64,000 nucleotides of DNA, taken from IMG/VR virus record IMGVR_UViG_3300045988_052780. One strand, 5' to 3'. Source of the DNA: a virus. Within the stretch, counting starts at the first letter, position 1. The number at the start of each line of letters is the position of its first letter. The position numbers and the translations under genes are program-made. The notes beneath the pieces are model-generated. The model was not told the origin of the DNA. It was given only the letters and a program-made list of their open reading frames with translations, and ran no database searches. This document shows positions 1 through 64,000 of the stretch, one piece after another.

Positions 1-1
1 T

Positions 2-1150
2 ACTAACCCTGTATTAGATGGAGCTGATATCAAAATAACTGGATACACCAAACCTTCTACTACTGGAGCTTTAGCGGCCGCTGATAGTGTCAATGGTGCT
101 CTTGGTAAGTTAGAGAAGAAATTGGATGATGAAGTAACTAGCAGAACTAATGCTGTTTCAAATCTTACCAATACAGTAAATAGTAATAAGAGTACTATTG
201 ACAATTATACTATTAACGGTGCTAAAATCTCTACTAACCCTAAAATAACTGTAACAGTAGGAGGATCTGGTAATGCTGTAACTACAGCTTCATTTAGTGG
301 GACTGTGCTGACTCTTACTAAGGGAGCTACGTACAATAACTACTCTCATCCAGCTGGTTCTGGGGCTAGTAAATCTACTGGCTTGTATAAATTTAGTACA
401 GATAGTACTAGTCATATCAGTGGTGTTACAGCAGTAACTAAATCTGATATAACTGCCTTAGGTATTCCTAGCTCTGATACTAATACTACTTACAGTTTCT
501 CAAGTGGAAATGGTGGCTTTACTGTAACTCCTAGTGGAGGTTCCTCACAGACAGTATCAATAGGTAAGCCTTCTACAGCAGGTACAGCAGACAAAGTAGC
601 TAATACATTAACCTTTACTGGTTATCAATCTAAATCGTATAATGGATCTGCTGCTGTAAGTGTAGCTATTCCTAGTAAAGTCAGTGACCTAACTAATGAT
701 AGTGGGTATATTACTAGTTACACAGATACTAAGAATACTGCTGGCTCAACTAACAGTTCGAGTAAATTATATTTAATTGGAGCTACATCCCAAGCTTCTA
801 GTCCTGTTACTTATTCTAATTCAGGAGTATATACACAAAGTGGTGCTGTTTATGCATCTGCTGGGTTCTATGATACTTCAGACATGAGAGTAAAGGATAA
901 CATAGAATCCATAGATGTATCTAAAGCTGATAAAATACGATTAGTAGAATTTGATAGAACAGACAGAGAACATCATGGCTATGGAGTTATAGCTCAAGAA
1001 CTTGAAACCGTATACCCATCAATGGTTAATACCGATGAGAATGGCTTTAAGACAGTTAACTATAGTGAAATATATGCAGTTAAAATAAAGTATCTTGAAG
1101 ATAAAATTGCAGCTTTAGAAGCCGTAGTCGATAAATTAATAAGTAAATAA
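2..1150 (+). CDS. Tail fibre/tailspike protein, 5'-truncated by the window edge, with a C-terminal S74-type intramolecular chaperone (auto-cleaving) domain
   Basis: The reading frame is open from position 2. The ORF-track start at 122 is a TTG inside the frame, so the gene begins upstream of the window. The body is Ser/Thr/Gly-rich and fibrous. The C-terminus (...FYDTSDMRVKDNIESIDVSKADKIRLVEFDRTD...GYGVIAQELETVYPSMV...ENGFKTVNYSEIYAVKIKYLEDKIAALEAV) matches the conserved intramolecular-chaperone module of phage tail fibres and endosialidases, including the Ser...Lys dyad context S-D-M-R-V-K. Confidence 0.8.
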   Translation, partial: TNPVLDGADIKITGYTKPSTTGALAAADSVNGALGKLEKKLDDEVTSRTNAVSNLTNTVNSNKSTIDNYTINGAKISTNPKITVTVGGSGNAVTTASFSGTVLTLTKGATYNNYSHPAGSGASKSTGLYKFSTDSTSHISGVTAVTKSDITALGIPSSDTNTTYSFSSGNGGFTVTPSGGSSQTVSIGKPSTAGTADKVANTLTFTGYQSKSYNGSAAVSVAIPSKVSDLTNDSGYITSYTDTKNTAGSTNSSSKLYLIGATSQASSPVTYSNSGVYTQSGAVYASAGFYDTSDMRVKDNIESIDVSKADKIRLVEFDRTDREHHGYGVIAQELETVYPSMVNTDENGFKTVNYSEIYAVKIKYLEDKIAALEAVVDKLISK

Positions 1151-1152
1151 TT

Positions 1153-2859
1153 ATGGCAAATAAAGTAGCATCTAAACGATGGATTTATTCAAACTTCTCT
1201 GTAGGAAGCTCTAGTAATGAATGTGCTACTAAAACTGAAATTCTGGGATTTGGATTGTATATAACTAATGATTCTAGTTATGCATCTAATCAACTAGTAA
1301 GGGAGGAAGATATTTACCTTCCAGCTTGGACATATTCTTTCTCAGTTTCTAATTGGGATAAAAATGTTGGAGAATCTGGTGGAACTACTTCCTCTATTAG
1401 TATATCTTCAAGCAAATCCAGACTAGGAACAACTGAAAGTGTAGGATGGAGTATAGATTCTTCTACAGTACCTAGCTGGATTACTTGGAATTCGTCAAGT
1501 ATGACGTTTACAGTAGCATCAAATAGTAGTACCTCGTCCAGAACTGCTAATATCTATTTCGAGCAGGATGAATCCGGTAAGAGAGATTACGCTAGAGTTA
1601 CTCAGGCTGGACATACTCAAGTTACTACCTATAATTATGTCTTTTGGACATCAACTAGTGGTGGTACATCAACTAGTGGTTCATTTGGACAATCTGGAAG
1701 TAGTATTCAGCCCCAAATTTATAGCTACAGAGAAACAATAGTAGATGGTACAGTAACTTCACGTGATGCAATAAGTTTTAGCTATACTGACAAACCTAGT
1801 TGGATTACTGGAGAAGCTGTTAGTACAGGTTATAATCCTCCTAACTCCCCTACGTATTATGCTAAAATGACAGCATCAGAGAATACTTCAGTAGATGCTA
1901 GAAGTTATGATGTAGTTATAACTCAGAGTGGTTCTGATAAGGAAATTACTATCTCAGTAAGCCAGCCTGGTAAAGCTAATGAGTACACGTTTGAAATTAG
2001 GAAATCTGATGAGGAATATACTGGTAAAACAAGTATTACATTTGATGTTCCTGCAAGCACTGTTGGTTGGTCTGGAAACTATGCATATAGATCTAGGAAG
2101 AATGGAGAACAATTTGCTAATGTAAGCTTCTCATCTAGTGCGAGCTGGCTTCACGTTGAAAGTAGTGGTGCATACACTGTAGATCATAATACAGGTAGCT
2201 CATCTAGATCCGGTACTATTACATTAACTCAAGCTGAGTCTGGATTAAAATGTTATGTTTATATTAATCAAAGCGGTTATACTCCTACATATACGTTTAA
2301 TGTATCTCCAACAAATTTAAGTGTGACTGCGGCGGAAACTAATGAGACTCTTACAGTGAATTCTTATAAGACTGTACTTGAAAGCGACGGTAGTGAAACT
2401 ACAGAATCTCTAGATTACGAATTCTCGTCAGATGCAAGTTGGGTTAATGCTGCGAGAACTACAACCAACACTACGTATATAACTATAGCAGAAAACTTAA
2501 CAATTGTCAAGAGAAATGCTAAGATTACTTTAACCCAAGCAGAGAGTGGCGCTCAAGCATTTACCAATGTTACCCAAGCTGGGAAAGTACAATCTGATAA
2601 TAAGTTAACTATTACAAGTGTAACTTATGAAGATGCATACCTATTTCCACCAGGAATAACACCAGTTGTAGGTTCTGAAGTATACTTAAAGGTCATACTT
2701 CCGAATACATTTACTTGGAAAACTTCTTCTGGATTGGCTATGAACAGAGGAACAGCTTATGCTGGAGATATATGTAATATTTATGTATTTGAAAATAGTA
2801 GATATAAGTTAGTTAAATCCTTTAAGTTACAAACTGGAAAACAAACTGTTAACATATAA
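1153..2859 (+). CDS. BACON-repeat protein (about four tandem BACON-like domains), probably receptor-binding or glycan-binding and tail-associated
   Basis: There are four repeated ~110-aa units. Each starts with a (P/A)SW(I/L/V)T/H... motif and ends in TQAG/TQSG/TQAESG. Examples are PSWITWNSS...ANIYFEQDESGKRDYARVTQAG, SWITGEAV...YDVVITQSGSD, ASWLHVESSG...GTITLTQAESG and ASWVNAARTT...AKITLTQAESG. This is the hallmark pattern of Bacteroidetes BACON domains. The gene is adjacent to tail-fibre genes. Confidence 0.7.
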   Translation: MANKVASKRWIYSNFSVGSSSNECATKTEILGFGLYITNDSSYASNQLVREEDIYLPAWTYSFSVSNWDKNVGESGGTTSSISISSSKSRLGTTESVGWSIDSSTVPSWITWNSSSMTFTVASNSSTSSRTANIYFEQDESGKRDYARVTQAGHTQVTTYNYVFWTSTSGGTSTSGSFGQSGSSIQPQIYSYRETIVDGTVTSRDAISFSYTDKPSWITGEAVSTGYNPPNSPTYYAKMTASENTSVDARSYDVVITQSGSDKEITISVSQPGKANEYTFEIRKSDEEYTGKTSITFDVPASTVGWSGNYAYRSRKNGEQFANVSFSSSASWLHVESSGAYTVDHNTGSSSRSGTITLTQAESGLKCYVYINQSGYTPTYTFNVSPTNLSVTAAETNETLTVNSYKTVLESDGSETTESLDYEFSSDASWVNAARTTTNTTYITIAENLTIVKRNAKITLTQAESGAQAFTNVTQAGKVQSDNKLTITSVTYEDAYLFPPGITPVVGSEVYLKVILPNTFTWKTSSGLAMNRGTAYAGDICNIYVFENSRYKLVKSFKLQTGKQTVNI

Positions 2860-2883
2860 AGATTAATATAAGTTAGATAAGAG

Positions 2884-2925
2884 TAATAGCGGATTCCTTA
2901 CTTTAGGGGTTCGCTATTATCATTT
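2884..2925 (+). terminator. Candidate hairpin terminator after the BACON gene
   Basis: A perfect 8-bp stem, TAATAGCG (2884-2891) with CGCTATTA (2912-2919), is followed by TCATTT. The loop is long (20 nt), so the call is weak. Confidence 0.3.
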
Positions 2926-2964
2926 ACAGGTATGCAATAAATTTTATGTTAATGAGTGTTAAAT

Positions 2965-3005
2965 AATTAGGATATATCAGATATTTAACGTACCTTTGCA
3001 TTATC
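2965..3005 (+). promoter_or_regulatory. Candidate Bacteroides sigma-A-type promoter with -7 box TACCTTTG at 2991-2998
   Basis: The box gTACCTTTGc matches the Bacteroides -7 consensus TAnnTTTG exactly. It sits about 60 nt upstream of the ATG at 3062. The -33 element is only weakly TTTG-like. Confidence 0.3.
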
Positions 3006-3061
3006 GAATTAGAAAGTATAGTAAGCATCATAGGGATGCTCAACAGATGTAGTATTTAATT

Positions 3062-3958
3062 ATGGCAGAATTTTTAACAATGGCCGAAGCCGAAGATAAG
3101 TTCGGTAAGAAAGGTCGTACTAATGCTGCACTCACACTTGGTATTATCGGAACAGCACTTGGTGCATTCGCAGGTAATAACGGAGGTTGTGGATGTAGTA
3201 ATGGTGGCGGACTGTTAGGTAATCTCTTCGGAGGTAACAACAATTGCTGCGCAATGCAGGCAGCTGAAAATGCTAAGACTTTAGCTATGGCTCAAGGTCA
3301 GCAAGCTGATAACCTATCATGGGCAAATAGAGTGCAGTCGCTACAAGATGATGTAGACCTATATACTTACATTAATAGCAGGGTACTTGCTACTAATGAA
3401 AGAATAGGTAACGAAAGTCAAGTCCTAACAAATCAAATTTGGAAGGGCAGAGTAGAAGATTTACAAGAGAAGAGTGGAATGTATGTTGATTTGATTACTC
3501 GCGATAACGCACAGAATCAAAGACTTTGCGATGAACTCTATAAAAGGAGAGAACAAGATGTGCAGGAGAAAGCTGACCTGTTCGCTAGACTAGGTTCTAG
3601 AATTTCTGAGTTAGAGAAGAAAGAAGCTGCTACAGCCGCTGCTCTTCCTTTAATGTTTGAGCTTAATAAAGTTAATGCTGAGAGATATGCAGACAATTGC
3701 TGCTGCAAGACTGAAAAGGCTATTATGGCTGTAGATGCAGGATTGCAGAGACAACTAGACCACAAGATTGACGGACAGCTGAAATATGCTTATAGTGACT
3801 TGTGTGCTCCGGTTCCAAGCATTGCTCCACTATACTGTAGCCCATTCACAAGTTATGGTACTGGTATGTATGCTGGAACTGCCGCTGCTAACTTTAATGC
3901 TGTAAATACAGCTATTAATACAGTTGCTGACAGATGTCCTTCTTGTACAGCCCAATAA
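3062..3958 (+). CDS. Moron-like hypothetical protein with an N-terminal TM/hydrophobic segment, a Gly/Asn/Cys-rich region, a central coiled coil and a Cys-rich C-terminus
   Basis: The ORF has an ATG start and is GC-richer (~43%) than its flanks. It is bracketed by the candidate promoter at 2991-2998 and the hairpin plus T-run at 3974-4012. Notable segments are AALTLGIIGTALGAFAG, GNNGGCGCSNGGGLLGNLFGGNNNCC and the C-terminal CCCK...CAPVPS...CSPF...CPSC. Confidence 0.6.
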   Translation: MAEFLTMAEAEDKFGKKGRTNAALTLGIIGTALGAFAGNNGGCGCSNGGGLLGNLFGGNNNCCAMQAAENAKTLAMAQGQQADNLSWANRVQSLQDDVDLYTYINSRVLATNERIGNESQVLTNQIWKGRVEDLQEKSGMYVDLITRDNAQNQRLCDELYKRREQDVQEKADLFARLGSRISELEKKEAATAAALPLMFELNKVNAERYADNCCCKTEKAIMAVDAGLQRQLDHKIDGQLKYAYSDLCAPVPSIAPLYCSPFTSYGTGMYAGTAAANFNAVNTAINTVADRCPSCTAQ

Positions 3959-3973
3959 CTTAAGATATCCTAC

Positions 3974-4012
3974 AAGGGAGGCTACGTTAATTCGTGACCT
4001 CCCTTTATTTAT
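3974..4012 (+). terminator. Rho-independent terminator
   Basis: The stem pairs AAGGGAGG (3974-3981) with CCTCCCTT (3998-4005) and has a short loop. It is followed by TATTTATTT. Confidence 0.5.
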
Positions 4013-4076
4013 TTAACCCTTATTTAATTATCGTACGAAAGTTAAAATTACACCAACAGGAGAAAGTGCTCAAGTA

Positions 4077-4487
4077 ATGGAATTTAATGTATCGTTACCA
4101 GGAGGAGCTAATGCATCAGTAGCTCCTGTGTCTACATTAACAGTTACTCAAAGATGGGCAAAGGTCGTTAATGTTTCAACTACTGGAACAGAATACGTAC
4201 AAGTTACCAAATTTGATGTCATTCACAATTTACAGTACACTGATTGTAAAGGAAACGTTAGAGTAGCTACTGAATCTACTTCTACTATTATGGAAACTTC
4301 AGCTACTAGTGAAACTATTACTACATTAGTTCCAACAGTAACTAAAGTAATAGATGTTATTATACCTAATGGAGTTAGTATTATTAATCAGCAGATTTTG
4401 GATGAACTGCCAACTTCTCTTCCAGTTAAGGAACATTGTGCATATTCAGTATTCGATGTTAGAATAACACCAACTCCTGCACCATAA
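4077..4487 (+). CDS. Hypothetical virion-module protein
   Basis: ATG ORF of 136 aa, co-oriented in the tail-fibre region. No recognisable motif. Confidence 0.45.
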   Translation: MEFNVSLPGGANASVAPVSTLTVTQRWAKVVNVSTTGTEYVQVTKFDVIHNLQYTDCKGNVRVATESTSTIMETSATSETITTLVPTVTKVIDVIIPNGVSIINQQILDELPTSLPVKEHCAYSVFDVRITPTPAP

Positions 4488-4499
4488 AACTAGTGATTT

Positions 4500-4940
4500 A
4501 TGTTTGGACAACCATTCGGTAGCAATTATGCCGATTTACAGAACCAATACATGCAACAATTACAAGCTATGCAACAAGCACAGCAAGCACAACAGAAGAC
4601 CCAGCCTATCTTAGATGAAATAAACAGAGAGGTTGGGTCTCTGTCTTTAGACGAACAGAAAGTTCTAGCAACTATGCAAGAATACCAAATGGCTAAAAGT
4701 ACTTACGAAGCAGGGTTCATGGCATTTCTAGGTAATAAATTTAGTCAAGAATATGTTGCATCTCCAGATGGTAAAATAGCTGCTGATAACTTATTAGCTA
4801 CTATTAGAAAGAGCAAAGAGCATATACATGCTCAGCTTAAAGCTAAGGAAGATAAAGTAAATACATTATTAGAACTAGTTGAACAAGATCCTGAAATTAA
4901 GAAGAGATTAGACGAAGTAATGTTAAATAAGAATAAGTAA
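4500..4940 (+). CDS. Hypothetical Gln-rich coiled-coil protein
   Basis: ATG ORF of 146 aa. The N-terminus has a QQLQAMQQAQQAQQ repeat, and the stop and start are tightly packed with the next gene. Confidence 0.45.
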   Translation: MFGQPFGSNYADLQNQYMQQLQAMQQAQQAQQKTQPILDEINREVGSLSLDEQKVLATMQEYQMAKSTYEAGFMAFLGNKFSQEYVASPDGKIAADNLLATIRKSKEHIHAQLKAKEDKVNTLLELVEQDPEIKKRLDEVMLNKNK

Positions 4941-5272
4941 TGAGTGATAAAGAAATTTTATTTCAGGCATTTAACAAGTATGCTAAAGATTTAGCTTCTA
5001 ATTTATTTCATTTAAACAGTGTAGCTAGTCAAGCGGTAATTACGTATGTAGTTAAGAATATGGAAGATAAATATGGTAAATATTTAGAGATATTTACTGA
5101 TGTAAACGGCAATATTAATGTAGATTTGTTAGGTAACGCAGCTAAAGCAGAAATGAAAGATAAATACCCAGATGGATACGTTACTAATATATTTGGTAAG
5201 CCAGTTAAGTTTAATGATGAGGATATAACTCAATTACTTAATCTATTTAAACAATTTAAACAAAATAAATAA
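4940..5272 (+). CDS. Hypothetical protein
   Basis: The ATG overlaps the upstream stop (TAATG). 110 aa. Confidence 0.45.
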   Translation: MSDKEILFQAFNKYAKDLASNLFHLNSVASQAVITYVVKNMEDKYGKYLEIFTDVNGNINVDLLGNAAKAEMKDKYPDGYVTNIFGKPVKFNDEDITQLLNLFKQFKQNK

Positions 5273-5286
5273 ATCTAATTCGAGCC

Positions 5287-5739
5287 ATGATTAAATTACA
5301 ATTAAAGCGCATATTCAAAGGAAGTACTTATACAATAGGTAAATTATATGTAAATGGAGAGTACTTCTGTGATACTTTAGAAGATACTGATAGAGGATTA
5401 ACATCTGAAATGCCTATTAGTAAAATAAAAGATATTAAAATATATGGTAAGACTGCAATCCCTACCGGAACATACAAGATAGTTATGAATGTGGTAAGCG
5501 AAACATTTAAGAACAGATCTTGGGCTAAGCCTTATGGAGGTAAACTTCCTAGATTAGTAAATGTTCCTGGTTATGAAGGAGTTCTTATTCATGTAGGTAA
5601 TACTGCTGACGATACATCTGGATGCTTATTAGTTGGAAGAAATAAAGTTGTTGGAAAGGTTACTGAAAGCACTGCTACGTTTGTGGAATTAATGAACATA
5701 TTAAGAGATGATTCTAATATAGAGATAACAATAGAGTAA
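5287..5739 (+). CDS. Hypothetical protein with a weak YkuD-like H...SGC motif; function uncertain
   Basis: ATG ORF of 150 aa. The segment GYEGVLIHVGNTADDTSGCLLVGRN loosely recalls the His...(S)HGC(I/V)R catalytic signature of L,D-transpeptidase (YkuD) folds. The match is only partial. Confidence 0.4.
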   Translation: MIKLQLKRIFKGSTYTIGKLYVNGEYFCDTLEDTDRGLTSEMPISKIKDIKIYGKTAIPTGTYKIVMNVVSETFKNRSWAKPYGGKLPRLVNVPGYEGVLIHVGNTADDTSGCLLVGRNKVVGKVTESTATFVELMNILRDDSNIEITIE

Positions 5740-5741
5740 AT

Positions 5742-7955
5742 ATGGAAACTTTGTTTGGAAGGACTTATGATCATATAGGAAGTACCGATTCCGATTTTAT
5801 TATTAAAACTAGAGGCCAAGTTAAGATCCAATGGGGTAAAGTGTTTATTGATCTTATAAAAGATGGAAAGATAAACGTCAACTCTGATATATTTAATATA
5901 GTAGATACTGTAAGTGACGTAAAAGGGGCTGATGGAATTTACTATGTAAAAGAAGATGGCTCAGTTTACATTCTCATTGACGGCAATGTAATAAATATTG
6001 CTGGGGAATTAGGAACTACTTATGTTTCTTTTAAGGGACCTCAAGAGACTACTGGAGACGAGAAGTATACAGCCTTAGCAAATATAGGATTCATATATAA
6101 GACCTTAAAAGAGGCACAAGATTCAGGTATTCCTAATAGTATGTTGTATGTAGAAGAAACTGGGTTGTTATATTATATAAGGAATGGAGAGCTAATAGAA
6201 TTTACTACTAGTATTCCTAATCCATATACTGAACAATTTGTAGTTAGTAAGGTAGATCAATCTTCTGAAGGAGCTATAGTCGTACAAGGGTCAGGTAAAG
6301 AGAATAGCCTAATTGTAGGTAATATGTATCTTTACCAGAATGAACAAAGATCTATAATTTATAGTCCTAATAATATAGTTTTAAATGCCGGAAATACTGA
6401 TATAGTAGAAGTAACACCCCAAGAAATGAAAGTTAACTATCCTGCTAATTTTAAGAGGGAAGTTACTTCTAACATGTTTATGTCTCCTGGAGCTACTGAG
6501 AAACTTGGATTTAGACTTTACTTAGAAAGAGGTGAGTCTACCCTAGAGGTTGATAATATAGTAGTTAGGAAGGGAATTCCTGGATATATAGAAACTACTC
6601 ATAAGGAATTATTACAGTTAATAGAAGATAGGGGTTTAGGACTTTTACAGAAATACTGTATTATGGATTTCCAGAACGAATGGGAGTTAACTACCGAAGA
6701 TGATACAATTGAAAATGAGGGTGAAGTAGAGGATGAAGATTCTGACGATTCTAAGGAATCAACTGAGGCATATAATACAAGACCGATAATAGTTACAGCC
6801 GCAGGACCTAACAGCATTACTAGGACTGGTTATTTCAGAGATAAGCCCGAATGGATTATAGAGTACGATATTAACTATCAAGATAGAATATTAGTTCCTA
6901 CTATGGATGAGAACGGAGCTATAACAAGGACTCCAGTAGAAGCTAAGGGAAGAATTACCAAACTTACAGATGAAAACGGAAATAGCTGTAATTATGATTT
7001 TAAACATCTGACATTCTTAATAAATGATAATCTATATTATACTTTCGGAGGAACTACTGATTTAAGTTCTACAGATTCATTTAAGAATGTTAGATTAAAT
7101 TTAACTAATCCAGCTAGATATGGTAATAATGGTATTGATTCTATAAGCGTAAATAAAGGTAATAATATAGTTCTTAGCGGAACTTATAATAATGTACAGT
7201 TAGGTACTATAAACAATTCATTTACTTTCGATGGTACTATGAGCAATGTCAAAGTTATAGGATCATTATCTAATGTAATATTTGATAAGAATTCTGGATC
7301 TACAGTGGTTAATAATTGCATGATAGACAACCTATCAGAAATTACATTCAGAGGTCCTATAGAGTATTGTACATTTCATAATACATTATCTGGATATGAT
7401 TTTACTAAGGAGAAATATCCATTACTATATGACAGCTCTAAAGTTAAGGATATATATTTAAACAACTCTAAAGTAAACATAATCTGTATTCCGGATATAG
7501 TATTCCCGGGAATGATAGTAATGTATAATGGGCAGGCTCCTATACCAACTGGCTGGCATATCTGCGATGGAACTGGAGGTACTCCCAATTTAGTAGGAAG
7601 CTTTATTAAGGCTGGCATATCTGCTGGAGAAACTGGAGGTAAGGAAGAGATTGAACTAAAGATAGAGAATCTGCCTCCACATACTCATAAGTTCTCACAA
7701 TCTTCAGTAACAACCTCTGAAAGTGGGGAACATTCTCACATATATAGAGCACCAGTACCAGGTGATAGTGATAATGCTAACGATAGAACAGTACAAAGAG
7801 GTTCTACAGACGCATTAACTTCTCCAGCCGGAAATCATACACACACAATAGACTTATCTTCAGCTGCGCTTGAGGAAGTAGGAGAGGGAGTTCCATTAAA
7901 ATGGGAACCAAAGTATTATTCGTTAATATTTATTATGAAAGTAGATGCTATGTAA
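5742..7955 (+). CDS. Tail fibre protein with a C-terminal phage tail-collar domain
   Basis: The C-terminal segment IVMYNGQAPIPTGWHICDGTGGTPNLVGSFIKAGISAGETGGKEEIELKIENLPPHTHKF matches the tail-collar fibre domain signature (aPaGWllCDGtg..P.L....F.......G...LP.H.H). The body is a long beta-rich fibre with an acidic linker EDDTIENEGEVEDEDSDDSKE. Confidence 0.75.
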   Translation: METLFGRTYDHIGSTDSDFIIKTRGQVKIQWGKVFIDLIKDGKINVNSDIFNIVDTVSDVKGADGIYYVKEDGSVYILIDGNVINIAGELGTTYVSFKGPQETTGDEKYTALANIGFIYKTLKEAQDSGIPNSMLYVEETGLLYYIRNGELIEFTTSIPNPYTEQFVVSKVDQSSEGAIVVQGSGKENSLIVGNMYLYQNEQRSIIYSPNNIVLNAGNTDIVEVTPQEMKVNYPANFKREVTSNMFMSPGATEKLGFRLYLERGESTLEVDNIVVRKGIPGYIETTHKELLQLIEDRGLGLLQKYCIMDFQNEWELTTEDDTIENEGEVEDEDSDDSKESTEAYNTRPIIVTAAGPNSITRTGYFRDKPEWIIEYDINYQDRILVPTMDENGAITRTPVEAKGRITKLTDENGNSCNYDFKHLTFLINDNLYYTFGGTTDLSSTDSFKNVRLNLTNPARYGNNGIDSISVNKGNNIVLSGTYNNVQLGTINNSFTFDGTMSNVKVIGSLSNVIFDKNSGSTVVNNCMIDNLSEITFRGPIEYCTFHNTLSGYDFTKEKYPLLYDSSKVKDIYLNNSKVNIICIPDIVFPGMIVMYNGQAPIPTGWHICDGTGGTPNLVGSFIKAGISAGETGGKEEIELKIENLPPHTHKFSQSSVTTSESGEHSHIYRAPVPGDSDNANDRTVQRGSTDALTSPAGNHTHTIDLSSAALEEVGEGVPLKWEPKYYSLIFIMKVDAM

Positions 7956-8011
7956 TATATATTACAAATAAAAGTATGCAATAAGTTAGTAATTAAGATA
8001 AATTACCAATC

Positions 8012-8050
8012 AGTTTTAAGGTTCAAAATTTATGCTTAAATTTGCAAATA
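8012..8050 (+). promoter_or_regulatory. Candidate Bacteroides-type promoter with -7 box TAAATTTG at 8037-8044
   Basis: The box cTTAAATTTGcaaa matches TAnnTTTG exactly, about 25 nt upstream of the ATG at 8069. It lies in the 113-bp intergenic gap after the tail-fibre gene. Confidence 0.3.
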
Positions 8051-8068
8051 ACTTTAAAGGGAATTAAT

Positions 8069-9163
8069 ATGGAAATGGAATTAGCGGAATTAGGATTTGA
8101 CGACGAAGACATCTTAGGTGAAGAAGGTCAAGTACATACTGGAGACCCAGATGATGATGTCAAACGATGGATGGAAGGAGATGTGCCAGAAGGTGACTAT
8201 CTGGACAATAACTCCGATAACAATCCTGATAATAATCCAGACGAAGAAGACGACTTACTTACTAGTGTACTAAAAGCCAAAGGAATTAATCCAGAAGCTA
8301 TTAAGGTACGTAATGACGAGGGGGAGATTGAAGAAATACCTTTCACTAGTCTTACTAAGGAGGAACAATTAGATTTACTCAATTACAGTCCAGCCGAGGA
8401 CGAATACGGTCTAGAACCTGAAGAGATAAATCTGATTAACGAACTCAGACAGAATAATCTAAGTGTACAAGATTATTTAGAGGCACACAGACAACAAGCT
8501 ATCCAAGACTATCTCGATGGATTAGAAGAACAGCCGCAGTATCAAGTAGATGATTTGTCAGATGAACAACTATTCTTAGCAGATTTGAAAGCAAACGTCC
8601 CAGACCTCACAGACGAAGAAGCTCAAGCCCAGTTGGATTTAGAGAAACAGAATGAAGCTCTGTTTACTAAGAAGATGGCGGGCCTTCGTAATGTCTATAA
8701 AGAAAGAGAGGATGCTCTTATTCAGCAGACTCAGCAGGACTACGAAGAGAAACAAAGACAAGCTGATGAAGCTTATGAGAACTCTATTTTAGAGGCTATT
8801 CGTGATAATGAGACTATAGATTTCGGGGAGTCTGAACTTACCCTATCAGAGGACGATATGAATGAAATTGCTTCCTTTATCTTAGATTCAGATGCTGCTG
8901 GAGTCAGATATCTTGCTAGGGCTATACAGGACCCACAAATGCTAGTACAAATGGCATGGTTTGCCCTTAAAGGACCTGAAGCATTACGTCAGATTTCAGA
9001 ATATTATAAACATCAGATAACTGAGCAATCTCGTACCAATTATAAGAAAGGGTATGAAGATGCTAAGGCTGGTAGAACCTCTAATCCTACTAAGACTGTA
9101 GTTAAGCGTCCAGAACCTAGGACGGTACCTACTAAAGGAATGAATATTAACGATTTAGATTAA
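8069..9163 (+). CDS. Highly acidic protein, possibly a scaffolding protein
   Basis: The ORF-track start at 8042 is a TTG that overlaps the putative -7 box. The first ATG at 8069 (MEMELAELGFDDEDILGEEG...) is the more likely start. The protein is very Asp/Glu-rich and predicted helical, and it sits immediately upstream of the putative major capsid gene, which is the typical scaffold position. Confidence 0.5.
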   Translation: MEMELAELGFDDEDILGEEGQVHTGDPDDDVKRWMEGDVPEGDYLDNNSDNNPDNNPDEEDDLLTSVLKAKGINPEAIKVRNDEGEIEEIPFTSLTKEEQLDLLNYSPAEDEYGLEPEEINLINELRQNNLSVQDYLEAHRQQAIQDYLDGLEEQPQYQVDDLSDEQLFLADLKANVPDLTDEEAQAQLDLEKQNEALFTKKMAGLRNVYKEREDALIQQTQQDYEEKQRQADEAYENSILEAIRDNETIDFGESELTLSEDDMNEIASFILDSDAAGVRYLARAIQDPQMLVQMAWFALKGPEALRQISEYYKHQITEQSRTNYKKGYEDAKAGRTSNPTKTVVKRPEPRTVPTKGMNINDLD

Positions 9164-9179
9164 ATCTAATTAAATAACT

Positions 9180-10601
9180 ATGATAGTAGCAAATTTCGTA
9201 ACCAATCGCGCCACTATGGGCGACACTAGAACTTATGAGGATTTCTATAAGTTCCTAGGCACTAAACCAACTAGACTTGGTGTAGTATCAAGACTCTACC
9301 CAGAGTTAACTGCCTCCTACTTAACTGAATCTTTGAGAAATATCTTCTACATGGATTCTAAATCAAATAATAAGTACAGAAGCATTGATAGCATGTACTT
9401 TGAATGGGAAGTAGAAACCAATTACATTAAGAGAGTTGAGTTCGCAGATGTACCAACTGAAACTGGAGAGAACGGAACTGAGATTGTAATGGCTTTCAAA
9501 GAGAACTATTACCAGAAGTACGATATCTTCAAGATTGACAAAACAATGCAGCAATGCTTCGTTACTCAGAGACCAGTTCGTAAAGCCGATAATTACTGGG
9601 AAGTAACTGTTAGATTGATTGATAATGATTATTCAAGTGTTCTTGATCTTAGCGGTTGCCAAATTGGTGATACTACAAGATTCCAATCCAATGCTATGCC
9701 TGAAGCACATGAAGAAGGATATGTAAAATATCAATCTAATATTGAACGTCATAGAGGATACATTACTACTCACAGATGTGATGATAGTTATACTGCTCTA
9801 TATGCTGCTCAAGAAGATGTTCTTATCAAGATTGGAGAAGGTAAGGATAAGGGAAGTATGTCTGAAACCATGTATAGAATGGATAAGACCCAATCCAACT
9901 TGCTGAAGAACTTCTTGTATGTAAGAAATAATGGTCTGCTGTTCAATAAGACTAATGTTGATAAGAATGGTAAACCGACACTGTTCGATCCAGATACTGG
10001 TCGTCCTATCTATATTGGTGATGGTATCATCCCACAAGTTGAGAGATTTGCATCTAAATATGCATATAACAAACTTACAGTTGAAGCATTCACTACAGCT
10101 ATTGCTATGATGAATGAGAAGAGTGAGAACCCAACTGGTAACAAGTACGTGCTTATCTGTAACGAGAAGGCATGGGGAGATGTACAAACTTGTCTGTCAG
10201 AGTGGCTTGCTAGATTCAAAACTTGCGGAACTTATCTGTGGTCTAAGAAAGCTAACGGTTATGTTGACGTAGGTGCTACATTCCAATCTTATGAAATCGG
10301 TGGTAATACAATTTCATTCAAGGTTGATAGAACATTCTCTCGTGAATGGGGTAGCGATAAGGGCTTCATGTTGATGCTTGACTTGACTGCTGATAAAGTA
10401 AGTGGTGAACCTGCTATTCAAATGTTTACGTTGAAGGGTGGAGACTTTATTTCTAACAAGTATCCGGGTGTTGGTGGTCTTGACGGACTGAGCTCTGGAG
10501 TTGTTTCAAGTCCTGTAGCTGCTTCTAAGCTTATCAACTGGGGTTACTCTGGTGTAGGTGTATTCTCACCTTACAGAAGCTTCATTATGAAAGAAGTGTA
10601 A
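9180..10601 (+). CDS. Putative major capsid protein
   Basis: The 473-aa ORF follows the acidic scaffold-like gene and is followed by a strong hairpin terminator at 10621-10656. Its size is in the range known for crAss-like major capsid proteins (~500 aa). No motif-level proof is possible by eye. Confidence 0.45.
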   Translation: MIVANFVTNRATMGDTRTYEDFYKFLGTKPTRLGVVSRLYPELTASYLTESLRNIFYMDSKSNNKYRSIDSMYFEWEVETNYIKRVEFADVPTETGENGTEIVMAFKENYYQKYDIFKIDKTMQQCFVTQRPVRKADNYWEVTVRLIDNDYSSVLDLSGCQIGDTTRFQSNAMPEAHEEGYVKYQSNIERHRGYITTHRCDDSYTALYAAQEDVLIKIGEGKDKGSMSETMYRMDKTQSNLLKNFLYVRNNGLLFNKTNVDKNGKPTLFDPDTGRPIYIGDGIIPQVERFASKYAYNKLTVEAFTTAIAMMNEKSENPTGNKYVLICNEKAWGDVQTCLSEWLARFKTCGTYLWSKKANGYVDVGATFQSYEIGGNTISFKVDRTFSREWGSDKGFMLMLDLTADKVSGEPAIQMFTLKGGDFISNKYPGVGGLDGLSSGVVSSPVAASKLINWGYSGVGVFSPYRSFIMKEV

Positions 10602-10620
10602 TAAGTTTATAATAGATAAT

Positions 10621-10656
10621 GTGGGGAAGGCATAAGACCTTCCTCACACTATTTTA
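10621..10656 (+). terminator. Rho-independent terminator
   Basis: A 10-bp stem pairs GTGGGGAAGG (10621-10630) with CCTTCCTCAC (10638-10647), with one G.U pair and a 7-nt loop. It is followed by ACTATTTT. Confidence 0.55.
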
Positions 10657-10695
10657 ACAAGATATTAATAATATAATTAAAATGATAGAATTAAT

Positions 10696-11511
10696 ATGGC
10701 TGATGTATTAGACAACGTAATTGTCTTAAGAAGTGTATTCGGTAAAGTGGGACAGAAGTATTTCTTAAATCCAGTAAGAGACCCTCAAACTGGCAGATAT
10801 CCAGACTGTGTGAGACCTGTAGATAGTAAGGGTGATATAATCTTTCAATCTGAAGCTGATAAAGGGAAACCGCTTATTGCGGAGAATAGAGTATTTATTA
10901 TAGAAGACGGAAAGACATTTAACCTAAATGATCCTTGGCAAGCCGCTGAGTGGTATTCTATTCAACACTGTCCGATGATTGCTATGTCACGTGATCAACG
11001 TGATAAGAACGGAAACTTAGTAATTGATGGAGACTCTAAAAGGTATGGTAGTGCAGAACTCTATGTAGAGAGACCAGGCTACGAAACTAATAAACGTGTT
11101 AATAAGAGAAGACTTATTCATGACGCGGAAGAATACATTATTAGAGACCCACAAGGTGCTGATGGTAGACTTAAAATGGCTAAGTTGCTTGGACGTAACA
11201 TGCGTAATGCTCCAGATGCCGATGTAGAAGACTTCTTGATGAATATTGCATCTAAAGAACCAGAGAAGATTATTAATCTTTATCGTGGTGATGATATTGC
11301 ACTTAGACTGCTATTTATTGATGCTAAGGACAAACGTGTCATTTATGTGAAGAATAAAGTTTATCTATATAGTGAGAATCAAATTGTACTTGGAGCAACT
11401 GACGACGCGGTAATTTCTTGGATGAAGAATCCTACTAATGCTAAAGTACTTGAACTCATTAAGAGAGATGTTTATCCTGAGTTCTATGATGACAAAGGAG
11501 CAAAGAAATAA
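10696..11511 (+). CDS. Hypothetical capsid-module protein
   Basis: ATG ORF of 271 aa, co-oriented. No recognisable motif. Confidence 0.45.
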   Translation: MADVLDNVIVLRSVFGKVGQKYFLNPVRDPQTGRYPDCVRPVDSKGDIIFQSEADKGKPLIAENRVFIIEDGKTFNLNDPWQAAEWYSIQHCPMIAMSRDQRDKNGNLVIDGDSKRYGSAELYVERPGYETNKRVNKRRLIHDAEEYIIRDPQGADGRLKMAKLLGRNMRNAPDADVEDFLMNIASKEPEKIINLYRGDDIALRLLFIDAKDKRVIYVKNKVYLYSENQIVLGATDDAVISWMKNPTNAKVLELIKRDVYPEFYDDKGAKK

Positions 11512-11530
11512 ATAACGTAAACTACTAAGA

Positions 11531-12505
11531 ATGACAGCTAGACAGGTCTATGAAGGAGTTCTGATAGAACTTAATAAGGTAGAGGCTCCCAGTTTACTTT
11601 TAGAAGATTTTAATTACCTATTTAACAAAGCCGTCTATCAATACATTAACACTCGCTATAATATCTATGATATTAATCAGCAAACTACAGATGATGTACG
11701 TGTATTGAAAGCTACAGCAATTTTACCAGTAAAGCTGGCTGCTGATGCATATACTGACGATGATGTTACTGGCAATGGTGTTACTGCTTCTAATGCACTT
11801 TATGGAGCCACTTATGAGGTAATACTTCCTTCAGATTACTTACATATTCTTAACTGCGTATGTAATTATAAAGTTAAGAAGCAGTTTAAATGCTATAATC
11901 CTGATTCTTTTGTACAATTCTCTGCTAGAAGATTGACATCTGACTTATGGTCTCAGATTATTAACAACTTCTACATGAGACCTATGTACAAGAGACCGTA
12001 TTTCTACATTCATAATGTAAATACAAATGTAGCTAATCCCACTAATCCTTACCAAGCTTCCGCTAATAGTGGTACTGATATTACATCAGCAACCACCTCA
12101 GACGGAACTACTACTGTTACAGGAGGACTACCCAAAACTATTAAAATCGGTAATAATGCTGTAGACGCTGTAGAAAGGTCTGGACAAATTAGATTTGGTA
12201 ACACTTCTCAAGTTAGAATGGAGATTAGATACGGTAAAGACACATCACTATTTGAACTAGTTAATGTGTACATTGATTATCTGAAAACTCCTCAGAATAT
12301 CAGACTTACACAGGAGCAATTAGACTTAACAGAAGATACATCTCAAATGATGGAATTCCCAGATTATGTGTGCCAAGAGATTATAAATGTGCTGGTTAAA
12401 TTAGTCATGGAGAACTCTAGTGACCCAAGACTTCAAACTCATATTCCAGTTAATACGACTATTGCTAATCCAGCTCAAGCACAGTCACAACCTAATAAAA
12501 AGTAA
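11531..12505 (+). CDS. Hypothetical capsid-module protein with a Thr/Ser-rich segment
   Basis: ATG ORF of 324 aa. Contains the segment ANSGTDITSATTSDGTTTVTGG. Confidence 0.45.
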   Translation: MTARQVYEGVLIELNKVEAPSLLLEDFNYLFNKAVYQYINTRYNIYDINQQTTDDVRVLKATAILPVKLAADAYTDDDVTGNGVTASNALYGATYEVILPSDYLHILNCVCNYKVKKQFKCYNPDSFVQFSARRLTSDLWSQIINNFYMRPMYKRPYFYIHNVNTNVANPTNPYQASANSGTDITSATTSDGTTTVTGGLPKTIKIGNNAVDAVERSGQIRFGNTSQVRMEIRYGKDTSLFELVNVYIDYLKTPQNIRLTQEQLDLTEDTSQMMEFPDYVCQEIINVLVKLVMENSSDPRLQTHIPVNTTIANPAQAQSQPNKK

Positions 12506-12511
12506 TAAATT

Positions 12512-13414
12512 ATGTTTAAATGGACTAACACACTGATTGTTAATTCTAATTTAGATTCTAGCGGTAAAGCTAAATGGTCTGCACAACCAGAGGATACAGG
12601 TAGTGGTGTTGTAGGCAGCTTTGAATTTAAAAGAGTAAACAAATTCCTCAAACCTAATGTAGTACATATTTATAAAAGAGCTGCATCAGACCCAGTACTT
12701 GGTAAAGTAACATTTACTATGGATAACCAGGGTGTAGGTAACTATAGAGTAGCTCTCTACATTAGATTGTCAGGGAGTCAGAATTCTTACTACTCTAATG
12801 ACTTTGTATTTAAGGGTAAACCTCTTATGTACGAATTTGCTGTTAAGGATGCTTCTGCTACGGCAGCTGATATTGCTAAAGAGGCAGCTAGAGTAATTGA
12901 GAAGATTCAGACCATTTATGGAGACCACTGGATTAAAGCTAGTGCTAATGGTAACAATTTAGTTATTGAAGGAATGGATGAATATCAGCTATTTACTAAA
13001 GCCGAAATTCAGAAATTTGATCCAACTCTCAACACAGCTCTTGTAGGTGGAGAGTTTGTAACTATTGCAACAGCACTTCCTGCTGATGATCCAGACTACG
13101 ATGGAGTTAATACCATTGTTAAATCTAAAGAAGGATTCGGTACTTACTGGATGATTCTTAAAGACCTTAGACTGCCGACTTTGGAAGCTAGACGCTTTGC
13201 TGCTCTTAATGAAGAGGAGCTTCCAGTAGCTGGAGCTAAGTACAACCAATATACTATCTACTACTGCAAGGAAAGAGGTATTATGGGTGGTGATGCTGTA
13301 GGAGAAGTTACTAAGTCTATGACTACTCACGTATTCTACGTTAAAGAAGACTTGGCAGCTGATTTTGAAGCAGCTTTAGGTAACATCGGTACTGTAGAAG
13401 CTATTACAGACTAA
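12512..13414 (+). CDS. Hypothetical capsid-module protein, a candidate auxiliary or decoration capsid protein
   Basis: ATG ORF of 300 aa. It is followed immediately by the strongest terminator in the window (13428-13470), which suggests an abundant product. Confidence 0.45.
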   Translation: MFKWTNTLIVNSNLDSSGKAKWSAQPEDTGSGVVGSFEFKRVNKFLKPNVVHIYKRAASDPVLGKVTFTMDNQGVGNYRVALYIRLSGSQNSYYSNDFVFKGKPLMYEFAVKDASATAADIAKEAARVIEKIQTIYGDHWIKASANGNNLVIEGMDEYQLFTKAEIQKFDPTLNTALVGGEFVTIATALPADDPDYDGVNTIVKSKEGFGTYWMILKDLRLPTLEARRFAALNEEELPVAGAKYNQYTIYYCKERGIMGGDAVGEVTKSMTTHVFYVKEDLAADFEAALGNIGTVEAITD

Positions 13415-13427
13415 ACAATCTAAATTA

Positions 13428-13470
13428 AAATAGGCAGTAGCACACCAATGCTGCTGCCTATTTCTATTTT
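13428..13470 (+). terminator. Rho-independent terminator
   Basis: The stem pairs ATAGGCAGTAGC (13430-13441) with GCTGCTGCCTAT (13450-13461), with one mismatch and an 8-nt loop. It is followed by TTCTATTTT. Confidence 0.6.
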
Positions 13471-13476
13471 ATACCT

Positions 13477-14154
13477 ATGGGATATTACGAGAAATTAGCA
13501 TCGGCTATATATAATGATATTATGAGTGGACTTAGAGGCTATAGTTCTAATCCATCTATGTCATTAGAGCAGTTAGAAGATGATATCATAGACGAAAGAC
13601 TCCAAATTATTAAGGAGTATTTTATTAAAGGCCTAGTTCCTAAAAAGGACTTATTAATGACAATTCCATGTATTCAAGTAGACTGTAAAAGTATTGATAG
13701 ATGTAGATGCAATGCTAGTGTATGTGACCAGGAAATAGCTCATTTTGAATTGCCTCAATTATTAACAGAGTTTGGAGACGATGGTATAGAATATATAGGT
13801 ACTACTGATATGACATACCCATTTATATATTATACTAATCCTACATTAATGACTTATCATAAATACAGAAGGAGAGGCAAACGTAAGCCTTATGTATGGA
13901 TAGATACTACTCCTAATGAGAATAATATGTATGATGGGTTTATATTTAATGCCCCGCTTATCAAGCAATTAACAGTAGTGGCTATACCTAAAGACCCTAG
14001 ACAACTTGATTACTATGGATGTTGTTCACCAGTAGACATTAATAATATGACCTTTATTGATGCAGAAATTAAGAAGAGACTAACTGAGAAGAAGATAAGA
14101 TATTATAGAAGCTTACAGGCCCCGATAGTTCCTAATGATCAAATAGCAAGATAA
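13477..14154 (+). CDS. Hypothetical protein with a Cys cluster
   Basis: ATG ORF of 225 aa. Contains the Cys-rich segment CIQVDCKSIDRCRCNASVCDQE. Confidence 0.4.
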   Translation: MGYYEKLASAIYNDIMSGLRGYSSNPSMSLEQLEDDIIDERLQIIKEYFIKGLVPKKDLLMTIPCIQVDCKSIDRCRCNASVCDQEIAHFELPQLLTEFGDDGIEYIGTTDMTYPFIYYTNPTLMTYHKYRRRGKRKPYVWIDTTPNENNMYDGFIFNAPLIKQLTVVAIPKDPRQLDYYGCCSPVDINNMTFIDAEIKKRLTEKKIRYYRSLQAPIVPNDQIAR

Positions 14155-14208
14155 TTAGGATATAATATATAAATGCATGTCTCTTAAAAGAGATATTAAC
14201 TTACACGT

Positions 14209-14901
14209 ATGTTAGAGAATTTTAATGCAGCATATTATACTGCTAATCTATTATATAATCTGGAACTAAAGCCAGAGGAATTTGAAGAAATTGGTCTAAT
14301 TGCATGGAATAAAATAGGCAACAGAAGGACTAGACTATATAGATATACTACTAGCATTCAATGTCCTGATAATACTGTAGAACTACCATGTAATTGTGAT
14401 ATAATAGAAGCAGTTACATATAATTTTGAAGAATGGAACTACGTTACTAATGACACAGTTAACGGAGATTATGCTTCACAGTTTATTGAGAATTACATAG
14501 AGACTAGAAAGATGTATAGTGATCCACTCTATACAAGTGGTAAATATGCCAAATATGAAAGAGTAGGAGATACTTTATACTTTGACAAGAACTATGGTCA
14601 AGTCAATATCTTATATAAAGGCATAATATTAGATGAGGAAGGTCTTCCAGAGATTAATGAGAAAGAGAAAGAAGCTATAGCTTGCTACTGTGCAGTTACT
14701 AAGAGGTTTAAAGAAGGTTGGAAGAATCACAATCAGAACATGTTGCAAGAGGCACAATTATTAGAACAAAGATGGCTCAAATTGTGTGATGCAGCTAGAG
14801 TTTCTATCTACATTAATCAAAATGAAATGAATACCATATTAGATGCTAAAACTAGTTGGAATAGAAAGATATTTAATAAATCATATAAACCAATGAAGTG
14901 A
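14209..14901 (+). CDS. Hypothetical protein
   Basis: ATG ORF of 230 aa. Confidence 0.4.
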   Translation: MLENFNAAYYTANLLYNLELKPEEFEEIGLIAWNKIGNRRTRLYRYTTSIQCPDNTVELPCNCDIIEAVTYNFEEWNYVTNDTVNGDYASQFIENYIETRKMYSDPLYTSGKYAKYERVGDTLYFDKNYGQVNILYKGIILDEEGLPEINEKEKEAIACYCAVTKRFKEGWKNHNQNMLQEAQLLEQRWLKLCDAARVSIYINQNEMNTILDAKTSWNRKIFNKSYKPMK

Positions 14902-14903
14902 TA

Positions 14904-15344
14904 ATGAATTATGCTTTAGGGTATGCCTTCAATATTCATGATATGTTTGCTAACTTTGATACTAGTAAACTTGATTTAGAAACTAAGAAGTGCGAGGAAT
15001 TAATAGGAAATAGACATAAAGAAGTAATTGCTAAGAAAGTATTTAAGTATGCAGTTAAATTAGTAATAGATGATGTTATTAATAATAGTGCTAGATTTGA
15101 ACTGCCAACTGGAGGTAAGAAGTCATTTATAGCTATGAAGAAATTTAGTGGAGATGATTTCAAGAATGCTAGAAGGCATGGTAAATGGAAGGATATAGAT
15201 TTCTTAAATTCTAATTTCTCAGCATATTCTATGATATTTAACTATCAGAATCATGGCATATTTAAAGAGAAATTAGTATACTTGGACAATATTAATAAAG
15301 ACATCATAACTGAGAATACAAATGCCGGAAAGCAGTATTATTAA
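14904..15344 (+). CDS. Hypothetical protein
   Basis: The ORF-track start at 14898 is a GTG overlapping the upstream stop. The first ATG is at 14904 (MNYALGY...). 146 aa. Confidence 0.35.
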   Translation: MNYALGYAFNIHDMFANFDTSKLDLETKKCEELIGNRHKEVIAKKVFKYAVKLVIDDVINNSARFELPTGGKKSFIAMKKFSGDDFKNARRHGKWKDIDFLNSNFSAYSMIFNYQNHGIFKEKLVYLDNINKDIITENTNAGKQYY

Positions 15345-15918
15345 GAAGTATACAGACTATATAGAAGCCGTTAAGAAAGAGTTTCCGTATCTTAGTAATG
15401 CTGATATTAGAAGGATTCTTAAGTATGGATGGAGACAAATATATATTATTAATGTATCTGGAGGCGATACTTTAATTAATAGTCATAAATATAAATATTG
15501 GTTCTATATAGGAGAACTAACACGTAATTCTATAAAGCATTTTAGATATTACAGAAAGAAGATGCGAACTAAAGTAAGAATGATGTATAAGAGAAAGAAT
15601 ATTCAGTGGGATGGATATTATTATATAGCTATTACAGATAAAGAATATGAAGACTTTATGGCATCAAAGAATAAAAGAGGGCGCAAGAAGAAATATTACA
15701 TATTCGAGAACAAGTTCATATATAAAATTCTAGACGAATGTAAGTTAACGTTCTCCGGCAATAAATACTTTCTTAAATTTAAAATGCCTATAGATTTAGG
15801 ATACTTTTATAAGAAGGATAAACTTAGATGTGAATCTCCAGAGATTGCATTTACAAGAGATAGGGCTGCTAAGTTTGAAGATATCTTAGTAAGCAATAAT
15901 AACTACGAATATTTATAA
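15322..15918 (+). CDS. Hypothetical, strongly basic Lys/Arg/Tyr-rich protein, possibly nucleic-acid binding
   Basis: ATG ORF of 198 aa overlapping the upstream gene by 23 nt. Very high K/R/Y content, for example YYRKKMRTKVRMMYKRKN and KNKRGRKKKYYIFENKFIYK. Confidence 0.35.
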   Translation: MPESSIIKKYTDYIEAVKKEFPYLSNADIRRILKYGWRQIYIINVSGGDTLINSHKYKYWFYIGELTRNSIKHFRYYRKKMRTKVRMMYKRKNIQWDGYYYIAITDKEYEDFMASKNKRGRKKKYYIFENKFIYKILDECKLTFSGNKYFLKFKMPIDLGYFYKKDKLRCESPEIAFTRDRAAKFEDILVSNNNYEYL

Positions 15919-15919
15919 T

Positions 15920-18900
15920 ATGAAGAAAGAAGCAATTAATACATTTGGGGAAGGAATAATAATGGATTTAAATCCATTGACTACTCCTAGTAATGTGCTT
16001 ACTAATGCTCTCAATGCTACTATAATAACATATAATGGCAATGAGTTTGTACTTCAAAATGATATGGGTAATGGTAGAGTAGAGACTGCTTACTTACCTG
16101 CTGGTTATGTTCCTGTTGGAATTAAAGAGTATGGAGGGATTATATATGTTGCATCTTATAACCCCCTTACTAATAAAGGACAGATAGGTTCATTTCCTTC
16201 CCCTGAACGAAACATTAGTAGTCAAGAATTAGAAAGAGCTAAAGTAATTATATCTCCAAGTAACTTTAAATATTTAAACGGAATTTTAGATCAAACTATA
16301 GTAAAGGTTGAAATATTCCCCAAAGATACTATTTTACGCTCTGGAGATAAGTTTACTATACTTCTAGACTCTGCAAATGTTAATAGCTTAAAGCTATTTA
16401 TATCAAATTTCTTAAATGCGTCCGGAAGTAAGGCAACATCTCCGAAGAATAAACTACTAACTCTGTCTGTAGCAGTATTAGACTCTAATAATAATCTTAG
16501 AGACATTACTAGCCAATTAAAACGATTTGATGCTAATAATAAAGTTATAACATTTGATGCATCAGCATCTCCAATATTGAAGTTTAATTCTGGATACTTT
16601 ATTCAGACTATGAGTAATTCTGAAAGTACAGATGTAGACGAATTTAGAAAGAAACATGCAGTAAATACCTATAATAATAAAGTATTTGGGAATTTATACT
16701 TAGTAGCTAGTTTAAATGTTATAGACTCTATAGGAGTTTCTACATTCGGATACAGAAACACTACAGATGCAGATGTAAGTTATGATGATATAGAGGTAAC
16801 TGTTCCGGCTAAAAATGCGGCTGTTATCTTTGAAGTGGAGTATAAATACAATTGTCCAGACGGAATTTATGGTTCTCCGGACAGTAGCATAGTTACAAAC
16901 ATTGCTGATGTAAATACATCTTATAATTCCTATTACGGTAACTCTTCTGAATATTCTCCCAGCAATGTTATTCTAGGGACTCAGTTCAGTACTTCCAGGG
17001 ATTCTAGCAAAGCTACTTATACATTGCCATTTCATACAAATCCTGCTTCTGACAAATCATGGCCTATATACGACTTAAATACTGGTTTATATGACAGAAA
17101 GGTTAGAGGACAACTCAATTTGTCAATAAAGGAGGACGTAGAGAATGATACTTTAGTGTATAGTGCTATTCCGTGTATGGAGTATACTAAGTTACCTGGA
17201 TTAGAAATTAATGGGTCTATTAACTTAGCAAAGCTAGGTAGTGGTGATATAAGTATGAAAGTTTGGAGATATTATTGTAATCCAGATTCTATGACACTTA
17301 CTTGGGGGCTTGAAGCTTATCCTAGACACGGTACAGCTATAGAATCTGTAATATTTGAATTTTATGATATATTCACTGCTTCAAAGGTAATGACATATAC
17401 AGCTCCAAGAAGAAGAAGTTACAATGGTTCATTTACCGAAACTTTTAATTTTGGAGTTCTACAACCAAGAAGACTGTATCTAGTTAGAATAGCTTATAAA
17501 TTAAATACTGACAATAAAGACTACTACACTACAGTAGGATATAGATGGATGTTTACAACTACTCTATATAATGCCCAGTATTTTAGAACCGATGAATCAT
17601 TCGTAGATGACTTTGCTAATTTAGATGTAGATACTCTTAACAAGTTAGTATTTAATATAGAGGATGCACTTAAATTACTAAGTAGACTTCCTAGTGCTCC
17701 TATTATTAGCGACGAGTCTTATATGACTAATGAAGCTAAAGAATATAACACTTATAAGAACTCTAAAACTGAATTTGTATATTCAGTAAATCCAGTGCAT
17801 GAACTTGAAGGAGCTGAAAAGTATCCATTTAAAGTAAATGAAGCTAGTATTGAAACAGAAATAGAGGTATCTAGAGATAATGAAGAAACTAAGCCTAAAA
17901 TGACAATTCCTGAAATTACTCTAATAGGCACTACCAAACCAGGCAATATTAATGGATATAAGGAGTATAAATTCCAAATAGATAAAACTTCTACCTGGGA
18001 TGAGTCTAAGGATGATGTTGACGATAGTAAATTCTTCGATGCTAGTAACAACCTTATAGGACAACAATTTAAATTCGATTGGGATGATACTGCTAATAGA
18101 CTAAGGTTAACTGTGATTACTTTATCTAGACTATACACTAATACAGTTAGTACATCTATAACTCTAACAAACCCATATGTACCGTTTATTACTAAAGATA
18201 CTATTCCAGATGTATTTGGATTTAATCCGGTAGAGGATTTAGATGGAAGACTTATCAATACTAAAGAAATTGGATTTAGAACTAGGGACAGAGGTCGTGT
18301 TGAGAGAGAAATAATAGACTACTTCTGGAGAGATTCTACTAATGCCAAGAGTAGACCCAATTACTATGGAGGAATGGGAGATACTGGTGTATGGCAGATA
18401 AAGGAGAAGGACGATTTGCATGTTAGAGATTTTAGAGATAAAGTAAAAGAGGTTATTCAAAAGGTTATTGCTGAAAGACCTATATGTGTAATTGTCGGAA
18501 ATCCAGGAGCATACAATCATTCTAACGTATTTGATGATAGCTCTAACACCTATGAACATATAAAGAGTAAAAGTGATAAATTCTTAGGAGGGCGCTCTAA
18601 CCAAATATTGCTATGGTACGATGGTAACGATTATGTATGGGTAGAAGACTTCTGTTATGGTAATTCCTCATATCCTACCTTGGAAATGACTGAAATAGTG
18701 TACAGAACATTTAAAAATGTACTTATTCAAAAGGGGACAGCAGTAGCTCATACATTCTTCTCTTTGAATAAGAAACACTATGCATACAACGCTGAGTATG
18801 ATGCTTCAGTAGAAGGTAATCTTACTTGTTCTTCTACATATAGTGACGAGGTTTTAATTTCAGAGGATGGTTCCTTTATATATACTAGCGACTCTATTAA

Positions 18901-19441
18901 GGAACAAGTTAATAAGGTGCTAGAACAAGTGGATGCTATCATTAGCGGAGAAGAGCAGGCTAAGGAGGAGGATGTTACAGAAATAGTTAAGCTAGCAACA
19001 TTTAATCATGTAGACAATGAAGATTTTAACATCCCAGTTGAAGTTACAGTAGAGGCTCCAGGAATGGAGGACGTGTATAATGCGGCTGTTGGAGTAGCAG
19101 ATGGTAGTACATTCGGAACTGTTGCAGTATTGTACGACAATACAGTTGTACCTCTTGACTATAATGATAAACCATTTATATCAGGTACTATATATTATGC
19201 AGAAGAGAACAAAGATGTTAAATTGGCAACTATATCCTCTGGGGCAAATGTAGTTAGAAACCTAAAAGTAAAAGACGGTACTCTCATGGTTAAACAAGCT
19301 ACTAAAGTAACTAAACAGTTCGAGATAGTCGCAGGTGGAGAGGCTACCTGGTATTTCGACGGCTTGCCAGTAACAGATATAGAATTTAAAGATAGTAGAG
19401 CAGTAGGAACCAATTGGGGTAAATTAAGCGTATACGAGTAA
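15920..19441 (+). CDS. Large virion structural protein (1173 aa), candidate for a tail/portal-proximal complex
   Basis: Uninterrupted ATG ORF. The stop overlaps the next start (TAATG). It sits between the capsid module and the giant cargo-like genes. No catalytic motif was seen. Confidence 0.5.
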   Translation: MKKEAINTFGEGIIMDLNPLTTPSNVLTNALNATIITYNGNEFVLQNDMGNGRVETAYLPAGYVPVGIKEYGGIIYVASYNPLTNKGQIGSFPSPERNISSQELERAKVIISPSNFKYLNGILDQTIVKVEIFPKDTILRSGDKFTILLDSANVNSLKLFISNFLNASGSKATSPKNKLLTLSVAVLDSNNNLRDITSQLKRFDANNKVITFDASASPILKFNSGYFIQTMSNSESTDVDEFRKKHAVNTYNNKVFGNLYLVASLNVIDSIGVSTFGYRNTTDADVSYDDIEVTVPAKNAAVIFEVEYKYNCPDGIYGSPDSSIVTNIADVNTSYNSYYGNSSEYSPSNVILGTQFSTSRDSSKATYTLPFHTNPASDKSWPIYDLNTGLYDRKVRGQLNLSIKEDVENDTLVYSAIPCMEYTKLPGLEINGSINLAKLGSGDISMKVWRYYCNPDSMTLTWGLEAYPRHGTAIESVIFEFYDIFTASKVMTYTAPRRRSYNGSFTETFNFGVLQPRRLYLVRIAYKLNTDNKDYYTTVGYRWMFTTTLYNAQYFRTDESFVDDFANLDVDTLNKLVFNIEDALKLLSRLPSAPIISDESYMTNEAKEYNTYKNSKTEFVYSVNPVHELEGAEKYPFKVNEASIETEIEVSRDNEETKPKMTIPEITLIGTTKPGNINGYKEYKFQIDKTSTWDESKDDVDDSKFFDASNNLIGQQFKFDWDDTANRLRLTVITLSRLYTNTVSTSITLTNPYVPFITKDTIPDVFGFNPVEDLDGRLINTKEIGFRTRDRGRVEREIIDYFWRDSTNAKSRPNYYGGMGDTGVWQIKEKDDLHVRDFRDKVKEVIQKVIAERPICVIVGNPGAYNHSNVFDDSSNTYEHIKSKSDKFLGGRSNQILLWYDGNDYVWVEDFCYGNSSYPTLEMTEIVYRTFKNVLIQKGTAVAHTFFSLNKKHYAYNAEYDASVEGNLTCSSTYSDEVLISEDGSFIYTSDSIKEQVNKVLEQVDAIISGEEQAKEEDVTEIVKLATFNHVDNEDFNIPVEVTVEAPGMEDVYNAAVGVADGSTFGTVAVLYDNTVVPLDYNDKPFISGTIYYAEENKDVKLATISSGANVVRNLKVKDGTLMVKQATKVTKQFEIVAGGEATWYFDGLPVTDIEFKDSRAVGTNWGKLSVYE

Positions 19442-22400
19442 TGGTACAATTATCCGAGGGCAGTTTTACAATTAGCAATTTAAACTTCCAAACCCTAAGC
19501 ATATCTTATTACCTAAGCCAGATAAAGCCTGAAGGTAAGATTGTATATGAATACAATCCATTGCGCAACTTTAGACTGTCTGAGGATATAGATAATGAGG
19601 GTAGACATCCAGGCGATGTAGGCTTTAATAGCGATGAGGTCATTGAGGCTGGAAGTATAATAGACTTAGATACAGAGTTATTAGGATTTAGTTTAAATAA
19701 TCCTGTAGATATAGTTACTCAGTCTTCCTACGATGGCTCAGTTAACCTTATTATTAATGACAATAGAAACATACCAAGATTAATAAACACTAGATTCTCT
19801 GTACTTCAAAATAATACTTATGAAGTAGTAGATAGAATCGGAAATAACGACACTAATCTATATGACGAGAATCAATTCGATTTAGATACATCTCTTTATA
19901 AAAGAGTTAATACAATTCCCTCATTAACATTCAATGGAGTTTTACATCATGGAAATTTAAGTGTAGGAAACTATGTATTATACTTTAAATATGCAGATGC
20001 TGATGATAACGAAACTGATTTCGTAGCAGAATCAGGTATTATATCATGCTTTATAGGAAATGATGGTGATCCATTCTCTATCAATGGAGGATTTATTGAT
20101 CAAAATAGTCATAAATCTATCAACTTCTTAGTGTCAGACATTGATGGAAGTTATGATTATTTAAAAGTTTACTATACTAGAAGCACATCAGATGTTAGCC
20201 AGAATAGAGTTGTAACTGCATTTAAAATAGAGAAGAAATATCCAGTAAGAAATGGTATATGTAATATAATCATTACTGGAGATGAAAATGCAGTTGAGAT
20301 TCCTATATCAGATATAAATATGCAATATTTGATTGCTGATAAAGTTAAAGCCCAGGCAGTATGTCAGAACATGCTGTTCTTGGGTAACTTTAATAAGCCA
20401 GATCAAATGTATCAGGATTTAACTGATATAAGCTTAAGAATTCTCCCATATATTGATGTAAAGAAATCTGAGGATCTTATAGGATATGTAGATAATACCT
20501 ACACAGACATAAGTGTTTCGAATACCCCTGGAGAGTATTATAATACTAAGAACATCTATAATTATGTTGGATATTGGAATGAAGAGTTTTATAGGCTTGC
20601 CATAGTATGGGTAATGACTGACGGAACTCTATCTCCAGCATACAATATCAGAGGTAAGAATAAAATTCCAACCAGAGATAATTTATTTGGAGTTGATGGA
20701 TATACTCTAGATGGGCTTACCGACTTGTTTGATAGTGAGGGTAAACGAACATATATAGCAGTTGATGAAGAAACTTACGAGATAGAAGATTCACAGAATT
20801 ATGAGAATGCTAAGGGTGTTATTAAAATAGATTATACTCCAGATTCAGGAGACTTTACAGTATGTGGAATTGGAGTATTCATTCCTACAGAGGTTGCAGA
20901 ATACTTGAAAGATAAAGTTAAAGGATTCTTTATAGTAAGACAGAAGAGAATTCCTACAATTTTAGCACAAGCATATGTATTACCTAGAGACATAAATTCT
21001 GAAGTACCAGCAATACCAACTGCTCAAGAATATAAAATTGAAAGGTTCTTGGATGATGATAGAATCCTAAATCAGAATTATTCTGAAAGATTAATGAGCA
21101 TTGATTCAAACTCGTCGGAGTTAGGAGCTAGAGCAGCAATATGTCCAGAATACTCCACCAATCAGGGATATTTTAATTCATTATTCACTGGAACACAATA
21201 TCTTACTAAGAACTCTAGAGTGCAGCCTACATCTAAGTATCTTGATATTGATGTATATAATGAGAGAAACTACTTCGTACCAGGATATAAGGCTAACTCA
21301 GATGATAACTTAGTAAATGCTAAAATAGTGGGAGTTGGTGACAATGTGCCATTAATTGCTATTGAAGATACTTCATTTAGAGGTAGAGCAGGAGAGGCTG
21401 AAGAAGCTTTTAGATTTAGGTATGTTAAATCAGACAATAAGACTAAAGATGCTTCTAATTTAGTAAGAGGTATTTACTCTCCGTATCTCGGAATCATAGG
21501 AAATACTACCATAGGTAATATAATAAACATATATACTCCGGGATATGGTACGTCAGCATATAAACAATATTTCACTACTAGATATGATGATACATCTCCT
21601 TATTATGCTATAGGAGATAGAGTCAGTATAGAGGATGTAATCAGTAAGTATGAATTAACTACAGTAGGAGATGTTTCTGGCTATGTTAAGACTTATTATA
21701 GAGGAGATTGTTATATATGCAACTATACTCATAGACTTAATAGAAACTTCCAAGACCCGTCAGCTCCTATAAATGATGAGATAGTAGACGATAATACTTG
21801 GAAAGATAACTATGATAATGAGAATAAAGAGAAGAATGAGAAGATAAATAGAGGAGACGTTAATGCAATTAGACTTGGAAGTTGGATTACCGTTAAATAC
21901 TACACCTCTAGAAATCTATCTATAAGATCTCTTGATTATAGTTATCCTAGTGAGGAAGGACTTACTGGACTTAAAAGAGGATTCTATCCCTTACAAGAAA
22001 TGAGTACAGACGGTAATTATAAAATTCCAGAATCGTCTGTAGTAAATGAAGGATTTGCAAGTACAGTTGGAGAGAAAGTCTCATACACATTACCTGAAGT
22101 GCCTTATATAAAGAATAGATTTGATACTAGGATATTGTACTCTGATTTAGCTATTAATGATGCTTTCAAGAATGGACTTAGAGTATTCCAGTTTACTCAT
22201 TATAGGGATTATCCTAGAATTTATGGAGGATTAATGAAGATGGTTGAATGGTTCGGTAATCTACTTTGCATATTTGAACATGGAGTAGCTCTTATTCCAG
22301 TCAATGAACGTGCAGTTGCTGGAGAAGGTTCGGGTGGAAATGTCTTCATAAACACTTCTAACGTGCTGCCAGAGAATCCAATGATGTTGTCAGATACATT

Positions 22401-24222
22401 CGGTACTCAATGGCCAGAAAGTGTCATCAAGACTCCCTATTACGTCTATGGAGTGGATACAGTAGGAAGAAAGATATGGAGAACTAACGGCAAACAGTTT
22501 GAAGTTATTTCAGATTTTAAGATACAGGAATTTCTGAATGAGAACATTAGTCTAACTGAGCGTGAGCTGACTCCAATAATAGGAGTTAGGAATGTTAAGA
22601 GTCATTATAATAGATTCAAGCAAGACGTAATGTTCACATTCTATGATAATCTATACGGATTTGAAGAGAAAGTTTGGAATATATGTTATAATGAGGTTTT
22701 AGGTAAATGGATTACATTCTATTCTTGGGTTCCGTCTTACTCAGAGAATATTGATAATGTATATTTTAGCTTCGATAGGGATACTTCTAAATGGATAAGT
22801 AAATTGGGTTCTTCCCAGAAAGGTTCTACATCACAAGATGGAGTTATTCTATCTAACGTTGTTATTGATGAATGGGGTACTTATGGCGGGTTGAAATCTA
22901 CGGAATTAGATTTAGTAAATAGAGCTGTTCCTAACGATGATAAAACTGGAGTTACTTATGAGAAGACTTTTAGTATCGTTAGAGACAATTTTGGATTTTA
23001 CAAGCATTTCGACATTAGAGGAGGTAATCACTTAGTAATGCTTTCTGAACCAGATTGGAAGTATCCTGTAGTTCAATTAAATATTCAATGTGATATTACC
23101 GCTAGATACAAGTCTGGAACAGTTCCCACAGATATTAATGAATATTTAACTGGATGGAAAGATTATCTATCATATAATTTAGGATTATATCAATCTAGTA
23201 TTGCTATTACTACTAAAGAAATTCTAGAGAACGGAGTGAATGACGGCTTGAATCTTACTACGGACTTCTGGAAACATGGTCAGGCAGGAATCATAGATAT
23301 AAAAGATCCAATTAAACCCTGTTTCTGGTACGGTAAACAACATCCGTTTGAGTATGAATTTGTAGTAGTTGACAATCCATCAGTTCATAAGATATTTAAT
23401 AATTTGCATATTATTAGTAATAAAGCTAAACCAGATTCATTCCATTACGAAATTGTAGGTGAGGTTTACGACTTCCATGACGATAAGAAGAATATGTATA
23501 TAAGACAAGAAGCTACTAAAGACTTTTATCAATATAATGGTTCTGACATCTTATATAATAGAAATTTCTTAAATTTAAGAGGTTCCCAAAGACCTATATC
23601 TAGAAATGGAATAGCAACAGGAGCTATGGATAAATCTACTATATTCCCTCTGTATTATGCTAGAGTAGATACTTTTAATGAAGTAGAGGATTACTATAGA
23701 TTGAAAACTGCCCCTAATAAAGATTATGTTAACTTATCTGGAACTGAAATAGTATACAATGAGAAGTTAAATGAATTTAGAGTATGGACTCATGCTAAAG
23801 CAGTAGATATTAAAGACCCTACAGCTGGACGTCTAAGAGGTAATATGAATTATCAGGAAGATGTTTGGGATGTACAGATTAATTCTATTACCTTTGTGCA
23901 GAAGAATGAGCCAACTTGGAATAAATCTAATGTAAATGGAGAAGTAATTAATAAGGTTCCTATATCTGTAGGTAATTCTCCAATACCTAATGACCTTAAA
24001 GGTTTTGATATTTCTGAAAGTACACCAGTTGAGAATTTTATGCCTAGTGATTTAAGAACATTAGGATATAATATAGATGATATAGATGTATCTGATTGGT
24101 GGAGTGGTAGGAAAGAAACTAGGTTAAGAGATAAGTACATTAAGATTAGAGTCAGATATACTGGTGAAGAGCTGGCTATAATTACTGCATTAAAGACATT
24201 ATTTACAATAAGCTATGCATAA
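19441..24222 (+). CDS. Large virion structural protein (1593 aa), a tail-complex candidate
   Basis: Uninterrupted ORF, translationally coupled upstream (TAATG) and downstream (8-nt overlap). Composition is beta-rich and Asn/Tyr/Asp-rich. Confidence 0.5.
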   Translation: MVQLSEGSFTISNLNFQTLSISYYLSQIKPEGKIVYEYNPLRNFRLSEDIDNEGRHPGDVGFNSDEVIEAGSIIDLDTELLGFSLNNPVDIVTQSSYDGSVNLIINDNRNIPRLINTRFSVLQNNTYEVVDRIGNNDTNLYDENQFDLDTSLYKRVNTIPSLTFNGVLHHGNLSVGNYVLYFKYADADDNETDFVAESGIISCFIGNDGDPFSINGGFIDQNSHKSINFLVSDIDGSYDYLKVYYTRSTSDVSQNRVVTAFKIEKKYPVRNGICNIIITGDENAVEIPISDINMQYLIADKVKAQAVCQNMLFLGNFNKPDQMYQDLTDISLRILPYIDVKKSEDLIGYVDNTYTDISVSNTPGEYYNTKNIYNYVGYWNEEFYRLAIVWVMTDGTLSPAYNIRGKNKIPTRDNLFGVDGYTLDGLTDLFDSEGKRTYIAVDEETYEIEDSQNYENAKGVIKIDYTPDSGDFTVCGIGVFIPTEVAEYLKDKVKGFFIVRQKRIPTILAQAYVLPRDINSEVPAIPTAQEYKIERFLDDDRILNQNYSERLMSIDSNSSELGARAAICPEYSTNQGYFNSLFTGTQYLTKNSRVQPTSKYLDIDVYNERNYFVPGYKANSDDNLVNAKIVGVGDNVPLIAIEDTSFRGRAGEAEEAFRFRYVKSDNKTKDASNLVRGIYSPYLGIIGNTTIGNIINIYTPGYGTSAYKQYFTTRYDDTSPYYAIGDRVSIEDVISKYELTTVGDVSGYVKTYYRGDCYICNYTHRLNRNFQDPSAPINDEIVDDNTWKDNYDNENKEKNEKINRGDVNAIRLGSWITVKYYTSRNLSIRSLDYSYPSEEGLTGLKRGFYPLQEMSTDGNYKIPESSVVNEGFASTVGEKVSYTLPEVPYIKNRFDTRILYSDLAINDAFKNGLRVFQFTHYRDYPRIYGGLMKMVEWFGNLLCIFEHGVALIPVNERAVAGEGSGGNVFINTSNVLPENPMMLSDTFGTQWPESVIKTPYYVYGVDTVGRKIWRTNGKQFEVISDFKIQEFLNENISLTERELTPIIGVRNVKSHYNRFKQDVMFTFYDNLYGFEEKVWNICYNEVLGKWITFYSWVPSYSENIDNVYFSFDRDTSKWISKLGSSQKGSTSQDGVILSNVVIDEWGTYGGLKSTELDLVNRAVPNDDKTGVTYEKTFSIVRDNFGFYKHFDIRGGNHLVMLSEPDWKYPVVQLNIQCDITARYKSGTVPTDINEYLTGWKDYLSYNLGLYQSSIAITTKEILENGVNDGLNLTTDFWKHGQAGIIDIKDPIKPCFWYGKQHPFEYEFVVVDNPSVHKIFNNLHIISNKAKPDSFHYEIVGEVYDFHDDKKNMYIRQEATKDFYQYNGSDILYNRNFLNLRGSQRPISRNGIATGAMDKSTIFPLYYARVDTFNEVEDYYRLKTAPNKDYVNLSGTEIVYNEKLNEFRVWTHAKAVDIKDPTAGRLRGNMNYQEDVWDVQINSITFVQKNEPTWNKSNVNGEVINKVPISVGNSPIPNDLKGFDISESTPVENFMPSDLRTLGYNIDDIDVSDWWSGRKETRLRDKYIKIRVRYTGEELAIITALKTLFTISYA

Positions 24223-25393
24223 CACTTATAAAAGAAGAATTCTGAAGGGGCAGGCAGGTTTGCTTGCTCCTATACAGAATGGAGGTTCTAGTTTCAGTCC
24301 ATTACCACCGATGCCTCCTATTAATACGTTAAATCCTTCTGGAGGAAGATCTAGAAATGGCATCTTTAGTAAGTCCAATATAGGTAGTACCGTAAATGTT
24401 GCTAGTCAAGTAGCTGACGTAGTAAGATCATTTATGCCTGAGAATAATGTTTATCAAGGTCCTAAAGGATCTATTACTAGAGGTATAGATAATGCATATG
24501 ACGCTGCTGCTAACATGGCTATGCAAATTAATCCTGTGATAGGAGGAGCAATGAAAGTTGGAGGTTTAGTATCAGATGGAATTAATGCCATTACTGGTGG
24601 TACTGATGGAATGACAACTCAAGATTCTATATTTAGTTCTACATTAGGTAATTTAACCGGATTAGGCATTATAAATAGTGCCTTTGGTAAAAGAGCTAAT
24701 ACTATTAATAAAGATAATGAGACTTGGGAACAGCAAGGTTCTGCTTACGGAGGGTCTTTAGCTAAGGTAGACGATGCTCTTACTAAGAGTGGTAAGAAGT
24801 ATGGATTATTTAGTAATAGAGCCAGAAAGAAAGCCAATGCTCAAATATCTGAAGCTAAGAGACAGCAGAATTTAGTTGCCGATATTAATGAAGAAGCACA
24901 AGATGCATTTGCAGCATCTAACTACAGTGGCATAGGACTTAGAAATCAAATAGCTTTAAATGGCGGATATAGAAGTATGGCTATAGGTAGAAACGGAATA
25001 AAGATTTTGGATAAAGAATTACAATGGGCTAACTCTATCCTTAATAAAACTAAAGCCTCTGTTCCAGAATTTAAATCTGGTGGTAAAGTTAATGTAATTC
25101 CGGAGGGAGCATTACACAAGAATAAGCATCATTTAGAAGATGTAAATCCAGAATTTAAAGATGTAACTAATAAAGGCATACCAGTAGTTAGTAAGGAAGA
25201 TGGTGGCGAGTTAGTACAACATGCAGAGATTGAACGTAATGAGATTATATTTAACCTAGATGTAACTAATAAGCTTGAAGAGCTAATGAAGAAGGGCGAT
25301 GATGAGTCCGCTATTGAGGCAGGTAAGTTGTTAGTACATGAGATACTTAATAATACTATCGACAATACCGGAATATTAAAAGAAATTCAATGA
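24215..25393 (+). CDS. Hypothetical virion-module protein (392 aa)
   Basis: ATG ORF overlapping its neighbours on both sides (ATGA at 25390). Gly/Ala/Asn-rich. Confidence 0.45.
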   Translation: MHNTYKRRILKGQAGLLAPIQNGGSSFSPLPPMPPINTLNPSGGRSRNGIFSKSNIGSTVNVASQVADVVRSFMPENNVYQGPKGSITRGIDNAYDAAANMAMQINPVIGGAMKVGGLVSDGINAITGGTDGMTTQDSIFSSTLGNLTGLGIINSAFGKRANTINKDNETWEQQGSAYGGSLAKVDDALTKSGKKYGLFSNRARKKANAQISEAKRQQNLVADINEEAQDAFAASNYSGIGLRNQIALNGGYRSMAIGRNGIKILDKELQWANSILNKTKASVPEFKSGGKVNVIPEGALHKNKHHLEDVNPEFKDVTNKGIPVVSKEDGGELVQHAEIERNEIIFNLDVTNKLEELMKKGDDESAIEAGKLLVHEILNNTIDNTGILKEIQ

Positions 25394-25902
25394 GAAGAAT
25401 TGCTTTATTAATTATCATGCTCTTCTTAGCTGTGGGGTGTAATAATAGACCTACTAATACAGAATCTTTACTATATTTTGAGAATAAATATACAGAAGCT
25501 TGTAACATACCTGTAGTTAAGAGCCAAGTAGGTAATCAAACTGCTTATTTTATAATAGATACTGGTGCTAACACATCACTTATAGATTCAGATTATTATA
25601 GAACACACCAAGAACTGTTTGTATTTAGTCATACAGTAGATGTACAATATCATGGAATAGGTGGTTCTACTGAGGAAATGACAGTAGATGTAGTTATAGG
25701 CGAACTATCTATAGGAGATGTAATATTTATGGAATCTGATTTATCATCAGTAAGAAGGCAGCTTCAAATAGAGGGATATAATATTATAGGCATTATAGGT
25801 TCTGATTTCTTTGAGAGGACTTTGTCTATTATAGACTACGGAAATAGAGCACTATACTTTGCAAGTTTGGATTTAGACTCACTAAACATTGGTAACAAAT
25901 GA
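25390..25902 (+). CDS. Predicted lipoprotein with a retropepsin-like (clan AA) aspartic protease domain
   Basis: The N-terminus MRRIALLIIMLFLAVGC is a signal peptide ending in the lipobox LAVG|C. The segment AYFIIDTGANTSLID is the D-T/S-G-A catalytic signature with the flanking hydrophobic pattern of retropepsin-like proteases. A second flap-like motif NIIGIIGSDFF is present. The gene has ATGA overlaps on both sides. Confidence 0.6.
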   Translation: MRRIALLIIMLFLAVGCNNRPTNTESLLYFENKYTEACNIPVVKSQVGNQTAYFIIDTGANTSLIDSDYYRTHQELFVFSHTVDVQYHGIGGSTEEMTVDVVIGELSIGDVIFMESDLSSVRRQLQIEGYNIIGIIGSDFFERTLSIIDYGNRALYFASLDLDSLNIGNK

Positions 25903-26462
25903 GAATAGAGATAGGTGATAGAACATATAATGTTAAAGTAGCCGAATCAGAAGAAGATAAAATTAAGGGATTACAAGGCAGAAAGTCCTTAGCTGAAGAT
26001 GAGGGTATGCTGTTTGTTTACGATGAACCTCAGACTGTAGGATTTTGGATGAAAGATACTGTTATTCCTCTTGACATTATCTTTATAGATGAGGATTTAG
26101 AAGTGATCTCAATATATCAGGGCAACCCAAACGATGACACTATAGCTGAAGAGGATAATGTACTATTAGTACTAGAAGTTAGTCAAGGCTCTGGAATAAG
26201 TGAGGGGGACGAACTTGATATAGAAGATGATGATGAAGTACCTACTATGAAAGTAATCGCTCCTGATGGTTCTACTCAAATGGAACTAGAAGGAGGAGAG
26301 AGAATCTTCAGTAGAAAGAACACTAAGACTCTGATTCGGATGGCTAAAAGAGCTAGTAAAAGTAAGTCAGATAAAGATTATAAGGCACTTGGTAAGAAGA
26401 TGTTTGAATATTTAAAGCAACAAGACCAACGTGAACCTGAATATGTGGAAAAGAAAGATTAA
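25899..26462 (+). CDS. DUF192-family protein
   Basis: The segment GMLFVYDEPQTVGFWMKDTVIPLDIIFIDEDLEVISIYQGNPND...NVLLVLEVSQG fits the conserved DUF192 pattern (M.Fvf......fwMkNt.iPLDiiFid.dg.V..i.......p.......yvLEv..G). The start overlaps the protease gene stop (ATGA). Confidence 0.55.
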   Translation: MRIEIGDRTYNVKVAESEEDKIKGLQGRKSLAEDEGMLFVYDEPQTVGFWMKDTVIPLDIIFIDEDLEVISIYQGNPNDDTIAEEDNVLLVLEVSQGSGISEGDELDIEDDDEVPTMKVIAPDGSTQMELEGGERIFSRKNTKTLIRMAKRASKSKSDKDYKALGKKMFEYLKQQDQREPEYVEKKD

Positions 26463-26500
26463 CTTGTTAGTTCCATTAACTATAACTACCTTTGTAGGAC
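26461..26500 (+). promoter_or_regulatory. Candidate Bacteroides-type promoter with -7 box TACCTTTG at 26487-26494
   Basis: The octamer TACCTTTG is identical to the one at 2991-2998 and matches TAnnTTTG exactly. It lies about 39 nt upstream of the ATG at 26533. A cTTGTT sequence sits about 20 nt further upstream. Confidence 0.3.
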
Positions 26501-26532
26501 AGTTAAGGTTTAACGTTAAACAGTAATTTAAC

Positions 26533-26847
26533 ATGAGAATTCAAAGTAAATCAATTAAATTTATGCAACAAGGTGGCCCAGCTCCTGCACCTCAAGATGC
26601 ACCAGCAGCTGCACCAGCAGAAGGAGCACCGGTAGAAGGTGGAGCACCAGAAGGTGGAGCTCAAGACCCAATGCAACAGATTCTTCAAGTAGCAGCTCAA
26701 GCTGTACAGACACAGAATTGTGAAGCTGCAATGGCTGTATGTCAAGCACTAGTTCAAGCAATGCAAGGCGGAATGGGGCCTGGAGAAGCTCCTCAAGAGG
26801 AACCAACATTCGCTAGAAATGGTTCTAAACTTAGAAGAGTTAGATAA
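26533..26847 (+). CDS. Moron-like small Ala/Pro/Gly-rich protein (104 aa)
   Basis: ATG ORF with markedly higher GC (~48%) than its surroundings, its own candidate promoter and a downstream terminator. It has a low-complexity segment PAPAPQDAPAAAPAEGAPVEGGAPEGGAQDP and a helical Gln/Ala-rich C-terminus. Minus-strand ORFs at 26551-26809 are artefacts of the GC-rich stretch. Confidence 0.5.
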   Translation: MRIQSKSIKFMQQGGPAPAPQDAPAAAPAEGAPVEGGAPEGGAQDPMQQILQVAAQAVQTQNCEAAMAVCQALVQAMQGGMGPGEAPQEEPTFARNGSKLRRVR

Positions 26848-26861
26848 TCATTTACAAAGTT

Positions 26862-26905
26862 AGAAAGGAGCATATATAATTAAGTATATGTTCCTTTCTT
26901 AGTTT
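26862..26905 (+). terminator. Rho-independent terminator
   Basis: A long imperfect hairpin pairs AGAAAGGAGCATATA (26862-26876) with TATATGTTCCTTTCT (26885-26899). It is followed by TAGTTTATAT. Confidence 0.45.
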
Positions 26906-26913
26906 ATATAAGT

Positions 26914-29900
26914 ATGTCACAAGTAATTAGAAAGTATAACAGTGGCGGTAAATCTCCAGAAGAACCAGAATTATTTGAATGGAAAGATGTAGGTAAGTAT
27001 AATAAGTCAGATCTGATATCTGGATTATATAGAAATGTAGATACTTACATTACAAATAACAACCTTTCTGGAAAGAAGGCTGATGCATTCAGAACAGCCA
27101 CTTCTAGACTTATTGACGGAATCAAGAACGGAACTGTTACATTAAATGGAGACGGTACATTCAACGTTTCTGATAAGTCATTAAGTAGTACAGGACGATT
27201 TGATAAGAATTTCCTGGGAGGAGAGAAGAATACCGATAATAATGCTAATAATAGAGCTGGGGACTATGTTCTAGACTATATTAAAAGCATGAATACATAT
27301 AAGAAGCCTACAGTAGTAACTCCTAAGAAAGAGAAGTTTGATTTTAATAAGTACTTCACTGGAGAAGTATCTAGGAGATGGTACGGAGGCAATGACATAG
27401 ATAATGATAATTTCTTTAATCGTAGAAGCGAGGAAGATAGATTGAAATTAATGGCAGACATAGCTGGTGGTATAACTCCAGAAATGTTGAGTGGTTATGA
27501 TCTAGAAGGTACTATTGGTGCTGATGAAATTCTCAATAGATCTAAACGCTTTGTAGAGGCTATTAATAATGGAACTTTAGACAACAATGATTATAATGCA
27601 TTTGCAGAACTGGGCGGTGGAGGTCTAGATAGGTGGTTAAAGCCACAAGAAGAACAAACTGCTACAGTCGATGTAAGAGGCGATTTGAGAAAGCAATGGG
27701 AAGCTGAGGCTAGACAGAAAGGATATACTGATGAGGCAATTCAAGCTTATATTGATAATAAACAAAAAGCACTAGATGAAGCTTCTCAGAAAGAAGTGGA
27801 TGCTAGGAATACTGCTCAAGAAGAGAAATTACATGCTGATGCTAAAGCTGCTGAAGAGGAACGTATAAGACAGTTAGGAGCTTCCAATATAGGAAACTAT
27901 AACACAATTTCTACTCTACCTGAAGTAACTCCATATAATTTCGAAGGTGTATACAAATCCAGATATGATAATCCATGGTCTTTAAGTTTTAGTGCCTATG
28001 ATTTAAATCCTGATAAAAGTACACAAACTGTTCCTCTTCATAGAGAAGATGGTTCTGGATATTATGACTCTGTAAATATTGGTAAAACAGTCCCAGGAAC
28101 TACAGCAGCTCAAAGACTGGCTAATGACTTGGATTATTACATAAGAGCTGCTGACTTACGTGCCCAGAAGGAGGGTAATGATTCATACAGGCTAGAACAG
28201 TTAGGTTCGGGAGAATATGTAATTCCTGATAGTTACAATCCGAGCACAGGGCTTATTAGAGTTTATAACCCTAAAACTAGACAACTTAGATGGGTAGAAG
28301 CTCTTACTACTCAGACTGGTAAGGATCGTGTTGAATATCTATATAATATAGCTAATTCTCCCAAATATAAAGCAGAAGGTGGGATTTTAAAAGCACAGCA
28401 AGGTAATGTAATTGATTGGAATGCCTTAAACAAGCGTGCTAATGAAGAAATGTATGAGAGAAATCGTCAAGCTGATCAGAGGTATTTTAAATCAATAGAA
28501 GAAACTAAGGCTAAAGAAGCCAAAACTAAGGCTAAAGAATCTGGTAAATCTGAAGAACAGGCTACTAATGACTCTAAACCTCATACTCAATGGTCTAAAG
28601 CAGATATAACTAGAATGGGGGCATTAGCAGGTGATGTAGCTAGTCTACTAGCTAGTTTTACTGGAGTGGGCTCAGTTGCGTCAGCTGGTATAGGGGCTGC
28701 ATCTACAGCTGCTAATCAAGCTGCTGATATGATGGAGGGACAGAGCTTTGGGCAAGCACTATGGAATAATGCAGGAAGTTATGTTTTAGATGCAATATCT
28801 CTTATCCCATTTGCTAAAGCAGCTAAGGTTCCTAGAATGATTAAGAATGTCGGCAGATTTGCCCCATTAATGACAACAGCATTAGCAACTTATCAAGGAT
28901 TGTCTAATGGCAGGGAATATCTTGATAGCTGGAATAAAGCTAAGAATGGAGAGTCTTTGACTGTAGGAGATTGGAGAAATATACTAAGTTCATTGCAACT
29001 AGTATTAGGCGGGACTGCTGCTACACACAGAGCATCTAAAGCAAAATCTCATGTAGAAGCTGCTGTCACTGGTGATGAGTGGGTTAAAACCAATCAAGGT
29101 TACAGACGTGTCTCTGCTGATAAAATGAAAGCAATTAGAAAGGCGAAAACATTAGAAGAACAAAATAAGATACTAGAAGGAACTGGTATAGTTTTACCAG
29201 AAGCTAAAACATGGACAGGTAAAGGAAAGGGGGTTGCGAAGATACCAGATACTGATAAAGCTAATATGGTATATGATTTTAGCAAACCAGTAACTACATA
29301 TTCTGGAGATTTGCCTTTACAGCATAAGTTTGGGCCTGGAGAAAGATGGTTAGGTACTGCACAGTTCCCCGACTTTCATCTTCCTGGTGTCAGAGATGCT
29401 TATAACAGAATTATACATCCCCAAGCTTATAAAAGGGCTAGAGGTAAGAACCAAAGTGTAGCTAAATCTTCTGAGCTATTAGCACTACCTGCTCCTAATC
29501 AAGTAACCCCAGGTGTTAGAGGTTCATTCGGATATAATGCAACTACTGGGGACAGAAACAGACGTAATGAAATTATTAGAAGTGAAAGGCTCACTCAGCA
29601 AGCTGAAGCTAGAGAAGTTCAGAAGGCTAAAAATGAGGCGTTAGTTGCATGGGCTGTTAATCAACCATTCCCTAAACAGCCATTAGCTGGAGCTGCTAGA
29701 ATTAGTAAGGAGAAGTCTTACAGAAACATATTCCAACCAGTAACTGAACGTGAGTACAATAAAGTATGGGATGAAGCAGTTAAGAATAGGAAGGACTTCG
29801 GATATGAGGATGTAACTCCCAGAAGGAATATATATACTGCTCCGATTCCAACTGAAATTACTGTTACTCCTAATTCCATTACAGACAAGAATGCTAGATA

Positions 29901-31704
29901 CTTGTGGGAGCTTGTTAACCCTCCTAAACGTAGTACTGCTCACATTAAGAGAGAACTTCCTAAGAAGCAGACTAAGCCTAAGACTAAAAAGAAATCTAAG
30001 GATGATAGAGTTACCAAGAAGGCAGATGGTGGATTGTTAATTCCTAAATTTCAATCTCCTGCTGCTCCAATACAACGTCGTAACGTTAGGTCCGTAGATG
30101 ATTTAAGTTGGAATAATGATATACTTAATAGTTTAGGACTTAAAAATACTCTAGGTAATATAACTCCTGCTAATGCTAGTAAGTATAATAATATGCAGGG
30201 AGATTATGCTAAATTAGGATTTGGTACCTCTAAACCTGGTGACACATCTCTTACATATGATCCTAATGCAGCTGCTTATCAAACTACATTTAATAATCTT
30301 ACTTCTGTTAATCAAGATACCATGTCTGATTTAGTAAGAAGAGGACGTATTACTGGTAGAGGTGGCAGCTCGGATAAAGGGACACAGTGGACAGCAGATG
30401 GACTTAAGGGAGATCAAACGTTCTTAAGACATTTAGGTACGGCAGCTACTACTAAGAAGGGAATGGATGTATTGAAATCCCTAGTTCCTGATGATATAGA
30501 TGTTATTAAGAATTTAAATCAAGGTATGGTAAATTTTATGCCTAAACTAAAGATGGCTGGTATTACTGATGGTAAAGGATTTAATATTCCTAATACTCCA
30601 ATTGCAACTACAGGGTTATTAGACGAAACAGTTCCTGACGTAGAAGCTACTCCTCAAGATATTAAAACTACAAATAATTCAGGTAGTTATAAATTAAATA
30701 CTAAGGGTAGAGCAGTTACTAATGTACTGTCTGGTTTAAGAACACTACCAGAAGATATTATTGCTTTAGGTAGAATGGTTGGAGGATTAAGAGCTAATCG
30801 TAGAGCCGCAGACAAATATAAAGAAGGATTAAAGCCACTATTAGTAGATACCTATGAGAATGTAGTACCTATTACTGGTAACTATCTTGCTAAAGTATCA
30901 GCTGATAAGCAGGCTTCTAATCTCACCTCGTTAGCTGCTAGACCTAGAACTTCCGATGGTTCTTTACAGTTAGCTGGAGAGTTAGAAGCTGGTAACAGAG
31001 CTGCCCAGATGAGATTCCAAGGAGATATAGCGGATGCAGATATGTTTAATAGAACTAGAACATTAGCACAACAAGAATCTGACGCTGCTAAGGCTAGAAG
31101 AACTGATGTTGCCAATAGAAACAGAGCTTCAATGTTACAAATTAATGCGGCTAAGAAACAAATTGATTCTGCCAGAATTACTAATAACTATGAAAGAGTA
31201 ATTTCTCCTTACTTAGCAGGCATTGAAGGAAGATTTAGACAGAATAAGGCAGCTAGTAAGCAGTTCGATTTAGAACAGGCTAGACTAGCTAGTGCTACTA
31301 AATATAGACCTCAATTACAAGCATTACAAGATAGATATCTTGAAGCTCAAAAGAACAATGATCAAGAGGGAATGAAAGCTGCTATGAATGATTATTATCG
31401 ATTAGTTGATGCCCAGAATCAGGAAATGTTAGCTCAAAGAAAGAAACTAACTCAGATGCCTTGGTTGTTTGAGCAAGTAAATCCAGTTCAAGCTAAAATA
31501 CCTTATAATAAATCTGGAGCTAAAATGAATTCAGCTGACAGAATAATAATGCAAAGAGCAAGAGACTTTAATAAGAGAATGCTAGAAGATAATAAACAAC
31601 TCCATAAGAATATTAACGAATCTAAAAAGCAACAAGCAGATTTAATTAAGCATATGTCTTCTTTAACTGCTGAGCTGATTAAGAAAGGAATGTCATGGAA
31701 ATAA
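26914..31704 (+). CDS. Giant virion protein (1596 aa), a cargo/ejection-protein candidate with a hydrophobic segment and a long C-terminal coiled coil
   Basis: Uninterrupted ORF. It has a Gly/Ala-rich hydrophobic stretch MGALAGDVASLLASFTGVGSVASAGIGAASTAAN...LIPFAKAAKV at about 28615-28900. A lysine-rich segment KKQTKPKTKKKSKDD is present. The C-terminal ~400 aa are Gln/Ala/Arg-rich and heptad-like. The stop overlaps the next start. Confidence 0.5.
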   Translation: MSQVIRKYNSGGKSPEEPELFEWKDVGKYNKSDLISGLYRNVDTYITNNNLSGKKADAFRTATSRLIDGIKNGTVTLNGDGTFNVSDKSLSSTGRFDKNFLGGEKNTDNNANNRAGDYVLDYIKSMNTYKKPTVVTPKKEKFDFNKYFTGEVSRRWYGGNDIDNDNFFNRRSEEDRLKLMADIAGGITPEMLSGYDLEGTIGADEILNRSKRFVEAINNGTLDNNDYNAFAELGGGGLDRWLKPQEEQTATVDVRGDLRKQWEAEARQKGYTDEAIQAYIDNKQKALDEASQKEVDARNTAQEEKLHADAKAAEEERIRQLGASNIGNYNTISTLPEVTPYNFEGVYKSRYDNPWSLSFSAYDLNPDKSTQTVPLHREDGSGYYDSVNIGKTVPGTTAAQRLANDLDYYIRAADLRAQKEGNDSYRLEQLGSGEYVIPDSYNPSTGLIRVYNPKTRQLRWVEALTTQTGKDRVEYLYNIANSPKYKAEGGILKAQQGNVIDWNALNKRANEEMYERNRQADQRYFKSIEETKAKEAKTKAKESGKSEEQATNDSKPHTQWSKADITRMGALAGDVASLLASFTGVGSVASAGIGAASTAANQAADMMEGQSFGQALWNNAGSYVLDAISLIPFAKAAKVPRMIKNVGRFAPLMTTALATYQGLSNGREYLDSWNKAKNGESLTVGDWRNILSSLQLVLGGTAATHRASKAKSHVEAAVTGDEWVKTNQGYRRVSADKMKAIRKAKTLEEQNKILEGTGIVLPEAKTWTGKGKGVAKIPDTDKANMVYDFSKPVTTYSGDLPLQHKFGPGERWLGTAQFPDFHLPGVRDAYNRIIHPQAYKRARGKNQSVAKSSELLALPAPNQVTPGVRGSFGYNATTGDRNRRNEIIRSERLTQQAEAREVQKAKNEALVAWAVNQPFPKQPLAGAARISKEKSYRNIFQPVTEREYNKVWDEAVKNRKDFGYEDVTPRRNIYTAPIPTEITVTPNSITDKNARYLWELVNPPKRSTAHIKRELPKKQTKPKTKKKSKDDRVTKKADGGLLIPKFQSPAAPIQRRNVRSVDDLSWNNDILNSLGLKNTLGNITPANASKYNNMQGDYAKLGFGTSKPGDTSLTYDPNAAAYQTTFNNLTSVNQDTMSDLVRRGRITGRGGSSDKGTQWTADGLKGDQTFLRHLGTAATTKKGMDVLKSLVPDDIDVIKNLNQGMVNFMPKLKMAGITDGKGFNIPNTPIATTGLLDETVPDVEATPQDIKTTNNSGSYKLNTKGRAVTNVLSGLRTLPEDIIALGRMVGGLRANRRAADKYKEGLKPLLVDTYENVVPITGNYLAKVSADKQASNLTSLAARPRTSDGSLQLAGELEAGNRAAQMRFQGDIADADMFNRTRTLAQQESDAAKARRTDVANRNRASMLQINAAKKQIDSARITNNYERVISPYLAGIEGRFRQNKAASKQFDLEQARLASATKYRPQLQALQDRYLEAQKNNDQEGMKAAMNDYYRLVDAQNQEMLAQRKKLTQMPWLFEQVNPVQAKIPYNKSGAKMNSADRIIMQRARDFNKRMLEDNKQLHKNINESKKQQADLIKHMSSLTAELIKKGMSWK

Positions 31705-33515
31705 TTAATAAAGTTAAGAAGCTACAAGGCGGGGGTATTCCCGCCTTCGTTGGCTACACTAATGTTCCACAACCAATGCCTAGTGCTCCATATACAGAAG
31801 GCTCTAATAATGTGGAGAGTACTAAAGATAAGGCAGAAGGTATAGATAAGAGCCTATTACAAGCTCTATACAAAGAAGGCCTCATTAGTGACGTAGATGC
31901 TGTGGCTTCCGAAGTAAGTAATTTGTTTGCTAATAGGAATAATCCGTTAGATCCAAATTCTACTGCAACTGCTTATAGACGTACACTACAGTTAATGGCT
32001 AGACTTAGAGAGGGTAAGGAGCAGTGGAAGATGGCTATAGAAGAATCTAAGAAGAATGGTTCCTATGGTGAAATGGCAGTAAGTACAGATGGTAGATACT
32101 ATGTGATGGGAGAAGATGGTCCGGAATTAAAATCTACTTTAGAAAGAGGTGATAGAGTACTTACTAATGCAGATTTAGCTGAACTGAGAGCTAATAATGT
32201 CCCATTTGCTAATAACATATCTACTACTATAGCTAATGGTGTTAGTATGGAGAGTATTAATAAGACTATTTGGGAACTTATTAGTAAAATTGGAAAGGAT
32301 AGTACTTCAAAAGAATTCTTTAGAACCAAGAAAGGCCAGGATATAAAAGACGGTATTGATGAATTATTAGCTGCTGGAGAAGATGGTGTTTATAAAATCA
32401 CAGAGAAGAATACAGATCAATCTAGGAAAGCTGTAACTGCTTTAAATTATTTAATCTCTGTAATGCCTACTAATGTTAAGGCATTATTAAGAGGTAAAGC
32501 TGCATTAGCCGGATTAGACCCTAATAAAGGTGCTTATAAATTAGTGGCTGATATGGTTGCATCTGGAATTGACAATACTAGTGAAATTGGAATTGATTTT
32601 GATAAAGCTGCTACCACTGGAGCTAATACCGATAGTAATGGTAATAAGAAGACTTTGAGTATGAAACCCATAATGTCTTATTATGCTGGAGAGAATGGAG
32701 TAGAATCCACTTACATAGTAAATCCGGGTCAAGGATATCAAATGCATACTGATGCAGTTATTTATGGGATGCCATTAGACCAGAAAGGTGACGTAGTTCC
32801 GCAAGGGTCATTACAATCTTTATTAAATTCAGGAATTGGAGGTATAGTTGATACTACTTCTATTTCTCTAGGAAATCAGAGAGTAGATTCTTCCAATCTT
32901 GGGCAGGTACTATATGATGGCACACAATTAGCTAGGGCTATACTACCATACACATATGATGCTAATGGTAAGATTGTCCCAGATTTTGAATTAATGCCGG
33001 AATTTATAGAGGCTCAGAAAGAAATCAAGGAGCGAGGCAATAATATAACTGCCGTTGAGCTATCACAGATATTGAATACTCACAATTTAGGAGATTATAT
33101 GTATCAAAATAAAGATGGGGAACTTATATGGAATCCTTCTAAGTTCCGACCATTCCTAATGACTAATGTAATAGCTGGAGGTAGTGATAGCTGGATTGGT
33201 GGAAAGAGTGGAGTAATTGATGTAGATAAAGCAGGGGAAGGGTATATGACTAATATCAGAAGTATGCCTGAAGTAGACCCTGATAATATTAAGAATTTGT
33301 TTAAAGGTAAGTTAGGTATTACTCCAGAAAGTGAACTGTTTAGAACTGTAGCTTACATGCCTATACTTGAAAGTGCTGGTTTAGCTCTTAATGTAGCAGG
33401 TGAAGATCCAACAATTCCTGCGGATTGGGGAGATATGAGAATTATAAAAGGTAAAGCTGCTCAAGCTAAGAAGTTATCAACATTTACTGGAGCTAGTACA
33501 TCTAAATTAGACTAA
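31695..33515 (+). CDS. Virion-module protein (606 aa), hypothetical
   Basis: The ATG overlaps the upstream gene by 10 nt, and the gene is followed 2 nt later by the 2927-aa gene. Confidence 0.5.
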   Translation: MEIINKVKKLQGGGIPAFVGYTNVPQPMPSAPYTEGSNNVESTKDKAEGIDKSLLQALYKEGLISDVDAVASEVSNLFANRNNPLDPNSTATAYRRTLQLMARLREGKEQWKMAIEESKKNGSYGEMAVSTDGRYYVMGEDGPELKSTLERGDRVLTNADLAELRANNVPFANNISTTIANGVSMESINKTIWELISKIGKDSTSKEFFRTKKGQDIKDGIDELLAAGEDGVYKITEKNTDQSRKAVTALNYLISVMPTNVKALLRGKAALAGLDPNKGAYKLVADMVASGIDNTSEIGIDFDKAATTGANTDSNGNKKTLSMKPIMSYYAGENGVESTYIVNPGQGYQMHTDAVIYGMPLDQKGDVVPQGSLQSLLNSGIGGIVDTTSISLGNQRVDSSNLGQVLYDGTQLARAILPYTYDANGKIVPDFELMPEFIEAQKEIKERGNNITAVELSQILNTHNLGDYMYQNKDGELIWNPSKFRPFLMTNVIAGGSDSWIGGKSGVIDVDKAGEGYMTNIRSMPEVDPDNIKNLFKGKLGITPESELFRTVAYMPILESAGLALNVAGEDPTIPADWGDMRIIKGKAAQAKKLSTFTGASTSKLD

Positions 33516-33517
33516 AT

Positions 33518-36500
33518 ATGAATAACGTAAAGAAACCTAATGATTGGTTCATAGCGCAGATAGATAATCCTTCGTTTACTCCTGGAAATTTTAGAGATGT
33601 AGGATTAACTGCCGACAATACTGGATTATTAGATAGAAATACCTATAAGAATAGTAAATATGTCCAAGATAAATTTAAGGATGATGAAGGTAAGTTTGAT
33701 GAAGTATCCTTTAATAAAGTGTATGATGCTGCCGCTCAAACTTATCAAAAGTTTGCTAATGATGAGTTTGAGGAAAGTATTATGGATGATGCTGATTGGG
33801 ATCCTTATTCTCAGTTAAGACCAGAGGATGGTAAAGTTAGGGACATTAATTTTAATGTAACTAAAGTACTTAATCCAGATAGATTAAAGACTGGTGTATC
33901 TCAAATAGGAAGGACTGACAATAGAGAATGGACTGCCTCTGAACTAGCTCAAACTCAAAAGGTATACGACTATAAAACTGGGAAGTATAAGGAATATACA
34001 CCTAATGATAATATACTATTTGGTAATCCAGTAGGTTTCTTAGCGTCATTAGGTGAACCTTTAGTTCTTGCACAGTGGGATGAAGATGGAGAACATACAG
34101 ATCCATTTACTGGAAGAGTTGTTAAGCATAATAAGGGAGACTTAAAATATAACGATGAAGGTACTTACTACTACGAGACCCTAGGAGGAAGAGAAGCATA
34201 CGGACGTAAATTTAAATCGGCATTTGATTCATTTACTGTAGATGGTTCGGCTGCTAATAAATATGATTTCTTCGATTCTGACGGACTTGATAAATCAGTT
34301 ACTGGTACTGTAATGAAGACAGTAGCTGCAATAGCTCCTCTATTTGTTCCCTACGTTAATACTGTATATGGAGGTGCCATGATTGGTGCTCAATTAATGG
34401 ATATTCTTCCTACAATCTATAAATCCACTATAGGATTAAATCAAGACACTCCTACTGCCAACTTATTACAGGGTATAGGCAGAACATTTAAAGGTTCTAA
34501 ATCTGAATATTCTCAGCAGAACTTAATTTCAACTGAGAACTTCTTTGATTTAGTGACGGATGTAGCTTTGCAGTGGGCACAGCAGAGAACTATATTCCAA
34601 GGTATTCATAAATTACTTGGAACAGAGGCTAAACAAAGAGCTGCTTTAGCCAAAGCAGGAGAAGAAGCTGCCGAAATATTACTTAAGAATCCAGAGAAGT
34701 ATAAGAACGTAGCTGGCAGTGTCATAGAAATGAATCAGCTAAAGGCTGCTAAAGCGTTTGAAACCATTCTTAAGAGAAATAATAGAATGGCAGCAAATAC
34801 TGCACTTGGTTATATGGCAATGATGCAGGGTTTAGAAACCTTTGAGGATGCTATCGGCCAAGGAGCTACTAGAGCTGAAGCAGCTGCTATTGCATGGGGT
34901 GCTGTTGCGGGCATGTATGCAGTTGATAGAACTGGTCTTGGCGAAATATTCTTCCCAGAACTTAAGACTTCCGTACCTGCTTACAGACAAGCAATTAAAG
35001 AGGTTGCAGAGGAAGTTAATAAGGGATTCCAGACATTAGCTAAATCTAATATACCACAACCTAAGAAGCTAGCTAAATTCTTTGATACAGCTAAAAAGAA
35101 GTCTTCCGACTATTGGTCTGATGTTAGAAATCATACTACTGGGTTTGCTCAGAAGATGCTTACTGAAGGTCTAGAGGAAATGTCCGAAGAAGCTGTAGTT
35201 GACTTAGCTAAAGCTACATTTAACTGGGCCCAAGAAATGGGCTTTACTGAGAGCAAGAATAAGTTAAATGCTGGAGAGAATGCATTTGAAAGATACGGAA
35301 TGAGTTTCTTCGGAGGAGCTATTGGTGGCGCTATATTTCATGGTGTAGATGTGGTTAATAATCATAGAGCTACTAATGAGCAAACTAATCAAGAGCTTAT
35401 ATATCTAATCAGAAATGGGCGTACTAATGAACTAATAGAAGAGCTTAATAATCTTAAGAAGAAGGGTAAATTAGGTAACAAGAATCTATCTGCTACTAAG
35501 ACTGAGGATACAAAGGAAGGTACTGTATGGACATCTCCTACTAGTGGAGCAGACAATCAAAATGAAGCAGTGTACAATCTCACTAAGAGCTACTTTCAAC
35601 ATCTAGATGCTGTTATTAACCAAGAAGGTATGGGACTATCCGACGAACAGCTATTAGACAAGATGGTAATGAGTGATGTTAGAATGAAGGCTTTAGCTAG
35701 CATTGAGGTATCCGATGGTCAGAAATTCGGTAAGGCTATTCTTAATGGCTATAATGGTAAAATGCTTCAAGATTTTAATACCCTTACTTCTAAAATAGTT
35801 GAGAAACGCAACGAAATAGCAGATCTGGAGCATAAGACAAATGACACAGACAAGAAAGGGTCAGTTTATCAAGCTGATTTACAAAGACTACAGCAAGAAT
35901 ATTCTGATTTACAACTTCAAAAGCAGAAATTCTTGGACGGTTCATTCTCTGAGTATTATACAGATCAAATGTTGTTTGCTATAGATAATTTAGCCAATCA
36001 TCAGTATTACGCAGCTACATTTAAGGATTTTGCTGAATTTGATACTAAACAGAACTTCCAGGATTTATCAGAAGAACAAATAGAATCTCTGAAACCTAAA
36101 TACGAAGCATATCTGAAGCAAGATAAGATGGAAGCTCTAGATGCTGCTTATGGTATATATAAGAAGGTTAATAAAGAGTTCTCTAACAAGCTTCAAGAAG
36201 GTAGTATCTCAGTTGATGAATATTACAAATTTAGAAAGGAAGTATTCTCAACTATGATTGATTTAAAGGCTACTATAGATAGACTTAATCTGGAGGATGT
36301 TACTGAGCAAGAACTCCAATCTAGATTTGGAGTAGACCGTAACATTGACTGGGTTCTTAATAAGAAGTTTACTAGACAAGTATTTGACAGAAAGGACAAC
36401 GAATCTGATGAAGAGGCTGAAGCTAGGTTACAACAAACTGAACTGTACAACCAAGAAGTGTTAGGAAGAGTTCAAGGAGTAATTCAAATGGCACAAGGCT

Positions 36501-39500
36501 ATGGATTTATGGATGCCGAGACTAAAGACTTACTACTTAGTGTTCTTGGTGATAAAATCTCTAACGAACGAGCAGTTATGACTGTTTTAGGTAATATGTT
36601 CGCTAATGGGATTATTAGTAGAAACGTCGATGCTAGTGGTAACTTACTTCCTGATCCATTGATGGATAAACTAATAGAAACATTAGAGAAAGTTAATGGA
36701 GAGAACTTAGAAGACATAAACAAAGAAATCCATGATGTTATTAATTCTGAAGAGTACAAGAAACAGCTTGTTAATGCAACTTTAGATTACTTTGATGCTA
36801 TAGGAGAATACTATGAGTCTGAAGATGCAGATAATGTTATGAAGTACACTGAAGAGCGTATTAATAACATGGAGAAGATATATCAGGATGCTGCTAAAGA
36901 AATAAATAACGAAGTACTAGCCAACCCGTACAATGCAACAGTATTGCAACTACGTAGTGATGTGCTTAAACTTAAAACTAGTCCAGTGTATGATTATCTT
37001 CAGGATTTTACTAGAACTGTATTCGGAAGCACTTCTAATATTATAGACCTTATAGAGAATGAGCAACGAAGATTTGAGGCAGCTCCTACTATATCTGATT
37101 ATGTTTTAGATGGCAACAAAGAGAAGGAAATAGAAGATGCTATTACAGCAATTAATATGCTTAAATCAGTAATCTATTCTAGTTCTACTGCTGATTTGGA
37201 TATTGATAGGCCATTTGGACATAATGCTCTTATGAACCACTTCTTAGAAACATACTTCCCTAAAGAAGAGAAATATGGAGTTATTAGGGACGATGTAGCA
37301 GCCATGATGAATATAGAATTGGATAAAATTATTAATCAGTTGCTGTTCTTAACTGATTTATCTATAATGAATGGGGTAAATCAGTTTAGTAAACATGCTA
37401 GAACTGGTCAAAAGATATCTAAATTGCTATACGATGTATTAAGAGGTAATGGTAAATATGGATTCCTAAAAGACTTAGAATATAACGGAACCAAGTTATT
37501 TGCAGGTCTAGATGAAATATCTACCCCAACCTTGGACAATATTGACGAAGCAGCTTATGATAATCCAGCAATATCCGTCGAATTGGCTAACTTACAGAAT
37601 AAGCTTTATGATACTTTCCATAAAATAGTATCTGAAAGTGGAGAATCAGTAAGTACAGTACTTAAAGCTATGTTCTCTAATTTAGGGGCTAAATTCAATA
37701 TGTCTAGTTTAGTAAATCAAAATAACACTAGGTTTAGCCCGGAAACGGAATATATAGAAGACTTTGATATTTATATGTGGTTGCATGCCACATTAGCATT
37801 TAAGAAGTCTGATTTTGATTACTATTTAAGAGAGACTCTTGCTGATTCAGAAGCTACCTATGCTCCCTTATTTGCCCAAGAATATGCTGCTTACATGTCT
37901 ACAGCTATGGCAGTTAACCCAGAAGTAATGAATGCTGCCATAGATAATATTGATGTTCCTAAAGGCCAACCCGGTAGTGAATTACTAAAGTACTTCAATA
38001 CTGTAATGGTTAATGGTATCGGAGGTGCTGGTAAAACAGCAGTAATTGCTAAGTTGGTACAGGGAATTGTTACTAAAATTAACCCTAATTCTACTGTGTG
38101 GAAGGTAGGTCCGTCTGAGCAACAAGTTAATAATTTGGTAAGTTCTCTAGGAAGTGATGGAAAGTCTTTTACTGTAGAAGGTTTAATGAGACATGTCTTA
38201 GGTGATGAGACTTATGGTGAACTTAGTAAGGACATTAATAGCTCTAATACTGAATCTAAATTATATGACTTGGTAGAATTTAATGAACTTAAGCAAGGAT
38301 ACACTGTAGCAGTTGCTAAGTCTGATATAGAATATAGTGATAATGCTACTCCTAGATTGCTGTTTATTGATGAAGCTACTTGGGTTAATAGCGTTTATAT
38401 GCAATTCTTATCTGATTGGGCATCCAAGAATGGTGTTACAATAATACTATTAGGGGATTTAAATCAGAATGGATATGAGAATGTAGAAACTAGTATATAC
38501 AATGTTAAACCAACTGAAGCATTAACGGTTAGAACTCCTAAACTGGATATTAGCTTACGTATTACTAATGTTCAGAAAGACGATAATAATAAGCAGGTTA
38601 ATGCAATTCTTAGTAGGATCAACTTTAACAAGGATAATGTGACCGCTGATAATGATGCAGAAGTTAGAGATAGAATATTCAATGAAATTACTAGTAATTT
38701 AATTCTGAAACATTATCAAGACGATGACAATCCACTAAATGGAGAGAAGATAGTAAATGAAATTTCAGAGGAAGATATTAAGGCATTATTGGAAGCTGAT
38801 GGTGAAATAGGTTATGTATATGATAATGAAAACTCTCCTACATATCAGTTAATTCAGAGAATGAATGATAGTAGAATCAAGGTATACACTCCTAAATCTG
38901 TACAAGGCTCAGAAGCTGCTCACTTCATTATTGATGTAGACTTTGCTAAATACGATTCTACTGACTGGGCAGACCTTATTAATTTTGCTAAATCCTTCTA
39001 TACTATGATGTCTCGTTCTAAAGAAGGAACTTACATTATTAATAATGGATTATCTGCATATGTAAAAGAGAAGAATCTTATTAAGGAAGATAGAACTTCT
39101 GTAACTCCTAGTCAGGAACGTATTATTAACACCTTCAAAGAAATCAGAATGGCTGCTTTGGATTCAGAATTGGAAGGGTATACTCCTTCTCCAATAAATT
39201 CTGAAGAGACATCTCAATCTCCTGAACCAGCTGCTAAAGCTGCTCCTTATACACCTAAAAGTCCTTCCAAACCTAAAGGAGATAATCCTATAGAGAATGA
39301 GTTATTAGGTAACTTGGATGGAAAGAAGACTACTGTATTAGATTCAGAAATAGAGGGTGTTATGTCTGGAATTAGGGCTTATGGATGGTATATGAGATAT
39401 GGTATGTTAGAGAATGAGGACGGAACATTTGATAGAGTAGTTAAAGATGATATTATAGATGATTTAAACGTCTTTACTAAAAATGGAATTCATTATACTG

Positions 39501-42301
39501 CTAATCAATTGATTACTCCTAAATCATTATTGGTGGATATTAGAAACTACCTAACATTTGGTGAGAAGTTTGATGAAGATTTCTTACAGAGACTGTCTGA
39601 TAGTGGTAATGCATATTTAGCTAAGTTAGGATTAGATGTATGGAATAATGGAAGTTTCTATCTTGAAGTTCGTAAAGACGATACTAGTACCACTGGAACA
39701 GATATAGCTAGAGACAAACAAGGTTATGATAAGACTAAAGTAGAGTCTACTGCATTTAATATTGTTTACAGAGTCAGTATAGATGGAGGTAAGGATATTC
39801 AGTTTACTATGGGTAAACTTACTAATCCAGACACTTGGCAGAAATGGGATAAAGCTCATGGTAACAAGTTAGATGCTGCTATATCTAAGTATAGGAAGTG
39901 GTATAAGAACATGCAAGAATGGTCTAATTCTAATCCAACATCTTCTAAATACTTTAAAATCAATAAATCTGACATTACATTCTCTAGGGCAACTAGACTA
40001 AAAGAGGTACCAGGTCAAACTTGGAATCTTAATGAGTTACAAGAAGCCTTTCCTAATGCTCTAATAAGTCCTATGTATGGATATACTGGACAGGGTGGTG
40101 TAGCTATGATCGATAAATCAGTCAGAGGTAAAGGTATAGTATTTGCAACTACTAATAAGCATCTCAAAATAGACGGGGAGAAAGTTACTGAATCAAATCT
40201 AGCAGATATGTATATCAAAATGCAGAAGAAGAGAGCAAGAGCATTTGATGAAGCTAAATCAAGGGGTCTTTCTAATGAAGAGGCAAATGCAGAAGTTGCA
40301 GATAGAGTACCGCCAATCATTAGAGCTATAGTAGCTACCCCTAATGGTTCATTTATAAATGACTACTTTACATTATCATTCAGTGATTTAACTAGTACTG
40401 ACGATGATGGCAAGAGTAAACTTGATATACAGCAGGTTAAGGACTATATAGGTACATATGGAAGTAATACTACAGCGGCTAGAATGTTAGTAGCATTGTG
40501 GAATTATCGAGCCGGACTTAACAACTTCTTAGATGCTTATAAGACATATATGTCTACTAATAATCTGAGTGAAGTAAGGGGACAGACTGAAGTTGATAAG
40601 TTCAATGGACTGCTAGACCAATCTGTAGTTAATGGGGCTAAAAGAGTTCCTTGGAATCCTTCTACTTATAATGGATTTATGTTTAGACTTACTTATGCTG
40701 ATGCTATTAAGGCTAATGCTCCAGGTATGGTAGTTAGACCTATAAATCTTAGTGAGAATGAATGGAAAGAATTCAATGCAGGCAGTAAAGTATCTAGAAA
40801 ACTTACTTATGGAGTATATATAGATCCAGCAGTTGCTAAGGCTCAATATACTATATTAAATGAAATATTTGATGTTTTAGGTAAATACATTTCACTTCCT
40901 AAGGATACTAATTTCACAATTAGAACAGAAGGAAGAAATATGGATAATATCCTAGAGCAACTTATATCTGATAATGGAGAGATAGAATTCAGTGATGGAG
41001 TAAGAACTGTCAAACATGCAGCCTCAGCTTTAGGAAATATGGGAGGATCTTTTAAAGTTGTTAGTTTGCTATCCTCTATCTATAAGATGTACACTAAAGG
41101 TTATAAAGCAGGTGATGCTTATTCATTTACTGCAAAAGGACCGGATGGTAAACCTATAGAAACTAGACTAGAAGCAACTAATGTTCGCATAGGTGAAGCT
41201 GTCAGAGATGCAGGTAGGACCAGTGCTTTTTCTGTACTTAATAATATGTTCAATGTTATATTACATGGCACTCCAACTATTAAGGAAGGTGCTCCTACTA
41301 CAACATATGCTCCATTTATAGATGGAATATTCTATACTCCAAGATTTCAGACTTCTCATGACAGTCAACCCTCAGATTTCTATCCCACTAGAAATAACTT
41401 AGATCAGTTCCATATAGATGTAGCTATAGAAAGTCCTAATTTCGAAATTACTATAGACCCTACTGGTTTAAAAGAAGTAGAATTTAAGGATGATATATTA
41501 CATGCTAAGAGAGACGAATTTAACTCCAGAATGAATTTGTCAACTATGGGAGCTCTGTCTAATGTAAGTGGATATGAATCCTTACAGGATTTAGCTGACA
41601 GAGCTAAATCTAGATATGAGACTGAAGGGGATGCTGCTATTAATGATATCATTAAAGAGTATAGTAGCTCAGTAGCTGTCAAGCTTTCTGATGCAGTTAA
41701 TAATAGACAATTAAAGATGAATAATGACACTGTATTAAGTATTTATACTACAGTTCTTGACACTGGACTATTAACTATAAATAGTTATTCTACCCTGTTA
41801 GATGAAATAAATAAGAAGAGTCCCTCTGTACTACCTAAGAAAGTAGATGGTTCTATTGATAATTCTGCAATTCAGAATGTTGAATATAATGGTAGTAATC
41901 TAGAGGAATTTACAGTAACTTTGCAGGGAGGACAAACAATAAAAGGTTCTATTCTCGATGGTAAAGTAGAAATTGCAGATACAACTATGTATGAAATTCC
42001 ATTTGATCCAACTAGAGAACAGAAGTTAAAGATATTCGCAGATACACTTAACGATTTTGATAATCTTAGGGAATCTGAAATTGCTGACTTAATTAACACA
42101 TTAATGTCTCTATCATCAGTAACTCCAGAGCAGGCTCAGGCTATATTGGATAAAGCCAAACTAGTTGACAGCCATTTTGAAGGATTATTGACTGATGAGC
42201 AGTTAGACAATGATGATTTAATTGACGTGCAAGAATACATATCTTCTTTAGCTTCCAATAAGAACATTATTGATAGTCAAGGATGTAAATTTAATATCTA
42301 A
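33518..42301 (+). CDS. Giant virion/cargo protein (2927 aa) containing an SF1B (RecD/Pif1/Dda-like) helicase core
   Basis: Uninterrupted 8.8-kb ORF. Ordered helicase motifs lie at about residues 1495-1850. They are Walker A NGIGGAGKTAVIAKL (nt ~38015), Walker B/motif II RLLFIDEATWV (nt ~38355), motif III IILLGDLNQNG (nt ~38450), motif V VYTPKSVQGSEAAHFIIDVD (nt ~38890) and motif VI FYTMMSRSKEGTYII (nt ~39000). Their order and spacing are typical of SF1 helicases. Confidence 0.6.
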   Translation: MNNVKKPNDWFIAQIDNPSFTPGNFRDVGLTADNTGLLDRNTYKNSKYVQDKFKDDEGKFDEVSFNKVYDAAAQTYQKFANDEFEESIMDDADWDPYSQLRPEDGKVRDINFNVTKVLNPDRLKTGVSQIGRTDNREWTASELAQTQKVYDYKTGKYKEYTPNDNILFGNPVGFLASLGEPLVLAQWDEDGEHTDPFTGRVVKHNKGDLKYNDEGTYYYETLGGREAYGRKFKSAFDSFTVDGSAANKYDFFDSDGLDKSVTGTVMKTVAAIAPLFVPYVNTVYGGAMIGAQLMDILPTIYKSTIGLNQDTPTANLLQGIGRTFKGSKSEYSQQNLISTENFFDLVTDVALQWAQQRTIFQGIHKLLGTEAKQRAALAKAGEEAAEILLKNPEKYKNVAGSVIEMNQLKAAKAFETILKRNNRMAANTALGYMAMMQGLETFEDAIGQGATRAEAAAIAWGAVAGMYAVDRTGLGEIFFPELKTSVPAYRQAIKEVAEEVNKGFQTLAKSNIPQPKKLAKFFDTAKKKSSDYWSDVRNHTTGFAQKMLTEGLEEMSEEAVVDLAKATFNWAQEMGFTESKNKLNAGENAFERYGMSFFGGAIGGAIFHGVDVVNNHRATNEQTNQELIYLIRNGRTNELIEELNNLKKKGKLGNKNLSATKTEDTKEGTVWTSPTSGADNQNEAVYNLTKSYFQHLDAVINQEGMGLSDEQLLDKMVMSDVRMKALASIEVSDGQKFGKAILNGYNGKMLQDFNTLTSKIVEKRNEIADLEHKTNDTDKKGSVYQADLQRLQQEYSDLQLQKQKFLDGSFSEYYTDQMLFAIDNLANHQYYAATFKDFAEFDTKQNFQDLSEEQIESLKPKYEAYLKQDKMEALDAAYGIYKKVNKEFSNKLQEGSISVDEYYKFRKEVFSTMIDLKATIDRLNLEDVTEQELQSRFGVDRNIDWVLNKKFTRQVFDRKDNESDEEAEARLQQTELYNQEVLGRVQGVIQMAQGYGFMDAETKDLLLSVLGDKISNERAVMTVLGNMFANGIISRNVDASGNLLPDPLMDKLIETLEKVNGENLEDINKEIHDVINSEEYKKQLVNATLDYFDAIGEYYESEDADNVMKYTEERINNMEKIYQDAAKEINNEVLANPYNATVLQLRSDVLKLKTSPVYDYLQDFTRTVFGSTSNIIDLIENEQRRFEAAPTISDYVLDGNKEKEIEDAITAINMLKSVIYSSSTADLDIDRPFGHNALMNHFLETYFPKEEKYGVIRDDVAAMMNIELDKIINQLLFLTDLSIMNGVNQFSKHARTGQKISKLLYDVLRGNGKYGFLKDLEYNGTKLFAGLDEISTPTLDNIDEAAYDNPAISVELANLQNKLYDTFHKIVSESGESVSTVLKAMFSNLGAKFNMSSLVNQNNTRFSPETEYIEDFDIYMWLHATLAFKKSDFDYYLRETLADSEATYAPLFAQEYAAYMSTAMAVNPEVMNAAIDNIDVPKGQPGSELLKYFNTVMVNGIGGAGKTAVIAKLVQGIVTKINPNSTVWKVGPSEQQVNNLVSSLGSDGKSFTVEGLMRHVLGDETYGELSKDINSSNTESKLYDLVEFNELKQGYTVAVAKSDIEYSDNATPRLLFIDEATWVNSVYMQFLSDWASKNGVTIILLGDLNQNGYENVETSIYNVKPTEALTVRTPKLDISLRITNVQKDDNNKQVNAILSRINFNKDNVTADNDAEVRDRIFNEITSNLILKHYQDDDNPLNGEKIVNEISEEDIKALLEADGEIGYVYDNENSPTYQLIQRMNDSRIKVYTPKSVQGSEAAHFIIDVDFAKYDSTDWADLINFAKSFYTMMSRSKEGTYIINNGLSAYVKEKNLIKEDRTSVTPSQERIINTFKEIRMAALDSELEGYTPSPINSEETSQSPEPAAKAAPYTPKSPSKPKGDNPIENELLGNLDGKKTTVLDSEIEGVMSGIRAYGWYMRYGMLENEDGTFDRVVKDDIIDDLNVFTKNGIHYTANQLITPKSLLVDIRNYLTFGEKFDEDFLQRLSDSGNAYLAKLGLDVWNNGSFYLEVRKDDTSTTGTDIARDKQGYDKTKVESTAFNIVYRVSIDGGKDIQFTMGKLTNPDTWQKWDKAHGNKLDAAISKYRKWYKNMQEWSNSNPTSSKYFKINKSDITFSRATRLKEVPGQTWNLNELQEAFPNALISPMYGYTGQGGVAMIDKSVRGKGIVFATTNKHLKIDGEKVTESNLADMYIKMQKKRARAFDEAKSRGLSNEEANAEVADRVPPIIRAIVATPNGSFINDYFTLSFSDLTSTDDDGKSKLDIQQVKDYIGTYGSNTTAARMLVALWNYRAGLNNFLDAYKTYMSTNNLSEVRGQTEVDKFNGLLDQSVVNGAKRVPWNPSTYNGFMFRLTYADAIKANAPGMVVRPINLSENEWKEFNAGSKVSRKLTYGVYIDPAVAKAQYTILNEIFDVLGKYISLPKDTNFTIRTEGRNMDNILEQLISDNGEIEFSDGVRTVKHAASALGNMGGSFKVVSLLSSIYKMYTKGYKAGDAYSFTAKGPDGKPIETRLEATNVRIGEAVRDAGRTSAFSVLNNMFNVILHGTPTIKEGAPTTTYAPFIDGIFYTPRFQTSHDSQPSDFYPTRNNLDQFHIDVAIESPNFEITIDPTGLKEVEFKDDILHAKRDEFNSRMNLSTMGALSNVSGYESLQDLADRAKSRYETEGDAAINDIIKEYSSSVAVKLSDAVNNRQLKMNNDTVLSIYTTVLDTGLLTINSYSTLLDEINKKSPSVLPKKVDGSIDNSAIQNVEYNGSNLEEFTVTLQGGQTIKGSILDGKVEIADTTMYEIPFDPTREQKLKIFADTLNDFDNLRESEIADLINTLMSLSSVTPEQAQAILDKAKLVDSHFEGLLTDEQLDNDDLIDVQEYISSLASNKNIIDSQGCKFNI

Positions 42302-42307
42302 TAAGAA

Positions 42308-45300
42308 ATGGCATGTACTAACTTTGACATAGGGCAACACAGACTTGATGCTGAGGTTGCTCTAAGAAGTACAGTATTAAAGTTTAGGAAAGAGCCAGTA
42401 ATATCTACTGCTAATTTCATAGACGACTTCTACAACAGTTTGAAGAATACTGGACTATTTAACCTGGAGAGCGAGGCAGAATATGTCTCGCTTTCTGAGG
42501 TTCTAGAAGATTTTGTTAAAACATCCAGAAGATTAACAGATGCACAGAAGGAACAATTATTAGCTGAATATGCTGTACCGTTAAGTTCCAAATTCAGTAT
42601 TAATCCGGAAACCTCTACAGTAGAGGAAGTTGACAAGAGTCTTGTCATTAAAGACGAACCTGAGGACATTCAAGTAATTGAAGAACCATTGGAGAGAAGA
42701 GTTGCAACTCCATCCATTAGTGATATTTACGGTTCTGCTTCTGTAGTTAAGGAGTATATGCTGAATCAGTTTAGGTATAATATTATAGAAGCATCATTAG
42801 TTAATTTTGCCGACGGTAGACTTATTAAGAGCAATGATGATTTAAATGTTTATATTGCTAAATACAAGAATACCTTATTTAAGAAATTAGTCGACTATAT
42901 TAAATTAGCTAATTCTGAAGAAGGTATAGAAACTGATGCATCTATACTAGATACTATTTACCTAGATGGAATTCCTAATGTAGAGAATATGCAGAAGGTT
43001 CTGGATGCCGCTTCTAGTATATTTGAAAACATATCTAAATCTGCGTTAGACAGTGCATTCGTATCTAAGAAGAGAAACATAGAAGGATTCTATAAGAATC
43101 AGATGTTAGTGGATGGATTCAATGCATGGGCTGTTCTATCTAACGGTAACTTCGATACTATTCTTAAAAGCTTATTCGGAAAGAATATGGAAATTAGGAA
43201 TAGGGGATATGTAGGAATAGAACTACCTGTGAGCACTAATAAATACCAATTTAGATCTGGTTCTAATATGGTTAAAACATGGAGAACTAATGAGAATGTA
43301 GATGCATTATCTGAAATAGGTAATGTGTCTAGATTACTTATTGAACAAACTCCTGTAATTAATCATGTTACTGGAGAGCAGATAGGTGACAAGTATTTAA
43401 ATTTGAAACAATTCGTTCACTCTTTTAGCAAGATTAAAGACGAATACAACTTTATGTTCTTTGGGGAGAGACTACAGGATTTAGTTTTAAATTTACATTC
43501 CGCCCCTAATTATTACTTAGGAGAAATTCTTAAGGAAATATTAAATAGTGATACTAGGTCTAAGGTATTCCAAGTAAACGATCTTAACGTATTTAAATCT
43601 ATCTATGATAAGTTCTATAACAAAGATAAATTCAACTCTTTATATAATATTGCAAATAGAGACTATCTTACTTCTAAAGCTATCACTACTTACGATTTGT
43701 TAGATTCTATATCTGGAGTTGTAGATAGAACTAACAATGCCAGATATGTAGAATATGCTCTTAATAGTGATACTAGAGATTTGGATAGTTCTGAAATTAA
43801 GCAATCTAATGTAAATAGACGTAAAATACAGAGAGAGAATGATATTGATATTGCTAACGAACTTATGGCAGATAGAACTGGCCTATTAAATAGGTGGGGA
43901 ATATCTGTTAGTAACGCTACTACTGGCGACGTCTCTTTTACTTTACCATATAAAGGAGAAAAGGTTACTGTAATTTATAACAGCAATGCAGTTAGTAGTA
44001 AAGGACAAAGAAAGCTTGAATTATCAAACTCTGATATCGTTAAATTTGGAAGGCTAAATACTATATTAGAAGAACCTTCATTTACTAAGTTAAAAGCTAT
44101 ATATGAAGAGAACAATCCACAGGTACTTACTGATGGAGAAAGATTATATGTATCTTTAATAGAATTTATAGATGACTTTGCTAATACAGGATTCTTAAGA
44201 GGTAATGTAGATTTACTAGCTGCATTTAGAAATGTAAATGAAGCTAATAATCTTGATTATCTTGATAAATTAGTAGCTGTTGCAAGCAGTTCTGCATTTG
44301 TTAATACAGTATATGATGGATATGAAAATAATCCTGAGAATTTATCATTACGTTCGTATATAGAAACTCTGAACTATTACAATGAGAAGTTAGGAGATAA
44401 TAATGAAAGGTTCTACTACGATAAAGCCTCAAACTCATTAAAGGCTATTAGACCTAATTTAATTAATATACTTAATGATATTGTAGCAGCTGAACAGGTA
44501 GTAACTGGAGAAATATATAAGTCAGTTATTAAGAATGCTGAAGGTAATAATATACCTAACAGCAGGATTGCTAACTTAGCTGGACTGACTAGGAGCTACG
44601 TTAAAAAGCATATACTTGATAATCCTAGTTCTGCTTTAAAGAATACGCTATTTGGACGAAATCCTAATATGCTAATGGGAACTTCCATAAAAACTGATGT
44701 AGTTAGTAGAAATGGAATAAAGAAGAGTGCTACTAAGTTCTCGGTTGCAGAAATAGGATATTCTTCGTTAGTATATGACTTCTATGGAAACTTATTAAGA
44801 CCAAAGAATGGCAATGCACCTGTAACTATCAATGTACAACCTACTGTATATTCCGATAAGGGAACATTTGTAATGTGGAAGCTTGGTGTAGATAAGATAG
44901 ATGTACTTGATGAGAATGGTAAGCCATTACTTATTAATTTACTTACTTCACCTACTAAAGACATTATTAGTGCTATCAAAGGAACTGTAGGAACTTACTA
45001 TAAGGAAGTATTCAATAATGTATTGGGTGACTATAAAGAAGTATACAGACAATCTTTAGAGACATACTTACAAAGATTGCAGGCTATTAATCCTGAGGCT
45101 GCAAACAGAATACTATCTAAACAGAGTAAAGTAGATGCTGAGAATGCTAAAATAGCTAAACATAATGAATCTCTAGATTCAGAAAGAAACAGACTGTTAC
45201 AAGCATTAGATGCAGCACAAGCAGCTGGTGATTTTATGGATGCTAGTAGCATAGTAGATGCTTTAGACTCTCTTGATATTAAAGAACCAGTTTCATTAGT

Positions 45301-48300
45301 AGATGTACTTGACTACCAAGACTTTACTAATTTATTAGCAGTTACTACATCAGGTGAGTACACTAATATGTCTTATGCTGCTGGAGTCCCTAATATTGAT
45401 AACGTTCACACTAATACAGGAGGGTCATTTGAACTCAATGGCAAAACTAAGAAAGGCCTGATTCCTAATAAACTTTTAAACTTCCTTGCTACAGAAATGT
45501 ATGCTAAAGAGGATGTGTTTAACAAAGCTATGCTTAGAGAACGTAAGAAGTTTGTTAAGGACATGATTGACAATAATATGTCATTCCCTTTAGTATATGC
45601 CAACGGACGTAGTAATACAGTTCTTAGAAAGGCTGCGGATAAGTTATTAGGAGCTGATAAAAGACTATGGGTAAATGAGAATACTCAAGAACTTATATTA
45701 GCTAAACAGGGTAATACTAATATTACTAGACTATCTGATTTAGATAGTAATTGGTTAAGAGATGATGTAGAAATTACTCTAAATCCTCTAATTGAAAGGT
45801 ACTTTGTAGCTGATTTCTTAACATCAGAGAACCTTAGACTAGTAACTACTGGTAGTAGCATTGCACATCCAAATAAAGCTAAATATGGTAGTTTAGATCC
45901 TGACTCATTTAACGGAATAGAAATGGAACACTCTTCTAGAGAACTTGCTGAGTTAAAACGTAATGTGATTGTACCAGCTACATTACAGTATCTACATCAG
46001 AATAGTTTGACTGGAGTACCACCCTGGTATAGAATAGCTGTAATGAGTGATGTCGGAGCTCCTGTATATAACTTTAAAGGTGAAATTGCAGAAGTGGATG
46101 CACATGACGGTTCTGCATGGTGTAATCCTATTATGTCTTATTTGGAGAACTTATCATTACAAGATTCATCTGTAGGAGAAGATAAGAAACCTATTGGACA
46201 TGATTATAATGGAAGATATGGTACAGCAGCTTTATTAAAGTTTGCTACCTTCTCTGCTTACAATGAAAGGCTTCGTCAATCATTAACATCAGACATTAAA
46301 TTATATAATTTATTCAAGAAGATGTCTGATTTTAAATGGAGTGAATCAACAGCTGATTGGGATGTTCCTGCTAATGTAGACCTTACTGTAAATTTATTTG
46401 GTCAGCCAATGACTCTAAGAGATGTCACTGGAGGTGATAGAATATTTTACAGAGACGGTAACAATCATTATGAGATACTAGGACTAGACAAAGTAGGAAA
46501 TGGACTGTATAATATTAGTAAGCAGTTGGTAGATATAAATGGAAATCCAATACAAGCAGTAGGTGCCGCTAATGTATTAATTGATACTAACGTTCCAATT
46601 AATTCTTTATTTGAATTACATGCTGCTTTAGGAGGAGTTTATAGTGAATCACTTAGAGATGGAGAACTTGCATATAGCGATGCTTCATTAGCCGTAACTG
46701 CTACTTATGTTAATAATATAGGACAGTATAAAGCCAATGGAGACATACCTACTCAACGCAATACCAACCAGCCACTCAAATATAAAATGATTGCTTACTT
46801 AGTTAATAAGTCTGCAATCAAAGTGGGAGCTCAAAATATAAATCCAGATAGCTCTTGGTATGATGATTCTCCATTAATGACAATGCACTTTAATACTGAT
46901 GGCTTAGGTATGCAGATGGATGCTGACCACGTAGTTACCGACCCAGAACATCAGTCAACAATGACCGAGTTCTCTCAGGTAATTTCAGCTCTTGAATCTA
47001 TGGGATTTACTCATGATATGGCTAAGAATGCATATAAAAGCTTAGGTAAAGTTGCATTAGCTTCTATAGGTAATATTAAAGAAGCTGTATATGTTCTTAC
47101 TGGAATAAAACCTACTGATAATCCTGATGTTAAATCAGACTTGTATGAGATATTTGGTAAAGCTATTATTAAGGAATTAAATAAGAACAGCGATGAATTA
47201 GGAACTGCCAAAACTATCATTCAGAAAGCTAAGGAGGAGTTTGCTTTAGATAGGAAACGTAGAACTTCACATGGAGCTGACGCTTATAAGATTCCTTATA
47301 GTGATCCTTCTATATTTGCTAAGGCTTTATCTACATTTACGTCCAACATCAATAAGACTGCTATTAAAAGAAAGTTCCCAGGTATGGGTGCTGTTATGGC
47401 TCCTGGATATAATATCATACAGGTACATAGAATTGGAGGGCAGAATTATAGATATGACGATTTATATCGAATTGCAGCTGATGAAGGAATATCAGTAGAT
47501 GAATACTTACAAAGAGAGCAGGCTAAAATTGAATCTGAACCAGCTAATTCTATTGATAGATTACTACCTGGAGATAGAATTAAAATACCTATCCAAGAAG
47601 TGGCTAGTGTAGTTGCCAAGATTAATAGTGACGCTACTAGAAATAAAAAGTTTGCCGAATTAGAAGTTGGCAAGTATACTAGACTAGTAGATCAAGCTAA
47701 TAGAGGAGACGGTGAAGGGGTTGAACTATCTAAGGCTCAAGATAACCTTAATAAGGCACTGTCTAAGTTAGAGAGACTAAATAGAGATATAGCATTAACT
47801 GTACCTCAGTTCTTGGAAGATAATGGATGGAAACTCGAAGGAGAGTATATGTTAGTATATGTAAACGATTATGATTCTTATAATTTCGTCAAGAAGAATT
47901 TCTCTACATTTTATACTGACATTACTAGACCTACAGACTTGAAACCTGCCGAAATATACTGGGATGATGCAACTGGCAAGAGACATAGTATATTCGATAT
48001 GCCAGCAATACAAGCATCGTTTACTGAACGTAAGAAGTATAAGAAGCTTCCTAAAGAAATAGGAGCTAAATTACAGGCTGATGTTCAGAATACATTCATG
48101 TTGCTAGATAAAGGGTATATGACTGCTACTGAAGATATGTTATTGGAATATAATCAAGATCCAGTAGCATTTAGCAAGAAATACGTTCCGGAAGGTAGAT
48201 ACTTAATGGAACTGCCTAATGGTAATATAGCTATTCCAATTCAAAATCTAGTTAATAATCCTGCTGAATTAGTAATTAGTAAGTTATATGTTAATCAATT

Positions 48301-49078
48301 TAATTTAGGTCCTAATGATAGTATTAATGATGTACTTACACAAGGATACCAATTCTTCGTTAATAAGTATGATAAATATCATACTCCTAAAACTAAATTA
48401 TTTGATATAGCATTTACTAGAGGAAGTGGTAAACACGTATATATTGCATTTAATACATCTACTACTATCATAGATAAGCTATCAGCTAATAAAACTCTTA
48501 CTGACGATGACTTCATGAGAGTTGGAGATAGTATCTTTAGAATAGATAAAGATGGCAATAAATTATATGAAAGCGGATATTACGATGCTGAAGGTAATTA
48601 TCATGAGTTGGTAACATCCTATAATGCGATTGATGGTAATTCTGTTGAAGAAGTTTTAGTTGTTAGTACTCCCGATAATGTAATGGATATTTATAAAACT
48701 GACGATTTTGATTCCATTAAAATTAGTCAATATATTAAAGACAAGGCAACATTACAAGGAGTTATAGAACAGGGTAAGGACAGAAGTGACAGATTATTGA
48801 AAGGATTATATGACACATATACTAAAGCATTAGTTAAAGATGATTTTAGCGTATCTAAAATAGCTTATGAACTAGAGGCTTTAGAGAAATCTAGAAAGAT
48901 TACTGCTGCTAAGAAGAAGTTTGTATCATTCCAGAAATCTCTTGAATTTACTGTAGCTCGTATTCCGGCACAGACTATGCAATCATTTATGAAGATGAAA
49001 GCAGTAGCATTTAATGATTCTGATAAGAATGTGGTACATGTATCTCACTGGCAAACTTGGCTACAGGGAAGTGACTAT
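42308..49078 (+). CDS. Exon 1 (2257 codons) of an intron-split giant gene, a candidate virion-packaged RNA polymerase/cargo protein
   Basis: The ORF runs from the ATG at 42308. The in-frame TGA at 49079-49081 is the first triplet of the group I intron. The last exon nucleotides AGUGACUAU (49070-78) base-pair with the intron guide sequence GUAGUCACU (49121-29), ending in the canonical U.G pair. The position matches where crAss-like virion RNAP genes lie, as the last giant genes of the virion strand. Confidence 0.55.
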
Positions 49079-50152
49079 TGACCTAATTTTAACTGTTTAG
49101 TTAGGTGACATATTAATATTGTAGTCACTATAATAAATCTCGTGAATTGACGGGGAACTCCTTAGAGCTTAACCTACTAAACTAGAGTAGTAATACATCT
49201 AGTGGCGGCAATTAACTATTGTTGGTAAAGTAAAAAAGGTTAAGATTGGACAATCCGCAGCTAAGCATCCTAGATAAATATTTGGATAATAAGACTAGTT
49301 AATTGACAAAAGTTTTAATATCTTTGTGTTTATAAGGATGAAAGTTCATCGACTATCCCGTAAGGGAGTAGGAACTTTTATCTAATGTTTAACTCAAAAT
49401 ATTAGGTAAATGGCTAGAAGAATAACAAAGAAACTTAGTAAAGAACAAAAGAGCCTACTTATAGGCCTTCTTTTAGGAGATGGAACAATATCTAGTAATT
49501 ATGTATTCAAGCTAAGTCATTCTGAAGCTCAAAGAGAGTTTCTAGAATGGAAGATAGACTTATTAAACAAGTTTGGGTTTAAGAACAATGGTGTTAAGGA
49601 GTATATATCAACATGTGGATATAATAAAGGAAACAAAGTTTTATACTCTCAGATGTCACTTAACCCAACTATAAAAGCCTTAAGGAGAACAGTCTATACT
49701 CCTAAGAAACATATTACTAGAAGATTATTGAATTGGCTTACCCCTATCGGGTTAGCTATATGGTATATGGATGATGGTTGTATAAACGTAAATACTTCAA
49801 AACAGCGTAGCTCAATACAACATACAATCAAAATAGCTACGTGTGTTGATTTAGATACAGCTCAAGTAGTAATTGATTATTTCAAAGAAGTTTGGGATGT
49901 GCAATTTAGACCTTTTAAAGAAGGAAAGGGAACTTATTCTATTGCTAGTTCCACTGAATCTGATTGTGCAGCGTTCATACAAATTATACGTCCATATATA
50001 GAACAGGTTCCATCATTACTCTATAAAATTAGAGATAACTTTACTAAAGAAGAATTTATAGCACAGCAGAAAGCTGGTTCCGAAGTGCGAGACACTCTAG
50101 AGATAGAGTGATGATATAGTCAGTCTCATATTGAAAGGTATGAGGTTAAACG
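49079..50152 (+). mobile_element. Group I self-splicing intron carrying a LAGLIDADG homing endonuclease ORF
   Basis: P1 is 9 bp, pairing exon 49070-78 with 49121-29 and ending in U.G. P10 is 10 bp, pairing the 3' exon GAUAUUGAUA (50153-62) with the adjacent guide segment UAUUAAUAUU (49111-20). The terminal nucleotide 50152 is G. Core elements are readable: P ~49201-10 (AGUGGCGGCA), Q 49252-70 (AAUCCGCAGCUAAGCAUCC, close to the consensus Q), R 49344-56 (GUUCAUCGACUAU) and S 50113-25 (GAUAUAGUCAGUC). R and S form P7 as GACUAU with AUAGUC. The endonuclease ORF sits between R and S in a peripheral loop. Confidence 0.75.
49410..50111 (+). CDS. LAGLIDADG homing endonuclease (single-chain, two motifs)
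   Basis: Motif 1 is SLLIGLLLGDGTISS and motif 2 is IGLAIWYMDDGCINV. Each is a LAGLIDADG variant with the catalytic acidic residue followed by Gly. The ORF lies entirely inside the group I intron. Confidence 0.8.
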   Translation: MARRITKKLSKEQKSLLIGLLLGDGTISSNYVFKLSHSEAQREFLEWKIDLLNKFGFKNNGVKEYISTCGYNKGNKVLYSQMSLNPTIKALRRTVYTPKKHITRRLLNWLTPIGLAIWYMDDGCINVNTSKQRSSIQHTIKIATCVDLDTAQVVIDYFKEVWDVQFRPFKEGKGTYSIASSTESDCAAFIQIIRPYIEQVPSLLYKIRDNFTKEEFIAQQKAGSEVRDTLEIE

Positions 50153-53104
50153 GATATTGATAAAGCCTACGTAATGGGTTATGACTTTGATACTAATGGT
50201 AATTATATAGGATGGTCTCCATACTTCAATTTCAATTCTATAGAAGCTCTTAGAATGTCTGAAAGACTACCTACTCCTAATGGTAAACTATATGCATATA
50301 GTCATGCTCCTGGAGCTGTAGATATTACTAATTACGTGGAAATGCTTAATGAGGAGAATTTCTATAACCCAGAATCTCTACCAATCATAGCTGAGTTACT
50401 TACTGTAATTGATGATACTAACTTAGTAAGTTATACTGGGTCGGACACTAAGAATGCTGATTTTATTCTAAGCAGAATAAATAACCATTCTATGTACATG
50501 ACTGAAGAACGTGATGAGAACGGTAGAAGAGTAAAGAATGGTCGTCAGAAGATAAGAGCTATTAATACTTTGCCTGCATTTAGAAACTCTGTATCGGCTA
50601 GTATTAGTAACATTATTCAAGACCTAAAGAATATGACTCAGGCATATTCTCCAATTGAAATGGGAGATCCTCAAGCTGCTGCTGAGAATTCTACTTCTGG
50701 TAAGGAAGCTAACAAAATTACTCTTATGTCTCCTTCTGCTAAATGGGTAATGCAGATGCAGAATATGGATGGTAAACAGGTAATTGGTATTGCAGCTGTT
50801 GGTGAGAAAGTATTCTTTGCTAACTGTTATTATTTTAATGAAGGCATTAGAAGTGGAGATTCTAAGTGGATGAACAACATGTTCTTCTCTAATGTTTATA
50901 AAGGTATTCAGAGCAAGGTGTCAGAGGATGGCAAAATAATTACTGTAGATACCCTCAGAAACATAATGGCCAACATTAACTTTACTGATTTAGCTCCAGA
51001 GAAGAATTATTGGGAGAACCTAATTAGGACTGCTACTGAGCAACAATTAACTCAAGAAGATGTTTCTAGAGTTATTCAAGAGCAATTAGGAGTACAACCT
51101 GACCAATCATTGGTTATCTCAGCTTTACTATCTGCTGCAACCGATAATGCCAAGGAGTTGATTCTATCTAAAATTAATGCTGGTCCTAATCTAGCTGGTA
51201 TGTATTTACATATGATTATGTTAGGATTCAGTTTTAATGATATAGCAAAGAATCTAATGACTACACCTACAGTGCAGACGGTTAATGACTTGATGAAGGT
51301 TAACGTATTTGATGAATATCACGAAACAGCATCTGTTAACTCAGTAATTAGGTCATTAGAAGAAGGTCCTAATATTAGAAACTATTTAAATAATGACGGA
51401 CTGAAGGGATTATATGCTAGAGTGTCTGTTGATAATCCTGGAATGTTTGCCAAGAGAGGTGAGTGGATTCAAGAAATTAAAGATAGATTTGCTAATAATG
51501 GTAGCATCGAAGACATATTCCCTGCTAAGAACTTTAGAGAATTTAGATTCCTAGAGGAATATGAATACTTGTTGAAGATGAAGAGAAGGATAGATCCGGA
51601 CAAATTCACTGAATTTAAGAATATTAATTTTGATGCAAGAGAGACTGAACTTCTTGGTAGATTCTACGGGTTAAATCAAGGTATGCCAACTGATATTGCA
51701 GGTAAAATGGCAATGTTGAATACTTATGAATCAGCTATTACTAATAGGGAGCGTAAGTATCTAACTAGCAGTAATGGGTTTAATGTTGATGAACTAATTG
51801 TTAATGTATTGAAAGAGAAGCCATATTTAGAAGAAACTGCGGTCAGAAATATAGTTAAAGATGCGGTGTCTCAGAATATAGTAAATGGAGGTTTTAGTAT
51901 TAGAAAGTTCTTAGATCCAGTCAATAATGGCTACAGACAGACTACAATTGATTACTATAATATTATTAAGGGAACTTGGAACATATTTGACATGATTACT
52001 AAAATTCCTCATTTCAAAGCACTGTTTGATATTTATAATCTTACTGATACTTCTGACATAAATATAAGCACTAAGTTTAATCTGGTAAATTCCTACAGAG
52101 AAGCCCTTATTAAAGAGAATCCAGTTTACGGTAGAGCTGTTAAAAAGGAGCAATTAGCCGCATTAGCATCTCATACTGATAACGTTCTAATTAATAATTG
52201 GCTTACACGTAGAAACGTAGTATTTAGATTGGAAGAAGGGCAGGAATACATAGGATCCGACATGACTATACACTCAGCTGGTCCTGGTGGAGAAGTATTT
52301 AATTTGTCTACTAATGAGGGAATTGCTAACTTTAAAATGTGGATGGAAAGAGAGGTAATTCCTGCATTAAAGAACGGAGTTGTAGGTAATAAAAGAGTAA
52401 GATCCTTACTTATTAATAGCTTCATACAGGGATTAAGTAGAAACAGAAGATTAGATCCATTTACTAGATCTAATGTAACTTATATGAAGTTGCCAATTAA
52501 TATGTTAAGTACTGAAACAGATCCAGTATTTAGTAGATACCAAAGAGACTTTGCTGCTCTTAAGAAGATAGAACTTCAAGGAGTATCTTTAACAGATTGG
52601 TTCTTTTTGTATAATCTAGTAGTTAATAAGAATCAGTACGGTGCTGACAGATTAACTTCCCTATTTAATACAATAGATGGAGTTGATGTTAGTGATATGT
52701 TAACTGACTTTCATAATTATGTAGGTAACGCTGACTACTGGCTTGATGTTAACATGGACTCATTCTCACTGGAGGATGCCCTTATTAGGATGGCACCTAT
52801 AGTAAGTGAGAGTTCTAAAGGTAGAGCTAGGGATAAATACATTAGAATTAAAGACGATGATACAGGTAGATTATTTCTATATATGAGAAGCGGAGATGAC
52901 TACTATATGGTAGATGAAGTACCAAATATGGAAGATGAGGATTCATTAAGGTTACGTGACAATTACTTCGTAATAAATACTCCTAACCAGAGTAACAGAA
53001 TGAAGGAATTAGTAATTAACTTTTCCGAATCACTTAATACCTTAATAGGTAAGATCAAAAGTCTAATGAGACGTAATACTATACAAATGAGAATCAAGTG
53101 TTAA
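50153..53104 (+). CDS. Exon 2 (983 codons) of the intron-split giant gene
   Basis: Reading from 50153 is in frame with the ORF-track ATG at 50174 (GAT ATT GAT AAA GCC TAC GTA ATG...). An upstream stop at 50147-49 means the frame opens only at the predicted 3' splice site. Joining 49078 to 50153 gives the continuous junction ...WLQGSDY|DIDKAYVMGYDFDTNGN... with no stop. The fused product is about 3240 aa. Confidence 0.55.
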   Translation, partial: DIDKAYVMGYDFDTNGNYIGWSPYFNFNSIEALRMSERLPTPNGKLYAYSHAPGAVDITNYVEMLNEENFYNPESLPIIAELLTVIDDTNLVSYTGSDTKNADFILSRINNHSMYMTEERDENGRRVKNGRQKIRAINTLPAFRNSVSASISNIIQDLKNMTQAYSPIEMGDPQAAAENSTSGKEANKITLMSPSAKWVMQMQNMDGKQVIGIAAVGEKVFFANCYYFNEGIRSGDSKWMNNMFFSNVYKGIQSKVSEDGKIITVDTLRNIMANINFTDLAPEKNYWENLIRTATEQQLTQEDVSRVIQEQLGVQPDQSLVISALLSAATDNAKELILSKINAGPNLAGMYLHMIMLGFSFNDIAKNLMTTPTVQTVNDLMKVNVFDEYHETASVNSVIRSLEEGPNIRNYLNNDGLKGLYARVSVDNPGMFAKRGEWIQEIKDRFANNGSIEDIFPAKNFREFRFLEEYEYLLKMKRRIDPDKFTEFKNINFDARETELLGRFYGLNQGMPTDIAGKMAMLNTYESAITNRERKYLTSSNGFNVDELIVNVLKEKPYLEETAVRNIVKDAVSQNIVNGGFSIRKFLDPVNNGYRQTTIDYYNIIKGTWNIFDMITKIPHFKALFDIYNLTDTSDINISTKFNLVNSYREALIKENPVYGRAVKKEQLAALASHTDNVLINNWLTRRNVVFRLEEGQEYIGSDMTIHSAGPGGEVFNLSTNEGIANFKMWMEREVIPALKNGVVGNKRVRSLLINSFIQGLSRNRRLDPFTRSNVTYMKLPINMLSTETDPVFSRYQRDFAALKKIELQGVSLTDWFFLYNLVVNKNQYGADRLTSLFNTIDGVDVSDMLTDFHNYVGNADYWLDVNMDSFSLEDALIRMAPIVSESSKGRARDKYIRIKDDDTGRLFLYMRSGDDYYMVDEVPNMEDEDSLRLRDNYFVINTPNQSNRMKELVINFSESLNTLIGKIKSLMRRNTIQMRIKC

Positions 53105-53105
53105 T

Positions 53106-55535
53106 ATGAGTTGCTCAGTTGAAATTATAATAAATTCTAACAAAGGGGCTTCCAGCGTAATCAAGCTGGAGGTTCCCGATGCTAGTGAAATGTCTTTAGA
53201 GGATGCAGTAGGTGCTCTAATGGGTAATAAAGAAGCATATGATGAGTTTATTGCTGCCGTTAACTCTGGAGGATTTCCTCTAGCTAACTTTAATATTAAT
53301 AGTAATAGACAAGGATTTACATTACCTTCTGGTAATTACAATCTAAATACTATTAGAAATGAGTTTGACACACCTAATATAAGATATCTTGTAGATGCTT
53401 TACAGAAAGAAGGAGTTGATTTAAACGCCTATAACATCTTACTTACTGATGCTAAATTCAGTGTAAATTGGAATAGTAATTACGGAATATTTAATTATCA
53501 AGGTAATTCATTAGCAGTGATTAAACCTACTCCAGATCATATAGAGACACATTTAAAACAATTATATGTATCATCTTTAATGGATAAAGCTCCCAAAGAA
53601 GTTGTAGATGGATTATACTCTAATATAGCTACAGCAGCTAAAATACTAGCCACTGACCCCACTACATCTAGAAGAGCTATGATTACGTTAAGTAAAATAG
53701 GCTATTCAGATGGTAAATTTGTCGCCAGTAAGTCTAATGTTGTCTCTGCATTTACTCATTATTTCTATTCTAGTGCTTCATTAAGTGACGCTTTATATAA
53801 GACAGGATTAATTGGAACCTTTAATAAAATATTTAATGATTTAATAGGTGCTCCAGAGCAAGAGTCCATCAGTTATGATAACCCATCTGCTCAGGCCTTA
53901 ATAGATAGAGCTAAAATATCTGGAAAGTATCTCAAAATATCTAGACAAGATATAGAGTCCTTTATGGAGAATCACGGTTATGGTGAGGCAACTGAAGATA
54001 ATATAGTGTCTGCTATTCAAGACATTAATAACAATATACATAATGGTAAGTTTATAGACATAGCATATATTAGTGATAGTGGATTGTTATTAAGAAACAC
54101 TGTCAAGAAACCTGTATTTGATAAATCTATTGTTAATACAGAATACACTGGAGATATCGTAGATTATATAGAGAACTATAATGGGTATAATATAATCAGA
54201 TATAATAATAAGTACTATATTAGTGATAAATTAATAACTACTGCTGATAATATACATACCTCTGGTGTAGACAATTTAAAACATGCTAAAAACCTGATTA
54301 CACTACAGCTAAATAGACCTATTAACTTTGAATCAGTAGCAACTAGTATTAAGAAGAAATCTGGAGACAAAGTTAACATATCTTCTAGTTCTAAGTTGGA
54401 AATAGGAGATAGATTTAGTGTATTAGATATTACATTAGATGATAAAATAAATCTATATAATGACAAGAAGCTTATTAAGTCTATAACATTTAATAACTTC
54501 GTGTCTGAAATGATGAAGAAGCCACAATACAATAAAATATTAACATCACTAAATGAACAAGGAATTAACATTCAATCTATATTAGATACTCCGGAGAAAG
54601 TAGCGACGTTCTTCTTACTTAAGAACCAACTTAGAGATCCAGAGACCCATAATGCCTTATATAATAATAAGGTTCCTAGTATGCTTACCCCGGACAAATT
54701 AAATTATGAAACTGAGCTTATTACTAAGGCGTTAAATATAATCGAAAATGCTAGTGAATCAGTGTATGAAGTAGTTGCAGCAGCTGGGGATAAATATAAC
54801 TTACAGAAGCTTCAAATGAGCACTAACGTTCCAGTTCATAAGAAGGTGCCAAGGTCATTTAAAAGTGAAATGGTAGAAATAGCCAATCATCTTGGAAAGA
54901 ATTATGGTATTAAAATTAATGTAGTTACAGCCAGAGAATTAGCAGATTCTTTTAAGGGTGTAATACCCAATGTAGGTAGAACTAATGCATTTATTTATAA
55001 TGGAGAAATATATTTAAATGTAGACAGAGCAACAACTGCTGATTCATTACATGAATTTGCACATCTTATTATGGGTTCCATTAAGAGGACTAATTCAGAT
55101 TTATATTACGGATTAGTAAACCAAGTGGAGCAACTTTCTGATTATGATGATAAAGTACAAGCATTTAGGAATATAGGAGACAGTAGAGCAGTTACAGACT
55201 TAAATGAAGAAATATTTGTTACAGAGTTTGGTAATTACTTTAGTAAGATTGCAGACACGTGGTTTGAAGGTAAGGAAACTGACTTGGATGCCCTGGGAGA
55301 ACTATTTAAAGCCAAAACTCAAAACACATTCCAAACTTCGGAAGACATTAAAGATGAGAAATTAGGTAAATTACTTAACATGAGCATAGATGATATAATG
55401 TCAGAATTTGGTAGTGCTTTAGTTAATAAGGACTTTAGAGAAGGTTTTGATATGGATATGGCATCTGAATCTCGTGTAATTACTAATCTAATAGAAAGAA
55501 TGATTAAAAGTGGTAATTTAAAGGAGGATTGTTAA
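53106..55535 (+). CDS. Large virion protein (809 aa), possibly a further cargo/RNAP-associated subunit
   Basis: ATG placed 1 nt after the upstream stop. The stop overlaps the next start. It contains one HExxH (SLHEFAHLIMGS), which is not significant on its own. Confidence 0.45.
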   Translation: MSCSVEIIINSNKGASSVIKLEVPDASEMSLEDAVGALMGNKEAYDEFIAAVNSGGFPLANFNINSNRQGFTLPSGNYNLNTIRNEFDTPNIRYLVDALQKEGVDLNAYNILLTDAKFSVNWNSNYGIFNYQGNSLAVIKPTPDHIETHLKQLYVSSLMDKAPKEVVDGLYSNIATAAKILATDPTTSRRAMITLSKIGYSDGKFVASKSNVVSAFTHYFYSSASLSDALYKTGLIGTFNKIFNDLIGAPEQESISYDNPSAQALIDRAKISGKYLKISRQDIESFMENHGYGEATEDNIVSAIQDINNNIHNGKFIDIAYISDSGLLLRNTVKKPVFDKSIVNTEYTGDIVDYIENYNGYNIIRYNNKYYISDKLITTADNIHTSGVDNLKHAKNLITLQLNRPINFESVATSIKKKSGDKVNISSSSKLEIGDRFSVLDITLDDKINLYNDKKLIKSITFNNFVSEMMKKPQYNKILTSLNEQGINIQSILDTPEKVATFFLLKNQLRDPETHNALYNNKVPSMLTPDKLNYETELITKALNIIENASESVYEVVAAAGDKYNLQKLQMSTNVPVHKKVPRSFKSEMVEIANHLGKNYGIKINVVTARELADSFKGVIPNVGRTNAFIYNGEIYLNVDRATTADSLHEFAHLIMGSIKRTNSDLYYGLVNQVEQLSDYDDKVQAFRNIGDSRAVTDLNEEIFVTEFGNYFSKIADTWFEGKETDLDALGELFKAKTQNTFQTSEDIKDEKLGKLLNMSIDDIMSEFGSALVNKDFREGFDMDMASESRVITNLIERMIKSGNLKEDC

Positions 55536-58500
55536 TGGCTTGTACATACAGTTTAAATATAAATGGTCAAATACAGCAATTTAACGATTATGCTGAATTG
55601 TTTGACTTCTTAATAGGACATAAGAACCAAATTGAAATGGGACTTATATCAGATATTGTGTTTAGCCAAGACACTAAGCAGTCCGAAATGGTAGCTAAGT
55701 TAAGATCTATTAAAGCTACCGCTAAACTCAACAGCAACGGAGTAGACCCTGTATCTGGTGATATTGTGTACAAAGCAGAAGGTTCTAACATGTCAGTTAC
55801 AGATTTCTTAGAAACTGCTACTATTACCAAAGATTCTAAAGAAACTTTCTTAGGACAGCCGTTCAGTATTAAGAATTGGAGAAATAATACTATAAATGAA
55901 TTGGTATCCAAGGGTATGACTCATGCTGAAGCTGAAGAGCAGGTTAATAATATTATGGAAATGTGGGAGAGGATAGCAGATACTGGCGCTGAATTACATG
56001 CTGTTTTAGGTGATTACTTTGCCGGTCATATGTCATTAGAAGAGCTTATAGATAAGTATGCTGGAGTATTTAGTGAACAAGCTGTCAGGAGTATATACAA
56101 GAATATGGCATCTTTTAAAGATGAAATCTATAAGGCACATGGACAGGACGCTAAACTACTGCCTCAATTTACTATAGATTCTAAAACATTGGATGGAGTT
56201 AATATAATAGGTTCTATAGATTTGGTAGTGATAGGTGAGGATGGTCAACCGCATTTATATGTCTTCAAAAGTTCTGCAAAGTTGTCTGATAGGTGGGATG
56301 CTGCTAAGCAAACTAAGTATGATTACCAGTTAGCTTTCTATAGACAAATGTTAGCTTCCAAAGGTATTCCTGCTGCTAATATGGAACTGAATATAGTACC
56401 TATGCATCTGGAAGGGCTAGAGGATGGGGAATTAACTGGAGTTAGCTTCGAAGGAGTGCAAGACAGAACTAAAGATTCTGGAGGCACCATTAATAGACTA
56501 GCTTGGGGAGTAGGTGAATTTTATAATAATGTGAGTTATGCAATTCCAGTAAGACTTACCGATGAAACTATAGGGGAATCTATTAGAGATAATGTACTAG
56601 ATACTCTTAGTAAGTTTATACCTAATCCTAAGATTAAATCAATTAGAGAGCAAATTGATGTAGATGCTTTTATTGCAAATCATGTTTATGATTCTCCGAA
56701 TCCCTCTGAGGGCAGATGGTATTTTAAAGATTTCTACAGTAAAGGAAAGCCTATCTATATCAAAGAAGATTCACCTAAAGAGAAGAATGCGGAACTTAGA
56801 GTAGAAGTAGAGAAATACCTAAATAAGATGGTTAAGAATCATAGACTTAAGACTAACAAATTTATCTATGATCTTAAAAGAGCCATTGATGGTAAAATTC
56901 CGTTGGAGGATGTGAGTCCTACTACTGGATATACTACTAATGCCTTTGTAGTAACTACATTCCAGAAATATGTTAACGATCCAGGATGGGAATTAGTAAA
57001 TATAGAAGCACTAAAACAATTAGGAATTGTAGCTATTAGTAATACTATTACCAAACAAATTGATTTTATTGCATTAAGCCATCATGATTTACATACTGAA
57101 CTTAAGCTATCTTTAGGAACTACAATGTTAGGAGAACATGAAAAGGACGCATATGCTCTTAATAACAAAATGATATTATTGGCAACTAATGGCAATATTG
57201 AGTTAATGAAGATAATGGCTGCCATTAATGAGATTCCTAATGCATTAACTGATGTATTTAAAATAGGAGACATTAAGGTAATTAATACAGAAGACTCTAA
57301 AGCTACCACTGCTACTTCAAGACAGATAAAGGAAACATTTAATCTGTTAGCCAAAGCAGCTAAAGTTAATAATAATATTAACAAATTGTCCTTTATGGAT
57401 GAATTGGATGTTATTAAGAATGAGTTCCTAGCTTTGATGAACAGACCTAATGGTAAACTTACTAATAGTTTGTCTAGAGATATAGAGGCTTTATCTAAGG
57501 AATTATTCAACATTAATACCGTAAATAAGAATGAGATAGCCAATAGACTAATAGCCCTAGCTAGAAGGATGGAGAATGGAGAACGTCTTGGTAAGATAGT
57601 TGGAGGTTCTCTAGAATCTATAGCTAATGAATCTTCTAACACTGGAATAGAAAGACTATACAAGTCAATATTACAGGCTATAGCTTATTATAAAGGATTA
57701 GACTTCCTTCAACCTAAAGAGATTTCTAGATATACACAGAAAGGAACTCCTTTATCTGGAGGTATGATAACTAATCCGGATTTATTTCCAGAGGATAACT
57801 TACGCCAAATTACTCTTGCTGTGAGAGGTGCATTTGATAACGTTACTAGAGAAATGACTCCTTATCATGAGAAATTCCTTACCGGATATGTAAAACCCTT
57901 ATGGAAAGATAAAGGTTACAGTAATGCCAGAAACATTGTTATAGGAGATCAGGTTAAGCTGTATAATAATTTCTTTAGAAGGAATTCTGACGGAAGTCTT
58001 AATAATAAGATGTTATTTGTAGATCCTTATGATAGCAGTACTCCACTTACTTCAGAGGAAAGACGATTCTTAAAGCAAGCACTGTGGCTTATAAACCAAG
58101 AAAGATTCCCTAATATCAGAAGCTTGTCTGAAGATAGCGAGACGGTAAAGCAACTTAAGAAGACCGAGAAGTGGTTCTGGGTTCCTCTTATGGAAGCCAA
58201 TAATCAGATTCTACAAATGGGAATTAGTAAGTGGATTAACCAAGAAGTAAAGGACGTAACTGGAAGATTTAAGGATTATTGGAATAGATCCCAAAACGAT
58301 GCTTATAGTGATAGGGAGTATAGTGACAAACAGAAAGTAATTACTAGGTACGAAATGTACAATAGATTTAATTTATCAGAAGCCAGTGAGGAAGCTAGAG
58401 ACGCCTTATTAGCTGAATATAAACCAGATTTCTGGGAACGTAACATAGAGACCCTAGTAACTACTTATAAGTTTGCATCAGCTAGAAAGGAACAATTGGA

Positions 58501-60109
58501 TATTATATTACCTGCAATTAAGGGAATAAAGATGTCATTATTAGGATATGCTAAGTCTACGGATACAGATTTATCAGTCCTTAATGAGACTTTGGACAAC
58601 TATTTAAAGGTAGCAGTATTTAACCAATCTATTATTAGTGAAGAAGGCCGTCAAGCTTTTGAATATCTTAACCCTATTAAAAGACTAGCATCTTTTGGAC
58701 TACTTGCATTTAACGTTACTGGGGGTGTTCGTGATATGATTAATGGTATGTGGAAGCAGTCATCTCTAGCCTTTAGTAAAATGTACTATACTGATGAGAA
58801 GTTCACTAGAAAGGATTTGGCCCAAGCTATGGCATTAGTAACCAAAGAAGGGCCAGATATGCTTAGTAGGACTACTAAGATTGAGGCTATTAATAATATG
58901 ATTAGACTAGCTAATATAGATATGCAAGTTCTAAATAAACGGCTTATTAGTAACAAATCTGGATTAGCTAATATGTCTAGGCATGCTTATCAGTTAACTA
59001 CTGCCCCGGATTATTTCCATCGTATGACCATATTTGTAGCTCAATGCTTACATGATGGTACATGGGATGCATTAGAAATGACTGATGAGGGCATTAAATA
59101 TAATTGGAAGAAAGATAAGCGTCTAGCAGTATATGCTTCTGGTAATAAGAGTAATCCTGAATACAATAAGCAAAGAGGACTTTATTTATCTATAATGGAA
59201 GCCTATAATAGAGACAATGGATTAAATCTAAAAGAAGGAGATGATTTACCATTTGCCTATACTAAAGATGAAGTATTGGCTGCTAAAACCTTGTCAGATC
59301 TTATTTATGGACACTATGACCAGGAAAGTAGAGCTTTGGCTGAGAAGACATTTATGGGAGCATTATTCGGACAGTTTAAAACCTATTTATCTGCAACTAG
59401 AAATGCCTATTTACTTAAACCCAAGAATTATAATTTAGCTGGAAGAGTTCAAGCTAAGAATGACAATGGTGATTTATTATGGTATAAAGATGAGGTGGAC
59501 GAGAACGGTAATTCTATAGTAATAGTCACTACTGAGAACACTGGAGTTCCTGCTACTATTAATGAGGACAGATATCTAGAAGGTATTTATTATACTATTA
59601 AAGACTGCTTTAGGGCTTTACATGAAGGTGGATTCTCAGAATTTAGAGATAGTATCTGGAATGAAGAGACCGGTGTAAAGAAAGCAAATTTAAAGAGATT
59701 AGCTCATGATATGTTCTTATGGATGATACTTGGAACTATAGGTAAATACCTTATTGAACTATGGGGAGAGACTAGAGAGGAAGATAGAGATCCTTTAAAT
59801 CCTAACATGTCTCAAGCCATGAGAGATACTGTATTTAGCCTATTTGAAAGAGGTTACAACAGTTCATACGGAGATATAGCTCCCTGGAGTGTGTTGCTAG
59901 GACTTATTAAAAATTCAGAACCTGTATCTATAGGATACTTAAGTACATTCTTTAATAATACTTATGAGTTTGCATTTGGTGATAAATCTCTATCATCTTA
60001 TCTCACAGGAACTACTGGACTTGGTAGAACATTTAAAGGAATGACTACAGAACTTAATAATATGTCCAAACTTGCAGCAGATGCAATAGAGGAAGATACA
60101 GCACAGTAA
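55535..60109 (+). CDS. Giant virion protein (1526 aa), the last gene of the virion strand, a possible cargo/RNAP-associated subunit
   Basis: The ORF-track start at 55529 is a TTG. The first ATG is 55535, overlapping the upstream stop as TAATG, and it is preceded by AAGGAGG. The ORF is uninterrupted to 60109 and is followed by the bidirectional terminator. Confidence 0.5.
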   Translation: MACTYSLNINGQIQQFNDYAELFDFLIGHKNQIEMGLISDIVFSQDTKQSEMVAKLRSIKATAKLNSNGVDPVSGDIVYKAEGSNMSVTDFLETATITKDSKETFLGQPFSIKNWRNNTINELVSKGMTHAEAEEQVNNIMEMWERIADTGAELHAVLGDYFAGHMSLEELIDKYAGVFSEQAVRSIYKNMASFKDEIYKAHGQDAKLLPQFTIDSKTLDGVNIIGSIDLVVIGEDGQPHLYVFKSSAKLSDRWDAAKQTKYDYQLAFYRQMLASKGIPAANMELNIVPMHLEGLEDGELTGVSFEGVQDRTKDSGGTINRLAWGVGEFYNNVSYAIPVRLTDETIGESIRDNVLDTLSKFIPNPKIKSIREQIDVDAFIANHVYDSPNPSEGRWYFKDFYSKGKPIYIKEDSPKEKNAELRVEVEKYLNKMVKNHRLKTNKFIYDLKRAIDGKIPLEDVSPTTGYTTNAFVVTTFQKYVNDPGWELVNIEALKQLGIVAISNTITKQIDFIALSHHDLHTELKLSLGTTMLGEHEKDAYALNNKMILLATNGNIELMKIMAAINEIPNALTDVFKIGDIKVINTEDSKATTATSRQIKETFNLLAKAAKVNNNINKLSFMDELDVIKNEFLALMNRPNGKLTNSLSRDIEALSKELFNINTVNKNEIANRLIALARRMENGERLGKIVGGSLESIANESSNTGIERLYKSILQAIAYYKGLDFLQPKEISRYTQKGTPLSGGMITNPDLFPEDNLRQITLAVRGAFDNVTREMTPYHEKFLTGYVKPLWKDKGYSNARNIVIGDQVKLYNNFFRRNSDGSLNNKMLFVDPYDSSTPLTSEERRFLKQALWLINQERFPNIRSLSEDSETVKQLKKTEKWFWVPLMEANNQILQMGISKWINQEVKDVTGRFKDYWNRSQNDAYSDREYSDKQKVITRYEMYNRFNLSEASEEARDALLAEYKPDFWERNIETLVTTYKFASARKEQLDIILPAIKGIKMSLLGYAKSTDTDLSVLNETLDNYLKVAVFNQSIISEEGRQAFEYLNPIKRLASFGLLAFNVTGGVRDMINGMWKQSSLAFSKMYYTDEKFTRKDLAQAMALVTKEGPDMLSRTTKIEAINNMIRLANIDMQVLNKRLISNKSGLANMSRHAYQLTTAPDYFHRMTIFVAQCLHDGTWDALEMTDEGIKYNWKKDKRLAVYASGNKSNPEYNKQRGLYLSIMEAYNRDNGLNLKEGDDLPFAYTKDEVLAAKTLSDLIYGHYDQESRALAEKTFMGALFGQFKTYLSATRNAYLLKPKNYNLAGRVQAKNDNGDLLWYKDEVDENGNSIVIVTTENTGVPATINEDRYLEGIYYTIKDCFRALHEGGFSEFRDSIWNEETGVKKANLKRLAHDMFLWMILGTIGKYLIELWGETREEDRDPLNPNMSQAMRDTVFSLFERGYNSSYGDIAPWSVLLGLIKNSEPVSIGYLSTFFNNTYEFAFGDKSLSSYLTGTTGLGRTFKGMTTELNNMSKLAADAIEEDTAQ

Positions 60110-60110
60110 T

Positions 60111-60168
60111 AAAAAAAATGGCCTATACAAGTAGAGTTTAACTCCACCTGCATAGGCCATTATTATTA
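60111..60168. terminator. Bidirectional rho-independent terminator at the strand-switch (convergence) point
   Basis: A perfect 10-bp stem pairs AATGGCCTAT (60117-26) with ATAGGCCATT (60152-61). It is flanked by A8 at 60111-18, which reads as U8 on the minus strand, and by TATTATT on the plus side. It lies between convergent genes ending at 60109 (+) and 60166 (-). Confidence 0.6.
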
Positions 60169-60792
60169 AATATAGTCACCAAGGCATGCTTTGACTTTAT
60201 CAATCAATGCATCGATGGTACCATTATTCTTTATTACATAACTAAAATGCTCGTAATCATCTAGAGCATGTTCAGAAATATGCTGGTCATCTAAACCAGT
60301 ATCTCTTTCTACTTTAATTACTATTCCTCCATGAGAGATTATAGCATCAGCTTCGTTAGGAAACCTTACGTCAGTAATAATCCACTTAGAATCAGGGTTA
60401 GACTCATAGATTTGCATTAGATGCAAAACCCATAAATCTGGATGAATGTTTCTACCAATTTCAGTTCCTAGCTTTTGTAAGAACTCTCTATTGGTCATTC
60501 CAAGGTTTAAGGTAGTAGGAGATTCCTTAAAGTCTTCAGTTTCAAAGCAACACATGTCAACACCTAATATAAGAGAACTACATGCTTTTAATGCATCGGC
60601 AAAGGCATGCTTCTCCCACTCAGAGAATTTAATTAGATCGTCTCCATAATCACTAAACATATTGTTAAAATGTGCAGCGGAGGGCTCTAAACCTTTAAAG
60701 ATCTGGTTATACTTTAAGTAATTTAAGTATCTAATAATATTACAAATGGTGTCTTTACCACATTGTTTACGTCCAGCTATTCCGATTATCAT
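60166..60792 (-). CDS. Deoxynucleoside monophosphate (dNMP) kinase
   Basis: The N-terminal P-loop is MIIGIAGRKQCGKDT. The segment WIITDVRFPNEADAI resembles the ITDVRF.NE signature of phage dNMP kinases. I place the start at the internal Met (60792), which forms an ATGA overlap with the upstream small ORF. The ORF-track start at 60813 is probably an over-extension. Confidence 0.6.
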   Translation of the reverse strand: MIIGIAGRKQCGKDTICNIIRYLNYLKYNQIFKGLEPSAAHFNNMFSDYGDDLIKFSEWEKHAFADALKACSSLILGVDMCCFETEDFKESPTTLNLGMTNREFLQKLGTEIGRNIHPDLWVLHLMQIYESNPDSKWIITDVRFPNEADAIISHGGIVIKVERDTGLDDQHISEHALDDYEHFSYVIKNNGTIDALIDKVKACLGDYI

Positions 60793-60971
60793 TCTTCGAA
60801 GAGGGTTATACAATCATCACTATATTCACAATCTCTTACGTCTAAATCTCCGTAATCTACTGTGTCCATAGCTTTCTCCCAAGCTTCGTCTTTGCTGTCA
60901 GCTTCTACTTCCATGTCAAAATATAAACGACATCTAAGCTCTCTATCAATACTTACGTTATACCTCGGCAT
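60789..60971 (-). CDS. Small hypothetical protein (60 aa)
   Basis: Acidic 60-aa ORF translationally coupled on both sides. No motif. Confidence 0.3.
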   Translation of the reverse strand: MPRYNVSIDRELRCRLYFDMEVEADSKDEAWEKAMDTVDYGDLDVRDCEYSDDCITLFEE

Positions 60972-61212
60972 CGCACATAGTAATAGTTACTAGCTCTCCA
61001 CTATCTATAGCTTTACGAATATATCTCATTAAAGTAATGGGTTTGGGATATTCTGCCACAAATGTAGCAGTCCCTACATCCTCTTTATCATTCATATCCA
61101 CCGGGAACATAATTCTCTGGTTCTCAGTTTCTATCTGATAATAAAGCACTCCAGCTATAGCATGTGTGAATCTGGCCGGATAAGGTAAAGTTACAATTTC
61201 TTTTAATGTCAT
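60958..61212 (-). CDS. Small hypothetical protein (84 aa)
   Basis: The ORF start overlaps the upstream stop by one base. No motif. Confidence 0.3.
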   Translation of the reverse strand: MTLKEIVTLPYPARFTHAIAGVLYYQIETENQRIMFPVDMNDKEDVGTATFVAEYPKPITLMRYIRKAIDSGELVTITMCDAEV

Positions 61213-62144
61213 TAATTACATAAATTAGCTTTAACTAAGTCTGCAATCTTCTTCCCATCAGCAGCTGGATATTTAGCTTTCAATTCTTTGACAGCTATCC
61301 CCATCTGATTCTTAGGGATTTGTACTGGATGAATATCATGTTCTTCATTATCGTCATACCATCCTTTATCTAATGCAAGTTTAAGTAATGCAGCATTCAA
61401 TTCTTCTTTAGTAGGTTCTTTAGGAAGCAACTCCTCTAGTATCTCAGCCTCATCAGCCTCAACTGCCGATAAGTCCATACGCCCTGCTGTTTGATAGGTT
61501 TCTGCATTAGCCCATCTTTCATCCCTCATCTTCTTAATAATAGAGATTTCCGCAGCTTCATCCAAAGGTTTAGCATTCTTAGCCGCTGCATAATTAGTAA
61601 ATGCAGTCTTAATAGCTCTATACACATTAGTACGTGTAGTGTCATGCTTCTTCATAGAATCAGCAATCATTACATTCAATTTATCATTCCACATATCATT
61701 CCTATTTAAAATATTAATTATATGTCTAACATCCTCATCAGTAATGCCTATAACTGTATTAGTTTTTATAAAGTACTTCCTCTGATGAGATAGCATATCT
61801 CTATCGTCGTCTACTATAGCGTAGACATAAGGTTCTGTTTGAGAATCAAGCCATTCCTGTATTTCACAACCTCTATGGCTTCCGAACGGAGTAATACTAT
61901 GTATTTTGAATTTTAAACCAGCTTTGTCGAAGATTGATTGTAAGTTGGATTCAGTTCTCCAGGAAGAACTTACAACTACCTTACAACCAGTCTCTTCAAC
62001 TATTCTGTTTACAAGTTCAACACATTTTGGATCAAAGTCTCCTTGAGGATATACATGGTTTTTATTCCATTCCTCCCGATACCATGAAACACTATTAAGT
62101 ACTCCATCTACGTCCAAGAATAAATATTTATTAATTCCTCTCAT
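61212..62144 (-). CDS. HAD-superfamily phosphatase, NT5C-like 5'(3')-deoxyribonucleotidase, with a long helical C-terminal extension
   Basis: Motif I is YLFLDVDGVLNS (DxDGV). Motif II is KVVVSSSWR. The late acidic motif is YAIVDDDRDM. This is the pattern of the NT5C-type deoxyribonucleotidase branch of HAD enzymes. The C-terminal ~150 aa are unrelated and helical. Confidence 0.55.
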   Translation of the reverse strand: MRGINKYLFLDVDGVLNSVSWYREEWNKNHVYPQGDFDPKCVELVNRIVEETGCKVVVSSSWRTESNLQSIFDKAGLKFKIHSITPFGSHRGCEIQEWLDSQTEPYVYAIVDDDRDMLSHQRKYFIKTNTVIGITDEDVRHIINILNRNDMWNDKLNVMIADSMKKHDTTRTNVYRAIKTAFTNYAAAKNAKPLDEAAEISIIKKMRDERWANAETYQTAGRMDLSAVEADEAEILEELLPKEPTKEELNAALLKLALDKGWYDDNEEHDIHPVQIPKNQMGIAVKELKAKYPAADGKKIADLVKANLCN

Positions 62145-62187
62145 AAAATGTTACTTCTCAATAAGTTCAACTTCTAGTTTATAAGTT

Positions 62188-62709
62188 CTAATTAGAACTC
62201 ATATTGTGTCTACGGAGAATGTTCTCAGCTGTACCAGATTTCCATTTAGACTTACCTCTTAAGAATGCTATATCCACATCAGAGAAGGTTGTCATTGCTG
62301 AGTCTCTATCAGTATCACATTCGTAGCCTCCGACATAATGTACTTGAGGACAATCCTCTAGTGTTACCAGATCGGATTCATCTTCTACACCTTCATTGAA
62401 GCGTTCTCTAACGTCTATATAATAGTTGCCATCGTCAGCCTTAGTTCCAACTCTAAATCTAGGCTCAGAGAACATGTGATGAATGGTAAGTGTACAAGGA
62501 ACACAGTCCCACTCATCCATATTCTCTTCAATATACTTTGCTATATATTCAGCTGCCATTTGATCGCAGCCCTTACAATCACCAACTATGAATTCACAAT
62601 CTTCCCAAGTGGTTTGTCCATTATCTATAGCATCTTCTATAGCTGGTGCATAGTTAGCATCAAACTCTTCTTGAGTTAAGTCTCGGTGTCCACTAATAAA
62701 GTATATCAT
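62188..62709 (-). CDS. Hypothetical protein, possibly a SLOG/YpsA-like nucleotide-binding fold
   Basis: An N-terminal MIYFISGHRD is followed by a Gly-rich FIVGDCKGCDQMAAEYI. This arrangement recalls YpsA/DprA/LOG-type Rossmannoid SLOG domains. The assignment is weak. Confidence 0.3.
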   Translation of the reverse strand: MIYFISGHRDLTQEEFDANYAPAIEDAIDNGQTTWEDCEFIVGDCKGCDQMAAEYIAKYIEENMDEWDCVPCTLTIHHMFSEPRFRVGTKADDGNYYIDVRERFNEGVEDESDLVTLEDCPQVHYVGGYECDTDRDSAMTTFSDVDIAFLRGKSKWKSGTAENILRRHNMSSN

Positions 62710-63263
62710 TCCGCAAATAAATTGTCTAAGTCTTCTATTTCTTCATAATCTACATAAGTATGAAAGATGCCTTCAATAAGATGTTTGTGATTAAATGCCC
62801 ACTGATAGTTGTCAAGGTCAGACATTTTAACCCACATGATAGCTTTTACTTCATTCTCCTCTCCACCTAGCTGTCCCTTAATAGCATTAGTAGAAATACC
62901 AATATGACTCTCGTCTACTACAGCCATGAATCTCATGGTAACATTCTGTCTATTGGAATCTTTCGGGTCATCATTAATACTACACATGTAAAGAGCACTA
63001 GGTTCAACCTTAGCTCCAGTTTCCTCATAAATTTCCCTAGAGCAGGCCTCTGCTAATGTTTCATCGAAGTCCAAATAACCACAAGGACAGTTCCAATATC
63101 CTTGAAAGTCTGGTGCTCCTTCACCTCTTTGATTAGCAAGAACACACCATTCATTGTTAATCTTGCAGAATACAAACCCTACAACAGCAATACTACGATG
63201 AACCCAAACTGTTTCTCCAGCATGTTCACCTGTTTCAATTTTAATTGGATAATTCTTCATCAA
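62706..63263 (-). CDS. NUDIX hydrolase
   Basis: The Nudix box is complete: GYLDFDETLAEACSREIYEETGAKV fits Gx5Ex7REUxEExGU. Confidence 0.8.
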   Translation of the reverse strand: MMKNYPIKIETGEHAGETVWVHRSIAVVGFVFCKINNEWCVLANQRGEGAPDFQGYWNCPCGYLDFDETLAEACSREIYEETGAKVEPSALYMCSINDDPKDSNRQNVTMRFMAVVDESHIGISTNAIKGQLGGEENEVKAIMWVKMSDLDNYQWAFNHKHLIEGIFHTYVDYEEIEDLDNLFAE

Positions 63264-63718
63264 TAAGTATCATTAAAATTAATAAATTCTTTATCTGTAA
63301 CACATTCTTCTGAGACATTAGAACTAATCAAATTGGACTTCATTAGTTTGAATATGCTATTTCTTGCGTTAGCTATGCCACCAACAGTTATAACCCCACT
63401 AGTTAAATTCAAAGATCCAGGATATATACACATATCACTACTGCCCTTTGGACCATAAGCTATAAAGTAGGGTTTATTGCTATTTATGACTTTAATTAAT
63501 TCGCTTAAGATTCCATTAGTAAGTCTATGCAAAGGAGTACTAAAACTTACATCTGGAAGTATAAATATCACAATATCAGATGTATCCAAATATTCTGGAT
63601 GATAATCATCATGAAATTTGTTATATTTAATGCTAACGTTATAGTCTTTAAATACATCTGTGACTTTACTAAGAACTGTAGGCATATTGTATGGATAAGA
63701 TATATAAATATTATACAT
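63260..63718 (-). CDS. Hypothetical protein, possibly a flavodoxin-like/TIR-like or nucleoside-deoxyribosyltransferase-like fold
   Basis: ATG ORF of 152 aa overlapping both neighbours. An N-terminal YNIYISYPYN resembles the DVFISY-type start of TIR/NDT-like folds. No convincing catalytic motif was seen. Confidence 0.3.
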   Translation of the reverse strand: MYNIYISYPYNMPTVLSKVTDVFKDYNVSIKYNKFHDDYHPEYLDTSDIVIFILPDVSFSTPLHRLTNGILSELIKVINSNKPYFIAYGPKGSSDMCIYPGSLNLTSGVITVGGIANARNSIFKLMKSNLISSNVSEECVTDKEFINFNDTY

Positions 63719-64000
63719 ATAGTTTATATTGCTTAATTATTTCATACACGTCGTCTCTAACAAAGGGTTTTATCCCAACCCCATCCTTAACTCTATTTCT
63801 AATGCAAGTAGAACACATTCTGATAGTTGGAACATATACTAGTGATACGTTATCTGGTAAGCCATACGGAGGTTCTTCTCCGTTAATTACCATAATAAAC
63901 TTGTAATCTTTAAGTATTGTAGATCCGTTATGCCAGTTTGGTATTTCTCTATAGGTTTCAGGAGTAGTAATTATTACCAATTCCTTGTCTGTTATTCTGG
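63711..64000 (-). CDS. Cytidylyl/adenylyltransferase-like nucleotidyltransferase, C-terminal part only; the N-terminus is beyond the window
   Basis: The frame stays open to the window edge. The ORF-track start at 63980 is an in-frame TTG, not a true start. The C-terminal segment VYVPTIRMCSTCIRNRVKDG matches the conserved ISSTxIR motif of the cytidylyltransferase-like (HIGH-motif) family, which includes NMNAT, PPAT and glycerol-3-phosphate cytidylyltransferase. Confidence 0.4.
   Translation of the reverse strand, partial: RITDKELVIITTPETYREIPNWHNGSTILKDYKFIMVINGEEPPYGLPDNVSLVYVPTIRMCSTCIRNRVKDGVGIKPFVRDDVYEIIKQYKLYV

Follow-up and report, generated by a model that had tools for sequence, protein, structure and literature searches.

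An SF1B helicase domain in a giant protein encoded next to the virion RNA polymerase gene of a deep-branching crAss-like phage

A reading frame of 2927 aa (33518..42301; all feature coordinates refer to the + strand) was found in the viral genome segment analyzed here (IMG/VR record IMGVR_UViG_3300045988_052780, 64,000 nucleotides, hereafter the window). The original prediction recognized five helicase motifs within this frame, regarded their chance occurrence as negligible, and labeled the product a virion or cargo protein. This raises the question whether the giant protein indeed contains a helicase and, if so, at which step of infection it would act. Based on the ORF list and its translation, the protein comprises an N-terminal module, an SF1B helicase, and a C-terminal module; full-length homologues measure 2500-3500 aa.

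Translation confirmed that all five motifs are present in the order given. Their conservation was assessed in an alignment of 123 representatives, trimmed to the query columns, whose mutual identity is only about 25-57%. In motif I, or Walker A (GIGGAGKT, aa 1500-1507; 38015..38038), residues G1503, G1505, and K1506 are invariant (123/123), and position 1507 is either T or S. Motif Ia (VGPSEQQVNNL; 38105..38137) corresponds to the family consensus APTxxQxxNL. D1618 and E1619 of motif II, or Walker B (LLFIDEAT, aa 1614-1621; 38357..38380), are likewise found in 123/123 sequences, as is Q1650 of motif III (LLGDLNQNG, aa 1644-1652; 38447..38473), which also retains D1647 (121/123) and G1646 (119/123). 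A motif IV-like element (RTPKLDISLR; 38531..38560) contributes the invariant R1681 (123/123). Motif V (TPKSVQGSEAAHFII, aa 1791-1805; 38888..38932) shows slight variation at Q1796 (119/123), G1797 (122/123), and E1799 (121/123), and motif VI (YTMMSRSKEGTYII, aa 1828-1841; 38999..39040), which includes the arginine finger, preserves T1829 and R1833 throughout (123/123). The residues singled out beforehand as diagnostic, i.e. the Lys of GKT, the DE of motif II, the Q of motif V, and the R of motif VI, are thus retained by the homologues. About 46 residues upstream of the P-loop, the candidate Q-motif APLFAQEYA (37862..37888) contains a nearly invariant pair, P1450/Q1454, present in 113 of the 123 sequences with gaps in the others; this P/Q pair may represent the Q-motif.

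Three Pfam models matched the domain above their cut-offs: AAA_30, a RecD-like P-loop model (6.5e-8, 33 bits, cut-off 27), Viral_helicase1 (4.3e-6, 27.1 bits, cut-off 21), and AAA_19 (8.2e-6, 26.5 bits, cut-off 25.1). The same three models exceeded their cut-offs in 20-22 of 23 diverse relatives. UvrD_C_2 reached 12.3 bits in the giant protein, below its cut-off of 27.4, and matched 11 of the 23 relatives with E-values down to 2.5e-6. A search of PDB with the single sequence gave nothing useful; the family profile matched Upf1 at 1.3e-11 with both RecA domains covered, as well as Sen1, IGHMBP2, RecD, and Dda. Tandem RecA-like domains were found, as anticipated, and the fold is that of SF1B, with RecD2, Dda, and Pif1 as the closest structural relatives. 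Motifs, Pfam, profile, and fold agree with the proposed RecD/Pif1/Dda-like identity, and the Pfam scores above gathering thresholds together with the Upf1 match bear out the view that chance is a negligible explanation. We conclude that the domain is almost certainly an SF1B helicase. The interval 37990-39060 predicted earlier corresponds to the two-RecA core; the folded domain is wider (aa 1431-1884; about 37808..39169) and consists of an N-terminal helical bundle, RecA 1A, a long helical hairpin, and RecA 2A.

Compared with RecD2 of Deinococcus radiodurans, T4 Dda, RecD, and Pif1, the domain has motifs I, Ia, II, III, IV, V, and VI in the same order and with the same chemistry, but it is only 12-16% identical to them and differs by its long two-helix insertion and its N-terminal helical bundle. 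It also sits in the middle of a 2927-aa protein, whereas the known enzymes are free or, in one case, a subunit of RecBCD. Since Upf1-like members outscore RecD with sequence profiles, the assignment stops at SF1B and does not extend to a subfamily. SF1B helicases are ATP-driven translocases that move 5'-to-3' on single-stranded nucleic acid. Judged from its residues, the domain is very probably enzymatically active, with predicted ATPase and helicase activity. Inactivated enzyme folds occur in many giant proteins of phages, and a degenerate pseudo-helicase retained for structural support alone would have precedent in this respect; the invariance of the catalytic residues of motifs I, II, III, and VI, and the near invariance of those of motif V, across 123 highly diverged sequences make it very hard to believe here.

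The modules on either side of the helicase are less informative. For the N-terminal module (aa 1-1430; 33518..37807), Pfam and PHROGs returned no recognizable domain. A hydropathy scan revealed moderately hydrophobic Gly-rich segments in it (aa 166-184, 265-283, and 595-613), and no clear transmembrane helix exceeded the standard hydropathy threshold in the giant protein. In some relatives (L009 and L014) this module is encoded by a gene of its own. The C-terminal module (aa 1950-2927; 39365..42298) is conserved family-wide, displays no recognizable fold, and always remains with the helicase when the giant gene is split. PHROGs had no match for the giant protein or the helicase domain, NCBIfam had none for the five large proteins of the block, and Pfam detected SF1/P-loop models only, i.e. 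no methylase, peptidase, ADP-ribosyltransferase, or other polyvalent-type effector in the 2927 aa. A DLDID at aa 1226 was considered as a polymerase motif and rejected, as it is not conserved in the relatives P0002 or P0007. In one further relative, P0034, inspection by eye alone suggests an additional PD-(D/E)XK-like motif close to the C-terminus.

The genome belongs to a deep-branching crAss-like phage and encodes crAss muzzle, ring, BACON, and PD-(D/E)XK proteins. The muzzle gene (19441..24222; Pfam crAss_MUZ, 1.9e-22) identifies the tail/cargo end of the block of structural genes. It is followed by two genes, for products of 1596 and 606 aa (26914..33515), in the positions of the crAss001 cargo genes C1 and C2. 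The 1596-aa product contains a Gly-rich hydrophobic segment and was compared with crAss001 gp45 by hydropathy; gene order here is kept in L008, L009, L014, and L015, although the match of both genes to C1 and C2 is positional only. In the window and in these four loci, the order is a C1-like gene, a gene of about 610-650 aa, the giant gene, and the polymerase gene, and in each of the seven loci examined the giant gene closes the structural/cargo block, directly upstream of a gene for a virion-type RNA polymerase. Intergenic gaps are 2 and 6 nt, that between the giant ORF and the polymerase gene being 6 nt.

The polymerase gene itself is interrupted. Alignment with the uninterrupted genes of L009, L013, and L015 placed the end of exon 1 (42308..49081) within the catalytic motif, at WLQGSDY, and exon 2 (50153..53104) begins with DIDKAYVMGYDF in a reading frame that extends upstream of an ATG at 50174. 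Between them, an insert of about 1.07 kb (49079..50152, boundaries approximate) splits the DYDID motif. It harbors a LAGLIDADG endonuclease ORF (49410..50111; LAGLIDADG_2, 7.6e-26), and two matches to the Rfam model Intron_gpI (28.5 and 22.1 bits) fell short of the gathering score; the insert is probably a group I intron. Because it splits the motif, a regular expression for DxDxD found no match in the polymerase, and the motif was recovered by alignment with a relative. The motif LQGSDYDIDKAY of this downstream gene matches SGSDFDVDKLY of crAss001 gp50. A search of PDB sequences with a polymerase exon gave no match.

Within these fast-evolving giant proteins, conservation is highest in the helicase. 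Single-sequence phmmer with the helicase reached 240 clusters (50% identity), whereas the C-terminal module retrieved only 7 of 150 listed family proteins. The relatives came from an exhaustive HMMER search; a word-indexed homologue search yielded one fragment with the single sequence and none with the alignment, and scans of IMG/VR returned near-identical copies of the window phage and no distant relatives. When two family members were compared by tblastn with 50,697 GenBank phages, only MT835470 and MT835492 matched, and GenBank phage records thus represent the lineage by just these two unannotated contigs. The capsid protein of the window is 98.9% identical to that of MT835470, but the cargo genes are 45-71% identical. 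The domain is absent from crAss001 (gp44-gp50) and from the ICTV Crassvirales exemplars. It is not general to crAss-like phages but belongs to one deep-branching lineage, mostly TAG-recoded, in which most members read TAG as an amino acid. The giant-protein family is large and unannotated, and in the literature searched we found no paper that describes such a helicase domain in crAss-like giant proteins, in agreement with the novelty claimed for it.

Whether the giant protein is virion cargo has to be judged from its neighbors. Its gene lies in the late block between the muzzle, C1-like, and C2-like genes and the virion RNA polymerase gene, and this position suggests that the protein is probably packaged. 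In crAss001 (Bayfield et al. 2023, PMC10172136), the giant proteins gp47, gp49, and gp50 are likewise encoded behind those for the muzzle, C1, and C2, and gp50 was detected in virions by mass spectrometry (PMC10172136). The giant gene of the window occupies the position of gp47, and the gene downstream of it shares the catalytic motif context of gp50. On the other hand, virion presence was demonstrated for crAss001 only, and gp47, gp49, and gp50 show no detectable sequence similarity to the giant protein of the window and contain no P-loop or helicase domain. When the N-terminal, middle, helicase, and C-terminal parts were each used as profiles, none significantly matched crAss001 gp44-gp50, and BLASTP gave no match either (the collected gp47 homologues are all >90% identical). 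Equivalence with gp47 is therefore positional only. The cargo label of the original prediction accordingly holds as far as gene position is concerned, and finds no counterpart in sequence homology to the crAss001 cargo proteins. A further argument against packaging and ejection is that a protein of about 330 kDa whose two-RecA domain is compact could pass the tail channel only in unfolded form.

Our best explanation, to which we assign an even chance, is a packaged and ejected helicase that supplies template to the polymerase. The giant protein would be made late in infection and packed into the capsid together with the polymerase; on ejection it would enter the cell before the DNA or along with it. 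The helicase would then load on the entering genome end, unwind it or track along it, and hand single-stranded template to the polymerase. One point against this scheme is that an SF1B enzyme loads on a single-stranded 5' tail, which the genome end would have to provide. Poxvirus virions provide a general parallel, as their transcription ATPases/helicases NPH-I, NPH-II, and A18 work with a packaged polymerase; these are SF2 enzymes and separate proteins. The phi14:2 polymerase gp66 does not transcribe double-stranded M13 DNA and transcribes the native phi14:2 genome only weakly, but single-stranded or denatured DNA is an efficient template; QDE-1, a structural relative of gp66, needs the helicase QDE-3 and RPA (bioRxiv 10.1101/2020.03.07.982082). 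In this Neurospora system, as proposed here, a two-barrel polymerase depends on a helicase for its template, although QDE-3 is a RecQ-type SF2 helicase and a separate eukaryotic protein, while the window encodes an SF1B domain within a giant protein. A role specifically as transcription accessory, in partnership with the polymerase, appears plausible at somewhat less than even odds. More speculatively, the crAss-type two-barrel virion RNA polymerase of this lineage could strictly depend on the ejected helicase to open its template, the pair being a phage counterpart of QDE-3/QDE-1; the helicase and the 1000-aa C-terminal module would then make up a packaged initiation factor of a new kind, and crAss001-like lineages would solve the problem otherwise. 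As crAss001 and the ICTV exemplars lack the domain, a packaged helicase is not generally required by crAss-type polymerases.

An ejected helicase might instead act against host defense, tracking the incoming genome and stripping, outrunning, or blocking restriction or other nucleic-acid-targeting systems. Packaged giant multidomain proteins with helicases have already been described among the 'polyvalent proteins', such as phage P1 DarB with its SF2 helicase, a packaged methylase-helicase protecting DNA in cis, and some plasmid giants with UvrD-like SF1 helicases (Iyer et al. 2017, PMC5512222). Like DarB, the giant protein of the window is a very large multidomain phage protein with a helicase; its gene lies among late genes, and the protein would be expected to accompany the DNA. 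The very fast evolution of the cargo block relative to the capsid is as expected under an arms race, and the PD-(D/E)XK-like motif that P0034 appears by eye to carry would also fit. However, DarB joins an adenine methylase to an SF2 SWI2/SNF2 ATPase, whereas here the helicase is SF1B and Pfam revealed no methylase or other effector typical of polyvalent proteins, and, in contrast to DarB, the gene is linked to that of a virion RNA polymerase. The strong purifying selection on the helicase core and its constant linkage to the polymerase gene fit a housekeeping step of infection better than a variable counter-defense, and we regard the anti-defense role as unlikely.

Two other functions were weighed against template supply. 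If the ejected proteins formed a trans-envelope conduit, the helicase could pull in the remaining DNA with ATP. The giant protein is large enough for an ejectosome, has moderately hydrophobic Gly-rich segments in its N-terminal third, and contains a bona fide translocase fold; RNA polymerases serve for genome internalization in T7. Yet SF1B enzymes move on single strands, known double-stranded DNA pumps belong to other classes (FtsK, terminase, SWI2/SNF2), and no transmembrane helix stands out at the standard threshold. Cargo proteins have been proposed to exit first and form a tunnel (Bayfield et al., PMC10172136, PMC10136315), but entry of crAss001 works without such a domain, and a motor of this kind seems quite improbable. 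The protein could also stay out of the virion altogether, as an intracellular helicase for replication, recombination, or late transcription whose location at the late operon's end is coincidental. Its lack of detected homology to verified cargo proteins would agree with this, as would the replication and repair functions of RecD2, Dda, and Pif1 and the PD-(D/E)XK nuclease domain in the next large gene of the block. A replication helicase enclosed in 2900 aa, with flanks of 1400 and 1000 aa, would be unusual, however; the gene is co-oriented and packed between cargo-position genes and a polymerase that must be packaged, and the nucleotide-metabolism genes at the right end of the window, with which the replication module probably begins, are on the opposite strand. 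We consider a non-virion protein a poor candidate.

[quoted passage not shown] The one crAss-type virion polymerase characterized is poor on double-stranded DNA in vitro, which raises the question of how early transcription begins once the genome has been injected; a strictly conserved, apparently active helicase encoded beside the polymerase is a concrete and clonable candidate. The helicase is also the first enzymatic domain that can be assigned in this large lineage of about 240 clusters, for which it doubles as a sensitive sequence marker. If the giant protein is packaged, SF1B helicases would join the few enzymes that accompany phage DNA into the cell.

The ORF at 33518..42301 (+) encodes a giant protein of 2927 aa, whose central domain is an SF1B helicase. 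All five helicase motifs quoted in the original prediction were found in this product in the order claimed, i.e. motif I (GIGGAGKT, aa 1500-1507), motif II (LLFIDEAT, aa 1614-1621), motif III (LLGDLNQNG, aa 1644-1652), motif V (TPKSVQGSEAAHFII, aa 1791-1805), and motif VI (YTMMSRSKEGTYII, aa 1828-1841). A motif Ia (VGPSEQQVNNL) was found as well, along with a motif IV-like element (RTPKLDISLR); some 46 residues ahead of the P-loop, a Pro/Gln pair that is invariant (APLFAQE) may act as a Q-motif. Three Pfam models matched above their gathering scores (AAA_30, 6.5e-8; Viral_helicase1, 4.3e-6; AAA_19, 8.2e-6), and UvrD_C_2 matched weakly over motifs V-VI. Together with the order of the motifs, the three models bear out that the set is not a product of chance. 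The interval first assigned to the helicase (37990-39060) covers the catalytic core; the folded domain is wider (aa 1431-1884, ~37808-39169 on the + strand).

For structure prediction, the domain was aligned with 22 diverse relatives (22-55% identity to the window). The predicted structure (mean pLDDT 89, pTM 0.88) retrieved only SF1 helicases as top Foldseek matches in the PDB, with E-values from 6e-10 downwards: alphavirus nsP2 helicase, RecD, Sen1, nidovirus nsp13, Dna2, Dda, RecD2, and Upf1. The sequence profile of the same alignment matched yeast and human Upf1 over both RecA domains (1.3e-11 to 6e-10), followed by Sen1, IGHMBP2, RecD, MERS nsp13, and Dda. A RecA-like tandem fold is thus present by both profile and structure search, and the assignment to SF1B holds; structure and sequence rank the RecD/Dda/Pif1 and Upf1-like subgroups of SF1B differently for this domain.

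When 1.84 billion cluster representatives were scanned exhaustively with HMMER, 240 family proteins reached E <= 0.001, and 157 reached E <= 1e-10. Nearly all are 2500-3500 aa long and match at residues ~1400-2100. Since generic cellular helicases were absent from the matches, the family forms a discrete clade. The members that were looked up all came from ENA or Logan metagenome assemblies, and none had a functional name, an NCBI record, or a UniRef record. Conservation was counted over 123 full-length representatives, whose identity to the window across the domain is only ~25-57%. Invariant in all of them were G1503, G1505, and K1506 (motif I), D1618 and E1619 (motif II), Q1650 (motif III), R1681 (motif IV-like), and T1829 and R1833 (motif VI); in motif V, Q1796 was kept in 119, G1797 in 122, and E1799 in 121. 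The residues named beforehand as decisive, i.e. the Lys of GKT, the motif II DE, and the Q and R of motifs V and VI, are therefore retained in 119-123 of the 123 homologues. Their retention despite such low overall identity strongly implies an active NTPase, and the domain is very probably catalytically competent. The SF1B motor is intact and under strong purifying selection.

The giant consists of three modules. The N-terminal module (~1430 aa) is moderately hydrophobic in a few Gly-rich segments and shows no domain recognisable by Pfam. The helicase, which is the slowest-evolving part, is followed by a Pro/Ser/Lys-rich linker and a conserved C-terminal module of ~980 aa. With the C-terminal third as a single-sequence query, only 7 of the 150 listed family proteins were recovered; an iterated profile detected the C-terminal module in 76 proteins. 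In one subclade (MT835492, P0093, and P0099) the gene is split into two ORFs of ~1540-1560 aa and ~1556-1603 aa, which overlap by a few codons (7187-16464 in MT835492; 5340-14812 in L014, the locus of P0099). The split point lies ~100 residues upstream of the helicase domain, so the helicase always stays with the C-terminal module. A relative of 3578 aa (P0034; L015, 7107-17843) has an extra C-terminal stretch (residues ~3170-3260) that, judged by eye, looks like a RecB/Cas4-type PD-(D/E)XK nuclease motif (D...DxK...QxxxY); if the motif is real, P0034 would be a helicase-nuclease fusion. Two antisense ORFs inside the giant gene (40015-40320, 101 aa, and 41404-41730, 108 aa, both on the - strand) most likely occur by chance, the sequence being AT-rich.

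Six nucleotides past the giant gene begins the ORF 42308..49081, whose end reads ...HVSHWQTWLQGSDY; the frame entering ORF 50174..53104 reads DIDKAYVMGYDF... The gene runs through this site without a break in three related loci (MT835492, L013, and L015), where its sequence is (W/F)LQG(A/S)DYDIDK(A/S)Y. D[FY]DxD is the catalytic motif of crAss-type polymerases (bioRxiv 10.1101/2020.03.07.982082), and the motif context of crAss001 gp50, LSGSDFDVDKLYIM, is matched by the window's gene, which by these motifs encodes the virion-type RNA polymerase. In the window it is split exactly inside the catalytic DYDID motif by an insert of ~1.07 kb (49079-50152), comprising a LAGLIDADG_2 endonuclease ORF (49410..50111, 7.6e-26) flanked by two Rfam group I intron matches, both sub-threshold (28.5 and 22.1 bits). 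The interruption in MT835470 and L014 falls in this very codon, and that in L012 lies a few codons upstream; MT835492, L013, and L015 have none. In 7/7 loci (the window, MT835470, MT835492, and L012-L015), the helicase gene is the immediate upstream neighbour of the polymerase gene. In five of these (the window, MT835470, MT835492, L014, and L015), genes of ~1450-1650 aa and ~610-650 aa precede the giant. The window's 1596-aa protein has a Gly-rich hydrophobic segment similar to that of crAss001 C1 (gp45). The helicase has a constant setting: a giant protein of three modules, whose gene adjoins that of the virion polymerase where the structural block ends.

By its predicted genes, the window is clearly crAss-like. 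Among its products are crAss tail ring protein 1 (ring protein 2 is matched only weakly), a crAss muzzle protein (1.9e-22), and, near the tail fibre genes, a four-BACON-repeat protein typical of crAssphage (1153-2859, 3.1e-23). Between the muzzle gene and the 1596-aa and 606-aa genes, which occupy cargo positions, lie a retropepsin-like aspartyl protease (Asp_protease_2, 6.3e-8), which could process cargo proteins, and a DUF192 protein (2.7e-25), together at 25390-26462. A DUF192 protein occupies the same position in the distant relative L012. At the block end, a 1526-aa protein (55529-60109) has an assigned domain only near its N-terminus, a PD-(D/E)XK nuclease domain (PDDEXK_1, residues 133-278, 3.6e-5). 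Nucleotide-metabolism genes lie on the opposite strand, and a HAD domain of 'Swiss Army Knife' RNA repair proteins is fused with a YqeY-like domain at 61212-62144 (-).

The major capsid protein (9180-10601) is only ~21-26% identical to ICTV Crassvirales exemplars; it shares 98.9% identity with MT835470 and 61% with MT835492, both unannotated records from human faeces. The lineage is deep-branching and unclassified. TAG is a sense codon in MT835492 and L012-L015: in L012, L013, and L015, where the giant gene is undivided, it contains 57-93 in-frame TAG codons, and the 24.7 kb of the MT835492 locus, read with the standard code, have no ORF of at least 300 aa. The standard code applies in the window phage and MT835470. 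Against the 98.9% of the capsid, identity between these two over 26914-49081 falls to 45% for the 1596-aa gene, 71% for the 606-aa gene, 63% for the giant, and 69% for polymerase exon 1. This sharp mosaic boundary suggests module exchange or very fast evolution of ejected proteins.

Mass spectrometry of crAss001 virions detected gp45, gp46, gp47, gp49, and gp50, of which gp47, gp49, and gp50 are termed RNA-polymerase-associated cargo proteins (PMC10172136). A helicase is mentioned neither there nor in a 2023 review. No profile built from any part of the giant family matched crAss001 gp44-gp50, and none of these crAss001 proteins has a helicase-type P-loop. In Yutin et al. (2021, PMC7886860), an SF1 helicase appears only as a stand-alone gene of the replication block, and recent work on the epsilon and zeta groups does not mention such a domain within giant proteins. 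A tblastn search of 50,697 GenBank phage records with two family members matched only the unannotated contigs MT835470 and MT835492, and full-text literature searches gave nothing relevant on helicases in Crassvirales or crAss-like phages. The arrangement thus appears undescribed, as had been supposed. The helicase-bearing giant is not general in crAss-like phages; it is the hallmark of a single large lineage that is unclassified and mostly TAG-recoded. Phage cargo proteins that carry enzymes are a known theme, to which this giant adds a new fusion and a new genomic partner for a known class of helicase.

We infer that the giant is ejected after packaging in the virion, and such packaging seems reasonably likely. 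A co-delivered helicase could create a single-stranded template at the entering genome end. The polymerase phi14:2 gp66 efficiently transcribes single-stranded or denatured DNA, does not transcribe double-stranded M13 DNA, and transcribes its own native genome weakly; its structural relative QDE-1 needs the QDE-3 helicase and RPA (bioRxiv 10.1101/2020.03.07.982082). Given this template preference and the requirement of QDE-1, template opening is the most economical role, though it can be proposed only tentatively.

The nearest published concept is the 'polyvalent protein', typified by P1 DarB, a methylase-SF2 helicase fusion that is packaged; some plasmid giants carry UvrD-like SF1 helicases (PMC5512222). 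The giant shares large size and late-gene context with these proteins, but has none of their defining domain dyads. A DarB-like anti-defence role would fit the cargo block having diverged very fast compared with the capsid. Alternatively, the giant could be a DNA-pulling motor or act purely inside the cell. That the domain is a dead scaffold is contradicted by the conservation across the 123 representatives. The finding makes it directly testable how virion polymerases of the crAss type gain access to double-stranded DNA.

Follow-up and report, generated by a model that had tools for sequence, protein, structure and literature searches.

Among the systems described so far, the closest to the gene reported here is the virion RNA polymerase gp66 of the crAss-like Cellulophaga phage phi14:2, the structure of which is PDB 6VR4. 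This protein of 2180 aa needs no partner to make RNA in vitro, and its single chain contains both barrels; its DFDID motif is catalytic, with every Asp-to-Ala change abolishing activity, and position four of the motif is Ile or Val in all crAss-like RNAPs (Drobysheva et al., 10.1101/2020.03.07.982082). In the same paper the bridge helix is assigned to gp66 residues 1529-1559 and the trigger loop to residues 1598-1636. The three-aspartate loop is shared by QDE-1 (DYDGD) and by the beta' subunit of multisubunit RNAPs (NADFDGD), which differ from the locus studied here in having Gly instead of Ile at position four. Disruptions of DxDxD in the RNAP genes of the 'Zeta group' were already reported by Yutin et al. 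2021 (PMC7886860), and interruption of this motif in this phage group is hence on record. They are described there and in a review (PMC10136315) as 'stop codons and frameshifts' in the motif, for which unknown expression mechanisms were suggested. Yutin et al. also describe a multi-protein 'transcription gene block', in which a LAGLIDADG intron ORF is drawn (Fig. 3 legend, PMC7886860). The group I introns of T4 (td, nrdB and sunY), of the SPO1 and SP82 DNA polymerase genes and of the cyanophage psbA and DNA polymerase genes are likewise relevant: as at our locus, insertion is at highly conserved critical codons, P1 is formed with exon codons, a peripheral loop houses the endonuclease ORF, versions with and without this ORF exist, and different introns occupy neighbouring sites. 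The difference lies in the host gene, here predicted to encode a two-barrel virion RNA polymerase, in which the putative metal-binding triad itself is hit.

We analysed a 64,000-nt stretch of viral DNA from IMG/VR (record IMGVR_UViG_3300045988_052780), hereafter the window. It very probably contains two exons of one gp66-like RNAP gene, with a group I intron inserted between the Tyr codon and the second Asp codon of the motif (Table 1). As in the 'Zeta group', the RNAP ORF is broken inside DxDxD; however, where the published accounts give stop codons or frameshifts, the break is identified here, with single-base precision, as an ordinary group I intron.

Table 1. Positions of the features discussed, numbered from the first base of the window
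Feature	Position	Strand	Description and basis
Upstream gene, 2927 aa	33518..42301	+	Superfamily-1 helicase core; Pfam AAA_30, Viral_helicase1 and AAA_19 at aa 1495-1700
Exon 1, RNA polymerase gene	42308..49078	+	2257 codons, ending ...WLQGSDY; ORF list and translation
RIPAQTMQSF block, aa 2218-2227	48959..48988	+	Counterpart of gp66 YRIPNQGQSS, 5' of the catalytic loop; hhalign
P1 helix, 5' strand, exon bases AGTGACTAT	49070..49078	+	Codons Ser-Asp-Tyr; pairs with 49121-49129 in the minimum-free-energy fold
Group I intron, predicted self-splicing	49079..50152	+	1074 nt; opens with in-frame TGA, closes with G
Internal guide sequence GTAGTCACT, P1 3' strand	49121..49129	+	9 contiguous pairs with the exon end
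Intron core, 5' half	49144..49375	+	Rfam model positions 56-151; 22.1 bits, E 0.006
LAGLIDADG homing endonuclease, intron-encoded	49410..50111	+	233 aa; Pfam LAGLIDADG_2; PHROG 11023
Conserved core element GATGATATAGTC	50110..50121	+	Overlaps the endonuclease stop codon; Rfam alignment
Intron terminal G, 3' splice site	50152..50152	+	In all introns with a readable 3' end, G directly before GAY ATT GAY
Exon 2, RNA polymerase gene	50153..53104	+	983 codons plus stop; starts DIDKAYVMG...
GKQVIGIAAVGEK, aa 2464-2476	50771..50809	+	Counterpart of gp66 GKSGVGITANM, bridge helix; hhalign
VISALLSAATDNAKELI, aa 2578-2594	51113..51163	+	Counterpart of gp66 ISAFLNAFVDNAKDPYI, trigger loop; hhalign
Two downstream genes, 809 aa and 1526 aa	53106..60109	+	Conserved partners of the polymerase gene

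The last codons of exon 1 (49061-49078) translate to LQGSDY and are followed immediately by TGA, while resuming the exon 1 frame at 50153 gives DIDKAYVMGYDFDTNGN. When the two exons are joined, a 3240-aa ORF without internal stop is obtained, and the peptide spanning its junction is NVVHVSHWQTWLQGSDYDIDK. DYDID falls at residues 2256-2260, 69.6% along the spliced protein, and is the sole D-x-D-x-D there; its first Asp and Tyr codons occupy 49073-49078, and the codons of the second Asp, Ile, the third Asp and the following Lys occupy 50153-50164. The intervening 1074 nt hold 43 stop codons, of all three kinds, in the exon frame, and must therefore be removed at the RNA level. The junction can be placed to the base because intron-less relatives (P0008, P0009, P0013, P0034, P0036 and locus L007) read LQGSDYDIDK unbroken. 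Moreover, both boundaries of the intron match the indel relative to the intron-less alleles L007 and L004, and the protein sequence flanking the site in L007 is identical to that of the intron-bearing L006. The earliest ATG of exon 2 lies at 50174. The 21 nt on its 5' side are conserved at the protein level in L001 and L006, with mostly synonymous changes, and are hence translated. The earlier note on this DNA had given the SDY/DIDK junction and a fusion product of about 3240 aa with the motif some 70% along it; its sequence and coordinates are correct, and the translation and measured position agree.

The homology of the spliced protein to gp66 is clearest at the motif block, where 10 of the 12 residues are identical to the gp66 catalytic block (GSDFDIDKMYVM) and both proteins fit GSD[F/Y]DIDKxYVM. 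An hhalign comparison using a profile of 87 sequences aligned it with gp66 1304-1663 (probability 97.1%, E 5e-11) and set the motif on 1361-DFDID-1365; with a profile of 11 sequences the probability was 91%. The alignment takes in RIPxQ, DxDxD, the bridge helix and the trigger loop, in the same order as in gp66. A nine-sequence alignment (A4) shows no variation at R, I, P, Q, Q and S of the first of these blocks, and two others (A2 and A3) show none at G, K, V, G, I, A and K of the bridge-helix motif. A search with hmmsearch, filters off, gave 38.8 bits, the best of 1000 shuffles reaching 4.3 bits; a profile search of PDB sequences with the default HMMER filters gave no match. Beyond the motif, pairwise comparison with gp66 shows no significant similarity, and the giant protein has no Pfam, PHROG or direct PDB sequence match. 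When the AlphaFold model was compared with the PDB by Foldseek, 6vr4_A (6VR4) ranked first (E 4.2e-5) and ranks 2-50 were bacterial RNAP beta' chains only, each non-significant (E 0.04-0.2); QDE-1 was not recovered in this search. Thus gp66 is the unique significant structural match of the spliced protein model. As regards a possible double-psi beta-barrel at the motif, the better AlphaFold model has strands on either side of the DYDID loop, the loop itself having pLDDT < 50 (model residues 395-399). No confident position was obtained for a second, beta-like barrel: a profile of the region upstream of the motif, compared with gp66 1043-1246, gave an hhalign probability of 5.5% (P 0.007) and tentatively places this gp66 segment on residues 1487-1703.

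The spliced protein is hence regarded as a gp66 homologue, and on its sequence is predicted to be a single-chain two-barrel RNA polymerase with D2256, D2258 and D2260 in GSDYDIDK as the putative Mg-binding triad. In addition to the shared blocks, both proteins have a Cys at or next to the C-terminus, and both genes lie near the end of a late or virion gene block. They differ in length, the protein here being longer by about 1060 aa, and show 14-20% identity over the aligned regions; the gene here is interrupted by an intron, and its neighbouring giant genes are without significant similarity to those of phi14:2. The earlier suggestion that a homing-endonuclease intron splits the catalytic Asp triad of a two-barrel, crAss-like RNAP is borne out by profile, structure and homologue evidence alike: DYDID maps to the gp66 catalytic loop, 6VR4 leads the structural matches, and acidic residues are invariant at the junction in the relatives surveyed below. 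The same note took the Gly-to-Ile difference at position four as a weakness. This does not hold, and Ile rather strengthens the assignment, because it is the norm in crAss-like phages and gp66 itself has DFDID.

Our survey of the family detected about 1660 representatives, and the motif was examined in the best 150 of these, 95 of which span it. All 95 have D-x-D-[I/V/Y]-D, with Y at position four once. A bare D-x-D-x-D is expected about 1.2 times by chance in 3240 aa with 7.2% Asp and is thus within chance; it is the context, that is, the intron-less homologues and the conservation, that makes DYDID significant. Over the 570 aligned residues around the motif, the motif block is among the two most conserved 12-residue windows, the trigger-loop window being first, a ranking that is partly circular because the motif was itself the basis on which the alignment was selected. 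Full-length relatives without interruption mostly have 2800-3800 aa, with a maximum of about 4500 aa, and the motif lies at 0.59-0.73 of their length. The motif is interrupted in about a quarter of the family representatives. Three unrelated group I introns occur in different phages at three adjacent sites, between S and D, between D and Y, and between Y and D, the last being that of the window. Against Rfam Intron_gpI, the two types not present in the window reach 54.1 bits in L009 and 80.9 bits in L011. Some relatives have a second interruption site in the trigger loop, where the parts end and start at SAATD/NAKE.

The insert of the window bears the hallmarks of a group I intron, from which splicing in vivo is predicted. 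In P1, AGTGACTAT pairs with GTAGTCACT over 9 bp, the final exon base T (U) forming a G.U pair at the 5' splice site, and the helix is present in the minimum-free-energy fold (z = -4.7). Two positions of P1 are compensatory: exon C with guide G is replaced by T with A, and exon T with guide A by C with G (21 of 27 sources scored). This exon-guide covariation is seen in L001, L015 and L016, among others. The 3' end of the intron reads ...AAACG and is followed by exon 2, GATATTGAT. In the alignment with the Rfam consensus, the core element GATGATATAGTC falls on the invariant GAUAUAGUC, and it is found in all six introns compared, one of them with the variant GATATGGTC. Against Rfam Intron_gpI (RF00028) the window intron gives two half-matches (28.5 and 22.1 bits; gathering score 50), its core being divided by a 700-nt ORF, and a search in gathering mode returns no match for it. 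The gathering score is exceeded by an ORF-less intron of the same family in L013, which is inserted at this site too and reaches 63.0 bits. Moreover, the 23-mer GGACAATCCGCAGCTAAGCATCC of the intron 5' core is common to 24 IMG/VR loci; every one of them adjoins motif-coding sequence, and both junctions (...GSDY/DIDK...) could be read in 15.

The ORF inside the intron matches Pfam LAGLIDADG_2 (91.5 bits, cut-off 25, E 7.6e-26) and PHROG 11023 (E 5e-24), and its translation contains two LAGLIDADG motifs, LLIGLLLGDGT and LAIWYMDDGC, as in the monomeric type; endonuclease activity is predicted from these matches. The endonuclease of the window and that of L006 share 67% identity, as against about 34% for the host exon 2, which points to lateral spread. 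The intron at this site is polymorphic, being present in L006 and absent in L007, and exists in ORF-plus and ORF-less versions. Presumably the endonuclease cleaves this same invariant sequence in alleles that lack the intron, and the intron is thereby spread through homing.

The window belongs to a distant crAss-like (Crassvirales-related) gut phage, which most resembles the 'Zeta group' described by Yutin et al. 2021. With that group it shares an origin in the human gut, relatives 145-190 kb in size, a near absence of phage homologues in GenBank, the recoding of TAG in its relatives' late genes and a high density of introns. The relatives found here are contigs of 77-185 kb, and TAG is recoded in the late polymerase gene of the three examined (L006, L009 and L011). 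The capsid protein has remote matches, only to Crassvirales capsid proteins. The polymerase gene lies near the end of the strand with the capsid and tail genes. It had been called the last and largest gene of the virion strand; it is the largest, but the 809-aa and 1526-aa genes come after it, and the strand switches near 60.1 kb, 3' of these. Virion packaging of the spliced protein would be in line with this synteny, with the late-gene-like recoding of TAG in its orthologues and with its homology to gp66. The downstream pair is also found in L001, L006, L009, L010 and L011, and the 1526-aa product has a PD-(D/E)XK nuclease domain (Pfam PDDEXK_1, 24.3 bits, cut-off 22). Similarity to the phi14:2 gene that follows gp66 is weak (P 0.005). 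The upstream neighbour is the same in L006 and L011, and a helicase-bearing gene is also located upstream in L004.

Split beta' genes are known in other lineages, and the two parts of our gene could in principle be subunits made without splicing (42308-49081 and 50174-53104), with a free-standing endonuclease gene between them. In many relatives the exon-2 part is indeed called as a protein in its own right, about 900-1150 aa long and with MG... at its start, and here such a product would have 976 aa and start MGYDFD. However, this arrangement would leave the second Asp, Ile, the third Asp and Lys untranslated and lose a motif invariant in all spanning relatives, and we consider it very unlikely in view of the in-frame, amino-acid-conserved 21 nt before that ATG, the near-identical alleles with and without the insert, and a spacer with the complete set of group I hallmarks, among them a P1 that covaries with the exon. 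It is highly improbable as well that DYDID is a chance motif in some other virion or ejection protein. Such a motif is expected in a protein of this size, and database matches of the direct kind are missing, but against chance stand the 10 identical residues, four further motifs collinear with gp66, the hhalign and shuffle results, gp66 as the sole significant structural match, and three Asp invariant across the representatives examined. A bypass without RNA splicing seems extremely improbable to us, whether through an intein, readthrough of stop codons, programmed frameshifting or the 'yet unknown expression mechanisms' that Yutin et al. 2021 raised for such disruptions. TAG is recoded in relatives and both exons share one frame (1074 = 3 x 358), but the insert has its many stops of all three kinds, no tRNA genes were found in the window, the standard code leaves its long ORFs unbroken, and Rfam-level group I introns occupy all three insertion sites in relatives. 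The intein was rejected as a candidate, there being no Hint domain, 43 exon-frame stops and an endonuclease ORF in another frame.

The spliced protein might, on the other hand, be the catalytic core only, with the 809-aa, 1526-aa or 2927-aa helicase products as obligate subunits. Synteny of the four genes is strict in every relative examined, a multi-protein transcription block has been described, and the second barrel is aligned with low hhalign probability. We nevertheless find this rather unlikely, since gp66 works alone and is a single chain comprising both barrels, since one spliced protein here contains the bridge helix and trigger loop as well as the catalytic motif, and since the tentative counterpart of gp66 1043-1246 falls within that protein. 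A partner-subunit role for the 809-aa and 1526-aa products, which the earlier note had thought likely, would not be required by this evidence.

If the two parts are exons of one gene, as we favour, the Ser-Asp-Tyr codons would pair with the intron guide sequence to form P1, and the ribozyme would excise itself and join the exons, thereby restoring DYDID. Unspliced mRNA would end at the opening TGA of the intron and yield a protein of 2257 aa without two of the three catalytic aspartates. The two-motif LAGLIDADG endonuclease would in turn cleave intron-less alleles, leading to homing of the intron.

Beyond this, we tentatively raise the possibility, which we do not favour, that the 15 nt encoding DYDID are a contested homing hot spot, at which introns serve as weapons and shields between co-infecting crAss-like phages. 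If so, the endonucleases would cut a rival's polymerase gene at its catalytic codons, and each insertion would ruin the target of the other two endonucleases. The trigger-loop site would be a second hot spot of the same contest, and infectious, polymerase-loaded virions would depend on ribozyme activity. Most of the 'unknown expression mechanisms' of Zeta-group RNAP genes would thereby be explained.

The raw sequence and the ORF list contain a 2257-codon ORF with the C-terminus ...WLQGSDY, directly followed by TGA, and behind it a 233-aa ORF and a third, longer one. DIDKAYV can be read in frame from base 50153, 5' of the first ATG of this third ORF, and joining bases 49078 and 50153 gives on translation a 3240-aa protein with zero internal stops. 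The last bases of exon 1 and of the intron are T and G, respectively; the DNA across the spliced junction reads …GACTAT|GATATT…, and the predicted tryptic peptide spanning it is NVVHVSHWQTWLQGSDYDIDK. The only D-x-D-x-D motif of the spliced protein is DYDID at residues 2256-2260, 69.6% along its length. The coordinates and the peptide quoted in an earlier note, made from the sequence alone, are exact, and its placement of the motif about 70% along the protein is borne out.

Features of the polymerase locus in the window (exons and intron on the + strand) and of introns in related loci; intron sites are named by the codons of GSDYDID that they separate
Feature	Source	Position	Size	Detail
Capsid protein	window	9180-10601		
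Helicase protein	window	33518-42301	2927 aa	superfamily-1 helicase core (AAA_30, Viral_helicase1) at aa 1495-1700
First polymerase ORF	window	42308-49081	2257 codons	
Exon 1	window	42308-49078		
Region compared with MT835470.1	window	47854-52867		
Region compared among introns	window	49073-50161		
Predicted intron	window	49079-50152	1074 nt	site Y|D
P1 guide GTAGTCACT	window	49121-49129	9 bp	
Endonuclease ORF	window	49410-50111	233 aa	LAGLIDADG
Exon 2	window	50153-53104		
Exon-2 ORF from first ATG	window	50174-53104		
Trigger-loop motif SAATDNAKELIL	window	51113-51163		gene continuous here
Polymerase C-terminus	window	53093-53104		...MRIKC
PD-(D/E)XK protein	window	55529-60109	1526 aa	nuclease domain at aa 133-278
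Intron, site Y|D	window, L001, L006, 24 IMG/VR loci		~1075 nt	with 233-aa endonuclease
Intron, site Y|D, ORF-less	L013	~1271-1633	363 nt	Rfam Intron_gpI, 63.0 bits, E 2e-14
Intron, site Y|D, ORF-less	L020	~5774-6151	378 nt	
Intron, site D|Y	L009	~8746-9003	257 nt	no ORF; Rfam Intron_gpI, 54.1 bits
Intron, site S|D	L010	~4320-5618	1299 nt	with endonuclease
Intron, site S|D	L011	~7780-9078	1299 nt	with endonuclease; Rfam Intron_gpI, 80.9 bits

A word-indexed protein search and an exhaustive profile search gave a family of 1660 cluster representatives at E <= 1e-3. The junction is continuous in the intron-less relatives P0008 (...QAYLQGSDYDIDKVYLMGYDFD) and P0009 (...QTWLQGSDYDIDKAYIMGLSFD), and full-length uninterrupted members mostly have 2800-3800 aa (maximum ~4500); their motif lies at a fractional position of 0.59-0.73. 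Moreover, the related loci L006 and L007 have identical flanking protein sequence, while L007 lacks the insert; comparison of their DNA places the insertion point exactly at the TAT/GAT boundary, the intron-less allele of L007 reading GACTAT|GATATTGAT.

The break might instead be bypassed by an intein, by readthrough or by a frameshift, or the gene might be truly split. In the exon frame the insert is broken by 43 stop codons, which excludes an intein and readthrough; a frameshift is rejected as well. In L001 and L006, protein-level conservation, with mostly synonymous changes, extends over the 21 nt that separate the 3' splice site from the first exon-2 ATG; this stretch is hence translated, and a truly split gene is rejected. 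A chance origin of the motif has numbers on its side, since about 1.2 D-x-D-x-D motifs are expected in 3240 aa at 7.2% Asp; the motif alone does not exceed chance and the case therefore rests on its context, on which we reject this explanation as well. The preferred reading, drawn from sequence, is that 49079-50152 would be spliced out in this phage.

The context is above all that of gp66, the virion RNA polymerase of Cellulophaga phage phi14:2 (2180 aa; GenBank record KC821624; structure PDB 6VR4). Its catalytic block TGSDFDIDKMYVML corresponds to QGSDYDIDKAYVMG in the window protein, with 10/12 identical residues in the core GSD[F/Y]DIDKxYVM. Each Asp of gp66 1361-DFDID-1365 is essential, and position four is Ile or Val in all crAss-like RNA polymerases (Drobysheva et al., 10.1101/2020.03.07.982082). 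The earlier note took the change from Gly to Ile as a weakness of the assignment; the opposite applies, as Ile or Val is the crAss-like norm and the residue is therefore diagnostic and strengthens the call.

Pairwise searches recovered little of this relationship. Phmmer with the junction region found nothing relevant among PDB sequences, PHROGs and Pfam gave no family match for the giant proteins, and blastp and phmmer against gp66 detected only the 16-19-residue motif (E about 0.04-0.08), with no significant similarity elsewhere. Family profile A1 had no match in PDB, because most of its rows begin past the motif. An 11-sequence family profile aligned to gp66 1073-2180 (hhalign probability 91%), and an 87-sequence profile aligned to 1304-1663 with the DYDID block on the gp66 catalytic block (probability 97.1%, E 5e-11). 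The order of motifs is collinear in this alignment: RIPAQ..QSF pairs with YRIPNQGQSS of gp66, the two catalytic blocks with each other, AYSPIEM with LITPIDF, GKQVIGIAAVG with GKSGVGITANM (bridge helix, 1529-1559 by published ranges) and ISALLSAATDNAKELIL with ISAFLNAFVDNAKDPYI (trigger loop, 1598-1636 by published ranges). Family profile A6 found no match in PDB under default HMMER filters; with the filters off, gp66 scored 38.8 bits (E about 5e-9 at PDB size). Because this match appears only with the filters off, a shuffle control was added, and the best of 1000 shuffles reached 4.3 bits.

AlphaFold at first modelled residues 1800-2900 poorly near the motif, and the top Foldseek match of this model, 6VR4, was not significant (E 0.37). 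The alignment was then deepened with 22 upstream homologues, and the second model (residues 1860-2720; pLDDT 77.4) retrieved 6vr4_A first among PDB entries (E 4.2e-5, probability 1.00, 545 columns), with only bacterial RNAP beta' chains at ranks 2-50. The DYDID loop itself is predicted with low confidence in this model and would lie on a putative barrel. A second, beta-like barrel may tentatively be placed at residues ~1487-1703, which match gp66 1043-1246 weakly (probability 5.5%).

These comparisons support the host gene as a crAss-like virion-type RNA polymerase, and the 3240-aa protein would be both active as a polymerase and packaged in the virion. The claim of the earlier note, a homing-endonuclease intron within the catalytic Asp triad of such an enzyme, is upheld by the profile match to gp66 and by the acidic residues of homologues at the junction. 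It had also proposed the 809-aa and 1526-aa downstream products as partner subunits, which the polymerase would not require, and had taken the gene as the last on its strand, although these two genes come after it. The window polymerase ends in a cysteine, and almost all full-length family members end in Cys or have a single residue after it (...NCE, ...VCQ, ...IKC); gp66 likewise ends in ...QECK, so that a C-terminal cysteine is conserved.

Conservation of the target was assessed in the 150 best of the 1660 representatives, of which 95 span the motif site. All 95 possess D-x-D-[I/V/Y]-D with its three Asp; 86 have the standard GSD...DK flank (DYDID 62, DFDID 14, DLDID 7, others 3), and the remaining nine have variant flanks. 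The alignment of 570 residues surrounding the motif has its two best-conserved windows of 12 residues at LQGSDYDIDKAY and SAATDNAKELIL, but the count of 95/95 is the better figure because the ranked alignment was selected for the motif.

The insert has the features of a group I intron. Its P1 helix of 9 bp pairs the exon sequence AGTGACTAT (the Ser-Asp-Tyr codons) with the guide and is present in the minimum-free-energy fold (z = -4.7). 21 of 27 sources allowed P1 to be scored (18/24 IMG/VR loci, the window, L001 and L006), and in them it covaries at two positions, from exon C/guide G to exon T/guide A at one and from exon T/guide A to exon C/guide G at the other. A 23-nt element of the intron core is common to 24 IMG/VR contigs of 77-185 kb, where it adjoins motif-coding sequence in every case; both junctions (…GSDY | DIDK…) are readable in 15 of them. 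Rfam in gathering mode gave no match in the window or five loci, and detection required E-value mode on small regions. The window copy, whose core is split by a 700-nt ORF, then matches Intron_gpI in two halves (28.5 + 22.1 bits; gathering score 50). At the same site, the related loci L013 and L020 carry introns of this family that lack the ORF. A short GGAA-GAAA-UUCC hairpin of L013 is the counterpart of GGAAC...[endonuclease ORF]...GGTTCC in the window; the endonuclease ORF is accordingly placed in the hairpin loop.

That ORF matches Pfam LAGLIDADG_2 (91.5 bits against a cut-off of 25) and the PHROG of LAGLIDADG homing endonucleases, has two LAGLIDADG motifs, and may encode an active enzyme. 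The endonucleases of the window and L006 share 67% identity, but their polymerase exon 2 only about 34%; this contrast, taken with the polymorphism of the intron (presence/absence) and of its ORF (ORF-plus/ORF-less), is what lateral homing would leave behind.

About 38 of the 150 best representatives begin at or inside the motif (N-termini such as MG..., MDYDIDK, MYDIDK and MDIDK), and in their contigs three adjacent positions are each occupied by a different intron. These introns, found in different phages, are unrelated; for each type one locus or more scores above the Rfam gathering threshold, and the LAGLIDADG endonuclease at site S|D (304-314 aa) is only 25-28% identical to that of the window. 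With three insertion sites, DxDxD is a probable homing hot spot. Gene calls in many relatives end after SAATD or begin with NAKELIL/MYLHL (P0028, P0030-P0033, P0035, P0107, P0150, P0159 and P0170), which indicates a second recurrent interruption point directly after SAATD of the trigger-loop motif.

The gene order is the 2927-aa helicase protein, the polymerase, the 809-aa protein and the 1526-aa PD-(D/E)XK protein, followed by a strand switch. It is kept in full in L006 and L011, and from the polymerase onward also in L001, L009 and L010; L004 too has a helicase-bearing gene upstream. The end of the phi14:2 virion block is similar, its polymerase likewise being followed by a large structural protein. 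The neighbouring giant genes have no blastp match to the phi14:2 neighbours, and the C-terminal ~250 residues of the 1526-aa protein show a weak collinear hhalign match to the C-terminus of the protein after gp66 (P 0.005). The capsid protein has remote matches to Crassvirales capsid proteins only and none among PDB sequences. Megablast and tblastn found only two relatives among GenBank phages, unannotated and both human faecal; the relatives are of 77-185 kb. The capsid protein shares 98.9% identity with that of MT835470.1, the polymerase region only ~75% at the DNA and ~80% at the protein level, which suggests mosaicism or very uneven divergence. The exon-1 homologue P0056, on a 70-kb contig, bears an NCBI label that reads partial hypothetical protein, Bacteroides sp., which hints weakly at the host, or else at binning of phage contigs with Bacteroides. 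In-frame TAG codons (5-16 in the last 520 exon-1 codons of L006, L009 and L011) fall at Gln positions of the window, indicating TAG-to-Gln recoding in these loci; the window itself has the standard code and no tRNA genes.

This context fits the 'Zeta group' of Yutin et al. 2021 (PMC7886860), who used DxDxD as a marker of crAss-like RNA polymerases, described its breaks in the Zeta group, as repeated in a 2023 review (PMC10136315), and listed a LAGLIDADG 'intron-encoded endonuclease maturase' in the transcription block (legend of Fig. 3). Our literature search found no paper that assigns the break to specific group I introns. Two modest points are new here, the explanation of the published 'disruptions in DxDxD' as ordinary introns and the hot spot with its three sites. 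Known kinds are combined, a crAss-like virion RNA polymerase and a group I intron that encodes a LAGLIDADG endonuclease and is inserted at its catalytic site, and no new kind of system is revealed. Ordinary group I introns can account for the Zeta-group breaks, with no unknown expression mechanism required. The result is a correct gene model for an enzyme that is key to one branch of crAss-like gut phages, abundant but uncultured, and that automatic annotation renders as two 'hypothetical proteins' and an endonuclease. The polymerase active site is a recurrent target of mobile introns, which bears on phage competition as well as on genome annotation.
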